From contig JAGFIZ010000062.1 in NCBI GenBank assembly GCA_024103135.1, positions 24,321-88,320 on the forward strand: a stretch of DNA of 64,000 nt, in the 5' to 3' direction. Numbering within the stretch: the first letter of the stretch is position 1; each line of letters opens with the position of its first letter. Below are positions 1 to 64,000 of the stretch, piece by piece. The position numbers and the translations under genes were made by a program. This DNA is from Bradyrhizobiaceae bacterium (GTDB taxonomy: Bacteria; Bacteroidota; Ignavibacteria; Kapaibacteriales; Kapaibacteriaceae). The notes beneath the pieces are model-generated. The model made no database searches and was not told the origin of the DNA. It saw nothing but the letters and a program-made list of their open reading frames with translations.

Positions 1-1152
1 ATTGATGGTTGTCTTGCCAGTGTTGGTGACAAGGTAGAGTCCTGCTACGGTATCAGGTGAATATGGCGAGTATCCAAGCTTGCCACAGGTGTCTTCGACC
101 AAGGTATCCACTTGTAAACACGAGCCAGGTCCGGCAACGCCAAGACTACCACCGCCCCCTCCCCCGCCGCCTCCATTACCTGAGCCGAACGAAACAACGA
201 GGGAATCAACCAAACCAATTTCTGTTGCTGCATGAAGTCGGCGGGCTCGCGCACCTAGTTGCTTTTGCTCCCATAGCAGCAAGATTGCACTGTCGGTAAA
301 GCTCAGACCCGAAGGCACTCTCTCGTCCCACAGCACCTTGTACAATCCGGGAATGCCCGCACCATTATCGTCCACCCAATTACCAAACAAGAACCGGTCG
401 GGTTCAATCAAGTCGCTTGCACGAAGATTGCCCCTTGCCGTCAGCCCGGGAGCTAGTGGTGTTCCTTCGATGGCAATCCAGAACTCAGGCAGACCTGGAG
501 CTGTTGACTTTCTGTATTCGCTTTCAATGCCTGAGTATCCGAAGGCTGTACCAATTGGTGCACGGTCGTTATTACCAATCTTGGTATCGACCAACATCAA
601 GACGCCAACATTGTGTTGTGTGAAACCAGCATTCTCAAGTGCCACCGACATTCGGATGAAGGCGCCGCTAGGACGTGCCACGGGCTCCATGGTAAAGGTC
701 ACCCGAATGCTATCTCCATTGCTTGCCATGGCCAACAGTTGTGCATTGATTCGTGGCCGACGTTCTACGGTGTCCCTAAAGAGATACAGGACCTTCATCG
801 GGTTGGGCGGCGGAGGAAGATCCGTTGTCCGGTCGACCTCGTACGGCATCTGATACACAACGTCGTCCACCTTCACATGAATATGCGAGGTGTAGTTCAC
901 TGGCCGGTTCCCCGTTCCATCCTCACGATAGATGAGCGTCTTGCTCGTGCCCGTGTAGTTCGTAGTGATCGAGAAGTGTCCGTTGTTAAGAATCTTCGCA
1001 CTCAGGAGATACGGTGGCATCTGATCAACCAGATCAAGTGCTGTCTGCCCTTGCACAGGTACTGCTGTGATAGCAATTGCTACACCTACTAAACACAGAG
1101 CAGCGCAGCATACACTCTGTATTGACCGTTGCGTTTGAAGCGTTCGAAGCAT
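1..1152 (-). CDS. Secreted hypothetical protein, partial (3' end beyond window start); Gly-rich segment near residue ~330
   Basis: Hand translation of the minus strand from ATG at 1152 gives MLRTLQTQRSIQSVCCAALCLVGVAIAITAVPVQGQ (a signal peptide), then an open frame with no stop down to at least 841. Only spurious-looking Cys/His/Arg-rich antisense ORFs sit on the plus strand here. The ORF track omits it because there is no in-window stop. Confidence 0.5.
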   Translation of the reverse strand, partial: MLRTLQTQRSIQSVCCAALCLVGVAIAITAVPVQGQTALDLVDQMPPYLLSAKILNNGHFSITTNYTGTSKTLIYREDGTGNRPVNYTSHIHVKVDDVVYQMPYEVDRTTDLPPPPNPMKVLYLFRDTVERRPRINAQLLAMASNGDSIRVTFTMEPVARPSGAFIRMSVALENAGFTQHNVGVLMLVDTKIGNNDRAPIGTAFGYSGIESEYRKSTAPGLPEFWIAIEGTPLAPGLTARGNLRASDLIEPDRFLFGNWVDDNGAGIPGLYKVLWDERVPSGLSFTDSAILLLWEQKQLGARARRLHAATEIGLVDSLVVSFGSGNGGGGGGGGGSLGVAGPGSCLQVDTLVEDTCGKLGYSPYSPDTVAGLYLVTNTGKTTIN

Positions 1153-1208
1153 ACGTTCCCACATGCATCGCATGCTGGAAGGTCGTGCCATTGTGGATTG
1201 CGCTTTCA

Positions 1209-3218
1209 TTATGGTACCGACTCCACAGGGGTAGCAACTTCGATGAGTACGGTACGGTTGTACCAACGTCCTTCGGGCAGGTTGTTGTTGTAGATCAGCA
1301 TTGGTCCAGCACCACTAGACTGACTTACAGCAGGAATCACGCGTTGTTTGATGCTTGTCTCGATTGCTGCGGCACGCTTGGCGGACAGTGTCTGGTTATG
1401 TTCAACTGGACCAATACGGTCGGTTAGTCCCGTGATGCGCAACGCACTGTTCGTGCGAATCCGACTGCGAACTAGGTCGATCATCGAACGATTGAACTCA
1501 CTCACGGTAGGACTATCAAAGTCGAAGAAGATGAGTCTGAAACGCTCAACCACACTGTCGTTCACAATCTCATTGGAGAAGCGTGTGCTCCGCACGAATC
1601 GTCTTGCGCTTACCATAGCCCCCTTCTCGTCCTTCGTGCCATCTGCATACGTGGCTGTAGTGCGGACAACTCCAGTTGCCGCAGCACGATTGTACATGGG
1701 GATGGCTTGAGATACGGCTGCGACATCTACGTTCCACGTGATACCGGAAGCACCGTTTGCAGTGAGTGGTCCGGCCACCCGATTGCTACCAATGGCGAGC
1801 TCAGCGCTGATGTTCGTTACGTCGGCAGGCGTTGCAAAGGTTGGCTTGATCGTAATGGATGCAGGCTCTGCCGTACGCTCAATCTTGTTCAGTGATACCG
1901 GTGCAAGTATTCGTGGATCGGAAGCGGCAAGTTCTGCGCGACGGTTTTCAGTTCGACCATCTTGGGTTGACTGCGTAGAGACGATGGATGGTAGAACACC
2001 GGCTGCCGTTTGAATGCGTTGTTCGCCTATACCCCAATTCCTGCTTAGGTAATCCTTGATTGCTTGTGCTCTGCTTGCTGAGAGTTGTGCAGAATTCTCA
2101 CCATCAGCGGGTTCTCGATAGCCGGTAACCATGAGCTTACTGTCGGGATACTTGATCATTCGTGAGCCAACGATGTCAAGCAGGCTGTGATAGACGCCAA
2201 GCACGGAATCTTGCAATGTAGCTTCGTCAAACGACTTGCCTGCAAACGCATGATAGCGTGTGGGAATGGCTGCACTGTTGGTTTCAAAGAAGACGAATGG
2301 TAATAGCGGTACAACGTCGCTATTGCGCGTCTCCGTAATCACGATGTCCGCCCCTGGAAAGGTTTTTCCATCTGCAAACCGGCTCTCCACCTCAAGATTC
2401 ATACTCCGCACCGGAGCTGCAACAGGTTCTGGCTGCCGCACGATAACGGGTTCTTCCTTCTTTGGTGGTTCTGGCGCAGCGTCTGGCTGTATTGCCCAGC
2501 TTACCGTTACTCCGGCGCGCAAGGCATGGGCTAGCCAGTCGGAACCAGACAGAACGTTTGTGAATGCTCGTGCATAGCCAACTTCTGGTGTAACGACGAC
2601 TTGTGGATGTACGCGAATGTCGTAGCCAACCATTGCTTGCAGGGCAATGCGAATGGTGGTGCTTACACCATTCTGTGCGAATGTTGATGATAGGAACGTC
2701 CGCTCTTGTCCACCCTGCGTAAACTCCAGATACGATGGCTCAAGAATCTTTTCGGTTTGAGCGAACGAAGCGCGAGTGTTAAAGCCGATTTGCGGACCCA
2801 GCCCAACGAACAACTCTGGTGTGAAGTACCACAGGGCCAGCAGATCCAGGTTGATGTAATCGAGCGTTGTTTGAAGTTGATACTCGCTCTGCATGCGAAC
2901 AAGAGAGCCATCGGGCAGCGAGACGTTGGGTTGCACATCGTTTGGTGCGCTGAACGTTCCATCGGCATCCCAGTACTGAAGGCGTCCGCTAAATGCCAGC
3001 TTGTCGGTAATCGGTAGCCACAGAGCATTGCCTGCCATCCACCCCAAGGTCGTGGCATCGGTGAACGTACCGCACTCGAGTAGCCCGTCTGCAGTTGTCA
3101 GCGATCCACTGTGCATGTTCAGGACACCCGACCCCGTTATGCCTATGCGGAGTACATCTTGTGCCCAAAGAGTTGATCCCATGAGAAGGATCGCCAAGGT
3201 CAACGTCCTGCGTAGCAT
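1209..3218 (-). CDS. OmpA-family outer membrane protein with two tandem OmpA/MotB peptidoglycan-binding domains
   Basis: Two OmpA-like C-terminal modules (FFETNSAAI...LMVTGYRE...NSAQLSASRAQAIKDYL and IFFDFDSPTV...LRITGLTDRIGPVEHNQTLSAKRAAAI). The N-terminal half is beta-rich. The likely start is MLRRTLTLAILLMGSTLWAQ (signal peptide) at 3218 rather than the ORF maximum of 3299. Confidence 0.8.
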   Translation of the reverse strand: MLRRTLTLAILLMGSTLWAQDVLRIGITGSGVLNMHSGSLTTADGLLECGTFTDATTLGWMAGNALWLPITDKLAFSGRLQYWDADGTFSAPNDVQPNVSLPDGSLVRMQSEYQLQTTLDYINLDLLALWYFTPELFVGLGPQIGFNTRASFAQTEKILEPSYLEFTQGGQERTFLSSTFAQNGVSTTIRIALQAMVGYDIRVHPQVVVTPEVGYARAFTNVLSGSDWLAHALRAGVTVSWAIQPDAAPEPPKKEEPVIVRQPEPVAAPVRSMNLEVESRFADGKTFPGADIVITETRNSDVVPLLPFVFFETNSAAIPTRYHAFAGKSFDEATLQDSVLGVYHSLLDIVGSRMIKYPDSKLMVTGYREPADGENSAQLSASRAQAIKDYLSRNWGIGEQRIQTAAGVLPSIVSTQSTQDGRTENRRAELAASDPRILAPVSLNKIERTAEPASITIKPTFATPADVTNISAELAIGSNRVAGPLTANGASGITWNVDVAAVSQAIPMYNRAAATGVVRTTATYADGTKDEKGAMVSARRFVRSTRFSNEIVNDSVVERFRLIFFDFDSPTVSEFNRSMIDLVRSRIRTNSALRITGLTDRIGPVEHNQTLSAKRAAAIETSIKQRVIPAVSQSSGAGPMLIYNNNLPEGRWYNRTVLIEVATPVESVP

Positions 3219-3303
3219 GTGCGTGTAGTGTAAGGTGACAAGATTGAAAGGGATGACGAAGCGTTGAATCAGTGGACGTATCCGCCGACCCTTCTCCAAA
3301 ACG

Positions 3304-6300
3304 TTAATGCTGAAGAATGAACAGTTGCTGGTCTAACAGTCCGTGTGCCGAGAAAAGCTGAACACAGTAAGCGCCCGATGCAGCAGTGGTCATGTTTAAG
3401 CCATGTACTCCGCTCGCCGTCGGAACATTTGCAATCTCCAGACCTTGTGCATCTACGACCCTAAGCCATAAAGGTTCGGGTGTGGTAGAAGTAACGTTCA
3501 CTTGAAGGACGTTCACCACAGGCGATGGTACGACTTGGACATTGGCGCCCTTGCCGACCTTTACCAGCGAACGGGTTTGTCCACAAGCTGGGTTTACCCT
3601 CACCGTGCCCGTGTCGGTAAGTACACATGCTTGATCATTGCCGGCACGCTTGGCTCTGATATCGGTGACGACATCCGAACCACGCAATCCTTCAACGACA
3701 AGGTTGATCTGCGTAGCAGTGGATGGTGGCGCACCCTGCCATACAAGCGTGAGTCGGGTTTGTCCAGCACTGCGCTGTACAGTAGATGATGGATCAAGTT
3801 GCACCTCGCCAGCTATACTCTGTACACCAGTGATTGCCAGCATGTCGGTTGCAAAGGCCATGTCCACGATAAGTTGCGATGCCGTCGTTGCACCAATACC
3901 AAGGGGTACTTGTATGGTCTCGCCCGGTGCCATTGTCACGTCGGGTATCGAAAGCGTCACCGCATCAAGCACTCTACCGATAACTGGAATGCTTGCTGAG
4001 CCATTGTTGGTATTCACAACCACTGCCCCGTTGAGCGTACCAGATTGTGATGCACCAACAGTAACGGCAATCACATAGGAAGAGCGTGGTGCAATGACAA
4101 CGTTCTGTGCGGCAGAGACGGATGCCTGACTCGTGTTCTCGACAACCACGTCCGTGATGAAGATCGAGTCAGTAGCACTGGCATTGGTTAGCACCACGGT
4201 CGACCTCACCGTATCACCGATGCAGAGGTCGCCAGCGTTGATTGCGGAGACGTTCATGACAACACTACGCGACACGACGACCACGCACAATGTACCCTCG
4301 ATTGCCGAATCGCTGGTTGACGTTGCCGTGAGTTGTATTCGCTCCTGTCCTTCACGTTGTACCGTGTAGATCACATCAATTGGCATAAGCTGTCCAGCAC
4401 GCAACGTAAACGGCACCACCGATGGGTTAGCGAGCACAGCCGTACCCGGAAGAGTAGGTAGGATGTTGATGGCCGACACCGTTACATCCTTGTCGCCAAC
4501 ATTCTCTATCAAAGCCGTTACAGTTATCTGATCATTGCGTTGTGCAGAAACCGTGTCGCACAATGCAGGTCGCACCACTGCCAACGTCCTGATACCCTTG
4601 CCTAGCACGGCTACGGGATATGCATGTGGACCAATGCGCATCGTTGCAGTGCCGACAACTGCACCTCGAGCTGACGGTTTGAAAACAATGCATACTTGCA
4701 ATTCTGTTCCTGGAGGGACAGGCGTCTTCCCTGTCGGTGACTCAATCGTATAGGCACCTGGTGGGTCTACAACAATGGAATCCACCCATGCCGTATCGGA
4801 TCCATTGTTTCGAAGTAGCGGCATACACAGTCTATTGGCCGTACCAACGGGTACTTCACCATGATCCATCACTGATGTAACGACCGACACGGTTGATGCA
4901 AGTCCTACACCGCTAAGGCGTAGCGTGTCTGTTACTGCACCCATGTCAAGCACCACCCGCGACGTTCGCAGACCGGGTTGTGACGGCCTGAACCAAGCAA
5001 GCAATCTTCTTGACTCTTGTGGTGCAAGCTTGAGGACGGTGGTATCGGCAGCGATGATAAAGTCGGCACCATCCAACAGCGTGAGTTTCTTGACCATAAT
5101 CGGCAGCACCCAGTTGTTGCTGACTTCGATCCACACACTATCACTCCGTGCGCCAACCTCCGTGCTTGGGAAAGAAACATCTGGACACCGCAGCGGCTGA
5201 TACACCTCTACTCCTGCAGTTCCAGAGCCCCCTGCCACCACTGGCACATTGCTCGATGTTAGGGCAACCCCGCGAGATGCTGCTGCTGTTATCAACGCAT
5301 CAAAAGGATTCCACACGCCTGCAGGATCCGTAGATGTTGGCAGAAGGAACATCTCACATGATCGAAGTGCTCCAGCCGTACCAGTGCCTGCAACAACAAG
5401 GTAGGCAGCTGCAGTGTCGGTTGGACTTGCCACAAGCGTTGTAGCAAAGTCTGAGCGCGAATCAATCATGCGTGGTGCATTCCGCCAACCACTCTTTGGA
5501 TCGTACCACTCACACGTTGCAACAGGTGCGCCGTTGGACTGTCCACCAAAGATGCGTGCCGTGCCAGTAATGTCGCTCACCGGAACGCCCCGACGTCTAT
5601 CTGCTTGCGGTGCATTTGCCCGTGGATCCCACGTGGTGCCTGCAAGAAGTTCCGACGAAGGAGGTGGTGTTGCTTCACCGCCTGCAGCCATGACCACGGT
5701 TGCATTGGTTTGATCAATGAACCGATAGACGCCATGCTCCGCTCGGGCGTTGATATGATCGCCAAGCCGACGAATGACGCCTGTTGCCACGTCGATCGTT
5801 GCCGATGCAGAAGACCGTTGCCCCGAAGCAATGGCCCCACCGTTTTGTGTGATGCCACCACTAACAACAATGGAGCCGCTACCATCGTACACTGCGCGAC
5901 AGTCACCAACAGCTACCGGTAGCTGTCCTACCGATTCAAATCGCCAATTCTGTTGGAGTGCGTCATAACGAAGTCGGCTCACTGCTGCAGTACTGGAATA
6001 GTTTCCTGCGGTGCCAGTGTATCCACCAATGATGTACACAATGCTTTCCTTGGTGCTGCTTGGAGCAACAACAACGCTGGCATTTGTTCTGGCCAGGACA
6101 TCCGTATTGATGGTTGGTGTGTTCTGTCCGCTTGCGCCATTGATGAGCACAGCCGATGCCAAACACGTACCACCACCATCACGTCCGCCCACAACCAGCA
6201 CATCACCGGTATGCACCATCACCACGCCATGTCCACTTCTTACCTGTGGCAGTGGCGGTAATGCTCTCCAGCCGGGTTCGCCTGCGTTAATGCTGGCAAA

Positions 6301-6342
6301 CCCGACACAGAGAAGAAGAAGCGATTGTAGAAGGCAACGCAT
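3304..6342 (-). CDS. Kelch-repeat beta-propeller / Ig-like repeat surface protein with T9SS C-terminal sorting domain
   Basis: Signal peptide MRCLLQSLLLLCVGFASINA. Kelch-like GG-containing blades in the N-terminal part, then repeated beta-sandwich modules. The C-terminus LWLRVVDAQGLEIANVPTASGVHGLNMTTAASGAYCVQLFSAHG fits the Por_Secre_tail pattern. A 1-bp gap to the upstream gene suggests an operon. Confidence 0.75.
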   Translation of the reverse strand: MRCLLQSLLLLCVGFASINAGEPGWRALPPLPQVRSGHGVVMVHTGDVLVVGGRDGGGTCLASAVLINGASGQNTPTINTDVLARTNASVVVAPSSTKESIVYIIGGYTGTAGNYSSTAAVSRLRYDALQQNWRFESVGQLPVAVGDCRAVYDGSGSIVVSGGITQNGGAIASGQRSSASATIDVATGVIRRLGDHINARAEHGVYRFIDQTNATVVMAAGGEATPPPSSELLAGTTWDPRANAPQADRRRGVPVSDITGTARIFGGQSNGAPVATCEWYDPKSGWRNAPRMIDSRSDFATTLVASPTDTAAAYLVVAGTGTAGALRSCEMFLLPTSTDPAGVWNPFDALITAAASRGVALTSSNVPVVAGGSGTAGVEVYQPLRCPDVSFPSTEVGARSDSVWIEVSNNWVLPIMVKKLTLLDGADFIIAADTTVLKLAPQESRRLLAWFRPSQPGLRTSRVVLDMGAVTDTLRLSGVGLASTVSVVTSVMDHGEVPVGTANRLCMPLLRNNGSDTAWVDSIVVDPPGAYTIESPTGKTPVPPGTELQVCIVFKPSARGAVVGTATMRIGPHAYPVAVLGKGIRTLAVVRPALCDTVSAQRNDQITVTALIENVGDKDVTVSAINILPTLPGTAVLANPSVVPFTLRAGQLMPIDVIYTVQREGQERIQLTATSTSDSAIEGTLCVVVVSRSVVMNVSAINAGDLCIGDTVRSTVVLTNASATDSIFITDVVVENTSQASVSAAQNVVIAPRSSYVIAVTVGASQSGTLNGAVVVNTNNGSASIPVIGRVLDAVTLSIPDVTMAPGETIQVPLGIGATTASQLIVDMAFATDMLAITGVQSIAGEVQLDPSSTVQRSAGQTRLTLVWQGAPPSTATQINLVVEGLRGSDVVTDIRAKRAGNDQACVLTDTGTVRVNPACGQTRSLVKVGKGANVQVVPSPVVNVLQVNVTSTTPEPLWLRVVDAQGLEIANVPTASGVHGLNMTTAASGAYCVQLFSAHGLLDQQLFILQH

Positions 6343-6343
6343 G

Positions 6344-9300
6344 TTAGCGTGCGATGATGAGACCTTGCGAAAGTGTACGCATACCCTGCTTGATGGACAG
6401 GATGTACATACCGTTACCCAAACCTTCGGTTCCTAGCTGAACCGTTGAGCTGCCGGCTTCGGAGCCCATGATCAGTCGTTCAGTACAGACCCGACCTGTA
6501 ACGTCAATAATCTGTACCACGGCTGGTGACGCATCCAGACCTGTAATGTCGACCGTTGCAATGTTTGCAACTGGATGCGGATGTATTCTGCTGGAAATGC
6601 CATTCATCTCTGCATGAACCACTGGATCGTCGTTATTAACGCTAACGAGAATGTCAACTGGTTCTGACGGACATGAAATGCGACCACGCTTGTCGACAGT
6701 GCGTGCGACTAGATGACGCGACCCTGCACCGGGTAGGACAACTGTGGTGGATGTTTCGAAATTGTAGGCAGTAACTACGACTGTATCGGCATCTGCATCG
6801 TAGATCACCACCGATGCTACACGGCCGTCGGCAATTGGTAGCCACGACACGGTTGTATTGCCTGCATCATTGCTCACAGCTTGAACACCTTGTGGTGGCA
6901 TCAGCGTCATCGCTGGATTCATGAGCGTCTCAGGTGCATGGACCGTCAGATTGCCTGCTCTATCAGCAAGCACACCCATCACGGTGAATGAGCATGGTGC
7001 TGTTGTATCGGAGAGTGCAAACGTGGCAGTATTGTCCTTCACTGTTGCTGTACCGATGAATCTACCATCATTCAGTTCTGCAGTCTGGTCCAGGAAGAAT
7101 GATAGCTTGGCATCCTGTGGAAGATTGGTACCCGTCCAGCTCACCACGAGATTCTTGTCCTGTATTGACGATTGCAATTCAAGCGTTGGAAGTGGTAATG
7201 GGGCTTGGACAGAGAATGTATCGGCTGGTGTGGCGTTTGGAGCAGCGAGTTTCCATTCGCCTGGCTTAGGGTTCTTCACAACCCACAGCGTCATCATACC
7301 GTCTGGGCTATAGACTTGGTGAATGCCACCATCAGGATTCGACTGTGTAATCTGCGTACCGTCAGGGTCAACAAGGTTGCTGACAAGATTGGCCGTCTTA
7401 CTGTCGATCAAGGCAACCAATACGTCTTGTCCATCCTGTACATTAAACACTACATCAGCTGCCTGCGTAGCATTGCCATCCTTGGTAATCTGGCTGAACC
7501 ATCCGCTAAGCAGCGTCTTGAAGCCACCATCCATATCAATTGCTGATGGATTGGGCAGAGCATCAAGATCGACCTTTAGCGTACCGCGACCTAGCTCACG
7601 CAAGGCCTTATACATTGCAGGATTTTCTCCTTCAGTAGGGGCTACTGCTCCAGAGCAATCGTAGGTGACACTGATCGTGTTGGGTCCACCTTCCGTAAGC
7701 GTGATGTTTCCCGAAGCTTTACCAAGGGTTACTGGAGCAAACGAGTTAAGGTACTTGCCAAACATGCCAAGTTTCTGGACGTTGGGATCGCTCATCTTCT
7801 GGAAGGTCATCGAACCTTCAAGAGAGCCCGAAACGGATGGTGGGTTAAAACCAAGAGCGCAGGTCAGCTTGCCATTCAAGAAGTACTCACCGCCTAAGTG
7901 AAGTGCTTTCGCTTCAGCTTCAAAGGTCATTGTGAGTGCCGTAAAATCAGCCGTGCCAGTACCACTTACCTCAACCTGGAATGGCTTATCCGCACTTACC
8001 TCTGGTACCTTGATCAGATTCCCCGTGACCTTACCATAGCACTGTGATGGTGGGTCCTGGAATCCGCCTTCGATGTTGAGTTCGAAAAGTCGTTCTGCGG
8101 TTTCGGAAAGCGGACCGAACTTGGCATTGATCTTACCCTTGATTGGATTGCCTAGATAGAGGTTCTCGACGCTAAGCCCACCACCCTTCCAACACAATGG
8201 TGTTTCAGGAACGGGGATGCATGTTGACAGTGAGAAATCCACATTGAAAGCATTGAGTACACCCTCCTTGAAGATGACGCCTGCAGCAATCTCTTCGAAG
8301 AATGGTGATTTACCCTTTCCAGAAAGACTGAGTTCTGATTTCTTGCTATCGTAGCCAACCTTGACTTCCTTTACACACCACGAGGCAGTAGGCGAGAAGT
8401 TCTTCACAGTTCCAGAAACCGAGAAATTGTTTACACCTGCCTCTCTGGTGATACCAAGCGTCAGTTCCAACTCTGCTGTCTTGTTAGGAGCCCAAACCGT
8501 TCCAAACGGCACTTCATCATTGCAGCCTTCCTTGGCGTTCTTTCCGATTTCCATTCCACAGGTGATTTCGACACCACCGGATGTAATACCATCACCAAGG
8601 AAGCGCAGCTTGGCACTTTTGAGTTTGCCACCAGACAAGGCCGATGCCAGCTCAGTGGTACCTAAATCCAGGACGTTCTCGCATGGAGGAATGGCGAAGG
8701 CAAATGGTCCTTCCATGAGATTGAATGGTTGCACAGCACCGTCAAACATGACGGCATCAAAGTACATTTTCCCACTTCCAGTGATCTTGGCACCACTGCC
8801 CGTTGTATCGATAATCACAACGCCATCTACTGAAAGAAGCCCTGCTATACGTGTCTTGTTTCCCGATGACTTAATGGTATTTGTTCCTTCTTCCTCCCAA
8901 CGTTCACCTTCGCCAGCATCAAACTCCAATGCAGGCAAGCCAGCACACTTGGAGTAGTAGTATCTGCCAGATGCGTCAACTTTAAAGTTGACCGTTAGCT
9001 CGGGGCTATCATAGACGTTTTCTTTGACGCCCTTGACCTTGAAGGTATAGTCACCTGTTACAGCGTTTTCCTTCACCTTCAAGTTGAACGTTGCGGCACC
9101 ATTATTGTCGGTAGTTCCGGTAAGCTTCTTGTCGCCCTCGAACACCGTTCCATCATGCTCCAACGTCACCGTGGTTCCTGGGAAAAACCTGTTGGTAATG
9201 TACTTGTCCCTTGCATAGATCTTGAAGGTGGCGTCCTCCTCTGGCTTGAGCTTAACGTCTGCGCCAGGCTTCGAAATCATGAGCATCTCTGGCTTGATCA

Positions 9301-9754
9301 AGAGACTTAATACACCCGACGAAATCTTCTGCTTGAGTGAAATCCCATTTTGTAGGTTCGCAGTACCTCCCCAATCAAAAGTGGCGGAGATTACATTGGT
9401 AGCCGAGTCGACCTTGGTAATGTTCACGGAACCATAATCACAAACCGTTTTCTGGTCAGACCTGTTACCATACTGGTAATAGGTAAGCGAATTCAGCTTG
9501 TAGTTCCCCACACCCGAATACTTAGGGATATACAACACCATATAGATGTAGTTGCCGGGGTCAGTTGAATCAATCACGAGCACCACCCTAAGTCGGCTGT
9601 CATCAAGCGTGTACTGTAACCATTTCGCTGATTTTGGCGTTTCGGGTCCTTGATTTGCTCGCTGAATCCAGGAAGCGGTATCGGCTGGTGCGGCTAAGGA
9701 AAGGGTGCTTAAGAGGCAGAGTCCGAGTATACACGTGGTGAAAAAACGGTACAT
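6344..9754 (-). CDS. Large secreted T9SS cargo protein (FN3/Ig-like repeats, function unknown)
   Basis: Signal peptide MYRFFTTCILGLCLLSTLSLAAP. 1136 aa, beta-rich. C-terminal VVQIIDVTGRVCTERLIMGSEAGSSTVQLGTEGLGNGMYILSIKQGMRT resembles a T9SS C-terminal domain. Confidence 0.7.
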   Translation of the reverse strand: MYRFFTTCILGLCLLSTLSLAAPADTASWIQRANQGPETPKSAKWLQYTLDDSRLRVVLVIDSTDPGNYIYMVLYIPKYSGVGNYKLNSLTYYQYGNRSDQKTVCDYGSVNITKVDSATNVISATFDWGGTANLQNGISLKQKISSGVLSLLIKPEMLMISKPGADVKLKPEEDATFKIYARDKYITNRFFPGTTVTLEHDGTVFEGDKKLTGTTDNNGAATFNLKVKENAVTGDYTFKVKGVKENVYDSPELTVNFKVDASGRYYYSKCAGLPALEFDAGEGERWEEEGTNTIKSSGNKTRIAGLLSVDGVVIIDTTGSGAKITGSGKMYFDAVMFDGAVQPFNLMEGPFAFAIPPCENVLDLGTTELASALSGGKLKSAKLRFLGDGITSGGVEITCGMEIGKNAKEGCNDEVPFGTVWAPNKTAELELTLGITREAGVNNFSVSGTVKNFSPTASWCVKEVKVGYDSKKSELSLSGKGKSPFFEEIAAGVIFKEGVLNAFNVDFSLSTCIPVPETPLCWKGGGLSVENLYLGNPIKGKINAKFGPLSETAERLFELNIEGGFQDPPSQCYGKVTGNLIKVPEVSADKPFQVEVSGTGTADFTALTMTFEAEAKALHLGGEYFLNGKLTCALGFNPPSVSGSLEGSMTFQKMSDPNVQKLGMFGKYLNSFAPVTLGKASGNITLTEGGPNTISVTYDCSGAVAPTEGENPAMYKALRELGRGTLKVDLDALPNPSAIDMDGGFKTLLSGWFSQITKDGNATQAADVVFNVQDGQDVLVALIDSKTANLVSNLVDPDGTQITQSNPDGGIHQVYSPDGMMTLWVVKNPKPGEWKLAAPNATPADTFSVQAPLPLPTLELQSSIQDKNLVVSWTGTNLPQDAKLSFFLDQTAELNDGRFIGTATVKDNTATFALSDTTAPCSFTVMGVLADRAGNLTVHAPETLMNPAMTLMPPQGVQAVSNDAGNTTVSWLPIADGRVASVVIYDADADTVVVTAYNFETSTTVVLPGAGSRHLVARTVDKRGRISCPSEPVDILVSVNNDDPVVHAEMNGISSRIHPHPVANIATVDITGLDASPAVVQIIDVTGRVCTERLIMGSEAGSSTVQLGTEGLGNGMYILSIKQGMRTLSQGLIIAR

Positions 9755-9896
9755 AGTGGACCTTTCGTTAAAGGGAGATTAGCAAAGCATCCGTCAAACT
9801 CGGATAATTTTTCCACACCTACAATACCCAGAAACAGCAAAATGCCCGAATGTGTGTTTCAACATGCAGGCATTTACTTGATTGGATTGTCGAGAC

Positions 9897-11501
9897 TTAT
9901 CGCACAACGACCATGGGTTGAACTAAACGCAAACCATTGGCGAGCAGTTGCACCATGTATGTTCCGCTAGGCAGACCTGTGCTGGACAGTGGTATGGTGT
10001 ATTGATTCGGTCCCTGGTGTTCGTTGACTAGGGTTTGTACGTGGAAGCCCAGATTGTCAAAAACCTCGATCTTGACCGATGTCTCAGTCGTGAGTGTGTA
10101 CTGAATGCGTGCTTCACCTCTTACCGGATTCGGTGCGACTGGCATGAAGCGCACACCGCTGGCAACCTCATCGGACTGAACACTGGTGTTGCTACCCTTG
10201 ATAACCTTCACCTGTGAAAACTCTTCACCGAGAATCGACTTGATTAACTCGGGGTCTGCACCAAACCACTGTGATAGTACTGACGCATACACCTGCCGGA
10301 AGTCAAACTGCATCTTAAGATTACCGTTGTCCAAATCCTTCAGATCTGGTGAGTGACCTGTAATGCCATTCTGCACTGGCGTGCCTAGTACGAACATCGG
10401 AGCTGCTGTCCCGTGGTCCGTACCATAACTAAGATTCGATGTCGGCCGACGTCCGAACTCTGAGAAACTCATGGTGACCACTCTATCATCAACCTTTAGT
10501 GCTGCAAGGTCGTTCTGAAATGCCAACAAGGCATCGCTGAGTTGTTGCAACAACGTCGCGTGATCGCCAGTGGTAGGTGCACCTTCGACGGTTTGACCGG
10601 AATGTGTGTCGTAACCCTTCTGCTGCACGACGTACACGCGAGTTTTCAAGCCCCCTGCAATCAATCTGGCAACAATCTTTAACTGCTCGGCTAGATCATT
10701 GTCGGCTGGGTAGGGGGCTATGTTTTGCGCTTTGTCGGCTGCCGTATTGATCACGCCACTGTACTCAAGACTTTTTGATTGGACGTCTCGTACAAACTCT
10801 ACATTACCAGCGGCATACTCAGTGTCAGGCAGATCACCTGTTGGTACATCGGTACCGTTGACGAGGTTGTAAAATGTTTCAGGATCCTGCAATGCCATGC
10901 CCATGCTTTGTCCGCTTACACCGATTAGCGTAAGCCCAACCACTGCAGTCATCTGTATGGCAATAGGATCAGGCATCGTAGCACTAGGGTAGCCCTCTGG
11001 ATAGCCAGGAAACTGGTTGTTGAGATACCTACCGATCCAGCCCGTCGACCAGTTAACATCGGAGGAAGAACCACTCATCCAGATATCGCTCGACCTGAAG
11101 TGCGAGAGATTCGGATTTGGATAGGTAACGCCTTGAATGATACCAACGAGGTTGTTCGTGTAGAGCTCCTTGAGTCCACCCATCGATGGATGCAACCCTG
11201 CGCCACTTGAGAGTGAGAGAACCTGGTTCTCTGGAATGGCGATGTTGGATCTGAGCGAATTGTAGGTGCTGTACTGGTCCAAGGGGATGACGGTGTTTAG
11301 TCCGTCATTCCCACCACTGAGTTGCACAAGTACTAACACTCTGTCGGCTTCAGACTGCGTGTTAAAGAGCTCACCAAGCACGGGACCATCGAAAGCCTTT
11401 AGCGGAATCCCGTTCAGGAGTATGGGCAGTGTGACGGCACCAGTGGTTCGAGTAAGGAATTGTCGTCTGCTTAATCCGCTCTGTGATAGTTGATTTTTCA
11501 T
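9897..11501 (-). CDS. DUF1501 family protein (sulfatase-like fold) with twin-arginine signal and T9SS-type C-terminal domain
   Basis: N-terminal SRRQFLTRTTGAVTLP is a Tat-like motif. The body matches DUF1501 architecture and sits next to a DUF1800 gene, the canonical pairing. The C-terminal ~80 aa (APNPVRGEARIQYTL...VKIEVFDNLGFHVQTLV...LPSGTYMVQLLANG) fit the TIGR04183/Por_Secre_tail pattern. Confidence 0.8.
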   Translation of the reverse strand: MKNQLSQSGLSRRQFLTRTTGAVTLPILLNGIPLKAFDGPVLGELFNTQSEADRVLVLVQLSGGNDGLNTVIPLDQYSTYNSLRSNIAIPENQVLSLSSGAGLHPSMGGLKELYTNNLVGIIQGVTYPNPNLSHFRSSDIWMSGSSSDVNWSTGWIGRYLNNQFPGYPEGYPSATMPDPIAIQMTAVVGLTLIGVSGQSMGMALQDPETFYNLVNGTDVPTGDLPDTEYAAGNVEFVRDVQSKSLEYSGVINTAADKAQNIAPYPADNDLAEQLKIVARLIAGGLKTRVYVVQQKGYDTHSGQTVEGAPTTGDHATLLQQLSDALLAFQNDLAALKVDDRVVTMSFSEFGRRPTSNLSYGTDHGTAAPMFVLGTPVQNGITGHSPDLKDLDNGNLKMQFDFRQVYASVLSQWFGADPELIKSILGEEFSQVKVIKGSNTSVQSDEVASGVRFMPVAPNPVRGEARIQYTLTTETSVKIEVFDNLGFHVQTLVNEHQGPNQYTIPLSSTGLPSGTYMVQLLANGLRLVQPMVVVR

Positions 11502-11514
11502 TGTGGTCTCCTAG

Positions 11515-13113
11515 TTAAAAGAGTTGGAACTCCGCCATGCGGAAGAGGTAGGAGAAGAGTCTGTCCAGACTCGTGCGGACCTTGTTGGTGTTGTCCTTGT
11601 TGGGATCTGACACATACTGTCCCCACACATTAGCCCATTCGTACGACCTTCCGCCATCCATCAGAACATCTTCGGCTAGTCTGGTCGTTGTCGACTCCGT
11701 GAATGGAATAGCAAAGAACAATTCATTGAGTTCCGCAATCAAGAGCAGGGCGTCGTCCGGATGATCCAAGGTTTTAACAAACTCGACAGAGTCCAGCGCA
11801 TACTGTCCGCCATTCGGTGTACGTATGAGTTTCATCAGCGAGTCCGTGAATCCATTGCGCTGCGGAAGTGTTGCAGTTGACAACCATTCACGATAGAATC
11901 CAGGCACCTGATAATAGGCTGTCCACCCAGCCACGCTTGGTGGCTCGAGTAAGCTCATCTGCTGGGCTGCCATGCTTGTCGAGAACGAGATCAGATATCG
12001 GAAGCGCAGATTGAATTCGCTGGTGGTTGGTATCTGGAATGTGGTAAGTGCCCTTAGGATACCTATCACGAGATCTGCTGGTGATCGAAGCTGTGCACCG
12101 ATCAACTTCACATCGAAGAAGTGTTGTGAGGATAGCAGCTTGATAAGAACGGGTCCGACATTCCAGTCAGTCGCTAGCTGACTTGCCAGTGGAAGCACAA
12201 CGTTCTCGCGGACGACATCGGTCACATCGCTATTCACAAACCAACGGTACAACTTGGCCACGATGTATTCGCTTGTGGCTGGTTGCTTAAGTATCATGGA
12301 CACGAGTTCGTCCAGTTCTACACTGCCGGCATTTGCATCGGATCTGCCCTTGATTACCGTGTTCTGGTAGCGGTGCGAAAATGTCTTGTCGGAAGTATCG
12401 TGCTGTCTGGACTGAAACACCGTTTGCTTGGTAGTCCTATCCACACGCCACCCTGTGAGCACCTTGGCTGCAGCCTGCACATCCTGCTCTGTGTAGTTGG
12501 TGTAATCGCCTTCGCCTGCTTCGGGTCCCTTGCCAATGGTGAACAGCTCTTGCAGCTCTCGTGCATAGTTCTCGTTGGGGTTACCGGCAGTATTGGTGTT
12601 GCCGTTGAGGTAGATGAGCATGGCTTCTTCGATCGTGATCTGCTTGACCATGTCGCGGAAACTGCCAAGGCCATGCTCTCTGAGGTACGACATCATTTTG
12701 TAGGTGTATACGGCGTTGCGGACGATGCTGCCTTCGGTTGCAAAGTGATTCATCCAGAACAGCGTAAGCTTCTCTCTGATGCTTGGTTCTTCCTGAACCA
12801 TGATGCCAACCAACCAGGCCCTGGTACCTTGATAGTAGTAGTTCGCGCCGTTGCTTGGATCGTAGTTATCACCACTGGTCCACGATACTCCACTTGTCTG
12901 ATCTACCGGGGGCTCAGGCAACGGTCTCGCCGCGAACAGCTTGGTAATGGTGGTCTGTAATCCGTCGGCAACTGCCTGATTCAGCTGCGCTTTTGATGCA
13001 CCAAAGCATGCTCTGCGCAATAAGTGCGCCGCCTCTCTCGACGTCCACTGTCCACCGTATGGTTCTAGCCAGGACATAATCACTCCTCTGAATTTGACGC
13101 CCCCTGTCGGCAT
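11515..13113 (-). CDS. DUF1800 family protein
   Basis: AAHLLRRACFGAS motif typical of DUF1800. Length ~530 aa. Lies immediately upstream of the DUF1501 gene with a 13-bp gap. The true start may be the internal MSWLEPY. Confidence 0.8.
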   Translation of the reverse strand: MPTGGVKFRGVIMSWLEPYGGQWTSREAAHLLRRACFGASKAQLNQAVADGLQTTITKLFAARPLPEPPVDQTSGVSWTSGDNYDPSNGANYYYQGTRAWLVGIMVQEEPSIREKLTLFWMNHFATEGSIVRNAVYTYKMMSYLREHGLGSFRDMVKQITIEEAMLIYLNGNTNTAGNPNENYARELQELFTIGKGPEAGEGDYTNYTEQDVQAAAKVLTGWRVDRTTKQTVFQSRQHDTSDKTFSHRYQNTVIKGRSDANAGSVELDELVSMILKQPATSEYIVAKLYRWFVNSDVTDVVRENVVLPLASQLATDWNVGPVLIKLLSSQHFFDVKLIGAQLRSPADLVIGILRALTTFQIPTTSEFNLRFRYLISFSTSMAAQQMSLLEPPSVAGWTAYYQVPGFYREWLSTATLPQRNGFTDSLMKLIRTPNGGQYALDSVEFVKTLDHPDDALLLIAELNELFFAIPFTESTTTRLAEDVLMDGGRSYEWANVWGQYVSDPNKDNTNKVRTSLDRLFSYLFRMAEFQLF

Positions 13114-13301
13114 GTACCGAGTATGGGTTTAATGTTCGGAACACAGTATCCCATGTTCTAAGGGTTCGTTACAGACTGCTGACCAGATTGCTCGGCTGTT
13201 TTCGTTCCTTGAATTTTTTTAAACCATGCTGCCATCATAACTAGTGTTTGTGTAAGTTATCGTCGTTCCTGAAGGGGGGACACACCATACAAAGGCAAGC
13301 C

Positions 13302-16300
13302 ATGCGACCTGTTGGCTTTGTTCTTCTTGCCTTTTTGTTTGCGGTTGTAGCAACATTGTCACAGCCCTTGCAGCTTACGCTCCAAATACAGCCGAACCCA
13401 TCTCCATACCTGAGCGACTGGCAAACACGTAAAGAAACGGCGTTTCTCTCCGTTACCAATGCTTCGACTTCAACGCAGCTGGTTCGCGTCGACGCTCGTG
13501 TTTTCAAGGGTGCACCGTCAGGCAATCCGATTGCGAATACAAAAACGCAACAGATGCCAATACTTCAGATAGATCCTGGTGTGGTGGTGTTTGACGCGGC
13601 GGATATCTTTCCTGCCGATGCTGTGCAGTTTCAGGATGGCGTCGATGCAGACGCTACGCGAACGGGACGAATCCCTGCTGGCAACTATACGTTGTGCGTA
13701 ACACTCGTCAATGCCGAGAATGTCATGCAACCGTTGAGTCAGCAACGCTGTGCAGGATTCAACGTCCAGCACGTTCTACCTCCACAACTGCTCTACCCCG
13801 TTAATGGTACGGTGGTAACAACTGAACAGGTGCGATTACTGGTGTTTCGGTGGAGTAGAGAAACGCCACCGGTTCCTGGCTCAAGCACAGAGTTCGTGCT
13901 CACTGAACGTTATGCAAATCAGACTGCATGGCAAGCACTCTCTGCAAACCCACCGGTCTACCAACAACACGTGCAGGAGGGACTTACCCAACTGCAATGG
14001 CCGCCCGACGTGATGCTGCCTGGCGATCGCGAGTATGTGTGGAGTGTTCGTGTCGTACACGATGGTACTCTTACGGAACAAGAATTTGTTGACCCGTTTA
14101 CACTGAAAGTTGAGAACGAAGGCCCGACGGACCCTTGCACAAAGAATACGTCGCTGTCGCTTGAATGCAAGAACACCAATTTTCTTGTCGGCACACCAGT
14201 AACACTTATTCCCATTTTCGATGGCAGCACGGAGTGTATTCGAGCCGTGAACTGGAAAGCAGTCTTTGTAGGTGAGCAGACAGAGACGGAAGTACTCACC
14301 TCTTCCATCACCGATCCTACAACGCCTGAGGCTTTCGCCGAATCGTTTACGTTTACGCCTGATCAACCAGGCAGGTATGTGATTACATGCTCTGCAAGCA
14401 CCGTAAATGCTTTATCTCGCACTACAGAGACGAGAGTGAATGCATCCTACACTGTTGATGTCAAGGGCAGTGGACAGTCACCAACGAGTACCCCATGTCA
14501 GCTCTCCATTCTGTATCCCGAGTTGCCTTGTACGGGTACGATGCACGACTATCACACCGATGGTTCTATTGAGGTTCGGTATCTGGTTGCAGGATCATTC
14601 ACCACACTCAACATCGAGATCTACGAAAACCCCTGTGGGACGTACGATCCACCATACAAGCCCGAGAATCCTGAATCGCCGACAACAACGTCAAGACCGA
14701 TTACACAGGGCTATAAGAAGACAGCTACACTTCCCTGCCCTACAACGCCTGGACCTAGCTCACTTCGCGTCCCCATCTCCGACCTCATCAAACCTGGTGG
14801 TGCCTATATCGTCGGCCTCACGGGTACATGCGTCGAGACAAATCAGGACGGTAGTACGTCAACCTCATTCGTACAAGCAACAGAGTCGTGCTGGCGTTAC
14901 CGACCTCTAACTACTGCTGCAGTCATTACGGAGCACGAAAGAGACGGATCTGCTACAGATACACGTGAAACAAAACCGCGGGATGGTCCACCAACCGACG
15001 AACCACCTGTCCCCACGCCAGAAATTCCATGTGATTCAATTCCACCTACCATTACCAACTGTGGTCCCACACAGGCAACCGATCCGGCAACGCCGATCTA
15101 CGCCACGCTGGAGCTGAAAGACGCTGCAACCTATCCCTACCCTCGCGCCACACCGCTCCGCGTCAATGCCATCGATTATGACTATGCCATCTTCCAATGT
15201 ACTGGTTGTTATGGCGGCATGGCCGAAAAGAAGATTCCTGTACGTGACGACATCGGCGACATCTCGTGGAAGCTGTACGGCAAGGGTTCACTAAACAAGC
15301 CGTTTGATGCATCGCGCATTCAATCGATCGATGCCGACATTGCTGCGTTGATAAAACGTCTCGCCGAGATAATTGATAGCATCGCTCTCACCACCAAAGA
15401 AAAGGCCGATGCACTAGACAATCTCTATGCAGCCCAAAAAGATGCTGCAAAAGCAGTCGAAGGTCAGAAAACATTGCTGAAGGGGGCTAAGGATTCGCTG
15501 AGCAAGGTAACAGCTGAGCTTGTTGGACTGAGAGGTCGACTTGACAGTCTTGCCACGACCTTGGATAGTCTCGCATCGCGATATGCAGTACTGAGCGATA
15601 CGATCGTCATGCATCAGGATTCGATTGCTCGTCTGGATAGTCTGCTCACTAGCCCGCCGACGGCAGAAGAGGTTGCGCTGCTCAGCAAGGTAGATGCCTC
15701 AATGAAGGCTCTTGCACTGGCAGAATCAGAGCTGCGCGACCTTCAGATTACCATTGCAAGTACTACTGAATCATTACAGAAAGCAATTCGTGATGCGGAC
15801 AAGGCACTCTCTGCAGCACAATTGATGTACTCAAATGCGCAGAATACGGCGGGGAAAGGCACTCGAAAGATTGCCGACTTGCAGGCTTCGCTCTATGGTA
15901 CTGCTGCATTGCGCGACTATCGACAAAGCCGACGCGATGTTCAACGATCGGTATCTGTGTTCACTGCTGCGTACAGCGCAGCCTCACACGTTGTACCAAT
16001 CACATCGCTTGTTTCAACCATGTTGGATGATGTGCACCTGGCTCTGGAATCGACTCCAGCTGGACCACGTGCCACGGCTGCTAAACATCTGGATTCGACA
16101 AAGAGCCTTGTCGTTGGTCTTCTGTCCTCGGCATGTTCTAGTATCGCTGATTCATCAACACGGTTCTCCTGCCTTGACTTCGTCGTTGATTTTGTCGCAA
16201 CACTTGATCGATACAGCGTAGATGCGAAGTACTGCTTACTGCATGGCGAGATACTGAAGAAGGGACTCGACCTAAAGATTAAAGCAGCACAAGCCGATCT

Positions 16301-19300
16301 TTCATCAAAAGAGTCAGGTCTGGAAGCAGCTGCTTCGGCTGTAGTTGCTGCGCAAACGGCCCATGCAGCTGCTCTGGATACCTACATTTCAACGATCCGC
16401 ACGCTGGACGATAAGCGTGCTGCAGTGGTAACGGACATCGACGCTAAGCGGGCAGAACACACACAAGCACAACGAGAGTATCAAACGGTAAAGGACTCTC
16501 GCGATTCAGCATTTGAGGTTCAACAGCCCATTCTGCTGGCAGGTCGATCCGAGTTCGCCCGAGCAAGAGACAGTGCACGCAGGGAAGTAGACTCCTTGGC
16601 CCTTCGTGCACAAGTGAGCAGGTCAGACAGCATTGATGTTCTCGTGCAAGTGACGCAGCTCGCAGCCGACAGTACAAGACAGGCTGATAGCATTGCTAGT
16701 ATAGAGAAAGAGATAGCTCGACTAAATGCTATCATCGACACAAAGGATGAAAAGATCGCAAAGCCATTCGACGATAGGCTGGCCCGGCTTAGAGCAGATA
16801 GCGCTGATATTGAAGACAAACTCAAGAAACTCCGTGCTGACCGTGAATCAGCAGCTGGTGGATCCAAGTCTGCTGCGGGTGAGTTTGCCTATTACATCCC
16901 TCCACCTCTCGAAGAGATTATGACGGAGTCCTCCAAGAAGCGCTTTGACGAGCTTAAGGACAGCATTGCTGTGGCTGAAGGCAACCTAGCAGCAGCACTT
17001 GCAAAAAAGGAAAGTCTCCAGGGAACCTTGGCACGCATGATCGAGGATATTGCTAACGGTTTGGCTGAGATCAAACAGCTAGAGTATCAGAAGGATGAAG
17101 CTGCGGCAAAGCTCAAGGAAGTTGATGGTGACCTGGCTGATCTGAAGAACGACCTCGCAAAAGGTTTTCGTGAAGAGTACGATGGATTAACAGACGAAAT
17201 CACTCAGGCGGGAAGGGATGCCACATCAGCAGATGCTGCCTACGTTCAAGCTGTAGCCGACGCCAGCAGCAAGACCAAGATTGCCGATGCGATAAAGGCA
17301 GAACTCGATGCAGCCCGGATGGAGTTGCTGCCGAAACAGGTTCTACTTTCTGATGCCATCGACGAGTACAAGAAGAAGAAGTCCACGTTGAACGACAGAG
17401 CTGTAGACATTGCCAAGGAACAGAATACACTCAACAGTCATCGCAAAGAATTGCGCTCTGCCAACCGCGAAAGCAAGCGTGCCGATGATCGTACACGAAG
17501 AGCAATAGCCCGGGAGAACACGGCAGCAGAAACTGCAGGGAGAGCATCGCAGAGTGCTGCAAAGAGTAAGGTCAAGTCAACCGAGACATTAATCACTACG
17601 AACAAGTCTATCATCGAAGCACTGGGTGCTTCGTATGCAACCGATCTTACTGCAATGCTGGCTGAGGACAAGAAGGTCTCTGATGCTTTCGACGAGTGGC
17701 TAAAGGTGTACAACAAGATGACGCTGAAGAAAAGCGACTACACCGATGCCGTCCTGCAGCTGCAAGTAGCCCGTCAGCAAATGGAACACTATCGCGGACT
17801 GCGCGATCGAGCAGAAGCACGACAGGAACTTGCAACAACCAAACAAGAAGAGATTGACCACCCAGACAGCTCGGTTGATAACAGCGGGGACGTAGCTGCC
17901 AAGCAAGAGGAACGTGAAGCGCTCCAGAACCAAGTTGACGAAGCAACACAACGCATTGATGAAATTAAGAGCGATATCGCTGATGCCGTCAACTCCAAAG
18001 ACAAACTCATTGACGATGCCCGCAAAGGAGTCGATGATGCCAGGGGTAAACTCGACGAAGCAAATGCAAATCTGAGGAGCTTTATCAAAGCTGAGTTCGA
18101 AAAACCCATCCATATCGATACCATAGAAATCACCGTTCATGACAAGGTCGTTGATGGCTGGCGTTCACGCGACAAAGAGAAGGTGTTCATCTGTCACATT
18201 CGATACGACGGTAAACGCGTTCCCGAACTTCTATGTGATCCATTTGCACCAGTTGCACCGAGCGTGGTAACCACCGATGGACCATGCGTCCCAGTTGTCA
18301 GTACTGACGTCGGAGCAGAGATCACCTCGTCTGCTCCCGTTCTGGAGCGACTCGAGCCACGAACCATTGCATTACTCTACAAGAACGGTAAGCCGCTTTG
18401 GAAGGAATGGCCGGTGATTGAAGAACCGAAACTCCTGTCGAAAGACGTTGTCGTCGTTAACGGTGTGGCTGGTGATGCCGACATGTTTATTCACGCCTGT
18501 GCTCCACAAGTTCCAAAATGTGTACCTCCCGCGCCGCTCAAATCACCCGTAGTCGACCTTGCATCGCGTGAGTGGTCTGGCGATGGAACCTTCCGCCACA
18601 TTCTCGATCGCTCTCCACGCGTGCTATGGGAACCAATGGAAGTCACGCCCGGCGTCTGCAAGAAGAAGCAACTCACCAAGGCAGAGTACCGAGCGGAAGA
18701 GATCCATGGTGATGTAAAGGTCTCTACGCGAACACTTCACGAAGTACACCCAGGTGTGCTTGTGGAGGTTACTGACAGTCTCGTTGGTTGGCCAGACCAT
18801 ACTGACACCGTTGTTGCACGTATCGTCATGGGCAATCACAAGGGGCTGGCAGGAGAAGAAATTGTCTGCATACCCAAACTCGAAGTTGGTTCCTCTGAAG
18901 ATTGGAGCCTCGACGGCAAACAGGAAAAAGCAATCAGGTACACCGATGCCGATGGCTATGTGAAGTTCCCATTCAAGTTTGGAAAGGGATTTGCAAAATG
19001 GTCAATCATGGTGCGTTGGGTAAGAGGCGATACATGTGAACGCAGAACCCTACCGATTATCTCGCCCCTTAACCTCAAGTTCCACAGCTTCAAGAAGAAT
19101 GCTCCTACACTTGCTTGGGACAATGCTGTTAAGATTTGGGAGGGGGCTGATGTAAACGCAACTGTCGACGCGATGACGGATGTTACCGAGGACAACAATC
19201 CATACGGTAAGATGGTTCATGGCATTGCTGGTTTCCTTGACGAGAACAAGGAGTTCGTCAACGATCAGACGATGCACTTCAAACCCGTAAAGCCAAAGTT

Positions 19301-21695
19301 CACCATTGATCCAGAAGAAGCTCCAACAACGGTGATCGGTATTGCACGAACGCAAGTAATGGACACCATCGAGAAGAAACTCATCTCGTTGAAGGTGTTT
19401 CCTGACGACTCGCTGAAGCCAATAACCCGTCCGCAAGAAATCGAAAAGTCCTACAACCCACGTGGTGGTAAACACTTCAAGATTGGTGATCCATCAAGTC
19501 CGTTCTACGTCGAAATGGAACAAAGCTTCGACCTGCAAGAAACAGTGAGCGGCAAGGGCAAACTAAAGGTCGACATGCCCAACCAGTTTATGAAGAGCTT
19601 GGTGGACTTGCCCGTAGACGTGTCGGACGTAACACTAGACGCAGATACCGTAGCAACAGCAGGTGATGTGGCATACAGCAGCAGTGGACTCACTGTGTCG
19701 TGGGATGCATTCACATTTACACTCAGCACAATCAGAATACGAGCTAGCATCGGTTGTGGTATCGAGGGCTCCTTAGCTCACTCTTCGCTGGAATCTCCCA
19801 TTCAGTTCGCCGCTGAACTAGGCGGTGATGGAGAGTTCCTTGGTACAGCCAGCAATCTACCTTCTGTCAAAGCCGGTGGCTTCACACTACGGCAAGGCGC
19901 CTCGATTACAATTGACTTTCACCGGAAGCTGCCTGCCGATTCACCGCTTGGAGCTGACTTCAAGGGCATCGTTGTTGGTCAAGCTGAATTGGAGTTTCCC
20001 GAAGAGTTCAGAACTAAGAACTCCAATACTCCAACAGTCCTTGCCGTGAAAGACCTTGGTATAGGCAACTCAGGACTGAGTGGGAGCGTGTCGGTTGAAG
20101 GTGGACCTCTTGCATGGTCGTTCTCGAAGTTTTCCATCAGCGTAAGCAAGGTATCGCTCACATTCAAAGAAAATGCCCTCACTGCAGGATCCATCGAAGG
20201 GGCTTTCTCATTAGAGAAACCGCTAAGTGGCACACTACAGACCAAGATTACGTTTAGTGATTCGTGGACTGCCGAGTTCGAAACCAAGAGCTCTATTAGC
20301 ATTCCACGATGGAAGGCCGTTGTTGCCATTCAGCCAGGTACCAAGCTTGAGTATAACAAGCAAACTGGTGTTGGCACCTTTACTCTCGTGGCCGTAATCC
20401 AAAGCGATCAGCTTGGACGAATACAGATCGACGAGCTCACCCTTGGTTCGGATGGCACGTTCAAGGTCGAAGGTGGTGTAAAGAAGGATGTCACCATCAA
20501 GGTCCTCAAGGGCTTCGACCTAAAGATCACTGAGGTCACGATTTCTGCAACTGCCGATGACTACGAACTTGCCATACACGGCAGTTTTGGTATACCTGGT
20601 ATTGGACTGGACCAGATGAAAGGAATCCTACACGTCACACCAGGTCCTGAATTCAGTGTTGAGTTCACTGGTGGTACTGTTACGATTGAGAAGGGTCCGT
20701 TCACTCTCGAGGGCAACTTCGAGTGGCAGAAGAATGCCTTCTATGCTGATCTCTCGGTAGAGATCACCAACGTGCTCAAGGGAATCAACGGCGTGATCTT
20801 CGTTGGCACTCAGCCAAAGGCCGATGGTAACTCGTACACCTTCTGGTATGTAGGACTCACGGTGTCAACGGCCATTCCGTTAGGGCAAAGCGGACTTTCC
20901 ATTACATCGCTTGGTGGAGGTGTTGGCTGGAACTGCAGACCACCGATTGGTAACGAGCGCCCGACCCCAGAGTACTTCGACAACATTGCCTTACGAGCTA
21001 GCGTTGGTATTGGTAACACGTTGCCGCCACCACCGGGTAAGGTATTCAACAGCGAGTTCGTGATGGTATATGCGCCTGGCTCGATTACGCTAGGGGGCTC
21101 TGCATGGTTGATGGATCAGCGCAAGAGTATACAGGGCGACGGTCAGCTGACCATTGCTTGGTCACCCGAATCTTCTGTATCGGGCTTCCTGAGAATGAAC
21201 ATAGGAATACCCGAGAGTGGCAAGGTCTTTAGCATGCGAGGTAAGGTGGACTTCTTGTTCTCCAGCGCTGTATTCAAAATTGAAAGCGAGTACCTCGATG
21301 CATCCTTGCTTGAAGTAGTCAATGCCAATGCTCAATTCAGAGTCACACCATCAAGTGGCTTCATCAAGGGCAAGATGTGGTACGACATCAACGAGAGTGC
21401 CGACATCGGTGTAGGCACTGTGAGTGCAGGGATAAGCATGAAAGCAACTGGTGAACTTACCTATGCAACGTCCCCGTCGCTCTCACTCACCGGCTCGTTG
21501 AGGTTCTCCGGAAATGCTTACCTATCATTCGAAAACTCTCTTACCAGCTTTGATCTAGCTCGGGCAAAGGTCGATTGTTCGGCTGGCTTCTCGACAGTGG
21601 GAAGCAAGTTCAGAATGGATGCAAGCGTTTCAGCCTACGTTTCAGTTCTTGGTTTTGGTGGGAATGTTGACTTCGATCTAGGAGCCGAAGTATGA
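13302..21695 (+). CDS. Giant (~2798 aa) secreted/envelope protein: Cys/Pro/Thr-rich N-terminal region, ~900-aa continuous coiled coil, ~1000-aa beta-rich C-terminal domain
   Basis: Single uninterrupted ORF. The likely start is ATG 13302 (MRPVGFVLLAFLFAVVATLSQP, a signal peptide or signal anchor). Residues ~670-1600 are A/D/K/E/L/S-rich with heptad periodicity and no Pro or Gly runs. The C-terminal third has alternating hydrophobic beta-strand patterns. There is no T9SS C-terminal domain. The stop overlaps the next gene's start (ATGA at 21692-21695). Confidence 0.8.
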   Translation: MRPVGFVLLAFLFAVVATLSQPLQLTLQIQPNPSPYLSDWQTRKETAFLSVTNASTSTQLVRVDARVFKGAPSGNPIANTKTQQMPILQIDPGVVVFDAADIFPADAVQFQDGVDADATRTGRIPAGNYTLCVTLVNAENVMQPLSQQRCAGFNVQHVLPPQLLYPVNGTVVTTEQVRLLVFRWSRETPPVPGSSTEFVLTERYANQTAWQALSANPPVYQQHVQEGLTQLQWPPDVMLPGDREYVWSVRVVHDGTLTEQEFVDPFTLKVENEGPTDPCTKNTSLSLECKNTNFLVGTPVTLIPIFDGSTECIRAVNWKAVFVGEQTETEVLTSSITDPTTPEAFAESFTFTPDQPGRYVITCSASTVNALSRTTETRVNASYTVDVKGSGQSPTSTPCQLSILYPELPCTGTMHDYHTDGSIEVRYLVAGSFTTLNIEIYENPCGTYDPPYKPENPESPTTTSRPITQGYKKTATLPCPTTPGPSSLRVPISDLIKPGGAYIVGLTGTCVETNQDGSTSTSFVQATESCWRYRPLTTAAVITEHERDGSATDTRETKPRDGPPTDEPPVPTPEIPCDSIPPTITNCGPTQATDPATPIYATLELKDAATYPYPRATPLRVNAIDYDYAIFQCTGCYGGMAEKKIPVRDDIGDISWKLYGKGSLNKPFDASRIQSIDADIAALIKRLAEIIDSIALTTKEKADALDNLYAAQKDAAKAVEGQKTLLKGAKDSLSKVTAELVGLRGRLDSLATTLDSLASRYAVLSDTIVMHQDSIARLDSLLTSPPTAEEVALLSKVDASMKALALAESELRDLQITIASTTESLQKAIRDADKALSAAQLMYSNAQNTAGKGTRKIADLQASLYGTAALRDYRQSRRDVQRSVSVFTAAYSAASHVVPITSLVSTMLDDVHLALESTPAGPRATAAKHLDSTKSLVVGLLSSACSSIADSSTRFSCLDFVVDFVATLDRYSVDAKYCLLHGEILKKGLDLKIKAAQADLSSKESGLEAAASAVVAAQTAHAAALDTYISTIRTLDDKRAAVVTDIDAKRAEHTQAQREYQTVKDSRDSAFEVQQPILLAGRSEFARARDSARREVDSLALRAQVSRSDSIDVLVQVTQLAADSTRQADSIASIEKEIARLNAIIDTKDEKIAKPFDDRLARLRADSADIEDKLKKLRADRESAAGGSKSAAGEFAYYIPPPLEEIMTESSKKRFDELKDSIAVAEGNLAAALAKKESLQGTLARMIEDIANGLAEIKQLEYQKDEAAAKLKEVDGDLADLKNDLAKGFREEYDGLTDEITQAGRDATSADAAYVQAVADASSKTKIADAIKAELDAARMELLPKQVLLSDAIDEYKKKKSTLNDRAVDIAKEQNTLNSHRKELRSANRESKRADDRTRRAIARENTAAETAGRASQSAAKSKVKSTETLITTNKSIIEALGASYATDLTAMLAEDKKVSDAFDEWLKVYNKMTLKKSDYTDAVLQLQVARQQMEHYRGLRDRAEARQELATTKQEEIDHPDSSVDNSGDVAAKQEEREALQNQVDEATQRIDEIKSDIADAVNSKDKLIDDARKGVDDARGKLDEANANLRSFIKAEFEKPIHIDTIEITVHDKVVDGWRSRDKEKVFICHIRYDGKRVPELLCDPFAPVAPSVVTTDGPCVPVVSTDVGAEITSSAPVLERLEPRTIALLYKNGKPLWKEWPVIEEPKLLSKDVVVVNGVAGDADMFIHACAPQVPKCVPPAPLKSPVVDLASREWSGDGTFRHILDRSPRVLWEPMEVTPGVCKKKQLTKAEYRAEEIHGDVKVSTRTLHEVHPGVLVEVTDSLVGWPDHTDTVVARIVMGNHKGLAGEEIVCIPKLEVGSSEDWSLDGKQEKAIRYTDADGYVKFPFKFGKGFAKWSIMVRWVRGDTCERRTLPIISPLNLKFHSFKKNAPTLAWDNAVKIWEGADVNATVDAMTDVTEDNNPYGKMVHGIAGFLDENKEFVNDQTMHFKPVKPKFTIDPEEAPTTVIGIARTQVMDTIEKKLISLKVFPDDSLKPITRPQEIEKSYNPRGGKHFKIGDPSSPFYVEMEQSFDLQETVSGKGKLKVDMPNQFMKSLVDLPVDVSDVTLDADTVATAGDVAYSSSGLTVSWDAFTFTLSTIRIRASIGCGIEGSLAHSSLESPIQFAAELGGDGEFLGTASNLPSVKAGGFTLRQGASITIDFHRKLPADSPLGADFKGIVVGQAELEFPEEFRTKNSNTPTVLAVKDLGIGNSGLSGSVSVEGGPLAWSFSKFSISVSKVSLTFKENALTAGSIEGAFSLEKPLSGTLQTKITFSDSWTAEFETKSSISIPRWKAVVAIQPGTKLEYNKQTGVGTFTLVAVIQSDQLGRIQIDELTLGSDGTFKVEGGVKKDVTIKVLKGFDLKITEVTISATADDYELAIHGSFGIPGIGLDQMKGILHVTPGPEFSVEFTGGTVTIEKGPFTLEGNFEWQKNAFYADLSVEITNVLKGINGVIFVGTQPKADGNSYTFWYVGLTVSTAIPLGQSGLSITSLGGGVGWNCRPPIGNERPTPEYFDNIALRASVGIGNTLPPPPGKVFNSEFVMVYAPGSITLGGSAWLMDQRKSIQGDGQLTIAWSPESSVSGFLRMNIGIPESGKVFSMRGKVDFLFSSAVFKIESEYLDASLLEVVNANAQFRVTPSSGFIKGKMWYDINESADIGVGTVSAGISMKATGELTYATSPSLSLTGSLRFSGNAYLSFENSLTSFDLARAKVDCSAGFSTVGSKFRMDASVSAYVSVLGFGGNVDFDLGAEV

Positions 21696-23659
21696 GAAAG
21701 GTTATGCTCTGTCTCCTGCTCCTGTGCTGCACATTCACAACATCGTCATGGGCTCAAGTACAAGTCACCACGTTCGTTTCTGACAGTGGCGTACATCTTC
21801 GCTGGATTGGTAACACTGATGCATCGGTAGAAGCATGGGTTGTTGAACGGTCAACAGATGGAGGTCCATTTGTTCTGATCACTCCCGAACCGCTTCACCT
21901 TGTGACCTCGTACAAAGAAATGAAGCAACGTGTTGGACGATACCTTGCATCGTACTACCTGACACTTTGGGGTGTAAATGAGGAGCGAGATCTTGTTTCG
22001 TCCGACGTGAAACGCGCGCTGTCGGCCAAGAGCGTAAGCATGCATCTTGCAATGAGGGCAGCCGCTCCAGAGCTAGCTCAGCTATCCGGTGAATACTTTT
22101 TTGATAGGTCGCCGTCTGGTGGTAGCTGCATCTACCGAGTGATTCCCATTACCAAGGACTCAATGGGAAAACCATACAAATCGGAAGCTGTGCAGGTAGG
22201 CATAAGTGACGTTCTACCCAGACCCACCGATATTACTGTGAGCGGACTTGACCAGAGCGTGCAACTAACATGGCCACGCGCACAACAGAGCAAACTCGCA
22301 AGTCAAATTGTTGGATTTCACGTTTGGAAGTCCAGCTCTGAGTACGGTCCTTTCGAGCGCGTAAACCTGCAGACCGTACTCCCCTTGTTTGCATCGAAGG
22401 ATGCTACGGCCGAGTTCACGTGGACTGATGACATGGTTGAGAACTCCGACACCGTCTACTACTACGTCTGTCACGTTCATGCAACCGGTGCGCTGAGTAC
22501 ACGCAGCAACATCTGTCGGGTTGTTGTGGGATCAGATGAAGCTCCCAAACGTCCCGTCAGCGTTCGTGCAGAACGCTTTGGTCACGCTGTTCGACTTACA
22601 TGGTCATGGTCAGCACAGGGTCCGCCGCCGCAACAAGTACACATTCTCCGCATTCAATCGGGTGGAACGTCCGCACGTATGGAAGCCGCGGCACCAACCG
22701 ACACTACATACATCGACGCATTAGCAGGGATGGGCAACGTCTACCGATATGCAGTTGTGGCGTCGAGTGGTGATCATACTTCTACGTCGGACACTATCTC
22801 TTTTACGCTGACGGATGTTGTCCCCCCTTCCCCTCCGCACGGCTTACAAGCAAAAGCCGATACGGGAAAGATTCTACTTACCTGGTTGCCCTCTATAGAT
22901 CAGGACGTAGCGGGATATGTAGTCTTTGTGGCAGCAGACAGTGCGTTTCGCAATCCATTACAGTTACAGTCAACACTCGTTCAGGGAACTTCCTTTACCG
23001 ATGTTGTTGAGCGAACTGCACAGGATTCACGCCAATACACAGTCAAAGCCGTCGACCGCTCAGGTAATACATCAGCCCCCTCCCAGCCATTGATCGTTAA
23101 GCCTATCGACCTTGCGCCACCAGCACCGTCGCAGATTACAAGTATTACGTTGGTCGACTCTACAGTCTCACTTACCTTTACCGCCTCCATATCGAGAGAC
23201 GTTGCTGCATACAGCGTAGAGCGATCTACTGCTGGTACATGGCAGACCGTTGGTAAGACAACGCAACTTCGTTTAACGGACGTGCCCGGTATCACAGGCG
23301 CTATTCGCTATCGCGTGGTGGTGATTGACAGTTCGGGAAACCGCAGCAAACCCAGTCAAGAACGATCGGTTACCATAACACCGACAATCGAAGCACCGCA
23401 ATTGCTGACCATATCCAAGGATACGTTTGCACTTCGGCTCACGTGGAAGGCCGTATCGAATGCTGCTGGCTATCGGATAGCACGTATCGACAAGCGAACA
23501 GGTGACCGCGTAATCGTCGACAACGTTGGATCACGTGTAACGAGTTGGGCAGATCGCTATGCCGATCCTGATCAAGGTTGGATTTATGAAGTCGCGGCAC
23601 GTACGAACAATTGGAAGTTTGGAGTGCCAATCAGTGCCGAGTATCGGCCAAGACAATGA
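21692..23659 (+). CDS. Fibronectin type III repeat protein (>=5 FN3 domains), secreted
   Basis: Signal peptide MRKVMLCLLLLCCTFTTSSWAQ. Repeated FN3 signatures (P..P..L/V......V.LTW........GY.V) recur about every 90-100 aa. Start and stop both overlap neighbouring genes by ATGA. Confidence 0.75.
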   Translation: MRKVMLCLLLLCCTFTTSSWAQVQVTTFVSDSGVHLRWIGNTDASVEAWVVERSTDGGPFVLITPEPLHLVTSYKEMKQRVGRYLASYYLTLWGVNEERDLVSSDVKRALSAKSVSMHLAMRAAAPELAQLSGEYFFDRSPSGGSCIYRVIPITKDSMGKPYKSEAVQVGISDVLPRPTDITVSGLDQSVQLTWPRAQQSKLASQIVGFHVWKSSSEYGPFERVNLQTVLPLFASKDATAEFTWTDDMVENSDTVYYYVCHVHATGALSTRSNICRVVVGSDEAPKRPVSVRAERFGHAVRLTWSWSAQGPPPQQVHILRIQSGGTSARMEAAAPTDTTYIDALAGMGNVYRYAVVASSGDHTSTSDTISFTLTDVVPPSPPHGLQAKADTGKILLTWLPSIDQDVAGYVVFVAADSAFRNPLQLQSTLVQGTSFTDVVERTAQDSRQYTVKAVDRSGNTSAPSQPLIVKPIDLAPPAPSQITSITLVDSTVSLTFTASISRDVAAYSVERSTAGTWQTVGKTTQLRLTDVPGITGAIRYRVVVIDSSGNRSKPSQERSVTITPTIEAPQLLTISKDTFALRLTWKAVSNAAGYRIARIDKRTGDRVIVDNVGSRVTSWADRYADPDQGWIYEVAARTNNWKFGVPISAEYRPRQ

Positions 23660-25437
23660 AGACACAGCTTCGTAAGTACCGTGTTCTAGCCTGCATTGTC
23701 CTGGCGTTTACGCATGTTGACTGTCTGTGCCAGGATAGCACTACCGTTAGTGTTCACGGTACCATTGGTACAACCATTGACGTCTATGGCCTCGCGAATG
23801 AAGGTCGGTTTGTCACAAGTCCACGCAGGCCTGCAACGGTACTCCGCGTCTTTGCAAATCCTACGGTTTCGTTTGGAAGCTGGCTAGAAGTACCAATCCA
23901 GGTAAACATCACATCGCGTGAAGCATCAATTGTGCAGCCCATTGTTGAGTCGCCGGACCTTCTTTCGATTCTAGCCAATCCCATGAATCGATTTTCGATT
24001 GCACCGCGTTTTGGACCAGTTCAAGTGTTCTTGGGATCGTCAACACCGCGGTATTCATCGTTGGTTCTAGACAATGCACAAGTGTTTGGCGTAAGTGTAG
24101 AGGCAAAGCCCAATACGCTTCGGCTTAGCGCTACCTATGGCTTGCTCAACAGAGCGGTGAGTGCCAATGAGCATGGTAGCCGACCAGGCTCGTTTGCGCG
24201 GACGATTATGGGCTTTCGTATTGGCTCGGAACCAACGGAGCAGTCGCGCTTCGGATTTACAATTGCCCGGCTACGCGATGATCCAGCGTCGATACCACTG
24301 ATCACCGAACAGATAAGCATACCTGTCCCCATCGTAGACTCCTCTGGCGTATGGGTGCGTGATTCGGCACTCTCAATCACCACCACCAGTTCCTTGATAC
24401 CAAGAGCTCAGACAGGTGTATCAGTTGGATTTGATCTTCGATTGCCAATTACCAACGAGGTCTATGTAACAGCGGACCTTGGAGGTACCGGTTTCACTCG
24501 CGACCTCAATGCTCCGACACTGACGGACAACATCCCGATCATCAGTTCGCTGATCTCGACCAATACGTCTACGAGGGTTGACGCTGCCGGGAAGTTCGGT
24601 GTTGGGTACGTGTCAAGAGTATGGAGCATAGAAGGTGGGATGGAGTATGCCGGACCTGGCTATGTGTGTTTGACGCAACCATTCTTTGTACCCGACCGAC
24701 TTGACATCACGGCAACAGCCAAGGCATCTCTTTTTGATGGATCACTGACTGGCAGCACAACCATCGGATGGCGTGAATACGGAATATCAGGTATGCTTGA
24801 GTCCGCCTCCAATCAGCTCCTTGCAAACATCAGTGCCATGGCAATACTGAGCACGGCATTAAGCATCAATCTCAACTACATGAACTTTGGATATCGAACA
24901 ACACGTACATCCGACAGTCTCAGATACGAGCAAGTATCACAGTCAATTCAAGTTGCACCAACATATACAGTAGCATCCACTTCACTCAATCATCAGCTTG
25001 CACTTACGGCCGGCTACGATGTATTTGATGACGTCACCAACCAGGCAGAGCGATCACAACGTAACAGTACAATGTCGGTCATGCTTATGTACACCATCAT
25101 ACCAGTAAGTGGACCCTGGTCAGCCCGTGCATCAGGCTCCTACATGAACAATACTCTTGCCATTGGAGGTATTAGTATGCGAAGCGTCATGATTGGTGGA
25201 ACGTACAGGTTGTTCAACGGCGTAGTCGTTCCAGATGTATCCGTGCTGCTGAGTTCGAACGACATATCCGGTGCATCATCGGAATCACAGCTGACGCTAA
25301 GAGCTGGAATTGCAGTTCGTGCAAGCAGAGAGTTCAATGCCTTCTTACGATATCAGTCTACACGACTCTCATCGGACGATGATAGCAGGGCGTATTCGGA
25401 AGACCTTGCTTCGGCAGGTGTTACCTACTCATTCTAG
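23656..25437 (+). CDS. Putative outer membrane beta-barrel protein (~593 aa)
   Basis: Start ATG at 23656 overlaps the upstream stop (caATGA). Signal peptide MKTQLRKYRVLACIVLAFTHVDCLCQ. Amphipathic beta-strand pattern throughout. The C-terminal ...LASAGVTYSF has the terminal aromatic typical of OM beta-barrels. Family not recognised. Confidence 0.6.
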   Translation: MKTQLRKYRVLACIVLAFTHVDCLCQDSTTVSVHGTIGTTIDVYGLANEGRFVTSPRRPATVLRVFANPTVSFGSWLEVPIQVNITSREASIVQPIVESPDLLSILANPMNRFSIAPRFGPVQVFLGSSTPRYSSLVLDNAQVFGVSVEAKPNTLRLSATYGLLNRAVSANEHGSRPGSFARTIMGFRIGSEPTEQSRFGFTIARLRDDPASIPLITEQISIPVPIVDSSGVWVRDSALSITTTSSLIPRAQTGVSVGFDLRLPITNEVYVTADLGGTGFTRDLNAPTLTDNIPIISSLISTNTSTRVDAAGKFGVGYVSRVWSIEGGMEYAGPGYVCLTQPFFVPDRLDITATAKASLFDGSLTGSTTIGWREYGISGMLESASNQLLANISAMAILSTALSINLNYMNFGYRTTRTSDSLRYEQVSQSIQVAPTYTVASTSLNHQLALTAGYDVFDDVTNQAERSQRNSTMSVMLMYTIIPVSGPWSARASGSYMNNTLAIGGISMRSVMIGGTYRLFNGVVVPDVSVLLSSNDISGASSESQLTLRAGIAVRASREFNAFLRYQSTRLSSDDDSRAYSEDLASAGVTYSF

Positions 25438-25479
25438 GTCATCGTTTGCTAACCTTAGCAACACTCTCCTTATGTGCTG

Positions 25480-26181
25480 CTACTCTTTGGCATCAACCGT
25501 CCCATATCCACGAATATCGAACGACTCGTAGCCCTTGGCGCTGGTCTTTAGGAAAACCTGCACAGAGAACACGCCTTGTCTGTCGGCAACGTACCCAACC
25601 GTGAGCTCCATACTCTCGCCTGGCTTGAGCGTCGCCTTTGCTGGCGATATGAGTACAAGCTTGCTTCCGTGGACTTCTGTTTCCAGGGTGATAGGTTCGG
25701 TTCCGAAGATCGACACTCGGAGTGTTCCTAGAATCGTATCGCCGACAACTCCCTTGTTAAAAGGAATAAAGCTCGACGAAAGTTGAATCGGACGTTGAAC
25801 ATCGGCATGAATGTGCAACACCTTTACAGGATGCTTGGGATCGTTTGAGTAGATCGAGACTGTCTTGTTTAGCTCGCCGTTAAGTGTCGGGAGATTCAGG
25901 CCGACATTCAGCGTTGTCTGCTCCCCAGGGGAAATGGTATCTTTCTCTAGCTTTGGTGTGGTACAACCGCATGACGGATGCATATCGGAAATCACTAGCA
26001 CGCTGTCGCCATTGTTCCTGACGATGACCTTCCCGTGAACTGATGCCAGTTCGTTGAGCTTTTGTTCTGGAACTACGGTTCCGAAGTCCAGAGTATCGCT
26101 AACCTCAATTGCTGGTTGTGCAGCAGCAGAAGCGGCAGAGAGTACAATTGCGAATACAATGCTTGCTAGTTTGCAGTTCAT
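25480..26181 (-). CDS. DUF1573 domain protein (two repeats), secreted
   Basis: Signal peptide MNCKLASIVFAIVLSAASAAAQ. The LDFGTVV...G..V.V.N.GDS.L.IS....SCGCT motif is characteristic of DUF1573 and a second degenerate copy is present. Confidence 0.75.
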   Translation of the reverse strand: MNCKLASIVFAIVLSAASAAAQPAIEVSDTLDFGTVVPEQKLNELASVHGKVIVRNNGDSVLVISDMHPSCGCTTPKLEKDTISPGEQTTLNVGLNLPTLNGELNKTVSIYSNDPKHPVKVLHIHADVQRPIQLSSSFIPFNKGVVGDTILGTLRVSIFGTEPITLETEVHGSKLVLISPAKATLKPGESMELTVGYVADRQGVFSVQVFLKTSAKGYESFDIRGYGTVDAKE

Positions 26182-26233
26182 TTACAGTTGTCCGGTGATT
26201 AACACATACGAAAATCGGGAAGTTCAGCTCCAA

Positions 26234-27076
26234 ATGCAGCATCAAGTGTGTGCAGTGTGCGATAGTGACGCATTACAACAGCGATTGGTGGGTAGGACCA
26301 CGGTGCTCGTTTGTGGACAGTGCTCCGCTGTGGTTACGCCCCTTGCCGACAATGCTGCCGTCGAGTACTATGAAACGGACTATTCGTTAACGACCACAAC
26401 ACGAGCTTCAACTGAGTTGCACCGATACTTTCGATACCCTGAGTATCAGCAGCTTGTCGGCAACATCAGTTCAAGAGTCAAGCCACCTGCAGCCCTCCTT
26501 GACGTTGGTTGTGACCATGGTTTCTTCCTTGATGATGCTCGCCGGTACGGTTATCGCGTAACTGGTGTAGAACCCTCCGGAAGGGGGCGAAGGTATGCGC
26601 AGTCAATCGGTCTGCAGGTACATGAGTCAATCAATACGCTGTCTGACTCGTTCGAAGTAGTTACGATGTGGCACGTCCTAGAACATATTCCAGACCCTCG
26701 TGGCTTCCTCAGTCAGCTTTCTCGACACATGAACGCGGAAAGCGTGTTGTTTGTGAGAGTCCCTGATTTTGGGCACTACATATCCAAACTCTTTCGCGAC
26801 AAATGGATCTGGTTTCAGCCTCAGCATCATGCGGTACACTATACTAAGCAGACGTTGAGGTTGGTGCTGGAGCGTTCCGGATTTACCGTGGATGTCGTTG
26901 AACAACGCAGACCCAACAATCGACTTACTAGCAAATCGTACAGACAGGCAATCAAGGTCATGCATGAAGCCCATGGCTTGCCAAAGCCCGGACTACGCGG
27001 AAGACTTGCACGGTACTATCAAGACATCACAGGAGTAGAGTTGTTTGCCATTGCTCGATTCGGAGGTGGTCAATGA
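26234..27076 (+). CDS. Class I SAM-dependent methyltransferase with N-terminal Cys4 zinc ribbon
   Basis: C-x2-C...C-x2-C (CAVCDSD...CGQCS) is followed by a methyltransferase motif I (LLDVGCDHGFFL) and a motif post-I acidic residue. The start is chosen downstream of the ORF maximum to avoid overlapping the convergent DUF1573 gene. The stop overlaps the next gene's start (ATGA). Confidence 0.7.
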   Translation: MQHQVCAVCDSDALQQRLVGRTTVLVCGQCSAVVTPLADNAAVEYYETDYSLTTTTRASTELHRYFRYPEYQQLVGNISSRVKPPAALLDVGCDHGFFLDDARRYGYRVTGVEPSGRGRRYAQSIGLQVHESINTLSDSFEVVTMWHVLEHIPDPRGFLSQLSRHMNAESVLFVRVPDFGHYISKLFRDKWIWFQPQHHAVHYTKQTLRLVLERSGFTVDVVEQRRPNNRLTSKSYRQAIKVMHEAHGLPKPGLRGRLARYYQDITGVELFAIARFGGGQ

Positions 27077-27954
27077 GAGTGTTAGCCGCTTTCGTCGTTT
27101 TCAATCTTCTTTCGGTCGCTGCATACGCTGGGAGTACAGACTTACAGGGTGCCATTGCAAAAGCTCGGCACCACGGCATCGATAGTGCATTCCTGTCACA
27201 AGTAACCAACGTTGCCGATGCAGCGTTTGTTGCCAAGGCCGTGCGAATCAACATCACCAACTTTGCCAAGGCGCCTGACTATAGCTGGAGCTGGAATAGT
27301 GCCAGTGTTGCTTCTGTCAAGGACTTTATGAAAGCCAACGATACCTTGTTGAACTCTGCTCAACGGAAGTACCGTGTGGCAAAGGAAGTCATTGCCAGCA
27401 TACTTTGGATTGAGTCACGCTGCGGAAAAATCACAGGCACATACCACGTCCCAAGCGTTTTCCTTAGCGTTCTGATGTCGAACGATTCTGTCAATGTCGA
27501 CGAGAGTGTGGCACGAGTTCTCAGCAGTCAGAACCTCGACTCCAGTAAGGCCGATAGCATTCGAACCTTGATCGTTAAGCGCGCAGAGCGCAAGGCCAAC
27601 TGGGCAAGGAAAGAATTGTTGGCATTGCAGAACATACACAGACGCAAGGTCATGGATGTTCCCAACCTCCATGGATCATGGGCTGGTGCCTTTGGCTTTC
27701 CACAGTTCTTACCGTCATCCTATAGCGCATGGGCTGTTGACGGCAACGGTGATGGTGTCATTGATCTCTACAATGTTGCAGATGCGGCTAAGTCGATCGG
27801 CAACTACCTCCACACCAATGGATGGGGGCGTACAACACAGCAGCACAGAAAGGCTGTGTATCACTACAACAACAGCAAGGATTACGTCGACGCCGTGTTC
27901 AAGCTTGCCAAACTCCTTTCAAAACACCCAACGAAAAAGAAAAAACGCCGATAA
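27073..27954 (+). CDS. Lytic murein transglycosylase (MltB/Slt35-like)
   Basis: Signal peptide MRVLAAFVVFNLLSVAAYAG. ILWIESRCGKITG and downstream conserved segments resemble the lytic transglycosylase B family. Translationally coupled to the upstream methyltransferase. Confidence 0.65.
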   Translation: MRVLAAFVVFNLLSVAAYAGSTDLQGAIAKARHHGIDSAFLSQVTNVADAAFVAKAVRINITNFAKAPDYSWSWNSASVASVKDFMKANDTLLNSAQRKYRVAKEVIASILWIESRCGKITGTYHVPSVFLSVLMSNDSVNVDESVARVLSSQNLDSSKADSIRTLIVKRAERKANWARKELLALQNIHRRKVMDVPNLHGSWAGAFGFPQFLPSSYSAWAVDGNGDGVIDLYNVADAAKSIGNYLHTNGWGRTTQQHRKAVYHYNNSKDYVDAVFKLAKLLSKHPTKKKKRR

Positions 27955-27968
27955 TCTCGGAGTCACCA

Positions 27969-28628
27969 ATGAAAACACTTTCCTTTCTTTTTGCTGCAGT
28001 CTGGACTTTTCTACTGTTTCCTGTCGCAGGAGCTGGTGCGGTTGTAATCCCTGCCGACTCGACAACTGATGCTGACCAGGTTCAGACGCTTATCCCTGGC
28101 GGCAAGATCGAGAGCGGTGGCTTTGGTGCCTTGGTTTTAAAGGTGGGCGAAATGAACAACAAGGTTGCACTAGGAATCGGTGGACGTGGTGGTTGGGTTA
28201 TTAACCGAACCTTTGTCCTCGGTGGCGGTGGATATGCATTTACCGATGCTACCGTGTTCAGACAGGCCGATGTTGATACGAGTCTGGCCTTTTCGTATGG
28301 CGGCCTGGAAATGGAGTACCTGCTTCGATCAAACGAACTGGTTCACTTTACGTTTATGTCGCTCTTCGGTGCCGGAGCGTTCAATGTCTTTAGAATGATG
28401 CCGCATGACGATGACTTCCGAGGGACGAGTCTTTACACCGCTGCATGTTTTGTGCTCGAACCTGCCGTGAACATCGAGGTAAACATTCTTAGCTGGCTAC
28501 GACTTTCAGCAGGCGTCGGCTACCGATTTGTCACGGGAATCGACGCAACGATCGGCAACGAACACTATACCAATTCGACTGTTTCGGGCTTCTATGGCTC
28601 GGGTACGATAAAGTTTGGGCCGTACTAG
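27969..28628 (+). CDS. Gly-rich hypothetical outer-membrane/secreted protein
   Basis: Signal peptide MKTLSFLFAAVWTFLLFPVAGAGA. Gly-rich beta-strand pattern. The C-terminal ...GTIKFGPY ends in an aromatic residue. Confidence 0.5.
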   Translation: MKTLSFLFAAVWTFLLFPVAGAGAVVIPADSTTDADQVQTLIPGGKIESGGFGALVLKVGEMNNKVALGIGGRGGWVINRTFVLGGGGYAFTDATVFRQADVDTSLAFSYGGLEMEYLLRSNELVHFTFMSLFGAGAFNVFRMMPHDDDFRGTSLYTAACFVLEPAVNIEVNILSWLRLSAGVGYRFVTGIDATIGNEHYTNSTVSGFYGSGTIKFGPY

Positions 28629-28662
28629 ACGGCCCATTTTTATTTCAATAGTTTTCGTTACG

Positions 28663-28683
28663 ATCTACGCAAATCGTGTAGAT
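28663..28683. terminator. Candidate bidirectional hairpin between convergent genes
   Basis: ATCTACGC-AAATC-GTGTAGAT forms an 8-bp stem (one G-U pair) in the 74-bp gap between the plus-strand ORF ending at 28628 and pepF ending at 28703. There is no strong U-tract. Confidence 0.3.
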
Positions 28684-28702
28684 GCAATAGCTCACATACT
28701 GG

Positions 28703-30487
28703 TTATGCCTTGGCCAATGCCTCGGCTTCGGTAATCAAGCGTTCGATTACGTTCAGACCAACATTCCAGAATGCAGGATCTTCTACGTTGATCCCAAATG
28801 GTGCAAGTAGGTCTGTGGGCTTCTTCGAACCACCTGCCGACAACAACTCCAGGTACTTGTCGGGAAATGTATCTGTAGCCGTTTTGTAAATCTCGTGCAG
28901 AGCCAACACCAGAAGCTCACCATAGGCGTAGGCGTAGACGTAGCCAGGAGTATGCATGAAGTGCGAGATGTAACTCCACCAATTCTTGTACCCTGGTGTA
29001 AAGGCAACGGAATCGCCATACTGCTTGGTCTGGGTGTCGAGCCAGAGTTGGCATATCCGATCAACGGATAGTTCACCCTCTGTTCTTCGAGTTACGTGCA
29101 GGGCATCCTCGAATCTGTTGAGGGCAATCTGTCTGAACACTGTACTCGTTATGTCGTCGATCTTCGCTACAAGCAATTCCAGGCGTTGTCTGTCTGACGT
29201 CGCGGCCTTAAACAACGAGTTGAATGTGATGATCTCACCAAACACCGAGGCCGTTTCTGCAACGGTGAGTGGGGTATGCATCAACAGCGAGCCCTGCTGC
29301 CGGGAGAGATATTGGTGGATGCCATGACCAAGCTCATGCGCTAAAGTCTGGACGTCTCTGCTAGTTCCAGTATAGTTCATGAAAACAAATGGGTGCGCAG
29401 AGGCAACCGTACCAGCACTGTATGCTCCACCACTCTTGCCCTTGAGAACAGGAGCGTGGATCCAGTTATTGTCGAAGAACATTGCAGCAATCTCACCCAT
29501 CCTTGGGTGGAAGTCGGTGTAGGCAGACACAACGATCTCGCGAGCCTGCTCCCACGTCCACATCGTCCTATCCGTTCCTATCGGCGCATAACGGTCATAG
29601 TCGTAGAAATCACTGTACCCAAGCAGGTTCTTCTTAAGCGTATAGAAACGGTTTACGAGATCGAACCGGTCTGATACCGCTTTCACCAGCGCTTCTACGC
29701 TTTCGTCAGATGCGTCGTTGGAGTTGTTACGACTGCTAATCCACGTTTTGTATCCACGGAGTTTGTCGTTGCTGGCGTGATCTGCAACAACGGTGTTGTA
29801 GATAAAGGCACTCGTTTTTACGCCTTTTTCAAGTCCGTTGGACAAAGACTCGCCTGCCGCCTTGCGCGTTTCGCGATTGGGCTCATACAAAAGCTTGAGT
29901 ATCTCGGATTGTGTAAACTCCTTGCCACCTAGCTCGTACACCTGGGCGTTTGCAAGTTCATCGCTGAGTCGTACCCATGCTGTCCTTGAAGTCAGACTCT
30001 TCTCGGCTAGAACCATTTCTACTTCTTCTGACAGACGGTATGGTTTGTCCTCGAGTACTTGCTCAATCCAGAATTTGCGCGACTGAAGTTCTGGAGAACT
30101 CAAAAGTTCAGCAATCTTTTCTTCAGATAGATTGGTGAGCTCTAGAGTAAAGAACAGCAGGTGTTGGTTTGCTGCAACGGCTCTCTCATTTACGGTTTGA
30201 AGCAACTTGCCATTCTGCTGGTCTTCGGTATTTGTCGACCACACCAAACGAGCATACGACGACAGTCGTTGAAGCACCTCCACAAGCTGTTCGAATTCGG
30301 AAACTGCTGTAGCAACGCCTGCAGCTGACGCGTCTGCCAAAGCCCCTTTCCACCGTTTGTTAAAATCAATGCACCGCTCTTCGATTGATTGAAGATCCGA
30401 TGTAAAATTCTCATCGTTTGAGGATGAGTACAGATCGCTCAGGTCCCAAAGGATTTCTTCTGCACCTGTTGGTTGTTGATTGGTCAT
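28703..30487 (-). CDS. pepF: Oligoendopeptidase F (M3B family)
   Basis: HELGHGIH zinc-binding motif in an M3 context, ~594 aa, with overall M3B oligoendopeptidase architecture. Confidence 0.85.
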   Translation of the reverse strand: MTNQQPTGAEEILWDLSDLYSSSNDENFTSDLQSIEERCIDFNKRWKGALADASAAGVATAVSEFEQLVEVLQRLSSYARLVWSTNTEDQQNGKLLQTVNERAVAANQHLLFFTLELTNLSEEKIAELLSSPELQSRKFWIEQVLEDKPYRLSEEVEMVLAEKSLTSRTAWVRLSDELANAQVYELGGKEFTQSEILKLLYEPNRETRKAAGESLSNGLEKGVKTSAFIYNTVVADHASNDKLRGYKTWISSRNNSNDASDESVEALVKAVSDRFDLVNRFYTLKKNLLGYSDFYDYDRYAPIGTDRTMWTWEQAREIVVSAYTDFHPRMGEIAAMFFDNNWIHAPVLKGKSGGAYSAGTVASAHPFVFMNYTGTSRDVQTLAHELGHGIHQYLSRQQGSLLMHTPLTVAETASVFGEIITFNSLFKAATSDRQRLELLVAKIDDITSTVFRQIALNRFEDALHVTRRTEGELSVDRICQLWLDTQTKQYGDSVAFTPGYKNWWSYISHFMHTPGYVYAYAYGELLVLALHEIYKTATDTFPDKYLELLSAGGSKKPTDLLAPFGINVEDPAFWNVGLNVIERLITEAEALAKA

Positions 30488-30691
30488 AAGTAAATCGAAA
30501 ACCGTTGTTTGAAGTAATACTGGCTACCTGAACACTGCGGGATGAGGCATCACAAGACAACTTGCGACAGACGGCCCGACAGCTAGATAACCCATAGTTG
30601 TAGTTATGGCTTTGCACTGACGATTGTGTTTGCAAAACGTTTCACTACAGGGCAAAAAGCGTCTTGTCGGTTGGCTGATCGACCTTGATGA

Positions 30692-32059
30692 CTACGGAGA
30701 AATGCGGTAGATCATGCGCGGGAATGGGATGCACTCACGAATGTGTTCGGCCCCGGTAATCCACTTCACCGTGCGCTCCAGACCCAGTCCAAAACCACTA
30801 TGCGGTACGGAACCATACTTGCGCAGATCAAGGTACCATTGGAATTCTTCCTGGCTCAGGCCTTCATGAAGAATGCGCTCCAACAATGCATCGTGGTTGT
30901 CTTCGCGTTGTGAGCCACCAATGATCTCGCCTGCACCTTCTGGTGCAAGCATATCCATTGCCAACACCACACGTGGGTTCTCTGGGTCACGCTTCATGTA
31001 GAAGGCCTTGACTTCCGTAGGATAGCGGTGGATGATGCAGGGCTTGTTGAACTGCGTCATGATCGCTTCTTCTTGCGGAGCACCAAAGTCCTCGCCCCAT
31101 GGAAAGTCGATCTGGACTTCCGAGCCATCGGACTGTTTTCTGTTTAGGCGTACGTTGTTCTTGTTCAGCCATTCGACGGCTTCGGTGTACGACATGCGGT
31201 GGAAGGGCCTGCGAACGGCTTCCAGCTTTGAAAGATCACGCTCGAGTACACCAAGTTCTTGCTGACAGGTCTTGAGGGCATATTGGACAATGTACTCAAC
31301 AAGGTCCTCGGCAAGATCCATGTCGTCATTCAAATCAAAGTAGGCCATCTCTGGCTCTACCATCCAGAATTCGGTGAGGTGACGTCTGGTCTTGCTCTTC
31401 TCTGCTCTGAATGTTGGACCAAACGTGTACACCTTACCCAGTGCCATGGCGCTTGCCTCGGCATAGAGCTGTCCGCTCTGCGTGAGATAGGCCTTCCCAA
31501 GGTCGAAGTATTCCGTTTCGAACAGCGTCGATGTGCCTTCACATGCATTCGGTGTGAGCATGGGGCTATCCATGAGCTTGAACCCACTACCATCAAAGAA
31601 GTCTCGAATGGCCTTCACAACAGCAGCACGAACACGCATGATTGCATGCTGTCTGCTGGAACGTAGCCAGAGGTGTCGCTTCTCGATCAGAAACTCAACG
31701 CCATGTTCCTTGGGCGTTATCGGGTAGTCTGTTGACAGTTGATAAATCTTCACGTCGGCAACGTCTACCTCGACTCCACCGGGTGCACGCTGTTCTGCGC
31801 GAACGGTGCCCGTTATGGCTATGGAGCTTTCTTGCGTGAGCGACTTTGCGTCATTAACTACACGTTCTTCGACATTGGGTGCAAATACAACACATTGCAC
31901 CATGCCGCTCCCATCACGGAGCCGAATAAAGGTGAGCTTTCCCTTGCCGGTTTTGTCCTGAACCCAGCCATGTAGTGTAACGGTCTGACCTACAAGTGCG
32001 GGCAGCTGTTCGACTGTAACGAACGATTTATATCGCGATTCCATGTGCAAAGATACCAA
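30692..32059 (-). CDS. asnS: Asparagine--tRNA ligase
   Basis: N-terminal OB-fold anticodon-binding domain. Class II motifs with FRAEKSKTRRHLTEFWMVEPE closely match the AsnRS signature (versus the LPQSPQ of AspRS). Length ~455 aa. C-terminal GFGLGLERTV. Confidence 0.85.
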   Translation of the reverse strand: MVSLHMESRYKSFVTVEQLPALVGQTVTLHGWVQDKTGKGKLTFIRLRDGSGMVQCVVFAPNVEERVVNDAKSLTQESSIAITGTVRAEQRAPGGVEVDVADVKIYQLSTDYPITPKEHGVEFLIEKRHLWLRSSRQHAIMRVRAAVVKAIRDFFDGSGFKLMDSPMLTPNACEGTSTLFETEYFDLGKAYLTQSGQLYAEASAMALGKVYTFGPTFRAEKSKTRRHLTEFWMVEPEMAYFDLNDDMDLAEDLVEYIVQYALKTCQQELGVLERDLSKLEAVRRPFHRMSYTEAVEWLNKNNVRLNRKQSDGSEVQIDFPWGEDFGAPQEEAIMTQFNKPCIIHRYPTEVKAFYMKRDPENPRVVLAMDMLAPEGAGEIIGGSQREDNHDALLERILHEGLSQEEFQWYLDLRKYGSVPHSGFGLGLERTVKWITGAEHIRECIPFPRMIYRISP

Positions 32060-32102
32060 GCTGGAAGGGGGCTAGGGAATCGCCAGGCCAAGACGCCAAC
32101 CG

Positions 32103-32804
32103 TTAGTCGAACCGATAGGCCATACACAAATGCAGGTAGATGTTACGTACGGTGTCGTTGATTGTCTCGAATTCTGCGTCAAAAATGGACGTAAGTCCGA
32201 GTGTGGTGCGCAGGTCAATACCCATGTTCTGCGTTAGAAGGTAGGTACCTCCGAGCTGCACGCCGTAATCCACGCCGTTGAGCTTTTCCTTGAAGTACAT
32301 GTCCTTCTCGACGACTTCCGGACGGATCCCTACGCGACCTACGCCGGTAGCATGACTCTGATTGGCAAACAGCCACCCAGTGTAGAAGCCCCCTGCCAAT
32401 ATCACCTTTTCTGACAAACGGTAGGCAGCAAGAACAGGTAACTGCAAATAGTCGTTTGAAAATGATCCAGTTGCAGTGCCGGTAAACGTTGTACGTACAT
32501 CGTACATCACCGTGCTACCGTCGGCCGAACGTACGGGGACAAGATCAATGTAGGGTTGATTGTCAAGTGGTGTAGAGAACGATGAACCATAGTGCACATA
32601 CTGCAGTTCCGACACCACACTCAAGGCACCACCAAGGTCCCAGTTTACAGTGCCCCCTGCAACCAAACCAACGAGTGCAGAGCCCGTTGCGCCAGCTGGG
32701 ATGTTGCCAAGTGGTACGGGTGAGCCAATGCTCATTCCAAGCCGGAAGCCATACTGCGGTGTTGCAGCCGTAACACACAATGGCATGCATAACATCAAGG
32801 CCAT
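32103..32804 (-). CDS. Putative outer membrane beta-barrel protein (small porin-like)
   Basis: The internal start MALMLCMPLCVTAA gives a signal peptide. Alternating beta-strand pattern, ~234 aa. Family uncertain. Confidence 0.45.
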   Translation of the reverse strand: MALMLCMPLCVTAATPQYGFRLGMSIGSPVPLGNIPAGATGSALVGLVAGGTVNWDLGGALSVVSELQYVHYGSSFSTPLDNQPYIDLVPVRSADGSTVMYDVRTTFTGTATGSFSNDYLQLPVLAAYRLSEKVILAGGFYTGWLFANQSHATGVGRVGIRPEVVEKDMYFKEKLNGVDYGVQLGGTYLLTQNMGIDLRTTLGLTSIFDAEFETINDTVRNIYLHLCMAYRFD

Positions 32805-32839
32805 TGCCCATAATCCCCATTGGTGTGCTCTATGGTGCG

Positions 32840-33730
32840 CTAGTAAACGCAAAATGTCCTTCTGATAACTCCATGCTTTGTGTCTGCAACCAGACAATAC
32901 ACTCCAGGCTGGAGGTGCGAAGCGTCTGCAAACATCGTGTTATTCCACGTGGCTTGAAGCGTACCATCCATCGCATAGATTCCTAGCCATTGCATAGGTG
33001 TGGTGGACTGGATTACCGACCTAACGATGGATAGACGGTCGGCAGCATCGACTTCGCTATCATCTACGGAAACTGGTCCGTAAACCAACGACACATCATC
33101 TACATACAGCGTGCTTCCAACCGACCCCTTGAAGAATTCACCGCCTGCACTTGATGCGAATACCAAGGCAATCGTGTCGGCTTCTTTGTCGCTGGTATAG
33201 GTAAACGGAATCTCAAAGCCATACCACGTTGATCGTGCCTCTTTCTCAAGTATTCGTGCTTCTGCGATGGGTACTCGTTGCTGTCCGTCCCAATACGACA
33301 GCACAGCATACAACGTCGCACTGTCTGCGTCAACTGGCGCGTACTTGTACCAGCCTTTGAAGGCAACGGGCCTTCCCGAAAATGGTATGCCGCGTTGGGC
33401 ACTCTTGACAGGGTCGGCAAGATTCAAGGCAAACTTCCCAGTGTACAGACTGCCGGAAGCGATCTGTCCGAAGATCTTGCGAGTCGTTAGCTTGGCAGAG
33501 TACGCCCCCGAAGCCGCATCAGTCGATTTTTCACAAACAGGATCCGATCCTGCTGCAATGTGGATGGCACCATTGCCAGAAGCCCAACCATGACTGGGTT
33601 CTTCGTAATCCTTGTACTGACCGCTTCCCTTGGTTAACGTCCAATCTTCGAAATCGGTATTTGCAACCTGCTGACCGTACATCAGCATTGTTGCGCTGGC
33701 GAATGCTACGAGTAATCCAACAATGCGCAT
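32840..33730 (-). CDS. Secreted protein with PCMD-like N-terminus (NTDFEDW) and T9SS-like C-terminal domain
   Basis: Signal peptide MRIVGLLVAFASATMLMYGQQ. N-terminal ANTDFEDW resembles the putative carbohydrate metabolism domain start. The C-terminal ~70 aa has a Por_Secre_tail-like pattern (GIYAMDGTLQ...LQPGVYCLV). Confidence 0.5.
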   Translation of the reverse strand: MRIVGLLVAFASATMLMYGQQVANTDFEDWTLTKGSGQYKDYEEPSHGWASGNGAIHIAAGSDPVCEKSTDAASGAYSAKLTTRKIFGQIASGSLYTGKFALNLADPVKSAQRGIPFSGRPVAFKGWYKYAPVDADSATLYAVLSYWDGQQRVPIAEARILEKEARSTWYGFEIPFTYTSDKEADTIALVFASSAGGEFFKGSVGSTLYVDDVSLVYGPVSVDDSEVDAADRLSIVRSVIQSTTPMQWLGIYAMDGTLQATWNNTMFADASHLQPGVYCLVADTKHGVIRRTFCVY

Positions 33731-33765
33731 GAACTCTCCTGTGTTACGGTACAAAATCGCGATTT

Positions 33766-34125
33766 TTGTACATGAGTCAACCTCTTAAACTCAAACGCAG
33801 AAATGCCGCTGTTCTCTGCTCAATATGGCCAGATGGTTTTGAGTCATGCATTTTGTTCAGCGACCTTCGCGATGCCTGCCCTTGCGCACATTGCATTGGC
33901 GAAGAAGTCATGGGACAGAAGGTCTATATCGGACGCAAGGTGTTTGCTCCTGGCATGAATGAGCTTGTTGATCTAAAGCCCGTGGGCAACTATGCCATAC
34001 AGGCACTATGGAAGGACGGTCATGACAGCGGTATCTACACCTTTGATTTGCTTCGACAAGTGTTTGTGAACAAGAAGCTCAGCGCCGAGACTCTTGCAAC
34101 TATTGACGACGAGATTCACCGCTAA
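33766..34125 (+). CDS. DUF971 family protein (gamma-butyrobetaine hydroxylase-like N-terminal domain)
   Basis: ~119 aa. The CPCAHC motif and overall pattern are typical of DUF971. Confidence 0.55.
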   Translation: MYMSQPLKLKRRNAAVLCSIWPDGFESCILFSDLRDACPCAHCIGEEVMGQKVYIGRKVFAPGMNELVDLKPVGNYAIQALWKDGHDSGIYTFDLLRQVFVNKKLSAETLATIDDEIHR

Positions 34126-34240
34126 CAACCCGCGTCGACACACTCAACAGAGCACCGTAGTTCCTGACGCTACCGTGGGTGAGCAGTGTAATCCATGCAC
34201 ACCAAGAAAATCGCCAGTGTTTCTGCCCCAGTTGTCCACG

Positions 34241-35041
34241 CTACCGATTGTTGGAAAAGGCACGTAGCCAGTCAGGCACTCCTGATGCACGTCCGCGTGG
34301 TTCTGGCTTTGGCAGTTCTGCATACATGCGTGGCCACTTTAGTCGCTTCCACAAGAATGCCTCGTAGAGTTCGCGCTGACGTTGCAGCCACGCCTGCGGT
34401 ACGCATTCCATAGCCCCCTTCAGCACATCACGCGTAATCTTGGAGGCAAACAACTCATCCCATGTTTGCCACTCGGGAAGTTCACCAACTGACCGGAAAA
34501 GGTGTTCATCGAGGAATGGACCCGCTTGAATAGGCATCGACTCGGTCACTGGGATGGCAGAGTACTGAAACGCCAAGGCAGCACCGAAGTCGATCAACAA
34601 CAACTGCTCTCCTAACCACATCATGTTGGGATTCTTAGCCGTGCGGTCGATGTTCTGCGTAAGACCGTCCAACCAGAGTATCGCTGCTTGAATCTCTGGT
34701 GGCACGCGAAGCACATCCGAGGCAACAAAATCAACGGCACCATCAAGAAGTGCCGTACCAAGATTCAGTCCGACACTAGCATTGAGCAGATCGGCAAGTT
34801 CATCGTTTGCATCGTCAGTCGGCGTGTGCGGATGGAAGTCGAGGAGGATGCATTCAGGAGTATGCAGACCCAACGCTCCGGCCAAGTTCGCACAGACAAG
34901 CTCGGCCACCAGTGCTCCCGGACCCTGTGCTGCCCCATGCGACTTCATGAGCCAGAGCCGTGAGTCCGCCTCTACAATCAACGGCCACGAGCTCCCCCGC
35001 TTGTCGGCTCGCAATACCTTGTCAACGCGCAACGTGTTCAT
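34241..35041 (-). CDS. HipA-like C-terminal domain Ser/Thr kinase family protein (stand-alone, short)
   Basis: LDGLTQNIDRTAKNPN resembles the HipA catalytic loop (GNTDRHLKNFS). LIDFGAA is a DFG/DHG-like motif. ~266 aa. No HipB-like HTH gene is adjacent. The start ATG at 35041 was checked on the sequence. Confidence 0.45.
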   Translation of the reverse strand: MNTLRVDKVLRADKRGSSWPLIVEADSRLWLMKSHGAAQGPGALVAELVCANLAGALGLHTPECILLDFHPHTPTDDANDELADLLNASVGLNLGTALLDGAVDFVASDVLRVPPEIQAAILWLDGLTQNIDRTAKNPNMMWLGEQLLLIDFGAALAFQYSAIPVTESMPIQAGPFLDEHLFRSVGELPEWQTWDELFASKITRDVLKGAMECVPQAWLQRQRELYEAFLWKRLKWPRMYAELPKPEPRGRASGVPDWLRAFSNNR

Positions 35042-35061
35042 AATTGACCGTAAATTTCGGC

Positions 35062-36729
35062 ATGCAAGCCTCAAACCCAAGAATCGTACGTGCTCCACGC
35101 GGCACCACTCTAACGTGTGCAAACTGGCAAATCGAAGCTGCCTACCGGATGATCCAGAATAATCTGGATCCAGAGAATGCAGAGCATCCGGAACAACTTA
35201 TCGTGTATGGCGGACTCGGCAAGGCAGCACGAAACTGGGAGTCGTTCGATGCCATACTTCGTTGCTTGCGGACAATGCAGCCCGACGAGACGCTCCTTGT
35301 GCAGAGTGGCAAGCCTGTTGGTGTAGTGCAAACCCATACCATGGCTCCACGAGTAGTGATTGCCAATAGTAACCTCGTGCCTAAGTGGGCAACGTGGGAT
35401 GAGTTTCGTCGACTTGATGCTCTCGGACTCATGATGTACGGACAAATGACGGCTGGCTCGTGGATTTACATCGGCACACAGGGGATCGTCCAAGGTACCT
35501 ACGAGACGTTTGCGGAATGTGCCAAGCAGCATTTCGGCGGAACGTTGAATGGTCGGTTCCTTCTCACTGCCGGCATGGGTGGTATGGGTGGTGCCCAGCC
35601 CTTGGCAGCAACCATTGCTGGTGCTGCGGCGCTTTGCATCGAAATTGATGAATCACGCATCGACAAGCGTATCCATGACGGTTACTGCGACGTGAAGCTC
35701 ACGGATCTTGACCAGGCCTTGAGTGTGATCAACGAGCATGTTGCCAACAGAACACCAATCTCCATCGGTCTAGTTGGTAATGCTGCAGAGATCCTACCTC
35801 AACTCGTTCAGCGTGGCATTACGCCAGACGTTGTCACCGATCAAACTTCTGCACACGACCCGCTCAACGGGTATTATCCTGCCGGGCTTAGTAAGGCCGA
35901 AGCAGATGCGTTGCGCACTAGCAATCCCGACGAATACTTGCGGCGTAGCTATGCCAGTATTGGCGAACACGTAAAAGCCATGCTTGCCTTCCAGCAGCAG
36001 GGTTCCATTACGTTTGATTACGGCAATAACATTCGTGGAATTGCCAGAGACTTTGCCGGCGTTGCCAATGCCTTCGACTTCCCTGGCTTCGTACCTGCAT
36101 TTGTCCGCCAACTATTCTGTGACGGCAAGGGACCCTTCAGGTGGGTGGCCTTGTCCGGCGACCCTGAGGACATCCGCGTGACCGACGAGGCCTTGATGAA
36201 TCTTTTCCCCGACAACGAGCCACTGCACCGGTGGATTCACGAGGCACAAAGCCATATCGGCTATCAAGGTCTGCCAGCTAGAATCTGCTGGCTTGGTTAT
36301 GGCGACCGTGCCAAGGCAGGCAAGCTGTTTAATGATTTGGTCGCATCCGGTAAGGTCCAGGCACCCATCGTTATCGGCCGCGACCACCTTGATTGCGGTA
36401 GCGTGGCGAGCCCCCATCGCGAAACCGAAGCCATGAAGGATGGCTCCGATGCTATTGCTGACTGGGTTTATCTTAACTTTGCACTCAATACAATAGGCGG
36501 TGCTACGTGGGTGTCTCTTCACCACGGAGGCGGAGTCGGTATGGGCCTGTCCCTCCACGCTGGCATGGTGGTGGTCGCAGATGGTACTCACGAAGCTGAA
36601 ACTAAATTGGCACGCGTATTGTCTTACGATCCACTAATGGGTATTCTCCGGCATGCAGATGCCGGGTACGAACAAGCTCTCAACAACTCGAGGAAATTTG
36701 GCATAGAAATACCGCTACCTTCTGTATAA
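35062..36729 (+). CDS. hutU: Urocanate hydratase
   Basis: Full-length urocanase with [11 protein letters not shown]-binding motif and conserved core (~555 aa). ATG 35062 is preferred over the TTG at 35044 that the ORF track used. Confidence 0.9.
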
Positions 36730-36931
36730 CCCAATTTCTCACTAAACCGGACTAAATGGCATAACTGCTACGTCTTTTTGACATCCGAAGCTGACAAAAC
36801 GTCGGTCTTCACAATTAACAGTAGCAGGAGCTGCCATGAGAACACGCGAATTTCGTCGGAAGACGGGCTTGCAACTAGTTCCCGGTTGGAACGGATCTGG
36901 GATTCCTTCACACACAGATGGTGCAAATGCC

Positions 36932-37489
36932 ATGGATCTCGCCCTTCAAATCGAACAACTCTTCCGCACAGATCGGAAGAAGTATCTAGGGTTCATACGT
37001 CAACGTGTACGCAGTCAGGAAGAAGCCGAAGACATTCTTCAGGACGTCTTTGCCAATGTTCTAGCTGCTTCCAAGGACGTGAACAAGCCAATCGACAATC
37101 TTGCCTCATGGGTGTTTACATCCGTGCGGAACAGGATCATTGACTCTTACAGGAAGAAGAAAACGGACAGTTTTGCCGACCTTAGTTCTGCTGACAGCAA
37201 GGACGACGGGATGGAGCAGATTGACCGCTTCCTGGGGGACTTCTCCTATAACCCAGAGCACGACCTAGTACGGAAGACCATCTGGGAAGCCGTTCTAGAG
37301 GGTCTTGAAGAAGTGCCTGAAGAACAGAAGTGGGTTTTCGTTAAAAATGAATTTGAGGGAGTATCGTTTAGAGAGATGTCCGAGGAAACTGGTGTTAATA
37401 TCAACACCCTCCTCGCACGTAAACGGTACGCTGTCCTACACCTACGCACAAAGCTGCAGGAGCTGTACGACACGGTAAACGAAAACTAG
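36932..37489 (+). CDS. RNA polymerase sigma-70 factor, ECF subfamily
   Basis: Region 2 (ILQDVFANVL...) and region 4 HTH (VSFREMSEETGVNINTLLARKRYAVLHLR). ~185 aa from the internal ATG 36932. Confidence 0.8.
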   Translation: MDLALQIEQLFRTDRKKYLGFIRQRVRSQEEAEDILQDVFANVLAASKDVNKPIDNLASWVFTSVRNRIIDSYRKKKTDSFADLSSADSKDDGMEQIDRFLGDFSYNPEHDLVRKTIWEAVLEGLEEVPEEQKWVFVKNEFEGVSFREMSEETGVNINTLLARKRYAVLHLRTKLQELYDTVNEN

Positions 37490-37500
37490 CCCCTCATAAC

Positions 37501-37926
37501 ATGTCGGTTTTGACCACAAAAGCAGCCCGTTCGATTATCTACGCAGGATGTATCGGCGGGCTGCTTGTCGTTAATAGCGCAGTGGTCACAGCTGTATGGA
37601 ATGGCTTTGTAGCCGACGACCAGCAGGAACGTCGGCTTACCCTTTTGGAGGGGGCTGGCATTACGGCTTTCGCTTATGTAGTCCTTTCTGCCGTCCGCTA
37701 TGGACGAAGGCCCTCGGCGCCGATATTCGAGTCTATCCACATCACCGCCCACATTCGTCAGCAAGAGCAACAGCAACAGCAAGCTCAAAAGGACACGGTA
37801 CGCACTCTCTGCTCTCAGTTAACCGACGAACAGAAAGCAGCACTCAAACGAGAGCTGGCAGAACGTTGTGGATGTAAGGATCAGCATGCTCAAGTTCCTG
37901 CCGACAAGATTCACTCCGAGTTGTAA
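37501..37926 (+). CDS. Small membrane protein with poly-Gln tract, possible anti-sigma factor
   Basis: Lies 12 bp downstream of the ECF sigma gene. Two hydrophobic segments. A QQEQQQQQAQ tract. Cys pair near the C-terminus. No recognisable family. Confidence 0.4.
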   Translation: MSVLTTKAARSIIYAGCIGGLLVVNSAVVTAVWNGFVADDQQERRLTLLEGAGITAFAYVVLSAVRYGRRPSAPIFESIHITAHIRQQEQQQQQAQKDTVRTLCSQLTDEQKAALKRELAERCGCKDQHAQVPADKIHSEL

Positions 37927-37957
37927 GTTGTAGGGTTGACTTTCAGCCATTTTCAAC

Positions 37958-38368
37958 TTGGAGGGCTCTATGAGCATGATGAGTGAGTTTCGTGAGTTTG
38001 CATCGCGTGGGAGCGTTGTTGATTTGGCCATCGGCGTAGTCATTGGTGCCGCCTTTGGTGCAATCACAAAATCACTCGTTGATCACATCCTTATGCCACC
38101 GGTGGGATTGCTACTTGGTGGTGTGGATTTTTCACAGATCGTTACCACACTAAAAGCTGCAGGGCCAGACGGAAAGGGCGCAGTAGTTATCTCGTGGGGT
38201 CTGTTCTTCCAGGCCATTCTAAACTTCCTGATCATTGCCTGGGTAATGTTCCTGATCGTGAAGGGCATGAATGCCATGAAGCGCAAACAGGAAGCAGCCC
38301 CAGAGCCTGCAGGCCCATCGGAAGAAGTGAAGCTTCTCACGGAAATCAGAGATTCATTGCGCAAGTAA
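37958..38368 (+). CDS. mscL: Large-conductance mechanosensitive channel
   Basis: FREFASRGSVVDLAIGVVIGAAFG...LLGG...F are MscL hallmarks. Length ~135 aa. Confidence 0.85.
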   Translation: MEGSMSMMSEFREFASRGSVVDLAIGVVIGAAFGAITKSLVDHILMPPVGLLLGGVDFSQIVTTLKAAGPDGKGAVVISWGLFFQAILNFLIIAWVMFLIVKGMNAMKRKQEAAPEPAGPSEEVKLLTEIRDSLRK

Positions 38369-38389
38369 CATCCCTGACGCTTATACGGC

Positions 38390-39694
38390 TTAGCCGCTTA
38401 CCCGCTCGCACAGCAGCGTAAGGTGACGTTCCCCTACGCGGGCAATGATCACCACCCCAAACGGAATATCGGCTCCTGCTGCCTCCAGGTCTAACTTCTT
38501 GCGAAGCTCCTGGGGGTCGGCAGGCCAGCCGCGTTTCTTGATCTCCGTAGCATTGCTCCATCCCAACAGGCGAAGGCGATCACGCAAGGTTTTCACACGC
38601 ACGCCTTCGTGGACTTCCAGAATCGCAAATCGTTCGTAAAAGACGGAGGAAGGGGGCTTGCCATTCGCAATCCCATAGGCAATGTGTTGGTCGATGGCAT
38701 CAGCACGGGCAGCTACAAACACGTCATCGACCAGCCCTGCAGCGATCACTGCCGGATGGGGCTCGATTAAGTACATGCCTGAACTTGGGATTCTGGCGCT
38801 CGTACCGTGGACATGATTGTCCATGGCAGGAGTGGTTGACGCTGACCCTGTGAGAGTATGTATCCCATCGACGTCAATGATGGTAGCGGACGTACGCGGC
38901 ACGATTTCCCGTCCAATCCAGAGTACCTGCTCCCTGCATTCATTCCTAAAGCCAATGAATTCACGTGAAACGGGCATGGTGCTAGTGCGGAGGTCTATCT
39001 CGTCAGCAGGACCTACCTTGATACCGATAACGCCGTAAAACGTGGACGGAACACCGACGATCTGTTCTAGTGGAGGGAGGTAGTCTTTGGACGACCGTAT
39101 TCTACGTCCGGCATCAGTGCGCCGTGCAGGATCGGCCCACACGTTACCCACCGTCCCCTGCCCATATCCATTCCACTCCTGGTTTACTACCTTGACTGCA
39201 AGACCTTGTCGTTTGAGGTTGGCTTCTGCAACCAGCGCCGTAACAACGTCGACTTCGAAACTGGTTACATGAAAGCCATGTCGACATAATGCCGCGGCAT
39301 CTGCAGCTGAACCAGTACCAATTTCAACAAGATACCGTTGAACTTCCCCATGCACAGAATGCTGTTGAGCGTGCACAGCCAACTGCTGGGCATGATACTC
39401 CGCGATTCTGGGGTGGGTGCTTTGCTCTGCCGTTCGCGAAGTAAACAGCCACTCACCACGTCGTTTTCCCAACCGTTCTGCCCGCAGAGTACCCCACAGG
39501 ATGTCCATCACGCCTTGACTGACTTCGGCTAATGATTGCGGCAAAAGCTTTCTTACCTGCTGCACCACCCCTGGTGTTACCTGATTGTCGGCTCCGATCA
39601 ACGTCTTGAATTCGTTTACCAGAGCAAGGCATTGTGCCGACTCGAGAAACTCCCGTAACTCAGAAACTGCTTTTGGGTGGATGGATAGGTTCAT
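38390..39694 (-). CDS. Putative class I SAM-dependent methyltransferase with C-terminal THUMP-like extension
   Basis: The Rossmann motif LVEIGTGSAADAAAL, followed by an acidic residue after beta2 (FEVD), suggests a SAM-binding fold. ~434 aa. Exact family not resolved. Confidence 0.4.
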   Translation of the reverse strand: MNLSIHPKAVSELREFLESAQCLALVNEFKTLIGADNQVTPGVVQQVRKLLPQSLAEVSQGVMDILWGTLRAERLGKRRGEWLFTSRTAEQSTHPRIAEYHAQQLAVHAQQHSVHGEVQRYLVEIGTGSAADAAALCRHGFHVTSFEVDVVTALVAEANLKRQGLAVKVVNQEWNGYGQGTVGNVWADPARRTDAGRRIRSSKDYLPPLEQIVGVPSTFYGVIGIKVGPADEIDLRTSTMPVSREFIGFRNECREQVLWIGREIVPRTSATIIDVDGIHTLTGSASTTPAMDNHVHGTSARIPSSGMYLIEPHPAVIAAGLVDDVFVAARADAIDQHIAYGIANGKPPSSVFYERFAILEVHEGVRVKTLRDRLRLLGWSNATEIKKRGWPADPQELRKKLDLEAAGADIPFGVVIIARVGERHLTLLCERVSG

Positions 39695-39754
39695 CGCGAA
39701 AACCCGATATTTGTACCCTTGTAGAACTGTACCACGAGTTGAAAGCCCCCTACC

Positions 39755-41347
39755 ATGAGTTTTGACAGCGAAGCCATTCGCACATCACTAGAGCAACAAG
39801 GCTTGCTTAATCTTGGAGATTTGAATTACAACCTTAACACTTCAGACCTCTATGAGCATGCCCTGCTGTATGACGAAGGCATTCTTTCTGATCACGGTGC
39901 ATTGTGTGTGAACACAGTACCATACACTGGACGTCGCGCAAACGACAAGTTCGTAGTCGACGAGCCCAGCTCGACAGCCGATGTATGGTGGGGAAAGGTA
40001 AACAAGCCCTTTAGTCAAGAAAAGTTCGCTGCGCTGAAGAGTCGCGTCCTTGCCTACCTTCAGGGTCGTGATGTATACGTACAAGACCTCATTGCTGGAT
40101 CCGATCCTGCCTACAAGCTCAACGTGCGGTTTGTACAAGAAATGGCCTACCATTCCTTGTTTGTACGCAACATGTTCATTACGCCTACTGAACAAGAGCT
40201 CGAAGGGTTTGCACCAGACTTCACCGTTATCACTGTTCCAGATTTTAAGACCGATCCTCAAGTTGATGGTACGCTCAGTGAAGTTGCCGTAGTCCTGTCA
40301 TTCGAAGAAAAGCTCATCATCATTGCTGGCACCACCTATGCAGGCGAGAACAAGAAGGCCATCTTTACCGTTCTCAATTACCTGATGCCAAAGCTCGGTG
40401 TAATGAGCATGCACTGTTCGGCGAACATCGGGCAAGGGGGCGATACAGCTTTGTTCTTTGGTTTGTCGGGCACAGGAAAGACAACGCTTTCATCCGATCC
40501 TGATCGTGCCTTGATTGGCGATGATGAACATGGCTGGAGCAACGATGGTGTATTCAACTATGAAGGTGGATGCTATGCCAAGGTTATCAACCTTAATGCA
40601 GAAGCAGAGCCGATCATTTACAACTTGTCACGCACCTTTGGTACGATTCTAGAGAACGTCGACATCGACGAAGAAACACGTGTGGTCGATTATGAATCAC
40701 AACGTCACACAGAAAACACTCGCGCCTCATATAGTCGGGAAGTGATTCCGAACATCAAGGACGACAACCGAGGCGGACATCCAAAGAACATCTTCTTCCT
40801 TACAGCCGATGCCTTTGGTGTTATGCCTCCGATCTCCCGTCTCACACCAGAGCAAGCCATGTATCACTTCCTTAGCGGATACACGGCCAAGGTTGCTGGT
40901 ACGGAAGCTGGTGTGAAAGAACCAACTGCCACGTTTAGCACGTGTTTTGGTGCACCATTCATGGTTCATAAGCCAGGCGTATATGCCAACCTCCTTCGTG
41001 ATAAGATCAATGCCCATGGCAGCCGCGTGTGGTTGGTGAATACGGGCTGGAGTGGCGGACCTTATGGTGTGGGAAGCCGCATGAAGATCCAACACACTCG
41101 CGCTATGCTCAAGGCTGCCCTTGCTGGCGACTTTGACAACGTAGAGTTTGTAAAGGATAGCTTCTTCAACCTGGATATCCCATCGTCGTGCCCAGGTGTA
41201 CCAAGCGAAGTCCTCAATCCACGTAACACGTGGTCAGATAAGCAAGCCTACGACAAGCAGGCAGCGCACCTGCTGGATCTCTTCACAAAGAATTTCGAGC
41301 AGTTTAAGGACGACGTCGACGCAACGGTCGCCGCAAGCATGGGCTAA
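39755..41347 (+). CDS. pckA: Phosphoenolpyruvate carboxykinase (ATP)
   Basis: GLSGTGKTTLS kinase-1a motif plus conserved PEPCK-ATP blocks. 530 aa. Confidence 0.9.
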   Translation: MSFDSEAIRTSLEQQGLLNLGDLNYNLNTSDLYEHALLYDEGILSDHGALCVNTVPYTGRRANDKFVVDEPSSTADVWWGKVNKPFSQEKFAALKSRVLAYLQGRDVYVQDLIAGSDPAYKLNVRFVQEMAYHSLFVRNMFITPTEQELEGFAPDFTVITVPDFKTDPQVDGTLSEVAVVLSFEEKLIIIAGTTYAGENKKAIFTVLNYLMPKLGVMSMHCSANIGQGGDTALFFGLSGTGKTTLSSDPDRALIGDDEHGWSNDGVFNYEGGCYAKVINLNAEAEPIIYNLSRTFGTILENVDIDEETRVVDYESQRHTENTRASYSREVIPNIKDDNRGGHPKNIFFLTADAFGVMPPISRLTPEQAMYHFLSGYTAKVAGTEAGVKEPTATFSTCFGAPFMVHKPGVYANLLRDKINAHGSRVWLVNTGWSGGPYGVGSRMKIQHTRAMLKAALAGDFDNVEFVKDSFFNLDIPSSCPGVPSEVLNPRNTWSDKQAYDKQAAHLLDLFTKNFEQFKDDVDATVAASMG

Positions 41348-41374
41348 CATCTGTCGAGATGTCCACGAAAATGA

Positions 41375-41411
41375 AAAGGGAGCTGTGTTTTCACAGCTCC
41401 CTTTCTTTTTG
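41375..41411. terminator. Rho-independent bidirectional terminator
   Basis: AAAAGGGAGCTGTG-TTTTC-ACAGCTCCCTTTC is followed by TTTTTG. A perfect GC-rich ~12-bp stem flanked by an A-run and a T-run lies between convergent pckA and the DUF2007 gene. Confidence 0.7.
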
Positions 41412-41431
41412 TCAGTGGTTATTGAGTTTGA

Positions 41432-41683
41432 CTAGTCATCGTCATCATCAAAGTCATCCAGATCTAGATTCTCGTCATCTAGTCCATCAAGGTATCCATC
41501 GTCATCAAACTCACGGGCTTCGAGAATCTCTTTTGCTTCCTCAACATCGTCTTCGTAGACCATAACGTTGAACGCCTCGCCACCATCGACTTCTTCGACC
41601 GTATAGTCTATCCCAGCTTCCTTAAGCTGCGAGCCAAGAAGCTGTGCATCCATTTCGTTGTTGAAGGTTTTCAAGAGATTCAT
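41432..41683 (-). CDS. DUF2007-like small protein with poly-acidic C-terminal tail
   Basis: 83 aa. The N-terminal ~60 aa resemble the putative signal-transducing DUF2007 fold. The C-terminus is LDDENLDLDDFDDDDD. Confidence 0.45.
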   Translation of the reverse strand: MNLLKTFNNEMDAQLLGSQLKEAGIDYTVEEVDGGEAFNVMVYEDDVEEAKEILEAREFDDDGYLDGLDDENLDLDDFDDDDD

Positions 41684-41701
41684 GGTAACCCCTATTTGGA
41701 A

Positions 41702-42283
41702 TTATTTCTTTGCCTGTTGTACGGCTGCCATTTCACTAATGAGTGAAAATATCATTTGTTGATGATCTTGCCTAACCTGACTTTCTTCGTTCTTGAACAC
41801 CCAAATTATTACCGTGTGGTCGTTCACCAGGAACTGCTCCCTTTTGTTTTCCTTGCTTGGATCTGGAGGAGTCTTCTTGCCGAAAATGGCCAGCGACAGC
41901 ACTTCCTTGGCATTGTCCGGTAGCTTGTTTGCATACTCAAGATATACGATTGCACCGTCACCGTCCTTACCACTAAACGATTGGTAGGCCTGTTTTGCAG
42001 GAGCCCCAAAAGCAGGTAGTGCTGCTGCTGGATCCTTCTGTATTGCCTTGACCTTGTTGTTGGAACAGATGAACGTGCTCAAAATCTTGTTACCCTTCGG
42101 TACCAAGGCCTGTGGCATTTGGAGCCGATCCCAAGGCAGTGGTATGGTCCGTGTAAGCGGGTAGAAATTGAAATGCTGTACGGTCTTCACTACCTTGACC
42201 TGTTTGCCAGGCGGTGCCTTAAAGTTTGGTATGGGTGGCTGCTGAATTGCAAGTGCGCTCAGCAGAAGCAAGGACATGATCAT
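41702..42283 (-). CDS. Hypothetical secreted protein
   Basis: Signal peptide MIMSLLLLSALAIQ. 193 aa. No recognisable motif. Abuts ettA with a 2-bp gap. Confidence 0.45.
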   Translation of the reverse strand: MIMSLLLLSALAIQQPPIPNFKAPPGKQVKVVKTVQHFNFYPLTRTIPLPWDRLQMPQALVPKGNKILSTFICSNNKVKAIQKDPAAALPAFGAPAKQAYQSFSGKDGDGAIVYLEYANKLPDNAKEVLSLAIFGKKTPPDPSKENKREQFLVNDHTVIIWVFKNEESQVRQDHQQMIFSLISEMAAVQQAKK

Positions 42284-42285
42284 TG

Positions 42286-43968
42286 TTAGTCTCTCGTGAG
42301 TTTTCGATAGGTAATACGATGCGGTCTGTCGGCATCAGTGCCTAATCGACGATGACGGTCCTCTTCGTATTGCGAATAGTTACCGTCGAACCACACCACA
42401 TTGCTGTCACCTTCAAACGCCAATATATGTGTTGCAATCCTGTCAAGGAACCACCGGTCGTGACTAATGACTACGGCACATCCGGCAAAGTCCATCAGTG
42501 CTTCTTCAAGTGCCCTCAGGGTGTTCACGTCAAGGTCGTTCGTTGGCTCGTCAAGCAAGAGTACGTTAGCCCCTTCCTTAAGCATCTTGGCAAGGTGAAC
42601 GCGATTTCGCTCACCACCCGATAGTTGGCTCACCAGTTTCTGCTGGTCGGATCCGCTAAAGTTGAAACGGGCAACGTATGCACGGGACGACATCTCTTTC
42701 TTTCCGAGGGTGAGAATGTCACTACCTCCGGAAATTTCTTCCCAGATCGACTTCTTTGGGTCAAGAGGTCTATTCTGATCGATATACCCCAACTGGACGG
42801 TTTCGCCAACCACAAACGTGCCAGCATCTGGCTCCAGCTGCTTAGTGATCATCTTGAACAGCGTAGTCTTTCCAGCACCGTTTGGTCCAATCACGCCAAT
42901 GATGCCACCAGGCGGAAGCGAGAATGAGAGGTTCTCGTAAAGGAGCTTGTCGCCAAAGGATTTGGTGATTCCATCGGCATTGATCACGACGTCGCCAAGA
43001 CGTTCACCGGGTGGTATGAAAATTTCTCGTTCTTCGCTGCGCTTTACGGTTTCTTCTGCCATAAGCTTCTCGTAGGCACTGATACGCGCCTTGCTCTTGG
43101 CGTGCCGACCCTTAGGATTCATTCGTACCCATTCCAACTCTTCCTTCAGGGCCTTCTGTCGCTTGCTTTCTTGCTTCTCCTCGACTTCCAATCTGCGCTG
43201 CTTCTGTTCCAACCACGAGGTGTAGTTGCCTTCAAACGGAATACCATGTCCGTTGTCCAGCTCAAGAATCCATCCAGCAACATTGTCCAAGAAGTACCGA
43301 TCGTGCGTTACTGCAATAACGGTTCCTTCGTAGTCATGAAGATGCTGCTCCAACCATGCAACGCTCTCCGCATCCAGGTGGTTGGTTGGCTCGTCCAAGA
43401 GCAGAACGTCAGGCTTCTGTAGGAGCAGGCGGACGAGTGCAACACGTCTGCGTTCACCACCAGAGATTACACCTACCTTGGTATCGGGAGGTGGACACCG
43501 AAGGGCGTCCATCGCCATTTCGAGCTTCGAGTCGATATCCCACGCATTCAGCGCTTCGATCTTCTCTTGAAGCTTTCCTTGACGTTCAAGCAACGCATCA
43601 AAGTCGGCATCAGGATCGGCAAACTTTTCACTGATGGCATTGTACTCTTTGAGAAGATTAACCGTCTCGGCTGCTCCTTCTTCGACGACTTCACGAACCG
43701 TCTTCTCTGGATCCATTTCTGGTTCCTGGTGGAGGTAGCCAAAGGTAACGTCTTTGTTTTTGGTGATCTGACCCGTGTAGTCCTCGTCAAGACCAGCAAT
43801 GATCTTCAACAGCGTGGATTTTCCAGCACCGTTAAGACCGAGCACGCCAATTTTTGCGCCGTAGAAAAAGCTTAGGTAGATGTCGCGCAACACTTGTCGG
43901 TTCGGCTTATGCACCTTGCCGACGCCTACCATGCTAAAGATTATCTTGTTGGGTTCTGTTACTGCCAT
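42286..43968 (-). CDS. ettA: ABC-F family ATPase, energy-dependent translational throttle EttA
   Basis: Two ABC ATPase cassettes with Walker A (GLNGAGKST, GPNGAGKTT), signature LSGGE and no transmembrane domain. Length ~560 aa from MAVTEPNKII. Confidence 0.85.
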   Translation of the reverse strand: MAVTEPNKIIFSMVGVGKVHKPNRQVLRDIYLSFFYGAKIGVLGLNGAGKSTLLKIIAGLDEDYTGQITKNKDVTFGYLHQEPEMDPEKTVREVVEEGAAETVNLLKEYNAISEKFADPDADFDALLERQGKLQEKIEALNAWDIDSKLEMAMDALRCPPPDTKVGVISGGERRRVALVRLLLQKPDVLLLDEPTNHLDAESVAWLEQHLHDYEGTVIAVTHDRYFLDNVAGWILELDNGHGIPFEGNYTSWLEQKQRRLEVEEKQESKRQKALKEELEWVRMNPKGRHAKSKARISAYEKLMAEETVKRSEEREIFIPPGERLGDVVINADGITKSFGDKLLYENLSFSLPPGGIIGVIGPNGAGKTTLFKMITKQLEPDAGTFVVGETVQLGYIDQNRPLDPKKSIWEEISGGSDILTLGKKEMSSRAYVARFNFSGSDQQKLVSQLSGGERNRVHLAKMLKEGANVLLLDEPTNDLDVNTLRALEEALMDFAGCAVVISHDRWFLDRIATHILAFEGDSNVVWFDGNYSQYEEDRHRRLGTDADRPHRITYRKLTRD

Positions 43969-44004
43969 AGAGGACGAAATTACTATCCTCCCGATATTGC
44001 AGCC

Positions 44005-44619
44005 ATGAATAACCATGGTTGGCGCAAGCTTTGGGCAAATAAAACCGATCGGATCGTTGCAGTTGTTTCAACGCTGATGGCTGTCCTGCTTGTTGTTATA
44101 GCTTCGGAGTTTTTGCTTCAGGTCGAGCACCGCAGTGGTGTTGTAATTGCCGACCCAATACAAGCACAGTTCAGTGCAATTGATTTCACCTGGCCCATCT
44201 TCATCACTCTCTATGGATCGCTGGTACTTGCCGTGTTGTGGCTTTGGTCGGAACCGATGCTCATCTTCAAGGCATTCAGAGCTTACTCAATCCTGCTCTC
44301 CTTGCGACTTGTTTGTATCTGGCTCTTGCCTCTCGACCCACCACCGGGCATGATCATCCTCCCGGACCCGATTATCCAAGCGGTGGCCCATGCGTCTGGT
44401 GAGCCCCTTACCAGAGACTTGTTTTTTAGCGGCCATACTAGCTCGATGTTCTTGGCTGCCTTCGTGATGCCGTCTGCGAAAAAGCGATGGACATTCATTG
44501 TCCTGGGAATTCTTGTTGGTTGCGCCTTGATTGCACAACATGTCCATTACTCCATCGATGTGTTTGTTGCACCGATGGCCGCATTGATGGCTGTGGCATT
44601 GAGCGGACGCTCGTCATAA
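44005..44619 (+). CDS. PAP2-superfamily membrane protein (phosphatase / sphingomyelin synthase-like)
   Basis: Multi-pass membrane protein with FFSGHTSS and HYSIDV motifs resembling PAP2 C2 and C3 boxes. The start ATG at 44005 was checked. Confidence 0.5.
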   Translation: MNNHGWRKLWANKTDRIVAVVSTLMAVLLVVIASEFLLQVEHRSGVVIADPIQAQFSAIDFTWPIFITLYGSLVLAVLWLWSEPMLIFKAFRAYSILLSLRLVCIWLLPLDPPPGMIILPDPIIQAVAHASGEPLTRDLFFSGHTSSMFLAAFVMPSAKKRWTFIVLGILVGCALIAQHVHYSIDVFVAPMAALMAVALSGRSS

Positions 44620-44623
44620 AAAC

Positions 44624-44644
44624 GGCTCAAGAACTTCTTGAGCC
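44624..44644. terminator. Candidate bidirectional hairpin terminator
   Basis: GGCTCAAGAA-C-TTCTTGAGCC is a perfect inverted repeat in the 68-bp gap between convergent genes, preceded by AAAAAC. Confidence 0.45.
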
Positions 44645-44687
44645 GTCGTTGACTTTCTTGGTTGATACAGATTGGAGCAAGGGTCAA

Positions 44688-45374
44688 TTAGAATGACGCT
44701 GTTGCTCCATCCAAACCGAAATCAAGCAACACCATCGAATATCCGTCGCTGCTGGTGCTCTTGATTAGACCTGTAATCGGGACGGAAGCAGAGAGCCATG
44801 TTTCTGATTCTACCTCTTCACCGAGCATGTGAACCTTTGATTGAGCAACGGACGACCCAGCAAATGTTCCAGCTGGTACCGTTATAGCTGGACCTGGTTT
44901 GATAGTAGTGTTCTCCATCACCCATCCCTTGAGACCATCCTTGTACATGCCTTTGGCCATGTTCAGCATGAAACCCTCGATTTCAATTGGATCATCATCA
45001 TTGTGCTTCATGCGAATCTTTCGGAAGTCAACCTGATCCATGTTGTCGGCACTCGTGACGAAGTTCAATCCTTTAAGCTCGAGCTGTAAAATCGTAACGT
45101 CGTCCTCGCTCATGTTCTTCATCTCGACTGTCCACCACTCTCCATCACGAGCAATGATGGCCATACGCGAAACTGATTTCTCGCCATCATCATCGGTGTT
45201 GCCAAATAGGACCCATTGGCCTACACTCCATGCCATGGGCTTGGTGAAGGTACTAGCTGGATAACTAGCCGTCTTCATCTTCTGGAACATTGCAAGAATT
45301 TCTGCCTCGTTATCACCAGCAAGAGCGGTCATTGAGGCCACTGCAAGTATGAACAATGCAACAAATGTTTTCAT
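44688..45374 (-). CDS. Hypothetical secreted protein
   Basis: The internal start MKTFVALFILAVASMTALAG gives a signal peptide. ~228 aa. No recognisable family. Confidence 0.5.
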   Translation of the reverse strand: MKTFVALFILAVASMTALAGDNEAEILAMFQKMKTASYPASTFTKPMAWSVGQWVLFGNTDDDGEKSVSRMAIIARDGEWWTVEMKNMSEDDVTILQLELKGLNFVTSADNMDQVDFRKIRMKHNDDDPIEIEGFMLNMAKGMYKDGLKGWVMENTTIKPGPAITVPAGTFAGSSVAQSKVHMLGEEVESETWLSASVPITGLIKSTSSDGYSMVLLDFGLDGATASF

Positions 45375-45408
45375 ATAGCGCTGTCCGAATAGTTGAGGTT
45401 GTACAATA

Positions 45409-46401
45409 TTACCTCGTAAAACGGTCTGCGATACCTGCAAGCACATGCATGATCATCGACGCACCAAGCTTGGCTGTACGATTGTCCGTATCGAGGGGTG
45501 GACACACCTCGACAACGTCAAAGGAGTTCATCGTGGTACGGGCGCTCTCTCTAAGGCGTGGACCAATCTCAGATGGATAAAATCCATCTGGTGATGGTGC
45601 ACTAACTCCGGGTGCAAAGGCCGAGGCAAAGCCGTCCATGTCGAGCGATATGTGAACACGCTTGGCTCTGCCTAGCTTGTCCATTGCCTGCGTCCATGCA
45701 CCTGGCTGACGGGCATCTTCAAGCATGAATACATGTGCGTGACGGCTTCGTACATAGTCCACATGTGCCTTCGCAACTGCATAGTGTTGCAGACCGTACT
45801 CAACAAACGCTCCTTCTGCCCTGCAACTGGAGTCGACCTCCAGCATCTGTCTGAATGGCGAACCGCTGTGGGCCTTGTGTCCATCAATGAGTGGACGTAC
45901 GTCGGCATGGGCGTCGATGTTCATCACGCCATAGCTAACGCCAACCGATTCGTATGCGTTGATCGTTGGCCACACACAGTCATGTCCGCCTCCGAGTACT
46001 ATTGGGAACATACCGCTCTTCAACAATGCCATCACTACCTGATGCTGGTTATGATGGATTTCTTCGAGACTTAGTCCCTCTACGTTGATATTGCCGATAT
46101 CGACAACAGCTAGGTCGTTGCGATCGATGGCACTCTGGATTGCGGATGTTGCCATACGATAAAGCATTGCTCGAATAGCCGTTGGTGCTTCTGCGGCACC
46201 TGGCCGACCGTTATTGCGCATGACGCCTAGGTGCTGTGGCACGCCAAGCACGACAGCAACAAGCTTGGTCTGACGAACATCATCAAGCCGAGTTCGCACT
46301 AGATCACCAAGTCGAGGATCTTGCTTGTCCGTCGCATGAAAGAACAAAGCAGTATCAGTTGGCACAAGTGCCTCTTGTACTTGCGCGTTTACAACATCCA
46401 C
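45409..46401 (-). CDS. Arginase-family hydrolase, probable formimidoylglutamase
   Basis: Mn-binding motifs of the arginase/agmatinase/formiminoglutamase family (GGDHS-like GGGHDCV, DAHADV, SLDMDGFA). hutU lies 9 kb away. The hutG assignment is inference. Confidence 0.65.
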   Translation of the reverse strand: MDVVNAQVQEALVPTDTALFFHATDKQDPRLGDLVRTRLDDVRQTKLVAVVLGVPQHLGVMRNNGRPGAAEAPTAIRAMLYRMATSAIQSAIDRNDLAVVDIGNINVEGLSLEEIHHNQHQVVMALLKSGMFPIVLGGGHDCVWPTINAYESVGVSYGVMNIDAHADVRPLIDGHKAHSGSPFRQMLEVDSSCRAEGAFVEYGLQHYAVAKAHVDYVRSRHAHVFMLEDARQPGAWTQAMDKLGRAKRVHISLDMDGFASAFAPGVSAPSPDGFYPSEIGPRLRESARTTMNSFDVVEVCPPLDTDNRTAKLGASMIMHVLAGIADRFTR

Positions 46402-46438
46402 GCTTCGATCTCCTTTTCGACGATGATTTGTAGGAATG

Positions 46439-49400
46439 TTATCGTGTGATGACCACCGGTGCTGTCAGCGATCCTTGCGCCGTGGCAACAACCACGGAAT
46501 AACTACCGCTGGATAGCCAGGATGGAAGCTGCCATTGATATGTATCGCCCGGGGTATTGACTACATAGACGATGTTTCCAAGAACGTCGACAATGCTCAC
46601 CGAGGTAACGCTAATTGAGTTGTCGTAAACATTCAGCTTGATGTATCCGTCCGAAGTAACCGGATGTGGAACAACTTCTATTTGTGCAATTCCTCCAAGC
46701 TGACTTTCCGATACGTCCGTTGCGCCATTGTTACCAAGGCAGCGAACTGTCTTTACCGGCGTCCGCTCGTCATTACTGTAAATGCGAACGGTTGCCGACG
46801 CTTGCCCTGCATCTGGTCTGTCGAATACAATTGTGGCAAACAGTGTATCGCCTTTTGCCAGTGTAGCTGGGAAGGTCTTGCTGATTGACTTGATCGAAAA
46901 GTAGTTCTTGACGGAAACAATATTCACGGTATCGATAACCAAGGGTGCATCACTTCCTGTCGTGATAGCAAGGACGCGCTCTACTGGCATTGGGCTTGGT
47001 GCATTGAAGAACATGGTGTCGGCACTAACCGCTACGGTTGGCTTTGGTGCTACGCTAAACTGAATCCACGCTGTGTTGCCAAAGTCTGGTTCAAAGGTTT
47101 TGAGCGTTAATGAGCCTGACTTTATCTGAAGGCTACCAGTACCGAGCTGCTGACGTAGGAACCAAAAGTCAAGTCCGTAACCAAGCTTGTTAATCAATCG
47201 ATACTCATAGCACCCATTCTCAAGATTGAAGGTATCAGCATAGACGGTGTTGTCCTTTAGATTACTTCCTTGCTTGATGATGTCACCACCAATCTTTCGC
47301 AGTTCCCATTCGTACTGGTCGGCAGCATAGTTGTTGGTTCGTAGTTGGAACGTTACGTCTGGATAGTACACCGGTGCATCTGCAAACTGCGTGATGAAGG
47401 TGTTGTTATCTGCATACTCATCCGTATCGGTAGTTCTAACTTCTGCAGTGAATGTATTCATGCCTTGAACACCTGTCCACGTTGGCGGATCCAACGCAAT
47501 CGTGTCAGCTTCCAGGAACTGCAGGTTGCCAGTCCACTCAAACGTTTTCTCAGCCCCCTGCCCAACCTTGTAAGCTATGGTACAGGCGGTAAGGGGCTTT
47601 GCACCACGGTTACGGAGTACGACGATGGGCTGTCCGCATATAGGATTGAAGCGACTGTAGAACTCCCATGAATTGGGTGCCAATACGTCGGCGAGTTCTG
47701 CATCAATTTGACTTGTTGGAGCGGTGTAGCCGATGAGCTGACCCGACACTTCCCAACGTCCCCAGTTTTCTGAGGTTGTATCAGGCTTAATACCATAGTC
47801 AATCTCTACAGTACTCTTGTTTCCAACGTATGGTGTGAGCTCGAACTCATGGAGGTCGACTGGTGCGCCTGGACACCATCCGGTGCGATCAATCAACCAG
47901 GTACCACCTTGTGGGTAGACTGGGTTGTCGCCACACTCTTTCCACACGTCCCACGTGAATCGTTCCTGTCCATCGACGTTGTAGAAGTGGGTGCGTCTGC
48001 AGAACTCGGCGCAGTTTGTTGGGTTGTCAAACTCATGTCCGCTCGTTACGGCTTTAAGCCTAAAGGTTGTCGCTGCAGGGTTGAGCGAAATGGTTTGTGG
48101 AGCTAGTGCCTTGTTGGACAAAACATCGGGGAAGTAGGCACCACGCTCATACCACACTTGGTCGATCTGTTTTACTTCACGAGCTGGTTTGCCCTTGATG
48201 AAGAGAAACGTCATATCAATCAACTCTTGTTGATTGCCGGCACTCAGCGTTACGTTGCCACGAAGAAGAGGGGCAAAGTCGGTAACATCGTACACCCACT
48301 TGAATCCTTTATCGCCAAGATCTAAGCCAATACCGTAGGGTGTGATATAACGTCCCAATTCAAACTGGGCAATTGGGCTGTAGTACTTGCCGACCTGCTT
48401 ACGGAGTGTGGTGGTTGGTGCTACAAAGAATGAGTCGACCTTTAGCCACGATTCATCGTACACAGGAATCCATCCAGCTTCCTGAATGGCAAGCGTGTCC
48501 GTTGGCAAGGAAGGGTGATTGGGGTCATCCAGTGCATAGATCCGAGGTTCTACTGGATTGCCATAGAGGACTACGTTGGTTGTCCTTCTGGCTGTAAGAA
48601 CCGTTACATCTTCGCGAGTGTTAGTACCGAGCGATGATCCTGGTTCCAGTCCAAGGAATGGCCTAGCTGTTGAACTAAGCGTTAGGTATCCGAGCATTGT
48701 ATGCGTGATGGTTTCACGCACGGGCATGCCCCAGAGTTCTGCGTGGTAGCCATTGGCGGAGCCATCCTTCAGTCGACCATCCGGTAGTTGGCTTTCGCAA
48801 TCATAGTACGCTACGAGATCATTAAAGTCAGGATGATCTACGGTCAACTTCTTTGTCATCCAGGTTCTAATCGTAGCCGAGTCGAGGGCCTTCTTCCAAA
48901 TCTGAATCTCGTCCAGCATACCTGGGTATGCACCCGAGGCACCGGTTCCAAAAACGAACGATGCAATGCTTGACATTCCAAGCGTCTTGCCACTTCCTTC
49001 TGCGAACAGTACACCATCCAGATAGATCTGCATCGTACCAGTTTCGGCATTCTTTACAAAGGCCCAGTGGTGCCACCCACCTTCATATTGCTGAGGTGTA
49101 GCTGCTTTTGAAATCCTGTCCGGCCCCTGTCCATCATTTCTTCCAGCATCCCAATACACGGTCCCATCACTCCAGGGTACGTGGGCATTGAGTACTCTGC
49201 GTCCCCTAGCATCATAGGCTTCGAATGCATTGTGATTTGCAGGCAGACGCTGCGGGTTGCCGTATGACCAGAATGCTATGGTGACTTGTTTGGACAATGC
49301 GCTACCAACACCAGTCGGGAGCGTAAGCTTGTCGCCTGGCTCAAACAACAAAGCATGCCTGGATGGATCGGCGATCACACCTTGTGCTGGTGCTCCACCG

Positions 49401-50206
49401 GCAACAAGCCGGATGTCTGCATCCGCACTAAAGCAAGCAATATCAACGAGCACGTTGCTCGTGCCATCCCATGAGAAAGGACGTTCAAATGCCAGTTGAT
49501 TTTCTGTATCATCAAGGATAACGCTGCGGTTTACAACTACCGTTGCATTGCTGACTGACATCGGGCTGGTTGCCTTGGTAGATGTGGTGTTGGCTAATTG
49601 GATCGTGAGAATATTCACTGCACCACTATCCATTGCAGTAAGGCGTAGACCGGAAATTGGTCCTGCTGCAATACCTGCATCCGTGAGTTCAGAAGCCAAG
49701 ATCACGTATTGTGCTCTTCCGCCACCGGACTGAAGTATGGTTGCATTGGCTTGGTCATTGGTCCCTAAGGATATCCAATCACCAAACGAAGTCCTAGACA
49801 CTGTGGTGGTGTGATACCTGCGCTTACGGTTCACTAGATCGGTTGCATAAGGCAAGGAGTCTGGTGTTGTTCCATGAACTATGTAGTTCACTTGTGATGC
49901 ACCAGTGCTATCCCACTCACCAGTGGAATCGGTAAGAACGATGTAGGTTAGGTAGTCCCATTCGCCGCATGGGTACTGGTCTTGTGTCGTCCGCTGGTCA
50001 CACTTGAGAGTATACTCAAGCAGCACCTTCTCATACGGTTGTGGTGGAGGGAATTGCCACGTACCAGAACGCTTGGTGATATCGTCAAACGTTAGCGTCT
50101 TTACGCGGACGGTGTCGGCAGCGATGCAGACATTGTGTACAAGTGGACAAAGCAACAATACTGTTGCAACTACAACAAGACGTAGCAAAGTCATAAGAAC
50201 CTCCAA
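46439..50206 (-). CDS. PNGase F-like (peptide-N-glycosidase F family) domain protein with LamG-like domain and T9SS C-terminal domain
   Basis: GRYITPYGIGLDLG...VYDVTDFAPLLRGNVTL and NCAEFCRRTHFYNV...GTWLIDRTGWCPGAPV match PNGase F blocks (GRFITPYW...DVTDFKSLLSGNTEL and GCAEWCFRTH...WAPDRAGWCPGMAV). The LamG_3-like segment contains IQIWKKAL. The C-terminal ~80 aa fit Por_Secre_tail. Signal peptide MEVLMTLLRLVVVATVLLLCP. Confidence 0.7.
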   Translation of the reverse strand: MEVLMTLLRLVVVATVLLLCPLVHNVCIAADTVRVKTLTFDDITKRSGTWQFPPPQPYEKVLLEYTLKCDQRTTQDQYPCGEWDYLTYIVLTDSTGEWDSTGASQVNYIVHGTTPDSLPYATDLVNRKRRYHTTTVSRTSFGDWISLGTNDQANATILQSGGGRAQYVILASELTDAGIAAGPISGLRLTAMDSGAVNILTIQLANTTSTKATSPMSVSNATVVVNRSVILDDTENQLAFERPFSWDGTSNVLVDIACFSADADIRLVAGGAPAQGVIADPSRHALLFEPGDKLTLPTGVGSALSKQVTIAFWSYGNPQRLPANHNAFEAYDARGRRVLNAHVPWSDGTVYWDAGRNDGQGPDRISKAATPQQYEGGWHHWAFVKNAETGTMQIYLDGVLFAEGSGKTLGMSSIASFVFGTGASGAYPGMLDEIQIWKKALDSATIRTWMTKKLTVDHPDFNDLVAYYDCESQLPDGRLKDGSANGYHAELWGMPVRETITHTMLGYLTLSSTARPFLGLEPGSSLGTNTREDVTVLTARRTTNVVLYGNPVEPRIYALDDPNHPSLPTDTLAIQEAGWIPVYDESWLKVDSFFVAPTTTLRKQVGKYYSPIAQFELGRYITPYGIGLDLGDKGFKWVYDVTDFAPLLRGNVTLSAGNQQELIDMTFLFIKGKPAREVKQIDQVWYERGAYFPDVLSNKALAPQTISLNPAATTFRLKAVTSGHEFDNPTNCAEFCRRTHFYNVDGQERFTWDVWKECGDNPVYPQGGTWLIDRTGWCPGAPVDLHEFELTPYVGNKSTVEIDYGIKPDTTSENWGRWEVSGQLIGYTAPTSQIDAELADVLAPNSWEFYSRFNPICGQPIVVLRNRGAKPLTACTIAYKVGQGAEKTFEWTGNLQFLEADTIALDPPTWTGVQGMNTFTAEVRTTDTDEYADNNTFITQFADAPVYYPDVTFQLRTNNYAADQYEWELRKIGGDIIKQGSNLKDNTVYADTFNLENGCYEYRLINKLGYGLDFWFLRQQLGTGSLQIKSGSLTLKTFEPDFGNTAWIQFSVAPKPTVAVSADTMFFNAPSPMPVERVLAITTGSDAPLVIDTVNIVSVKNYFSIKSISKTFPATLAKGDTLFATIVFDRPDAGQASATVRIYSNDERTPVKTVRCLGNNGATDVSESQLGGIAQIEVVPHPVTSDGYIKLNVYDNSISVTSVSIVDVLGNIVYVVNTPGDTYQWQLPSWLSSGSYSVVVATAQGSLTAPVVITR

Positions 50207-50233
50207 GTCTGGGAACTTACGAAACGTCTGTTG

Positions 50234-50998
50234 CTAGTGTCGTGCTACCCCGCCATCTACATTGATGGTTTGTCCGGTGATAATGCCGGAGGCTGGCAAT
50301 GCAAGGAATGCCACCACGTTGGCGATGTCTTCCGGCTCGTCTGCGCGGTGAACGCTTTGGGCAGGGATGATGTGTTCCAGCATGGTAACACCAACCTGAC
50401 CCATATTGGCATTCTGCGTTGCCGTCAGACCGACGCTGATGGTATTTATCGTAACCCCATATCGACCGATCTCCGGGGCAAGCGAACGAGTGAGGCCGAT
50501 GATTCCCATCTTCGCAGTAACGTATGCCGTCAGATACGGCGTACCGAGCCACACCGTATCGCTTGAAAACGTAATGATCCTACCGAACCCTTGTTTCTTC
50601 ATTTGCGGAAGTACACTTCTGACCATGTGGTAGGCAGAGTCGAGGGTAATCTCCATGGTTCGTTTCCATTCGTCGAATGGAAGGAGCTCAAACGGTTCTT
50701 CGTGATAATATCCAACGTTGTGGACCAGAATGTCAATCTGGCCAAAGGTCTGGATTGCCGTCGCCGCTACACGTTCAACATCTACTGGGTTGGTAAGATC
50801 AGCCTGGACGCAAACAACTTCTGCACCTTCCTCGCGAAGCCGTGATGCCAGCTCGTCGCTATTCTGTACGTCGGCAATGACCACCTTTGCACCTTCTTGG
50901 GCAAGGCGTTCGCAAAAAGCTCGGCCATTGCCCACTGCAGCACCGGTAACGATGGCAACGCGGCCTACCAAGCCCCTTTCAAACTTTGTGATTTCCAT
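50234..50998 (-). CDS. SDR family NAD(P)-dependent oxidoreductase
   Basis: VAIVTGAAVGNGRA (TGxxxGxG), NVGY...K catalytic tetrad and ~254 aa identify a classical SDR. Confidence 0.85.
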   Translation of the reverse strand: MEITKFERGLVGRVAIVTGAAVGNGRAFCERLAQEGAKVVIADVQNSDELASRLREEGAEVVCVQADLTNPVDVERVAATAIQTFGQIDILVHNVGYYHEEPFELLPFDEWKRTMEITLDSAYHMVRSVLPQMKKQGFGRIITFSSDTVWLGTPYLTAYVTAKMGIIGLTRSLAPEIGRYGVTINTISVGLTATQNANMGQVGVTMLEHIIPAQSVHRADEPEDIANVVAFLALPASGIITGQTINVDGGVARH

Positions 50999-51007
50999 CG
51001 GTAGGGC

Positions 51008-52201
51008 TTAGGCGATTAGTCCAAGCGACTTACCAACATCATGGAAGACTTCGAGTATGCGATCAAGGTGCTCGTCTTCGTGGGTAGCCATGTAGCTCGT
51101 ACGAAGCATCGACAGCGTTGGTGGCACACCTGGCGGGATGAAGGCATTGACGAATACGCCTTGATCATACAACTTGCGCCAGAACAGCATGGTCTTCTCT
51201 ACATCTCCCAGTACAACGGGGACGATACCGGTGCGACTGTCGATCACATGGTAACCCATGTCTTTAAAACCAGCGCGCATCTTGTCGGCATTGGCCAGCA
51301 GCTTATCAATACGCCATGGTTCTTCTTCCAGGATTTGCAGGGCAGCCAGGGCAGAGGCCACAGATGCAGGGGTTGGTGATGCACTAAAGATCAGTGCAGG
51401 ACTGTGATGTTTGAGGTAGTTCATAACGCGCTCAGGTCCAGCAACGAAGCCACCGAGCGAGGCAAACGTTTTGGAAAACGTTCCCATTGTCAGATCAGTT
51501 TTCTCAACGAGACCGTAATGGCTTGCCGTGCCACGTCCACCTACTCCAACGACGCCAGTAGCATGGGCATCATCAACGAGAACGCGTGCACCATACTTCT
51601 CGGCGACTGCGAGCATTGCGGGAAGGTCGACCAACTCGCCCGAAACACTGAATACACCATCGGTTACGATCAGGGCACAGGCATCTTGAGGAATCTTCTG
51701 CAGCACACGCTCTAGATCGGCCATGTCGTTATGCTGATAGCGAACAAAGTGCCCAAAGCCCCCTTTCGCCAACAAGGCACCGCCGATAATACAGGCGTGG
51801 TTCTCCTTGTCGCTCACCACATAGTCGCCCTTCTGCACCAAGGCAGAAATGGTACCCAAGGCGGTTTGGTAGCCAGTCGAGAATAGCAGCACATCTTCAT
51901 AGCCCAAGAAGGCAGCAAGGCGCTTTTCGAGCTCTACGTGCAGGTTGATCGTACCTGTTAGGTAGCGTGATCCCGAGCACCCGGTTCCATACCGGTCGAT
52001 TGCATCCTTGGCGGCCTGCTTAACCCGAGGATCGGCCGTGAGTCCCAGGTAGTTGTTGGAGCCGGCCATGATCACATCCCGACCTTCGAGCCGTACTACA
52101 GGTCCTTCATTTTCTTCTACTGGCCGGAAATAGGGGTAGAGTCCAGCTTTCTTGACCTCATCAGCGCGTGTGAAGTCCCGACATCGTTGAAACAGATCCA
52201 C
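51008..52201 (-). CDS. Alpha-oxoamine synthase family PLP enzyme, most similar to serine palmitoyltransferase
   Basis: [21 protein letters not shown] and DDAHATG with the PLP-lysine in TFSK match the SPT pattern (GSGTNGSRMLNGT / FSTGYMAN) better than Kbl (SSCFDAN) or BioF (FISGFAAN). Confidence 0.75.
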
Positions 52202-52618
52202 AAGTTTCTCCTGAATTCGTTTGCCAAGGCATGACGCACCTGACGTTAGTTGGCAAATATCGGAAATGTCCTATGGGTTTGATGTGGGTAGAACGTTCTG
52301 GATTGGGCTGGTGTAGGGGGCTATGGTCGGCTTGTTTGCCGTCGATCGCTGTATATGGGAGTTGGACAGGTACTGAATCGCTACTCGATCTACCTATTCA
52401 TTCACATAGATGGATACCACAATAGACGGGTACCACACTCAAGCTGCTGGTCAACACTTTTTTGAAGTTCTGGCACTAATCCATCAGCCCAATCGTTACA
52501 CGCCCCTTGCCCTTTACCACTTTCAACTTCGCCGTCGCTATTATCTAAGCGAGCAGCGAATGGTATCGGTGTATCTACTACCAACTGGTTCATCATCAGC
52601 GTTGTATCTTGACGAACT

Positions 52619-54172
52619 ATGAAGTCCATACTCACCCTCCCATCATTTAAACACATTAAGGATGACTTGCCGGCAGGCATTGTTGTATTCCTGGTTGCCC
52701 TGCCGTTATGCATGGGTATTGCCCTTGCTTCGGGTGCTCCGGTGCTAAGTGGACTCATCGCTGGGATCATCGGTGGTGTTGTGATTGCCGTGTTTTCCGA
52801 TTCTGAGTTGTCCGTCAGTGGTCCCGCTGCAGGTCTCACCGCTGTGGTAATTGCAGGTATAGCCACACTCGGCAGCTTTGAGGCCTTCCTGGCAAGCGTG
52901 GTCATCGCCGGACTTTTACAAATCGGTTTTGGCTTGCTTCGCATTGGTAGTGTGACGGAGTTTATTCCAAACGGGGTAATCCGTGGGATGCTCGCTGGCA
53001 TCGGTGTTGTGATTATGCAAAAACAGATATCTCATTTGATTGGATGGGACCACGCTCCGGAAACGGCCGAACCGGTAACCCACATTATGGATGGGAAGTT
53101 CTCGTGGACATTCTTCCCCGAAGGTGTAACGCTCGACACGGGAATCATGCTGATAGGTGGAATCTGCCTAGCCCTTCTGATCGTACTTGACCTTAAACGC
53201 TTCAAGGACCAGGCTTGGAAGAAGTACCTTCCAACTTCCCTGATAGTTGTACTTGTGGGTACTCTGATCAACGAGGTGTTTCTTCTGCTTGGATCTCCAT
53301 TGGCAATTGAACATGGGACCGATCAGGTGGTTCAGATTCCATTGTTGTCCAGCGGCGCTCAGTTGCTGATCACTCCTGATTTTTCAATTCTCGGCTCCAA
53401 TCCACAAGTCTGGGTTACTGCAATAACAATTGCAATTATTGCCAGCATTGAAACCCTCTTGTGTATCGAAGCGACGGAGAAGCTCGATCCAGAACAGCGA
53501 TTTAGCAACAACAACAAGGAGCTTGTTGCACAGGGAATCGGCAACACCCTGTCAGGTCTCGTGGGTGGTCTGCCGATCACATCTGTCATTGTGCGTACGT
53601 CTACCAACATCTACGCTGGTGGCAGAACGCGCATGGCAGCCTTTATCCATGGTTTGATATTGATACTCTCTGTCGTGCTTCTCGCTGGACTCCTCAATCG
53701 CATTCCACTTACGTGCCTTGCGGCAGTGCTAATCATGGTTGGTTATAAGCTCACATCGCTTTCGGTGGTTCGTGAGTCTTGGGAAAAAGGTATCGACCAG
53801 TTTCTTCCATTTGTGGTGACGATTATTGGCGTCGTATTCACCGACCTTCTTGTAGGTATTGGCCTGGGCTTGGCCACAAGCATGTACTGGGTAGTGAAAG
53901 CCAACCGCTTCGTAGCCATTTCAACAGTGGTTGATGGTTCAATGTGGATGATTCGATTCAATAAGGACGCGTCGTTCATCAACAAAACCGAGCTGAAAAA
54001 GGTACTCAGAACTGTCCCCGACAATATCCACCTGATCTTTGATGCTACCAGAGCTTCCGTAATCGATCACGATATCTATGAAACGGTGGGCGACTTTGCC
54101 CAAGCCGCCACCTATCGTGGAATTCGGATTGAATACATCAACATGTTCGGAAAGCGTAAAGTAAAACGATAA
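52619..54172 (+). CDS. SulP family inorganic anion (sulfate/bicarbonate) transporter
   Basis: N-terminal SulP signature ([24 protein letters not shown]), ~11 TM segments and a STAS-like C-terminal region. Confidence 0.85.
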
Positions 54173-54180
54173 GGAAACCC

Positions 54181-54816
54181 ATGGAAGATTACCGTCGACT
54201 ACTCCTCAACAACAAAGCATGGGTTGCCGAAAAGCTGGCCCTTCGGGAAGATTACTTCTCACAATCTGCTGCAGAACAGAAGCCAGAATACTTGTGGATA
54301 GGCTGTTCGGATAGCCGGGTTCCAGCCGAGGATATCACGGGTGCACAGCCAGGCGAGCTGTTCGTGCATAGAAACATTGCCAACATGGTTATCCATACCG
54401 ACTTCAACGTCCTCTCCGTTGTTCAGTATGCCATCGAGGTACTGGCTGTAAAGCATATCATCGTATGTGGACATTATGGTTGCGGTGGTATCCGCACTGC
54501 CATGTCAAAGAAGGATCTTGGAATCATCAACCAATGGCTAAGGCACATCAAGGATGTGTACCGTATTCATGCCGACGAAATCGAGGGACTACCCAATCAA
54601 GAAAAGCAGATGGCTCGGTTGGTAGAACTCAACGTGATTGAACAGGCAAAACGGATTGCCGATCTTTCGTTTACGCAACGGTCGTGGCTTTCAAACAACA
54701 AGCCGACGGTACATGGTTGGGTGTACGACATTTACTCGGGATCGCTTAACGATTTGATTCGAATCGATCCACAATCATCCGTCGATGGGATCTACGCCTA
54801 CGACTTCTCCGCCTAG
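54181..54816 (+). CDS. Beta-class carbonic anhydrase
   Basis: CSDSRV and HYGCGG zinc-ligand motifs. 211 aa. Lies 8 bp downstream of the SulP gene. Confidence 0.85.
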
Positions 54817-54845
54817 AACCATGTGTCACTCCCACTATCCTAATT

Positions 54846-55508
54846 GTGCTTAACAACGCCTTCTTCGAGTTCTTTGTTGGTCTTTCTGACAACAACAACC
54901 GCACCTGGTTTGAAGAGCACAAGGCGGACTTCGTACGACATGTCAAGACGCCGTTCTACAACCTTGTAGAGGCAGTAATTGCCGAGATGCAGGAGGTTGA
55001 TCCTACTCTAGTTACTTCTGCTAAGGAGGCAACGTTTAGGATCTATCGAGACGTGAGATTCTCAAAGGATAAGACGCCGTACAAAACACACATGGCTGCC
55101 CATATCACTCATGGTGAGCGTGCGCAGACGGGTCCAACGGGATTGTACGTTGAAGTAGGTTCCAACGGCGCACTTGTTGGTGGTGGCGTCTATCAACCAA
55201 GTACTTCACAACTGCTCCTTGTGCGCGATCTACTCATGCATGAGGGTAAAACGTTTAGGTCACTCCTCAACGACAAGCAATTCAAGAAGTATTTTCCTGA
55301 CGGTATCGTGGGCGACAAGCACAAGGTTATCGCCAAGGAGTTTCGAGCTGCTGCTGAACTAGAACCACTGATCTACAACAAGCAGTTCCTCTGGATGGCA
55401 AACCTAGCCAAGGGTGAGTTGATGAATGCCAATGCTGCCCACCACATTGCTAGCCATTACCGTGCAGCTAAACCGCTGAGTGACTTCTTCGCGAAGGCAT
55501 TGGCATAG
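54846..55508 (+). CDS. DUF2461 (TIGR02453) family protein
   Basis: N-terminal FFEFFVGLSDNNNRTWFEEHKADF is the family hallmark. 220 aa. GTG start at 54846 checked. Confidence 0.6.
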   Translation: MLNNAFFEFFVGLSDNNNRTWFEEHKADFVRHVKTPFYNLVEAVIAEMQEVDPTLVTSAKEATFRIYRDVRFSKDKTPYKTHMAAHITHGERAQTGPTGLYVEVGSNGALVGGGVYQPSTSQLLLVRDLLMHEGKTFRSLLNDKQFKKYFPDGIVGDKHKVIAKEFRAAAELEPLIYNKQFLWMANLAKGELMNANAAHHIASHYRAAKPLSDFFAKALA

Positions 55509-55565
55509 TATCTCAACCCACCAACGGGTAGGTGTGGTCGTGCTTTGACAACACGACCACTGTCG

Positions 55566-58500
55566 TTAGCGAATGTTCATGATGGCTTGGATCGTGCGTT
55601 TGCCTTCACCGTCAGTCATGACAACCGTGTACATACCCGAGGAAATCGCGTCAAGCGATACCACAGATGTAGATCCCACAAGGCGCTGCATGACAAAGTT
55701 GCCACTCAAATCAAACACCTGAAGCCCAACGTCCTGTGGATGCGTGTGCAGGATTCCACCACTAGCCCAGCAGGTAGGTGTGCGTAGGAGCTCTTCGCGT
55801 ACCGATACGATCGTACGGGTTGCCGACAGACTTACTACATGAGCGTCGGTGCAGCCATTCACGTAAACCGATAGCACACCCGTTGTATCACCATCAGACT
55901 GCATTTGGGAAGGTTTGAATATCACATTGGTCGTATGCTCGCTACCACTAGTTAGCACGGTTCCTACGGCAAGGTCCGTCGCAAATGGCCCAGTGACTGT
56001 AACCGAGCTCACCGTAAGCTCGCTGACACCTGAGAATTCTGGTGTAAAGGCAAGGGGCTTTGTAACATCTTCAAGACTTGGGCTCACTGGGTCCGTGAAC
56101 GCTAGTGTCAGCGGCAAGTTCAACGTGAGTGAATCGCCCGTGTAGCGAACGATTGTTACCAATTCACCAGAGCATAGTTCCGATGTGTACGATATCGTCA
56201 ACGTGTCGGTGTTATTCCCGGCATTCACCAGACCTAGCCGTGTGAGCTGCAGAGTACCGCTTCCATTCGCGGGAATCACCACTGGCGAGTTATGAAGCGT
56301 GATGCTTGCACCACTGCGTGAGGTGACCTTCGTGACTGTTGCTGCCTTGGTTGCAGAGTTGGTAACCGACACTCCTAATACCACGGATCCCTTGGTTGAG
56401 CAAACAACTACGTGAGGACCACTAACGGTTGTATCGCTCTGTACGGCTTCAATTCCACCACGTACACCACTGAGAGATACCAGTACTGGTTTCTTACAGA
56501 TGGTTTCCATAAAGTACAGGGTGTCTTGAATAGGCGATACACTTGGCAACCCCAATCGAAGCGGTAGTAGATGCGATGAGTGTGGCTGGATGGTTACTGG
56601 AAAATCTTTCGAAGTAATTGTAGTTCGACTAGCAGTTACGCCTTCAATGGTAAGAGGGATGCTCCCGTTGTTCATCACGGTAATCCAAACATCTTCTTCT
56701 GTCTGGCATGCGCCTAGCTTTGGAAGATTAATATGATTCGTGCTTAGCGATAACTGTACATCATGAACTTGAATAAACACCGATGCTGTATCTGTACATC
56801 CTTTTGCATCCGTTATCGTAAGCCAATACGTCGCATTGGAGTCAGGTGATACCACAATTGAATCTGGTGCTTGAGAGAACGGACCGTCTTTAGACACCCA
56901 GTTGTATGCGTATGGTGGCGTACCTCCAGTGATCCTGGCCTTTAGTGTCGATGCGTCATCAGCACACCGCATGGTTGTTGGGCCGGTGAGGGTTAGCACT
57001 GGGACGGGATTTACCTTGACGACGATACTTACGTTGGCGTTGCACTCTTTGGAATCAACAACCAACAGTCCAACCGTTGTCGTGGCTGTGGGTGTAAAGG
57101 TGTATGTGTTAACGGTTGTTTGCGTTTCTGCTCCATTAACATTCCACGTGTAGTTCTTCAGCCCCGTTCCACCACTCACCTGCACGGTTATTGTTGCTGC
57201 AGAGCCCTTGCAAACATTCACAGTGTCTGGTGCAGTAACGACCACTTCGGGGTTTACCGTTACCACGACGGTATCGGTAGCCACGTTGCTGTCGGCATCC
57301 ATCACCGTCATCACGTACACCGTCGTTGCTCCCGCTACGACAGATGGTGTAAAGGTCGTGCTGTCCGTCATCCCCGTATTGGGCGACCATGACACAGTAT
57401 ATGGTTCCGTACCACCAACTGCACTGCCTTCAAAGTTCACCGTCACACCTCCGCAAACCGTTTGATCCTGTCCGGCATTGGCAATGATGCCAAGGCCTTG
57501 AGGTAAGCACGCTGCTTCTTCTAAGTACTCCTTCATGAGGTCTGCCACTCGAGAGTGGAAGTTCAAGGCTGTACCTTGGTTGGTAAGGTGACAGTAACTC
57601 ATGATGGTTCCTTGGCGAGCAACCGTCTGCGAAAAACACGAGCCCTCTGCCGTATAGCACGAATCGATCGGTGGATTCCATGTGCAACTGTGTGTATGGG
57701 GTGAGCCAACATTGTGCCCGAGCTCATGGGCAACCGCGTCTGTGTCCCATGCATACGAAGTGCGTGGATACGTGTACGTACTGTTCAAGCCAGCAACAGA
57801 ATAGCCATTGTTCTTGTCGCACAACCCATCGATATAGGCAACGCCACCGATGCCGTTGATACCACTTAGAACCTGTACGACAGAGCGGTCTACGGATGCA
57901 TTGTTTGATTTCCAATAGTTTCTGACCTGACCGAGGATTGTTAATGCCGTTGTCCCGGTATACGGATCATCCGACGTCCACAACTTCCAACTTGTAATGC
58001 TGATGTTTGCACCGACATCACGCTTGTAGATGTCGCTCACAGCTGCTACCACTGCTTCGGCATACTCAGTTGCTGCATCAACATCCTTCCCATGATCCTC
58101 GTAGTAATCATAGTCGCCTTCCATGGCTAGGTTGATCGTCCGTGTTGTTGCCTGGACCTGGTTCGACTTCTTGGTGCTTCGTGGAGTGCGTAAGGTTGCT
58201 GGCTCCTCAGTTTCACAGTTCCATGCTTGTGGCTGTTGAACGTTGGTCGACGCAATAAATGCAAACACACCGGAATTGGATAAGCCCCCTTCCGCTGCTA
58301 TTCCAGAACCATCACTTGACTGATCGGAAAGCATCACAACATCGTAGCGTAAACCACGGGCTTCTACTCTGCCAAACACCCTTGTTGGGTATACCGCTAG
58401 AAATACATGCGAAGTAGGGTCGCCGACAAGCCGACCACTAAGCAAGAGTCCTTGCGGAGCTTGAAGTCGCGTCATGTTGCTCGCATTGGCCGAAATCAAC

Positions 58501-58808
58501 TGAGCACTCTTGGACATCACGGTGAATCGAGTCAGCTCGGCTTGGGCTTGTTGACCATGTGGAAGCATTAGGTCGAGCCATAGCGAACCACCGTCCTTTA
58601 CGCTGTGGCGTAGTTGGCTAAGTACTACACCGTTGACCGACAAGGCTGATGTCCCCGTTGGCAATGCCGCAAGGAGGACAGTTGTCGGCGTGGCTGGCGA
58701 AAAAAGACTTGTCGCCCAGGCATGCTTTGGTGCGGCTAGGAGGACGAATGCTACAAGAGTTAGAAAAAGCTGGCGCATAGTAATGTCGAGTGTTGTCAGA
58801 ATTGTCAA
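55566..58808 (-). CDS. Metzincin zinc metalloprotease with Ig-like repeats and T9SS C-terminal domain
   Basis: HELGHNVGSPH (HExxHxxGxxH). Signal peptide region MRQLFLTLVAFVLLAAPKHAWA. Multiple beta-sandwich repeats. The C-terminal GLQVFDLSGNFVMQRLVGSTSVVSLDAISSGMYTVVM is Por_Secre_tail-like. Confidence 0.75.
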   Translation of the reverse strand: MTILTTLDITMRQLFLTLVAFVLLAAPKHAWATSLFSPATPTTVLLAALPTGTSALSVNGVVLSQLRHSVKDGGSLWLDLMLPHGQQAQAELTRFTVMSKSAQLISANASNMTRLQAPQGLLLSGRLVGDPTSHVFLAVYPTRVFGRVEARGLRYDVVMLSDQSSDGSGIAAEGGLSNSGVFAFIASTNVQQPQAWNCETEEPATLRTPRSTKKSNQVQATTRTINLAMEGDYDYYEDHGKDVDAATEYAEAVVAAVSDIYKRDVGANISITSWKLWTSDDPYTGTTALTILGQVRNYWKSNNASVDRSVVQVLSGINGIGGVAYIDGLCDKNNGYSVAGLNSTYTYPRTSYAWDTDAVAHELGHNVGSPHTHSCTWNPPIDSCYTAEGSCFSQTVARQGTIMSYCHLTNQGTALNFHSRVADLMKEYLEEAACLPQGLGIIANAGQDQTVCGGVTVNFEGSAVGGTEPYTVSWSPNTGMTDSTTFTPSVVAGATTVYVMTVMDADSNVATDTVVVTVNPEVVVTAPDTVNVCKGSAATITVQVSGGTGLKNYTWNVNGAETQTTVNTYTFTPTATTTVGLLVVDSKECNANVSIVVKVNPVPVLTLTGPTTMRCADDASTLKARITGGTPPYAYNWVSKDGPFSQAPDSIVVSPDSNATYWLTITDAKGCTDTASVFIQVHDVQLSLSTNHINLPKLGACQTEEDVWITVMNNGSIPLTIEGVTASRTTITSKDFPVTIQPHSSHLLPLRLGLPSVSPIQDTLYFMETICKKPVLVSLSGVRGGIEAVQSDTTVSGPHVVVCSTKGSVVLGVSVTNSATKAATVTKVTSRSGASITLHNSPVVIPANGSGTLQLTRLGLVNAGNNTDTLTISYTSELCSGELVTIVRYTGDSLTLNLPLTLAFTDPVSPSLEDVTKPLAFTPEFSGVSELTVSSVTVTGPFATDLAVGTVLTSGSEHTTNVIFKPSQMQSDGDTTGVLSVYVNGCTDAHVVSLSATRTIVSVREELLRTPTCWASGGILHTHPQDVGLQVFDLSGNFVMQRLVGSTSVVSLDAISSGMYTVVMTDGEGKRTIQAIMNIR

Positions 58809-58832
58809 GTTAACGCCAATCGGTGACGTCTG

Positions 58833-59423
58833 TTACTCTTCGACGGGAGCTTCACTGGGACTTACGGTACTGTCGGCAGGGAATACATCCTCGAATGTAC
58901 CATCGGTGTGAAGCACAACCGTAAACGACGGGAAATGGGTTGTCCCCTGAAACTCGTCCGAATCACAATCAAAATTGTGCTGTAGTTGTTGAATGCCAAT
59001 GCTACCACCTGTCAGCATGGAGCAACCCCGTAAATAGGTACTGGAGCAGTTGGTTTGAAGTTGGGCAACCAAGGTTCTTGCTATCAGAGAGGAATCTCTC
59101 TTTGTCACTAGCCAAACATTCTCGTCCTTGTCACCCTCAACACCTCGTATCAAGTAAGCCACTACAGTAACGCCTGATTCTTCTTCTGTTGGTATGGGAC
59201 ACGACGCCAGTGTAAACAGGCCAATCTCGTCAGAGATCTGCTGTACGGTATCGGCATATCCGCAGAATTTGAGAATATGCTGACGCTGGTCGTCGGCTAC
59301 TTCTTCCATGGTTAACCAACGTTTCTGTGGTTCCAATAGCTCTTTCTCGCCTATTGGAAACATATCCGACAGACACTGAGGGTGGCCATAGAGTCCAGCC
59401 AGGATTAGCAGTAAGTGAAACAC
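58833..59423 (-). CDS. Hypothetical protein co-transcribed upstream of the metzincin
   Basis: 196 aa. N-terminal hydrophobic MFHLLLILAGLYG. 24-bp gap to the downstream protease gene. No recognisable family. Confidence 0.4.
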   Translation of the reverse strand: MFHLLLILAGLYGHPQCLSDMFPIGEKELLEPQKRWLTMEEVADDQRQHILKFCGYADTVQQISDEIGLFTLASCPIPTEEESGVTVVAYLIRGVEGDKDENVWLVTKRDSSLIARTLVAQLQTNCSSTYLRGCSMLTGGSIGIQQLQHNFDCDSDEFQGTTHFPSFTVVLHTDGTFEDVFPADSTVSPSEAPVEE

Positions 59424-59577
59424 AGGTTCAAGTTATCAAGGAGAATGGTTATGGAGGACTCCGTGGCGACAAAACGTTCGCAGATAAAACAACAAACCAA
59501 TACCGCGGGTAGAGTTACGTGTAGGTTCAAGATTCATTTGGTACATTGTTGTGTCGAATTGTTGATTCAGTCAGCGT

Positions 59578-60675
59578 ATGAACAAAGCCCCCTTCATCAT
59601 TCACGTTTCAACTCCATCGTCATGGAGGGGTGGTGAGCAGCAGGTTCTATACCTGTGTCAGGAGCTGTCGGCCCGAGGCATTCAGCAGCTAGTCGTTACA
59701 CCAACACGAGGTATACTCGCGGAGAAGCTTCGAGGCATCTGTACGACGGTTGGCATGCCTAAGCATGCCTCGATCGATATCCGGTGGGCACGAGCAATTG
59801 CGAACGCGGCCAAGCAGGGTATTCCATGCGTGATTCATGCACACGATTCACATGCCCACAGCCATGCCGTGATTGCCGCCTCGGTGTTTAGCTGTAGAGC
59901 ACCGATCGTGGTAAGCCGAAGGGTTGACATTCCTGTGCAGAGTTCGCGCGGATCACAGTGGAAGTATAATCACCCAAACGTTCGCCGTATCCTGTGTGTA
60001 TCGGACGTTGTTAAGCACATCACACAACATGCTGTTTCCAACCTTGATGTTCTTGCAACGGTGTATGATGGTATCGATGTTGACCGGTTTGTTAGAGAGC
60101 CAACCGGCAAGTTGCGAGCGCTGCTGGGAGCAGCACCTAATCAGTCACTCATCGTCAACATCGCTGCACTTGCCGATCACAAGGATCACCTCACGTTTGT
60201 ACAAGCGGCTGAAGAAATCGCCGTTGCACTACCCGATGCAGTGTTTGCCTTGATTGGCGAAGGTTCTGAACGTGAGAATATCGAGCGGGTGATTGCGGAC
60301 AAAGGGTTGACGAAGAAGGTGATCCTGCTTGGACATCGGAGTGATGTGGACCAATTGCTGGCCGATGCCGATGTTTTTCTCTTCACGTCAAAGGCAGAAG
60401 GCCTGGGGTCAAGCATCCTCGATGCAATGGCGTGTGGCGTCCCAGTAGTCACGACAAATGCCGGTGGCATTCCAGAGATAGCAACTCATAACGTGGATGC
60501 GCTAATTGCACCAACGCAGGATCCTGTCGCACTTGCCCGTCATGTACTTTCGGTGATTAACGACGGCTCCTTGCGAGAGCACTTGGTGACTCAGGCGCTT
60601 ATCACAGCAAATCGCTTTTCGAAATCACGGATGGCCGAAGAAACCATCAAGCATTATCTGGCAGTTTCTGACTGA
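59578..60675 (+). CDS. Glycosyltransferase family 4
   Basis: C-terminal EGLGSSILDAMACGVPVVTT (the E-x7-E-type GT4 motif) and an N-terminal GT4 fold segment. 365 aa. Confidence 0.8.
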   Translation: MNKAPFIIHVSTPSSWRGGEQQVLYLCQELSARGIQQLVVTPTRGILAEKLRGICTTVGMPKHASIDIRWARAIANAAKQGIPCVIHAHDSHAHSHAVIAASVFSCRAPIVVSRRVDIPVQSSRGSQWKYNHPNVRRILCVSDVVKHITQHAVSNLDVLATVYDGIDVDRFVREPTGKLRALLGAAPNQSLIVNIAALADHKDHLTFVQAAEEIAVALPDAVFALIGEGSERENIERVIADKGLTKKVILLGHRSDVDQLLADADVFLFTSKAEGLGSSILDAMACGVPVVTTNAGGIPEIATHNVDALIAPTQDPVALARHVLSVINDGSLREHLVTQALITANRFSKSRMAEETIKHYLAVSD

Positions 60676-60864
60676 TGCTGTCAGCTCTGATCAAGTACGA
60701 TCACGCTATCAGGCTTTCATTGATTTCAGTCTTTCAATGATTGTATAGACCTCTGGTTAGGGGGCTTGTTGCACTGCATGCTTTCTACCACGACTGGTGT
60801 TTCCCGTCATCCAGTGATCACGGTAAAGCAAGGACAAACAATTGTAGATCTGCTAACGTACTGG

Positions 60865-61413
60865 TTACAGTTCCAGTACCTTTTGCATAAGGTCCAATGC
60901 AGCGTCTAGCCGACGTACCTCCATGAGCCCACGTGCCTTGTTCATGAGCAACTGCATGTATGGACGTGTTTCCGGAAGTTCCCAGTATCTCCCTTTGTTT
61001 TTCTCGACAAAGGATGGCTCAGAAAAACGGGTTGCATTGTGTAACCCACGCTCGGCCATTTCGATATTCTCCTTGGCTCTGCTCATGATGGAGCTTAGAT
61101 CTACAAAGGGCCAGATGCTTGATGGGTATTGCTCTGCAAGGTCCAGGAGGACGAGTCGGCGTTGACCTGTGGGTAACGTTCGTGCTTCCAGGACGAGCTC
61201 CCTGACCTCGTCTTCCAGCGTCATGTTGGCATCCTGCATGTCGTCAAACACAAGCTCGGATGCCTTCGCATCAACCTGCTCCTTTGTGGATGTCGTGAGC
61301 TGCTCTTCGGAATGCGACGATACGTTAGAAGACTCTTCAACAAGCACTGGTGAAGGCTCGCTTGATGCTTTTGCTTTCCGTTTTTTCGGAGTGGCTTTCT
61401 CTTCACTGCTCAT
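60865..61413 (-). CDS. Hypothetical protein with disordered basic/Ser-rich N-terminus
   Basis: 182 aa. N-terminal KKRKAKASSEPSP region and a helical C-terminal half. No recognisable family. Confidence 0.35.
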   Translation of the reverse strand: MSSEEKATPKKRKAKASSEPSPVLVEESSNVSSHSEEQLTTSTKEQVDAKASELVFDDMQDANMTLEDEVRELVLEARTLPTGQRRLVLLDLAEQYPSSIWPFVDLSSIMSRAKENIEMAERGLHNATRFSEPSFVEKNKGRYWELPETRPYMQLLMNKARGLMEVRRLDAALDLMQKVLEL

Positions 61414-62139
61414 TGTGTTGTCCTAATCGTTAGTTCAGCTTGCGCTAATTCAGTTTCGTCTGGCCGATGTACCATGTTGGTACACTACGCAATCAATGCG
61501 GTAGACGTTGAGTTGTTGGGCTGAGTTGCGTTTGTTAAGGTTTTGTTTTTGTCTGATGCTTTGTTGCACTGCACACGGCACGTGTTTGTCGAACTCGAGC
61601 TAGCAGATGGGTGAAGGACCTACGAAATCAGTCGAAATCCAACATTTAGTCCGGCTACAATCTCGATCAGCCTTCTCCACGTGCTGTACATCGGGATTGC
61701 TTTCAATTACGCTGTCCTATGCAATGAGCTCTTGAACCTTGCTTGCCTGTACCCAACTACTCCTTGCTGGCAATACCTATCACTCGACATCAATACACGG
61801 AAAGCTTGGGTCAACTCCATACCTATCAGTACATCCTTCATTGCAGCCAGGAAAAAATTACAAAACAATTAAATACCTCTACAGGCATTTCGGAAAAAAT
61901 ATTGGGTTTTTTCTTGCCACCGCTTGTCCCGTCTACAAAGAATGTCATTTTGCCATACCCGTACCGCACAGTCTTTGCGTAAGTGTGTTTGACAACGATA
62001 CTTACGACGTTAATCAAGTGGAAGCAAAAACGTTTTAGACAGCGGTTTCGACTGCACTGGGTTGTGTAGCTCGTGCATGGTCGGTCATATGGCACCGTCC
62101 GGACGACGCGTCGCAGGTCGGCGGCCAATATGAGATGGA

Positions 62140-64000
62140 TTACTGCGGCAGTGACGTTGCCAGAACCCGTCCTGTGTCTGTTGTAAGAATAACCGTCGAG
62201 CACCCTTTAGCAGCATCAGGAAGGCGAACTGTATTGGTGCCTTGGCGAAGATCAATGCGCTGAGTATGGAGTTTTCTTCCATCCAATGCATGCCAGGCCA
62301 ACGTAGCCGACTCAGGCATTACAACGTCAACCTTGACAACCGGTCCGACTCCTTCTCTCAACTCTGCTTGAATCGATCCCCAGCGGTTATCATGCACTGA
62401 AGTGTGTGGATTGTGTACATCGGTTATGGCTGTGATTGCGTAATCCCAAAGCCCCCTTCCATACGTCGAAAATCGAAAGATGTCTAGCTGTGGCACATAG
62501 TCCACATGCCAGTAGGTTTGATCGGGTGCACCTTGTTCGGTGATGTCAGTCCACACTTGCTGCAGGGTATCATACATGAATGCACCAACATCTGTTGCTG
62601 CCGCAATGAACCGGCCGTTGGCCGACGCTGCAATCGAAAGCACCAGGCAAGGTGGGAGTCCTTCAAGAGGCTTCCATGTTGCACCACCATTATCCGTTCG
62701 ATAGACCGCTGACCCACTATATCCCGATCCACCGATATACACTCGATATGGTTCATTAGGATCAACACATAGAGCATTGCCAGAGAAGTAGTGTCCGTCG
62801 AGTTTATCCGGCCTAGCAAACTTCTGCCACGAGATGCCCTGGTTTGTCGTTCGCCACACCACACCTTGCGATGCCACCACGTAGCCAATCTGGCTATTGG
62901 AGGGGGCTATGGTAAGCGCGGTGATGTTTACCTCCTTGAGACCTTCGCCAAAATCCATATCGAGTGAGTCAATCACAAGTCCTTCTGGATCGGGTACATA
63001 CGTGTAGGTGTACACCCGCGCACCGCCGGACCTGGTACCACCGCCTAACCATACTGTTTGCGGACTCGAGGGCAGAGCTACAAGTGGTGGCAGCCACATA
63101 TGTCCCTCATGCTGGAAGTCGAGCGACTTAACTCCCCAATCATTCTCTGCATCTTTAAGGTACATCACAAAGCCGGGGTAGACGCAGAACAACGTATGAC
63201 CTCCATCGCCTGACGTCAAACTTGAGTAGTCACCGGATATCTCTTGCTTGAACCAGCGAACACCGCCAGAGTCAACTCTACTTCGCTGAAATCCTTGGTC
63301 TTGAGAACCTGCACATAGTACATCAACATTGTCTCGGCTGGTATATGAGCTGTAATACTGGCTAACATTCAGGCCATCAAGCGAGAGATTCCTGACGGTA
63401 ACTCCACCGTCGTTAGTAACGTAGAGTCCACCATCCGTACCAATAAACGTTGGATCGTTTTCTTCACCCGAAACCCAGCTCTGGATCACAGGGATATCTG
63501 CATGGAGTTTTGTTGCCGGGCTGGCATAGTACTCTCCCCAATTGTTGACTTTGCTAAAGTTGACTCCAGAGTTTGTAGAGCTAAGCACTTCTACCCCACC
63601 ATAGAGCCACGTGTTACCAAGCGGCTCGATTTCGAACGACTGCGGGTCGAAAGGCATTATGGAGACTTCCGAGCGTTTCTTCCAGTTCAACAGACCACCG
63701 TCGTCCGAAGAATAGAACGTTGTTATCTCTCCAGCACTGACCGTCATCCCTGCATAGGATTTGTACGAACCCGCAAGTTGAACTGATGTTACGTACGGAG
63801 TATTCCACACCGTTTTGCCGAAGGTGACTGTTGTAAACGTCCCGTCTTCGTTGACGGTGGAAAGCGTATCGCCATGGACAACGAAACACTCATTCTCAAT
63901 TGCGCTAATGGCACGCGGACCATCAAACCATCGAATTCGTTGAAAGCTCTTACCGGTGTCGATGCTGCGATAGACAACACTACGAGCTTTCCATGCAGCA
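62140..64000 (-). CDS. BNR-repeat beta-propeller (sortilin/Ycf48-like or GH74-like) protein with T9SS C-terminal domain, partial (5' end beyond window)
   Basis: Multiple SxDxGxTW-type BNR motifs (YRTDNGGATWKPL, TTNQGISWQKF, SIDTGKSFQ). The C-terminal ~80 aa are Por_Secre_tail-like. Hand translation shows the frame stays open from 63810 up to 64000, so the GTG the track reports is not the true start. Confidence 0.65.
   Translation of the reverse strand, partial: AAWKARSVVYRSIDTGKSFQRIRWFDGPRAISAIENECFVVHGDTLSTVNEDGTFTTVTFGKTVWNTPYVTSVQLAGSYKSYAGMTVSAGEITTFYSSDDGGLLNWKKRSEVSIMPFDPQSFEIEPLGNTWLYGGVEVLSSTNSGVNFSKVNNWGEYYASPATKLHADIPVIQSWVSGEENDPTFIGTDGGLYVTNDGGVTVRNLSLDGLNVSQYYSSYTSRDNVDVLCAGSQDQGFQRSRVDSGGVRWFKQEISGDYSSLTSGDGGHTLFCVYPGFVMYLKDAENDWGVKSLDFQHEGHMWLPPLVALPSSPQTVWLGGGTRSGGARVYTYTYVPDPEGLVIDSLDMDFGEGLKEVNITALTIAPSNSQIGYVVASQGVVWRTTNQGISWQKFARPDKLDGHYFSGNALCVDPNEPYRVYIGGSGYSGSAVYRTDNGGATWKPLEGLPPCLVLSIAASANGRFIAAATDVGAFMYDTLQQVWTDITEQGAPDQTYWHVDYVPQLDIFRFSTYGRGLWDYAITAITDVHNPHTSVHDNRWGSIQAELREGVGPVVKVDVVMPESATLAWHALDGRKLHTQRIDLRQGTNTVRLPDAAKGCSTVILTTDTGRVLATSLPQ

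Follow-up and report, generated by a model that had tools for sequence, protein, structure and literature searches.

We describe a DUF1501 protein that combines a predicted twin-arginine (Tat) signal at its N-terminus with a T9SS sorting domain at its C-terminus, and that is probably exported by Tat as a folded enzyme and then secreted by the T9SS through its C-terminal domain (CTD), all transport steps being predicted from sequence. It is encoded in the window, i.e. the whole 64,000-nucleotide stretch of DNA analysed here. The first-pass annotation had regarded this combination as an unusual single case. We find instead that a large DUF1501 subfamily of Bacteroidota/Ignavibacteria normally combines a Tat motif with a CTD and that, as far as sequence motifs and profiles can tell, this pairing is conserved across hundreds of species of the Bacteroidota group.

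Gene structure and translation start

The gene coincides exactly with the open reading frame annotated in the first pass (9897..11501, minus strand), and its product is assigned to DUF1501 by PF07394 with 65.7 bits (cut-off 27), the aligned part spanning aa 270-423 only (profile positions 228-389). The four strings quoted in that annotation are all found in the protein (i.e. SRRQFLT at aa 11-17, PNP at 457-459, VKIEVFDNLG at 476-485 and SGTYMVQL at 512-519). Three independent metagenome assemblies contain an identical DUF1501 protein and the same gene order. The features are as follows.

11515..13113, minus strand: DUF1800 gene; longest ORF 532 aa, PF08811 298 bits
11508..11512, minus strand: Shine-Dalgarno-like AGGAG, 6 nt 5' of the ATG at 11501, read from the sequence
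9897..11501, minus strand: DUF1501 gene, 534 aa plus stop codon (ORF list, PF07394 match)
11394..11501, minus strand: predicted twin-arginine signal peptide, aa 1-36 (motif, conservation, physico-chemical profile)
11451..11471, minus strand: twin-arginine consensus motif SRRQFLT, aa 11-17; six of seven positions match S-R-R-x-F-L-K
10194..11351, minus strand: catalytic domain with alkaline-phosphatase-superfamily fold, aa 51-436 (AF2, Foldseek)
10140..10193, minus strand: linker between catalytic domain and CTD, aa 437-454; pLDDT below 50 over residues 437-446
9900..10139, minus strand: T9SS type A C-terminal sorting domain, aa 455-534 (PF18962, TIGR04183, AF2, Foldseek)

We take the ATG at 11501 as the DUF1501 start, which places the two arginines at residues 12-13, because AGGAG stands 6 nt upstream of it. 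The DUF1800 gene lies 5' of the DUF1501 gene in the same orientation, and its stop codon is found 13 nt before this ATG. A wrongly called start that creates a spurious RR motif was considered and rejected in view of the Shine-Dalgarno sequence, the 13-nt coupling and the conservation of the segment at the protein level. The true start of DUF1800 is probably M13 at 13077, which would give a protein of 520 aa, the length annotated in one assembly; the homologues in the close clade begin MA.LD.YtGPWT..EAAHLLRR.

The N-terminal signal peptide

The predicted signal peptide consists of an n-region, the motif S11-R-R-Q-F-L-T17, an h-region (T19-L34) and a c-region (L34-K35-A36). Cleavage is predicted to occur just before F37; residues 1-50 are disordered in the AF2 model. 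R12, R13 and F15 are invariant in all 51 aligned homologues (47-100% identity), and L or I follows F in 48 of them. Among the far more distant representatives of 50%-identity clusters (n = 88), R3, R4 and F6 are each at least 90% conserved, and of 269 related sequences retrieved, 244 have an RR motif. Besides the DUF1501 gene, no other ORF of at least 120 aa in the window has an N-terminal RRxFL. A lipoprotein signal was also rejected, as aa 1-50 of the window protein contain neither a Cys nor a lipobox.

Profile searches gave a mixed picture. The Tat motif proposed in the first pass is present as SRRQFLT and strictly conserved, but the window N-terminus reaches 14.7 bits against TIGR01409, below the cut-off of 16.7; homologues scored 15.0 and 17.4 bits, and two gave no match. 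This model has 29 positions and carries little information, as does PF10518, which matches 3 of the 88 relatives (E <= 1e-3). No Pfam TAT_signal match at E <= 0.1 was found in the window protein.

One alternative is that the n-region is positively charged and just happens to include two arginines, the protein being ordinary Sec-dependent T9SS cargo. The TIGR01409 score under the cut-off fits this reading, as do the few relatives in which RK or RD replaces RR (5 of 80 loci) and, according to PMC10515386, the Sec-type signals of experimentally known cargos: all 102 used by T9GPred fit a Sec-only rule. We nevertheless consider it very unlikely. Two fixed arginines and a phenylalanine argue against a Sec signal, since R-R-x-F is retained over 47-100% identity and beyond, and Sec n-regions do not fix single residues in this way. 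The hydrophobicity of the h-region is also well below that of the Sec signals found in three other CTD proteins of the window (maximum Kyte-Doolittle 1.72 vs 2.38-2.99 in a 12-residue window; the DUF1501 family mean of the maximum is 1.60), and the c-region contains a basic residue (K or R at position 35, i.e. -2, in 37 of 51 homologues). Furthermore, DUF1501 proteins elsewhere are predicted Tat substrates, as stated in PMC5122149. Judged by motif, strict conservation and signal-peptide profile, the N-terminus looks Tat-like rather than Sec-like.

The Tat signal could also stay uncleaved as an inner-membrane signal anchor (cf. Rieske-type Tat substrates), tethering the enzyme so that, in spite of the CTD, it faces the periplasm. 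In favour of this, conservation is unusually high along the whole signal segment (in the 51-sequence alignment P26 is invariant, with N30-G31 and P33 highly conserved). However, only 16 uncharged residues follow R18, which makes for a short h-region, and Pro, Asn and Gly occur within it; position 36 closes a conserved L/V/I-x-A site of the signal-peptidase type, with A36 (-1) in 48 of 51 sequences; and a conserved CTD would be pointless under a permanent inner-membrane tether. Permanent anchoring is therefore extremely unlikely on this evidence. Conservation of the signal peptide beyond what export needs could mean that this segment is retained or serves some other purpose.

The C-terminal sorting domain

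The assignment of the last part of the protein to the T9SS sorting domains, first made from its pattern of residues, was borne out by profile searches, in which both models exceed their curated cut-offs: PF18962 (Por_Secre_tail) scores 31.6 bits (cut-off 27, E 2e-7), and TIGR04183 scores 31.6 bits on the whole protein (E 1.2e-7), rising to 33.8 bits when the last 120 aa are searched by themselves (cut-off 23). The AF2 model of this region is a seven-strand beta-sandwich (pLDDT about 90-95). It matches the PorU CTD (6za2) in Foldseek with an rmsd of 3.3 A over ~100 columns, and the mirolase CTD (8qb1) is a weak phmmer match. P457, P459, D482, G485, G513 and Y515 are invariant in the homologue alignment. 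By analogy with known PorU biology, the linker at aa 437-454 is likely to be the region where a T9SS sortase would remove the CTD. Three further proteins of the window, all with ordinary Sec signals, pass TIGR04183, from which it appears that the organism uses CTDs.

A second alternative accepts Tat export but stops there: the enzyme would be periplasmic, as in other phyla, and the beta-sandwich would be a generic Ig-like module for binding or stabilization that resembles a T9SS CTD. Several observations are compatible with this. The CTD scores lie just 4-10 bits over the cut-offs, the FlgD_ig model is also matched by 5 of the 88 relatives, relatives lacking a CTD occur in the same phylum, and no T9SS genes are present in the 64-kb window. 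Other observations are at odds with it: (i) the domain is always last, and in 80 of 81 DUF1501 ORFs (80 best loci, species-level genomes) no more than 12 residues separate its end from the C-terminus, the CTD in this set being judged by an HMM derived from the homologue alignment in this analysis; (ii) the type A models align over the segment that contains the invariant P-x-P, D..G and G-x-Y positions; (iii) the matches to solved T9SS CTDs, PorU and mirolase, are specific; and (iv) every carrier identified is a member of the FCB group, outside which TIGR04183 is reported not to occur (PMC5317091). We regard a purely periplasmic enzyme as unlikely, and a C-terminal domain that directs secretion by the T9SS remains our preferred interpretation.

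Taxonomic distribution

Precomputed annotations show PF07394 together with PF18962 in about 100 of the 120 closest clusters. At greater distance, all 88 cluster representatives match DUF1501; Por_Secre_tail is found in 71 of them and CHU_C in one. All proteins checked from four cultured strains and two MAGs pass TIGR04183. Carriers of the architecture occur in Ignavibacteria/Kapabacteria, Chitinophagaceae, Sphingobacteriales, Cytophagales and Saprospiraceae, and the cultured ones are Pedobacter lithocola CCM 8691, Hymenobacter cyanobacteriorum DH14, Daejeonella sp. H1SJ63 and Longitalea luteola SYSU D00799. DUF1501 relatives without a CTD exist within Bacteroidota, and the tail is therefore not obligatory for the family. 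Longer relatives contain a Ricin-B, PA14, H-lectin or PPC domain inserted between the catalytic domain and the CTD, never after the tail, a further point against a generic C-terminal module.

Predicted catalytic domain

The catalytic domain is modelled by AF2 with pLDDT mostly 85-97. A Foldseek search against the PDB returned 140 matches at E <= 1e-3. The top matches, with a probability of about 1.0 but low TM-scores of 0.25-0.35, include a glycerophosphoethanolamine phosphodiesterase (8yk5, E 7.7e-8), sulfatases, PlcN (9gy2), LtaS and alkaline phosphatases. PlcN is the non-haemolytic phospholipase C of Pseudomonas, an exoprotein that depends on Tat and the T2SS, and the fold is thus found in other hydrolases exported by Tat. 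A sequence search of the PDB found no structure match for the DUF1501 catalytic domain or for DUF1800. D66, S133-H134, D298, H300 and D362-H363 are invariant in the homologue alignment, and we infer that they fit the metal-ligand/nucleophile pattern of the superfamily. The DUF1501 protein is predicted to be secreted and to act as a metal-dependent hydrolase within the alkaline-phosphatase superfamily, the metal and the substrate being predictions too.

A predicted secretion route and its relation to known systems

Secretion by way of both systems would involve the following steps: (i) the DUF1501 enzyme would fold in the cytoplasm, probably with its metal and possibly with DUF1800 bound; (ii) the Tat translocase would take the folded enzyme across the inner membrane by means of the SRRQFLT signal peptide; (iii) signal peptidase I would cut the signal after L-K-A36; (iv) the T9SS would recognize the already folded beta-sandwich CTD, and the outer membrane would be crossed through the SprA/Sov translocon; (v) the CTD would be cut off in the flexible linker, leaving the enzyme surface-anchored or released; and (vi) the enzyme would act on an extracellular esterified substrate, e.g. 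a phospho- or sulfo-ester on a polymer. We assume that both machines are encoded in the source genome; tatA/tatC and the T9SS machinery (SprA/Sov, PorU, PorV and GldK-N) were not found among the 29 further large ORFs of the 64-kb window.

Two-step export of a comparable kind is familiar from Pseudomonas aeruginosa, in which the phospholipases PlcH and PlcN are exported by Tat and then secreted by the type II (Xcp) system. Like these enzymes, the DUF1501 protein has a related alkaline-phosphatase-like/phosphoesterase fold and a twin-arginine signal and, as proposed, would fold before the inner membrane and then be handled by an outer-membrane system for folded proteins. Unlike them, it belongs to the DUF1501 enzyme family and to a Bacteroidota-group phylum, and its predicted outer-membrane step uses the T9SS through a cleavable C-terminal domain, whereas the T2SS reads a conformational signal. 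With type A T9SS cargo (Porphyromonas gingivalis gingipains and PorU, Tannerella forsythia mirolase and Flavobacterium johnsoniae CTD proteins) it shares a C-terminal beta-sandwich of ~80 aa after a flexible linker. The difference lies at the other end of the protein: the known cargos carry Sec signal peptides, whereas the DUF1501 family has a conserved twin-arginine signal.

The first-pass annotation held that T9SS cargo crosses the inner membrane through Sec as unfolded chains. The literature supports the first half of this view, with T9SS cargo described as Sec-dependent in PMC9251779 and PMC8047123. The conflict it seemed to imply does not arise: a Tat-folded cargo is compatible with the T9SS because the T9SS is described as carrying proteins through the outer membrane in the folded state (PMC9251779), and reviews note that Tat can feed the T2SS. 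Full-text literature searches, of incomplete coverage, returned generic statements only and no precedent for Tat-dependent T9SS cargo. Entry of Tat substrates into the T9SS is thus undocumented rather than paradoxical.

If correct, this would provide a second inner-membrane entry route to the T9SS, as was found for the T2SS, and a natural T9SS cargo already folded, and probably carrying its metal, on arrival in the periplasm. Pipelines barring proteins with Tat signals would then also miss real cargo; according to the T9GPred paper (ACS Omega 2023, PMC10515386), that tool requires 'no Tat signal' in predicted cargo, and a class of Tat-dependent T9SS cargo would be filtered out by such a rule. 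Finally, DUF1501/DUF1800 is an abundant protein pair of unknown function, for which action outside the cell can now be predicted in Bacteroidota.

The DUF1800 partner and gene neighbourhood

DUF1800 and DUF1501 are adjacent in 75-79 of the 80 loci. The DUF1800 protein of the window lacks both a signal peptide and a CTD, and its counterparts in the close clade are likewise without a signal peptide; the surface location originally proposed for the 'enzyme pair' is accordingly unsupported for this partner. Its AF2 model is all-alpha (pLDDT 90). A Foldseek-type search of this model against the PDB gave no significant match (best E about 1), and the fold therefore gives no functional lead.

Proteins without a signal of their own can leave the cytoplasm as Tat hitchhikers in heterodimers, e.g. 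the small and large subunits of [NiFe] hydrogenase, and Tat proofreading is performed by chaperones of the TorD/DmsD type. As in these cases, a comparison that serves as a lead, the RR signal is on DUF1501 only, and the co-transcribed DUF1800 partner is all-alpha and soluble in its model. In contrast to them, DUF1800 is ~520 aa long, has a fold unmatched in the PDB and is not homologous to hydrogenase subunits or known chaperones. DUF1800 may be a hitchhiker or a cytoplasmic helper. A more specific possibility, which we think rather unlikely, is that it assembles with DUF1501 in the cytoplasm and leaves as a heterodimer, crossing the inner membrane through Tat by way of the RR signal and the outer membrane through the T9SS by way of the single CTD. 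In that event the T9SS would secrete a hetero-oligomer folded and assembled in the cytoplasm.

We also compared the pair with the DUF1800-DUF1501 pairs of Proteobacteria and other phyla. Gene order and tight coupling are shared, and so is a twin-arginine motif on DUF1501, for which a Tat signal was predicted in PMC5122149. The pairs differ in that DUF1501 carries a T9SS CTD here and none is described there, and in that DUF1800 of this clade is without any signal peptide.

Beyond the pair, no conserved neighbours were found in the 80 loci; none of them contains the window's MG2-CTD, OmpA or giant 2815-aa neighbours, and its Kelch protein recurs in just one. The commonest neighbour is a TonB-dependent receptor, located downstream in 18 of the 80 loci. 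Together with the inserted Ricin-B, PA14, H-lectin and PPC domains of the longer relatives, this receptor suggests that the substrate is extracellular.

The DUF1501 protein and its C-terminal sorting domain

The first-pass annotation had described a DUF1501 gene combining an N-terminal twin-arginine motif with a C-terminal T9SS sorting domain (CTD); its position is confirmed exactly, and it lies on the minus strand. DUF1800, its partner gene, lies directly upstream on the same strand.

9897..11501, minus strand: DUF1501 ORF, 534 aa, from the ORF list
11515..13113, minus strand: DUF1800 gene, 298 bits

An AGGAG Shine-Dalgarno motif precedes the DUF1501 ATG by 6 nt, and this start codon follows the DUF1800 stop codon after 13 nt. 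The protein scores 65.7 bits against the Pfam DUF1501 model (cut-off 27), with the alignment limited to the C-terminal half of the model. The C-terminal segment withstands the refuting check set by the first-pass annotation, as it clears the curated thresholds of both T9SS sorting-domain HMMs, i.e. Por_Secre_tail (Pfam; aa 457-525, 31.6 bits, cut-off 27) and TIGR04183 (NCBIfam; 31.6 bits for the protein and 33.8 for the last 120 aa alone, cut-off 23).

An AlphaFold2 model (51 homologues as input, mean pLDDT 80.9) begins with a disordered stretch (aa 1-50), followed by a catalytic domain modelled with confidence (51-436); then come a linker of low confidence (437-446) and, at the C-terminal end, a seven-strand beta-sandwich (pLDDT about 90-95). 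The sandwich has a Foldseek match in the PorU CTD of P. gingivalis (6za2, rmsd 3.3 Å). Among PDB sequences the whole protein finds a single, weak match, the isolated CTD of mirolase, a T9SS cargo (8qb1). The modelled catalytic domain resembles alkaline-phosphatase-superfamily enzymes, with Foldseek matches to glycerophosphoethanolamine phosphodiesterase, sulfatases, phospholipase C PlcN, LtaS and alkaline phosphatases.

The N-terminal signal

On HMM evidence alone the Tat call is borderline: TIGR01409 gives 14.7 bits for the DUF1501 N-terminus from the window (cut-off 16.7) and 15.0 and 17.4 for homologues, and Pfam TAT_signal matches 3 of 88 relatives. On other, stronger evidence we accept the Tat assignment as likely: (i) S11-R-R-Q-F-L-T17 agrees with the S-R-R-x-F-L-K consensus at 6/7 positions; (ii) the core is weakly hydrophobic, with a Kyte-Doolittle mean (12-residue window) that peaks at 1.72 against 2.4-3.0 for the signals of the three other CTD proteins and other exported proteins of the same window; (iii) the cleavage-type site (L-K-A here) has a basic residue just before its conserved alanine in 37/51 sequences; and (iv) R12, R13 and F15 are invariant in 51 aligned homologues (47-100% identity), 48 of which have L or I at position 16, and across 88 representatives of 50%-identity clusters these three residues are conserved to at least 90%. 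To our knowledge, individual residues of Sec signal peptides are not kept fixed to such a degree. The assignment also draws on DUF1501 proteins of other phyla, which are likewise predicted Tat substrates (PMC5122149). A Tat signal is thus likely, though not proven.

The predicted signal peptide (window 11394-11501, aa 1-36) is conserved well past the RR pair: P26 never varies, and 50/51 sequences keep G31, 41/51 P33 and 38/51 N30. This is unusual for a segment that is simply cleaved, and hints that it has a second role or binds a dedicated partner. In some cluster representatives (P0185, P0226, P0237, P0249, P0256 and P0262) a Cys/His-rich extension of about 25 aa (MC..H....G..LEHG.AH..DH..WsRRdFL) precedes the RR motif and looks like a metal-binding n-region.

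Distribution of the combination

The combination of Tat motif and CTD, previously noted as unusual, is real and runs against the textbook description, but it is not peculiar to one gene: it is the rule for a large DUF1501 subfamily. The first-pass interpretation of it is supported in part. About 100 of the 120 closest protein clusters, which come from Ignavibacteria, Kapabacteria and 'Bacteroidota' MAGs, have precomputed DUF1501 + Por_Secre_tail annotations, and all full-length members start with RR-x-F-[LI] and end in a CTD-like ...LPSGTY.VQL....Q.MVVVR. Scanning a single genome for each GTDB species gave at least 595 relatives; among the best 80 loci are some from Chitinophagaceae, Sphingobacteriales, Cytophagales, Saprospiraceae and Flavobacteriales, and also from Ignavibacteria and Kapabacteria. 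In these best 80 loci, nearly all DUF1501 proteins start with M[KND]RRxF[LI] (RK/RD variants in five), DUF1800 is directly upstream in almost all, and the orthologue survey proposed earlier finds the CTD at the end of 80 of the 81 DUF1501 proteins (HMM derived from the homologue alignment A1). No RR motif occurs in other CTD proteins of the same loci. Proteins from four cultured strains (Pedobacter lithocola, Hymenobacter cyanobacteriorum, Daejeonella sp. and Longitalea luteola) pass TIGR04183 without exception.

When cluster representatives were searched exhaustively using just the catalytic domain, 11,395 relatives emerged (1,806 below 1e-30); the first 88 representatives all carry DUF1501, 71 carry Por_Secre_tail and one carries the type B tail CHU_C. 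A minority of same-phylum relatives lack a tail. The identical DUF1501 gene recurs with the same neighbours in three independent metagenome assemblies.

Two tail-less Bacteroidota relatives (P0191 and P0220, about 420-435 aa) carry a lipobox-like ...LTAC or ...FSC after an RK motif, which suggests that lipoprotein anchoring may replace the CTD; three others come from Sphingobacteriales, Chitinophagales and Saprospiraceae. Long representatives within P0131-P0269 (600-1089 aa) have Ricin-B lectin, PA14, H-type lectin, PPC, EF-hand or thrombospondin-type repeats inserted between catalytic domain and tail, and one of them ends in CHU_C instead of a type A tail.

Proposed secretion route

Tat export followed by T9SS secretion is the best-supported route for the DUF1501 enzyme, and we infer its transport steps as follows. 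The enzyme would fold in the cytoplasm, likely taking up metal and possibly binding DUF1800; Tat would then export it, with the signal cleaved after A36; T9SS would recognize it via the pre-folded CTD and carry it across the outer membrane, the CTD being removed in the linker, so that the enzyme would end at the surface or in the medium. T9SS transports folded proteins and the CTD has to be folded (PMC9251779), so a Tat-folded cargo does not conflict with T9SS biology; the combination is mechanistically plausible rather than paradoxical. Lectin-type domains (Ricin-B, PA14 and H-lectin) between catalytic domain and tail in some relatives, together with a TonB-dependent receptor downstream in 18/80 loci, fit an extracellular nutrient-releasing esterase.

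We class the proposed route as two-step secretion in which Tat acts first and, in this case, feeds T9SS. Its nearest parallel is the Tat-to-T2SS pathway of Pseudomonas phospholipases C: PlcN, which uses Tat and T2SS, is among the Foldseek matches of the catalytic domain. Reviews name Sec or Tat as feeders for T2SS and Sec alone for T9SS (PMC9251779, PMC8047123), and T9GPred, based on 102 experimentally shown cargos, demands a Sec signal and 'no Tat signal' (PMC10515386). In the full texts searched, which cover the literature incompletely, no Tat-dependent T9SS cargo turned up, and DUF1501 is mentioned in only 12 of these papers. Precomputed Pfam annotations already show the two-domain DUF1501 + Por_Secre_tail architecture; what is new is to recognize how consistent it is and what this implies.

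The DUF1800 partner

The first-pass annotation had suggested a cell-surface location for the enzyme pair, which is unsupported for DUF1800: no hydrophobic N-terminal segment was found in the window protein. Because close-clade homologues start 17 residues ahead of the conserved core (MA.LD.YtGPWT..EAAHLLRR), the true start is probably M13 at 13077, giving 520 aa without a signal peptide; one metagenome assembly annotates it at this length. The DUF1800 model is of high confidence (pLDDT 90, pTM 0.90) and all-alpha, and no PDB fold match was found for it.

In 42 of 73 more distant Bacteroidota loci (within L004-L080; e.g. L014:4300-5964 and L030:4334-5989), DUF1800 itself bears an M[NDK]RRxFL motif at its start. 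Some 40 polar or charged residues come next, and there is no hydrophobic core (the Kyte-Doolittle mean over 12 residues peaks at ≤1.32). This twin-arginine motif without an h-region is absent from the window DUF1800, whose clade has lost even the motif. Fibrobacterota homologues (P0349 and P0358) retain a weak hydrophobic core.

One possibility is that DUF1800 hitchhikes out of the cytoplasm in a complex with DUF1501; another is that it acts in the cytoplasm as a maturation or proofreading factor. The unusually strong conservation of the entire DUF1501 signal peptide (P26, N30-G31 and P33) is compatible with both.

Genomic context

No tat gene or T9SS machinery gene was found within the 64-kb window. 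Three other window proteins carry passing CTDs, which suggests that the host has T9SS. The features concerned and the genes flanking the pair are as follows.

1209-9754, minus strand: three genes downstream of DUF1501 in the gene order
13248-21695, plus strand: 2815-aa ORF, divergent from the DUF1800 gene
46439-50206, minus strand: T9SS-CTD protein, PNGase F-like/Laminin_G_3, 1255 aa, ordinary Sec signal
55566-58808, minus strand: T9SS-CTD protein, reprolysin-type M12B metallopeptidase with SprB-repeat or Ig region, 1080 aa, ordinary Sec signal

The downstream genes encode, in order, an MG2-domain protein of 1136 aa whose T9SS CTD passes, a Kelch/ASH-Ig protein of 1012 aa whose CTD-like end does not pass TIGR04183, and a beta-barrel protein of the OmpA family (696 aa). 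Three metagenome assemblies share this gene arrangement; other species do not. The 2815-aa ORF matches no Pfam model at E ≤ 1e-4 and lacks homologues in the 80 related loci; its A/E/K/L-rich central region looks like a coiled coil.
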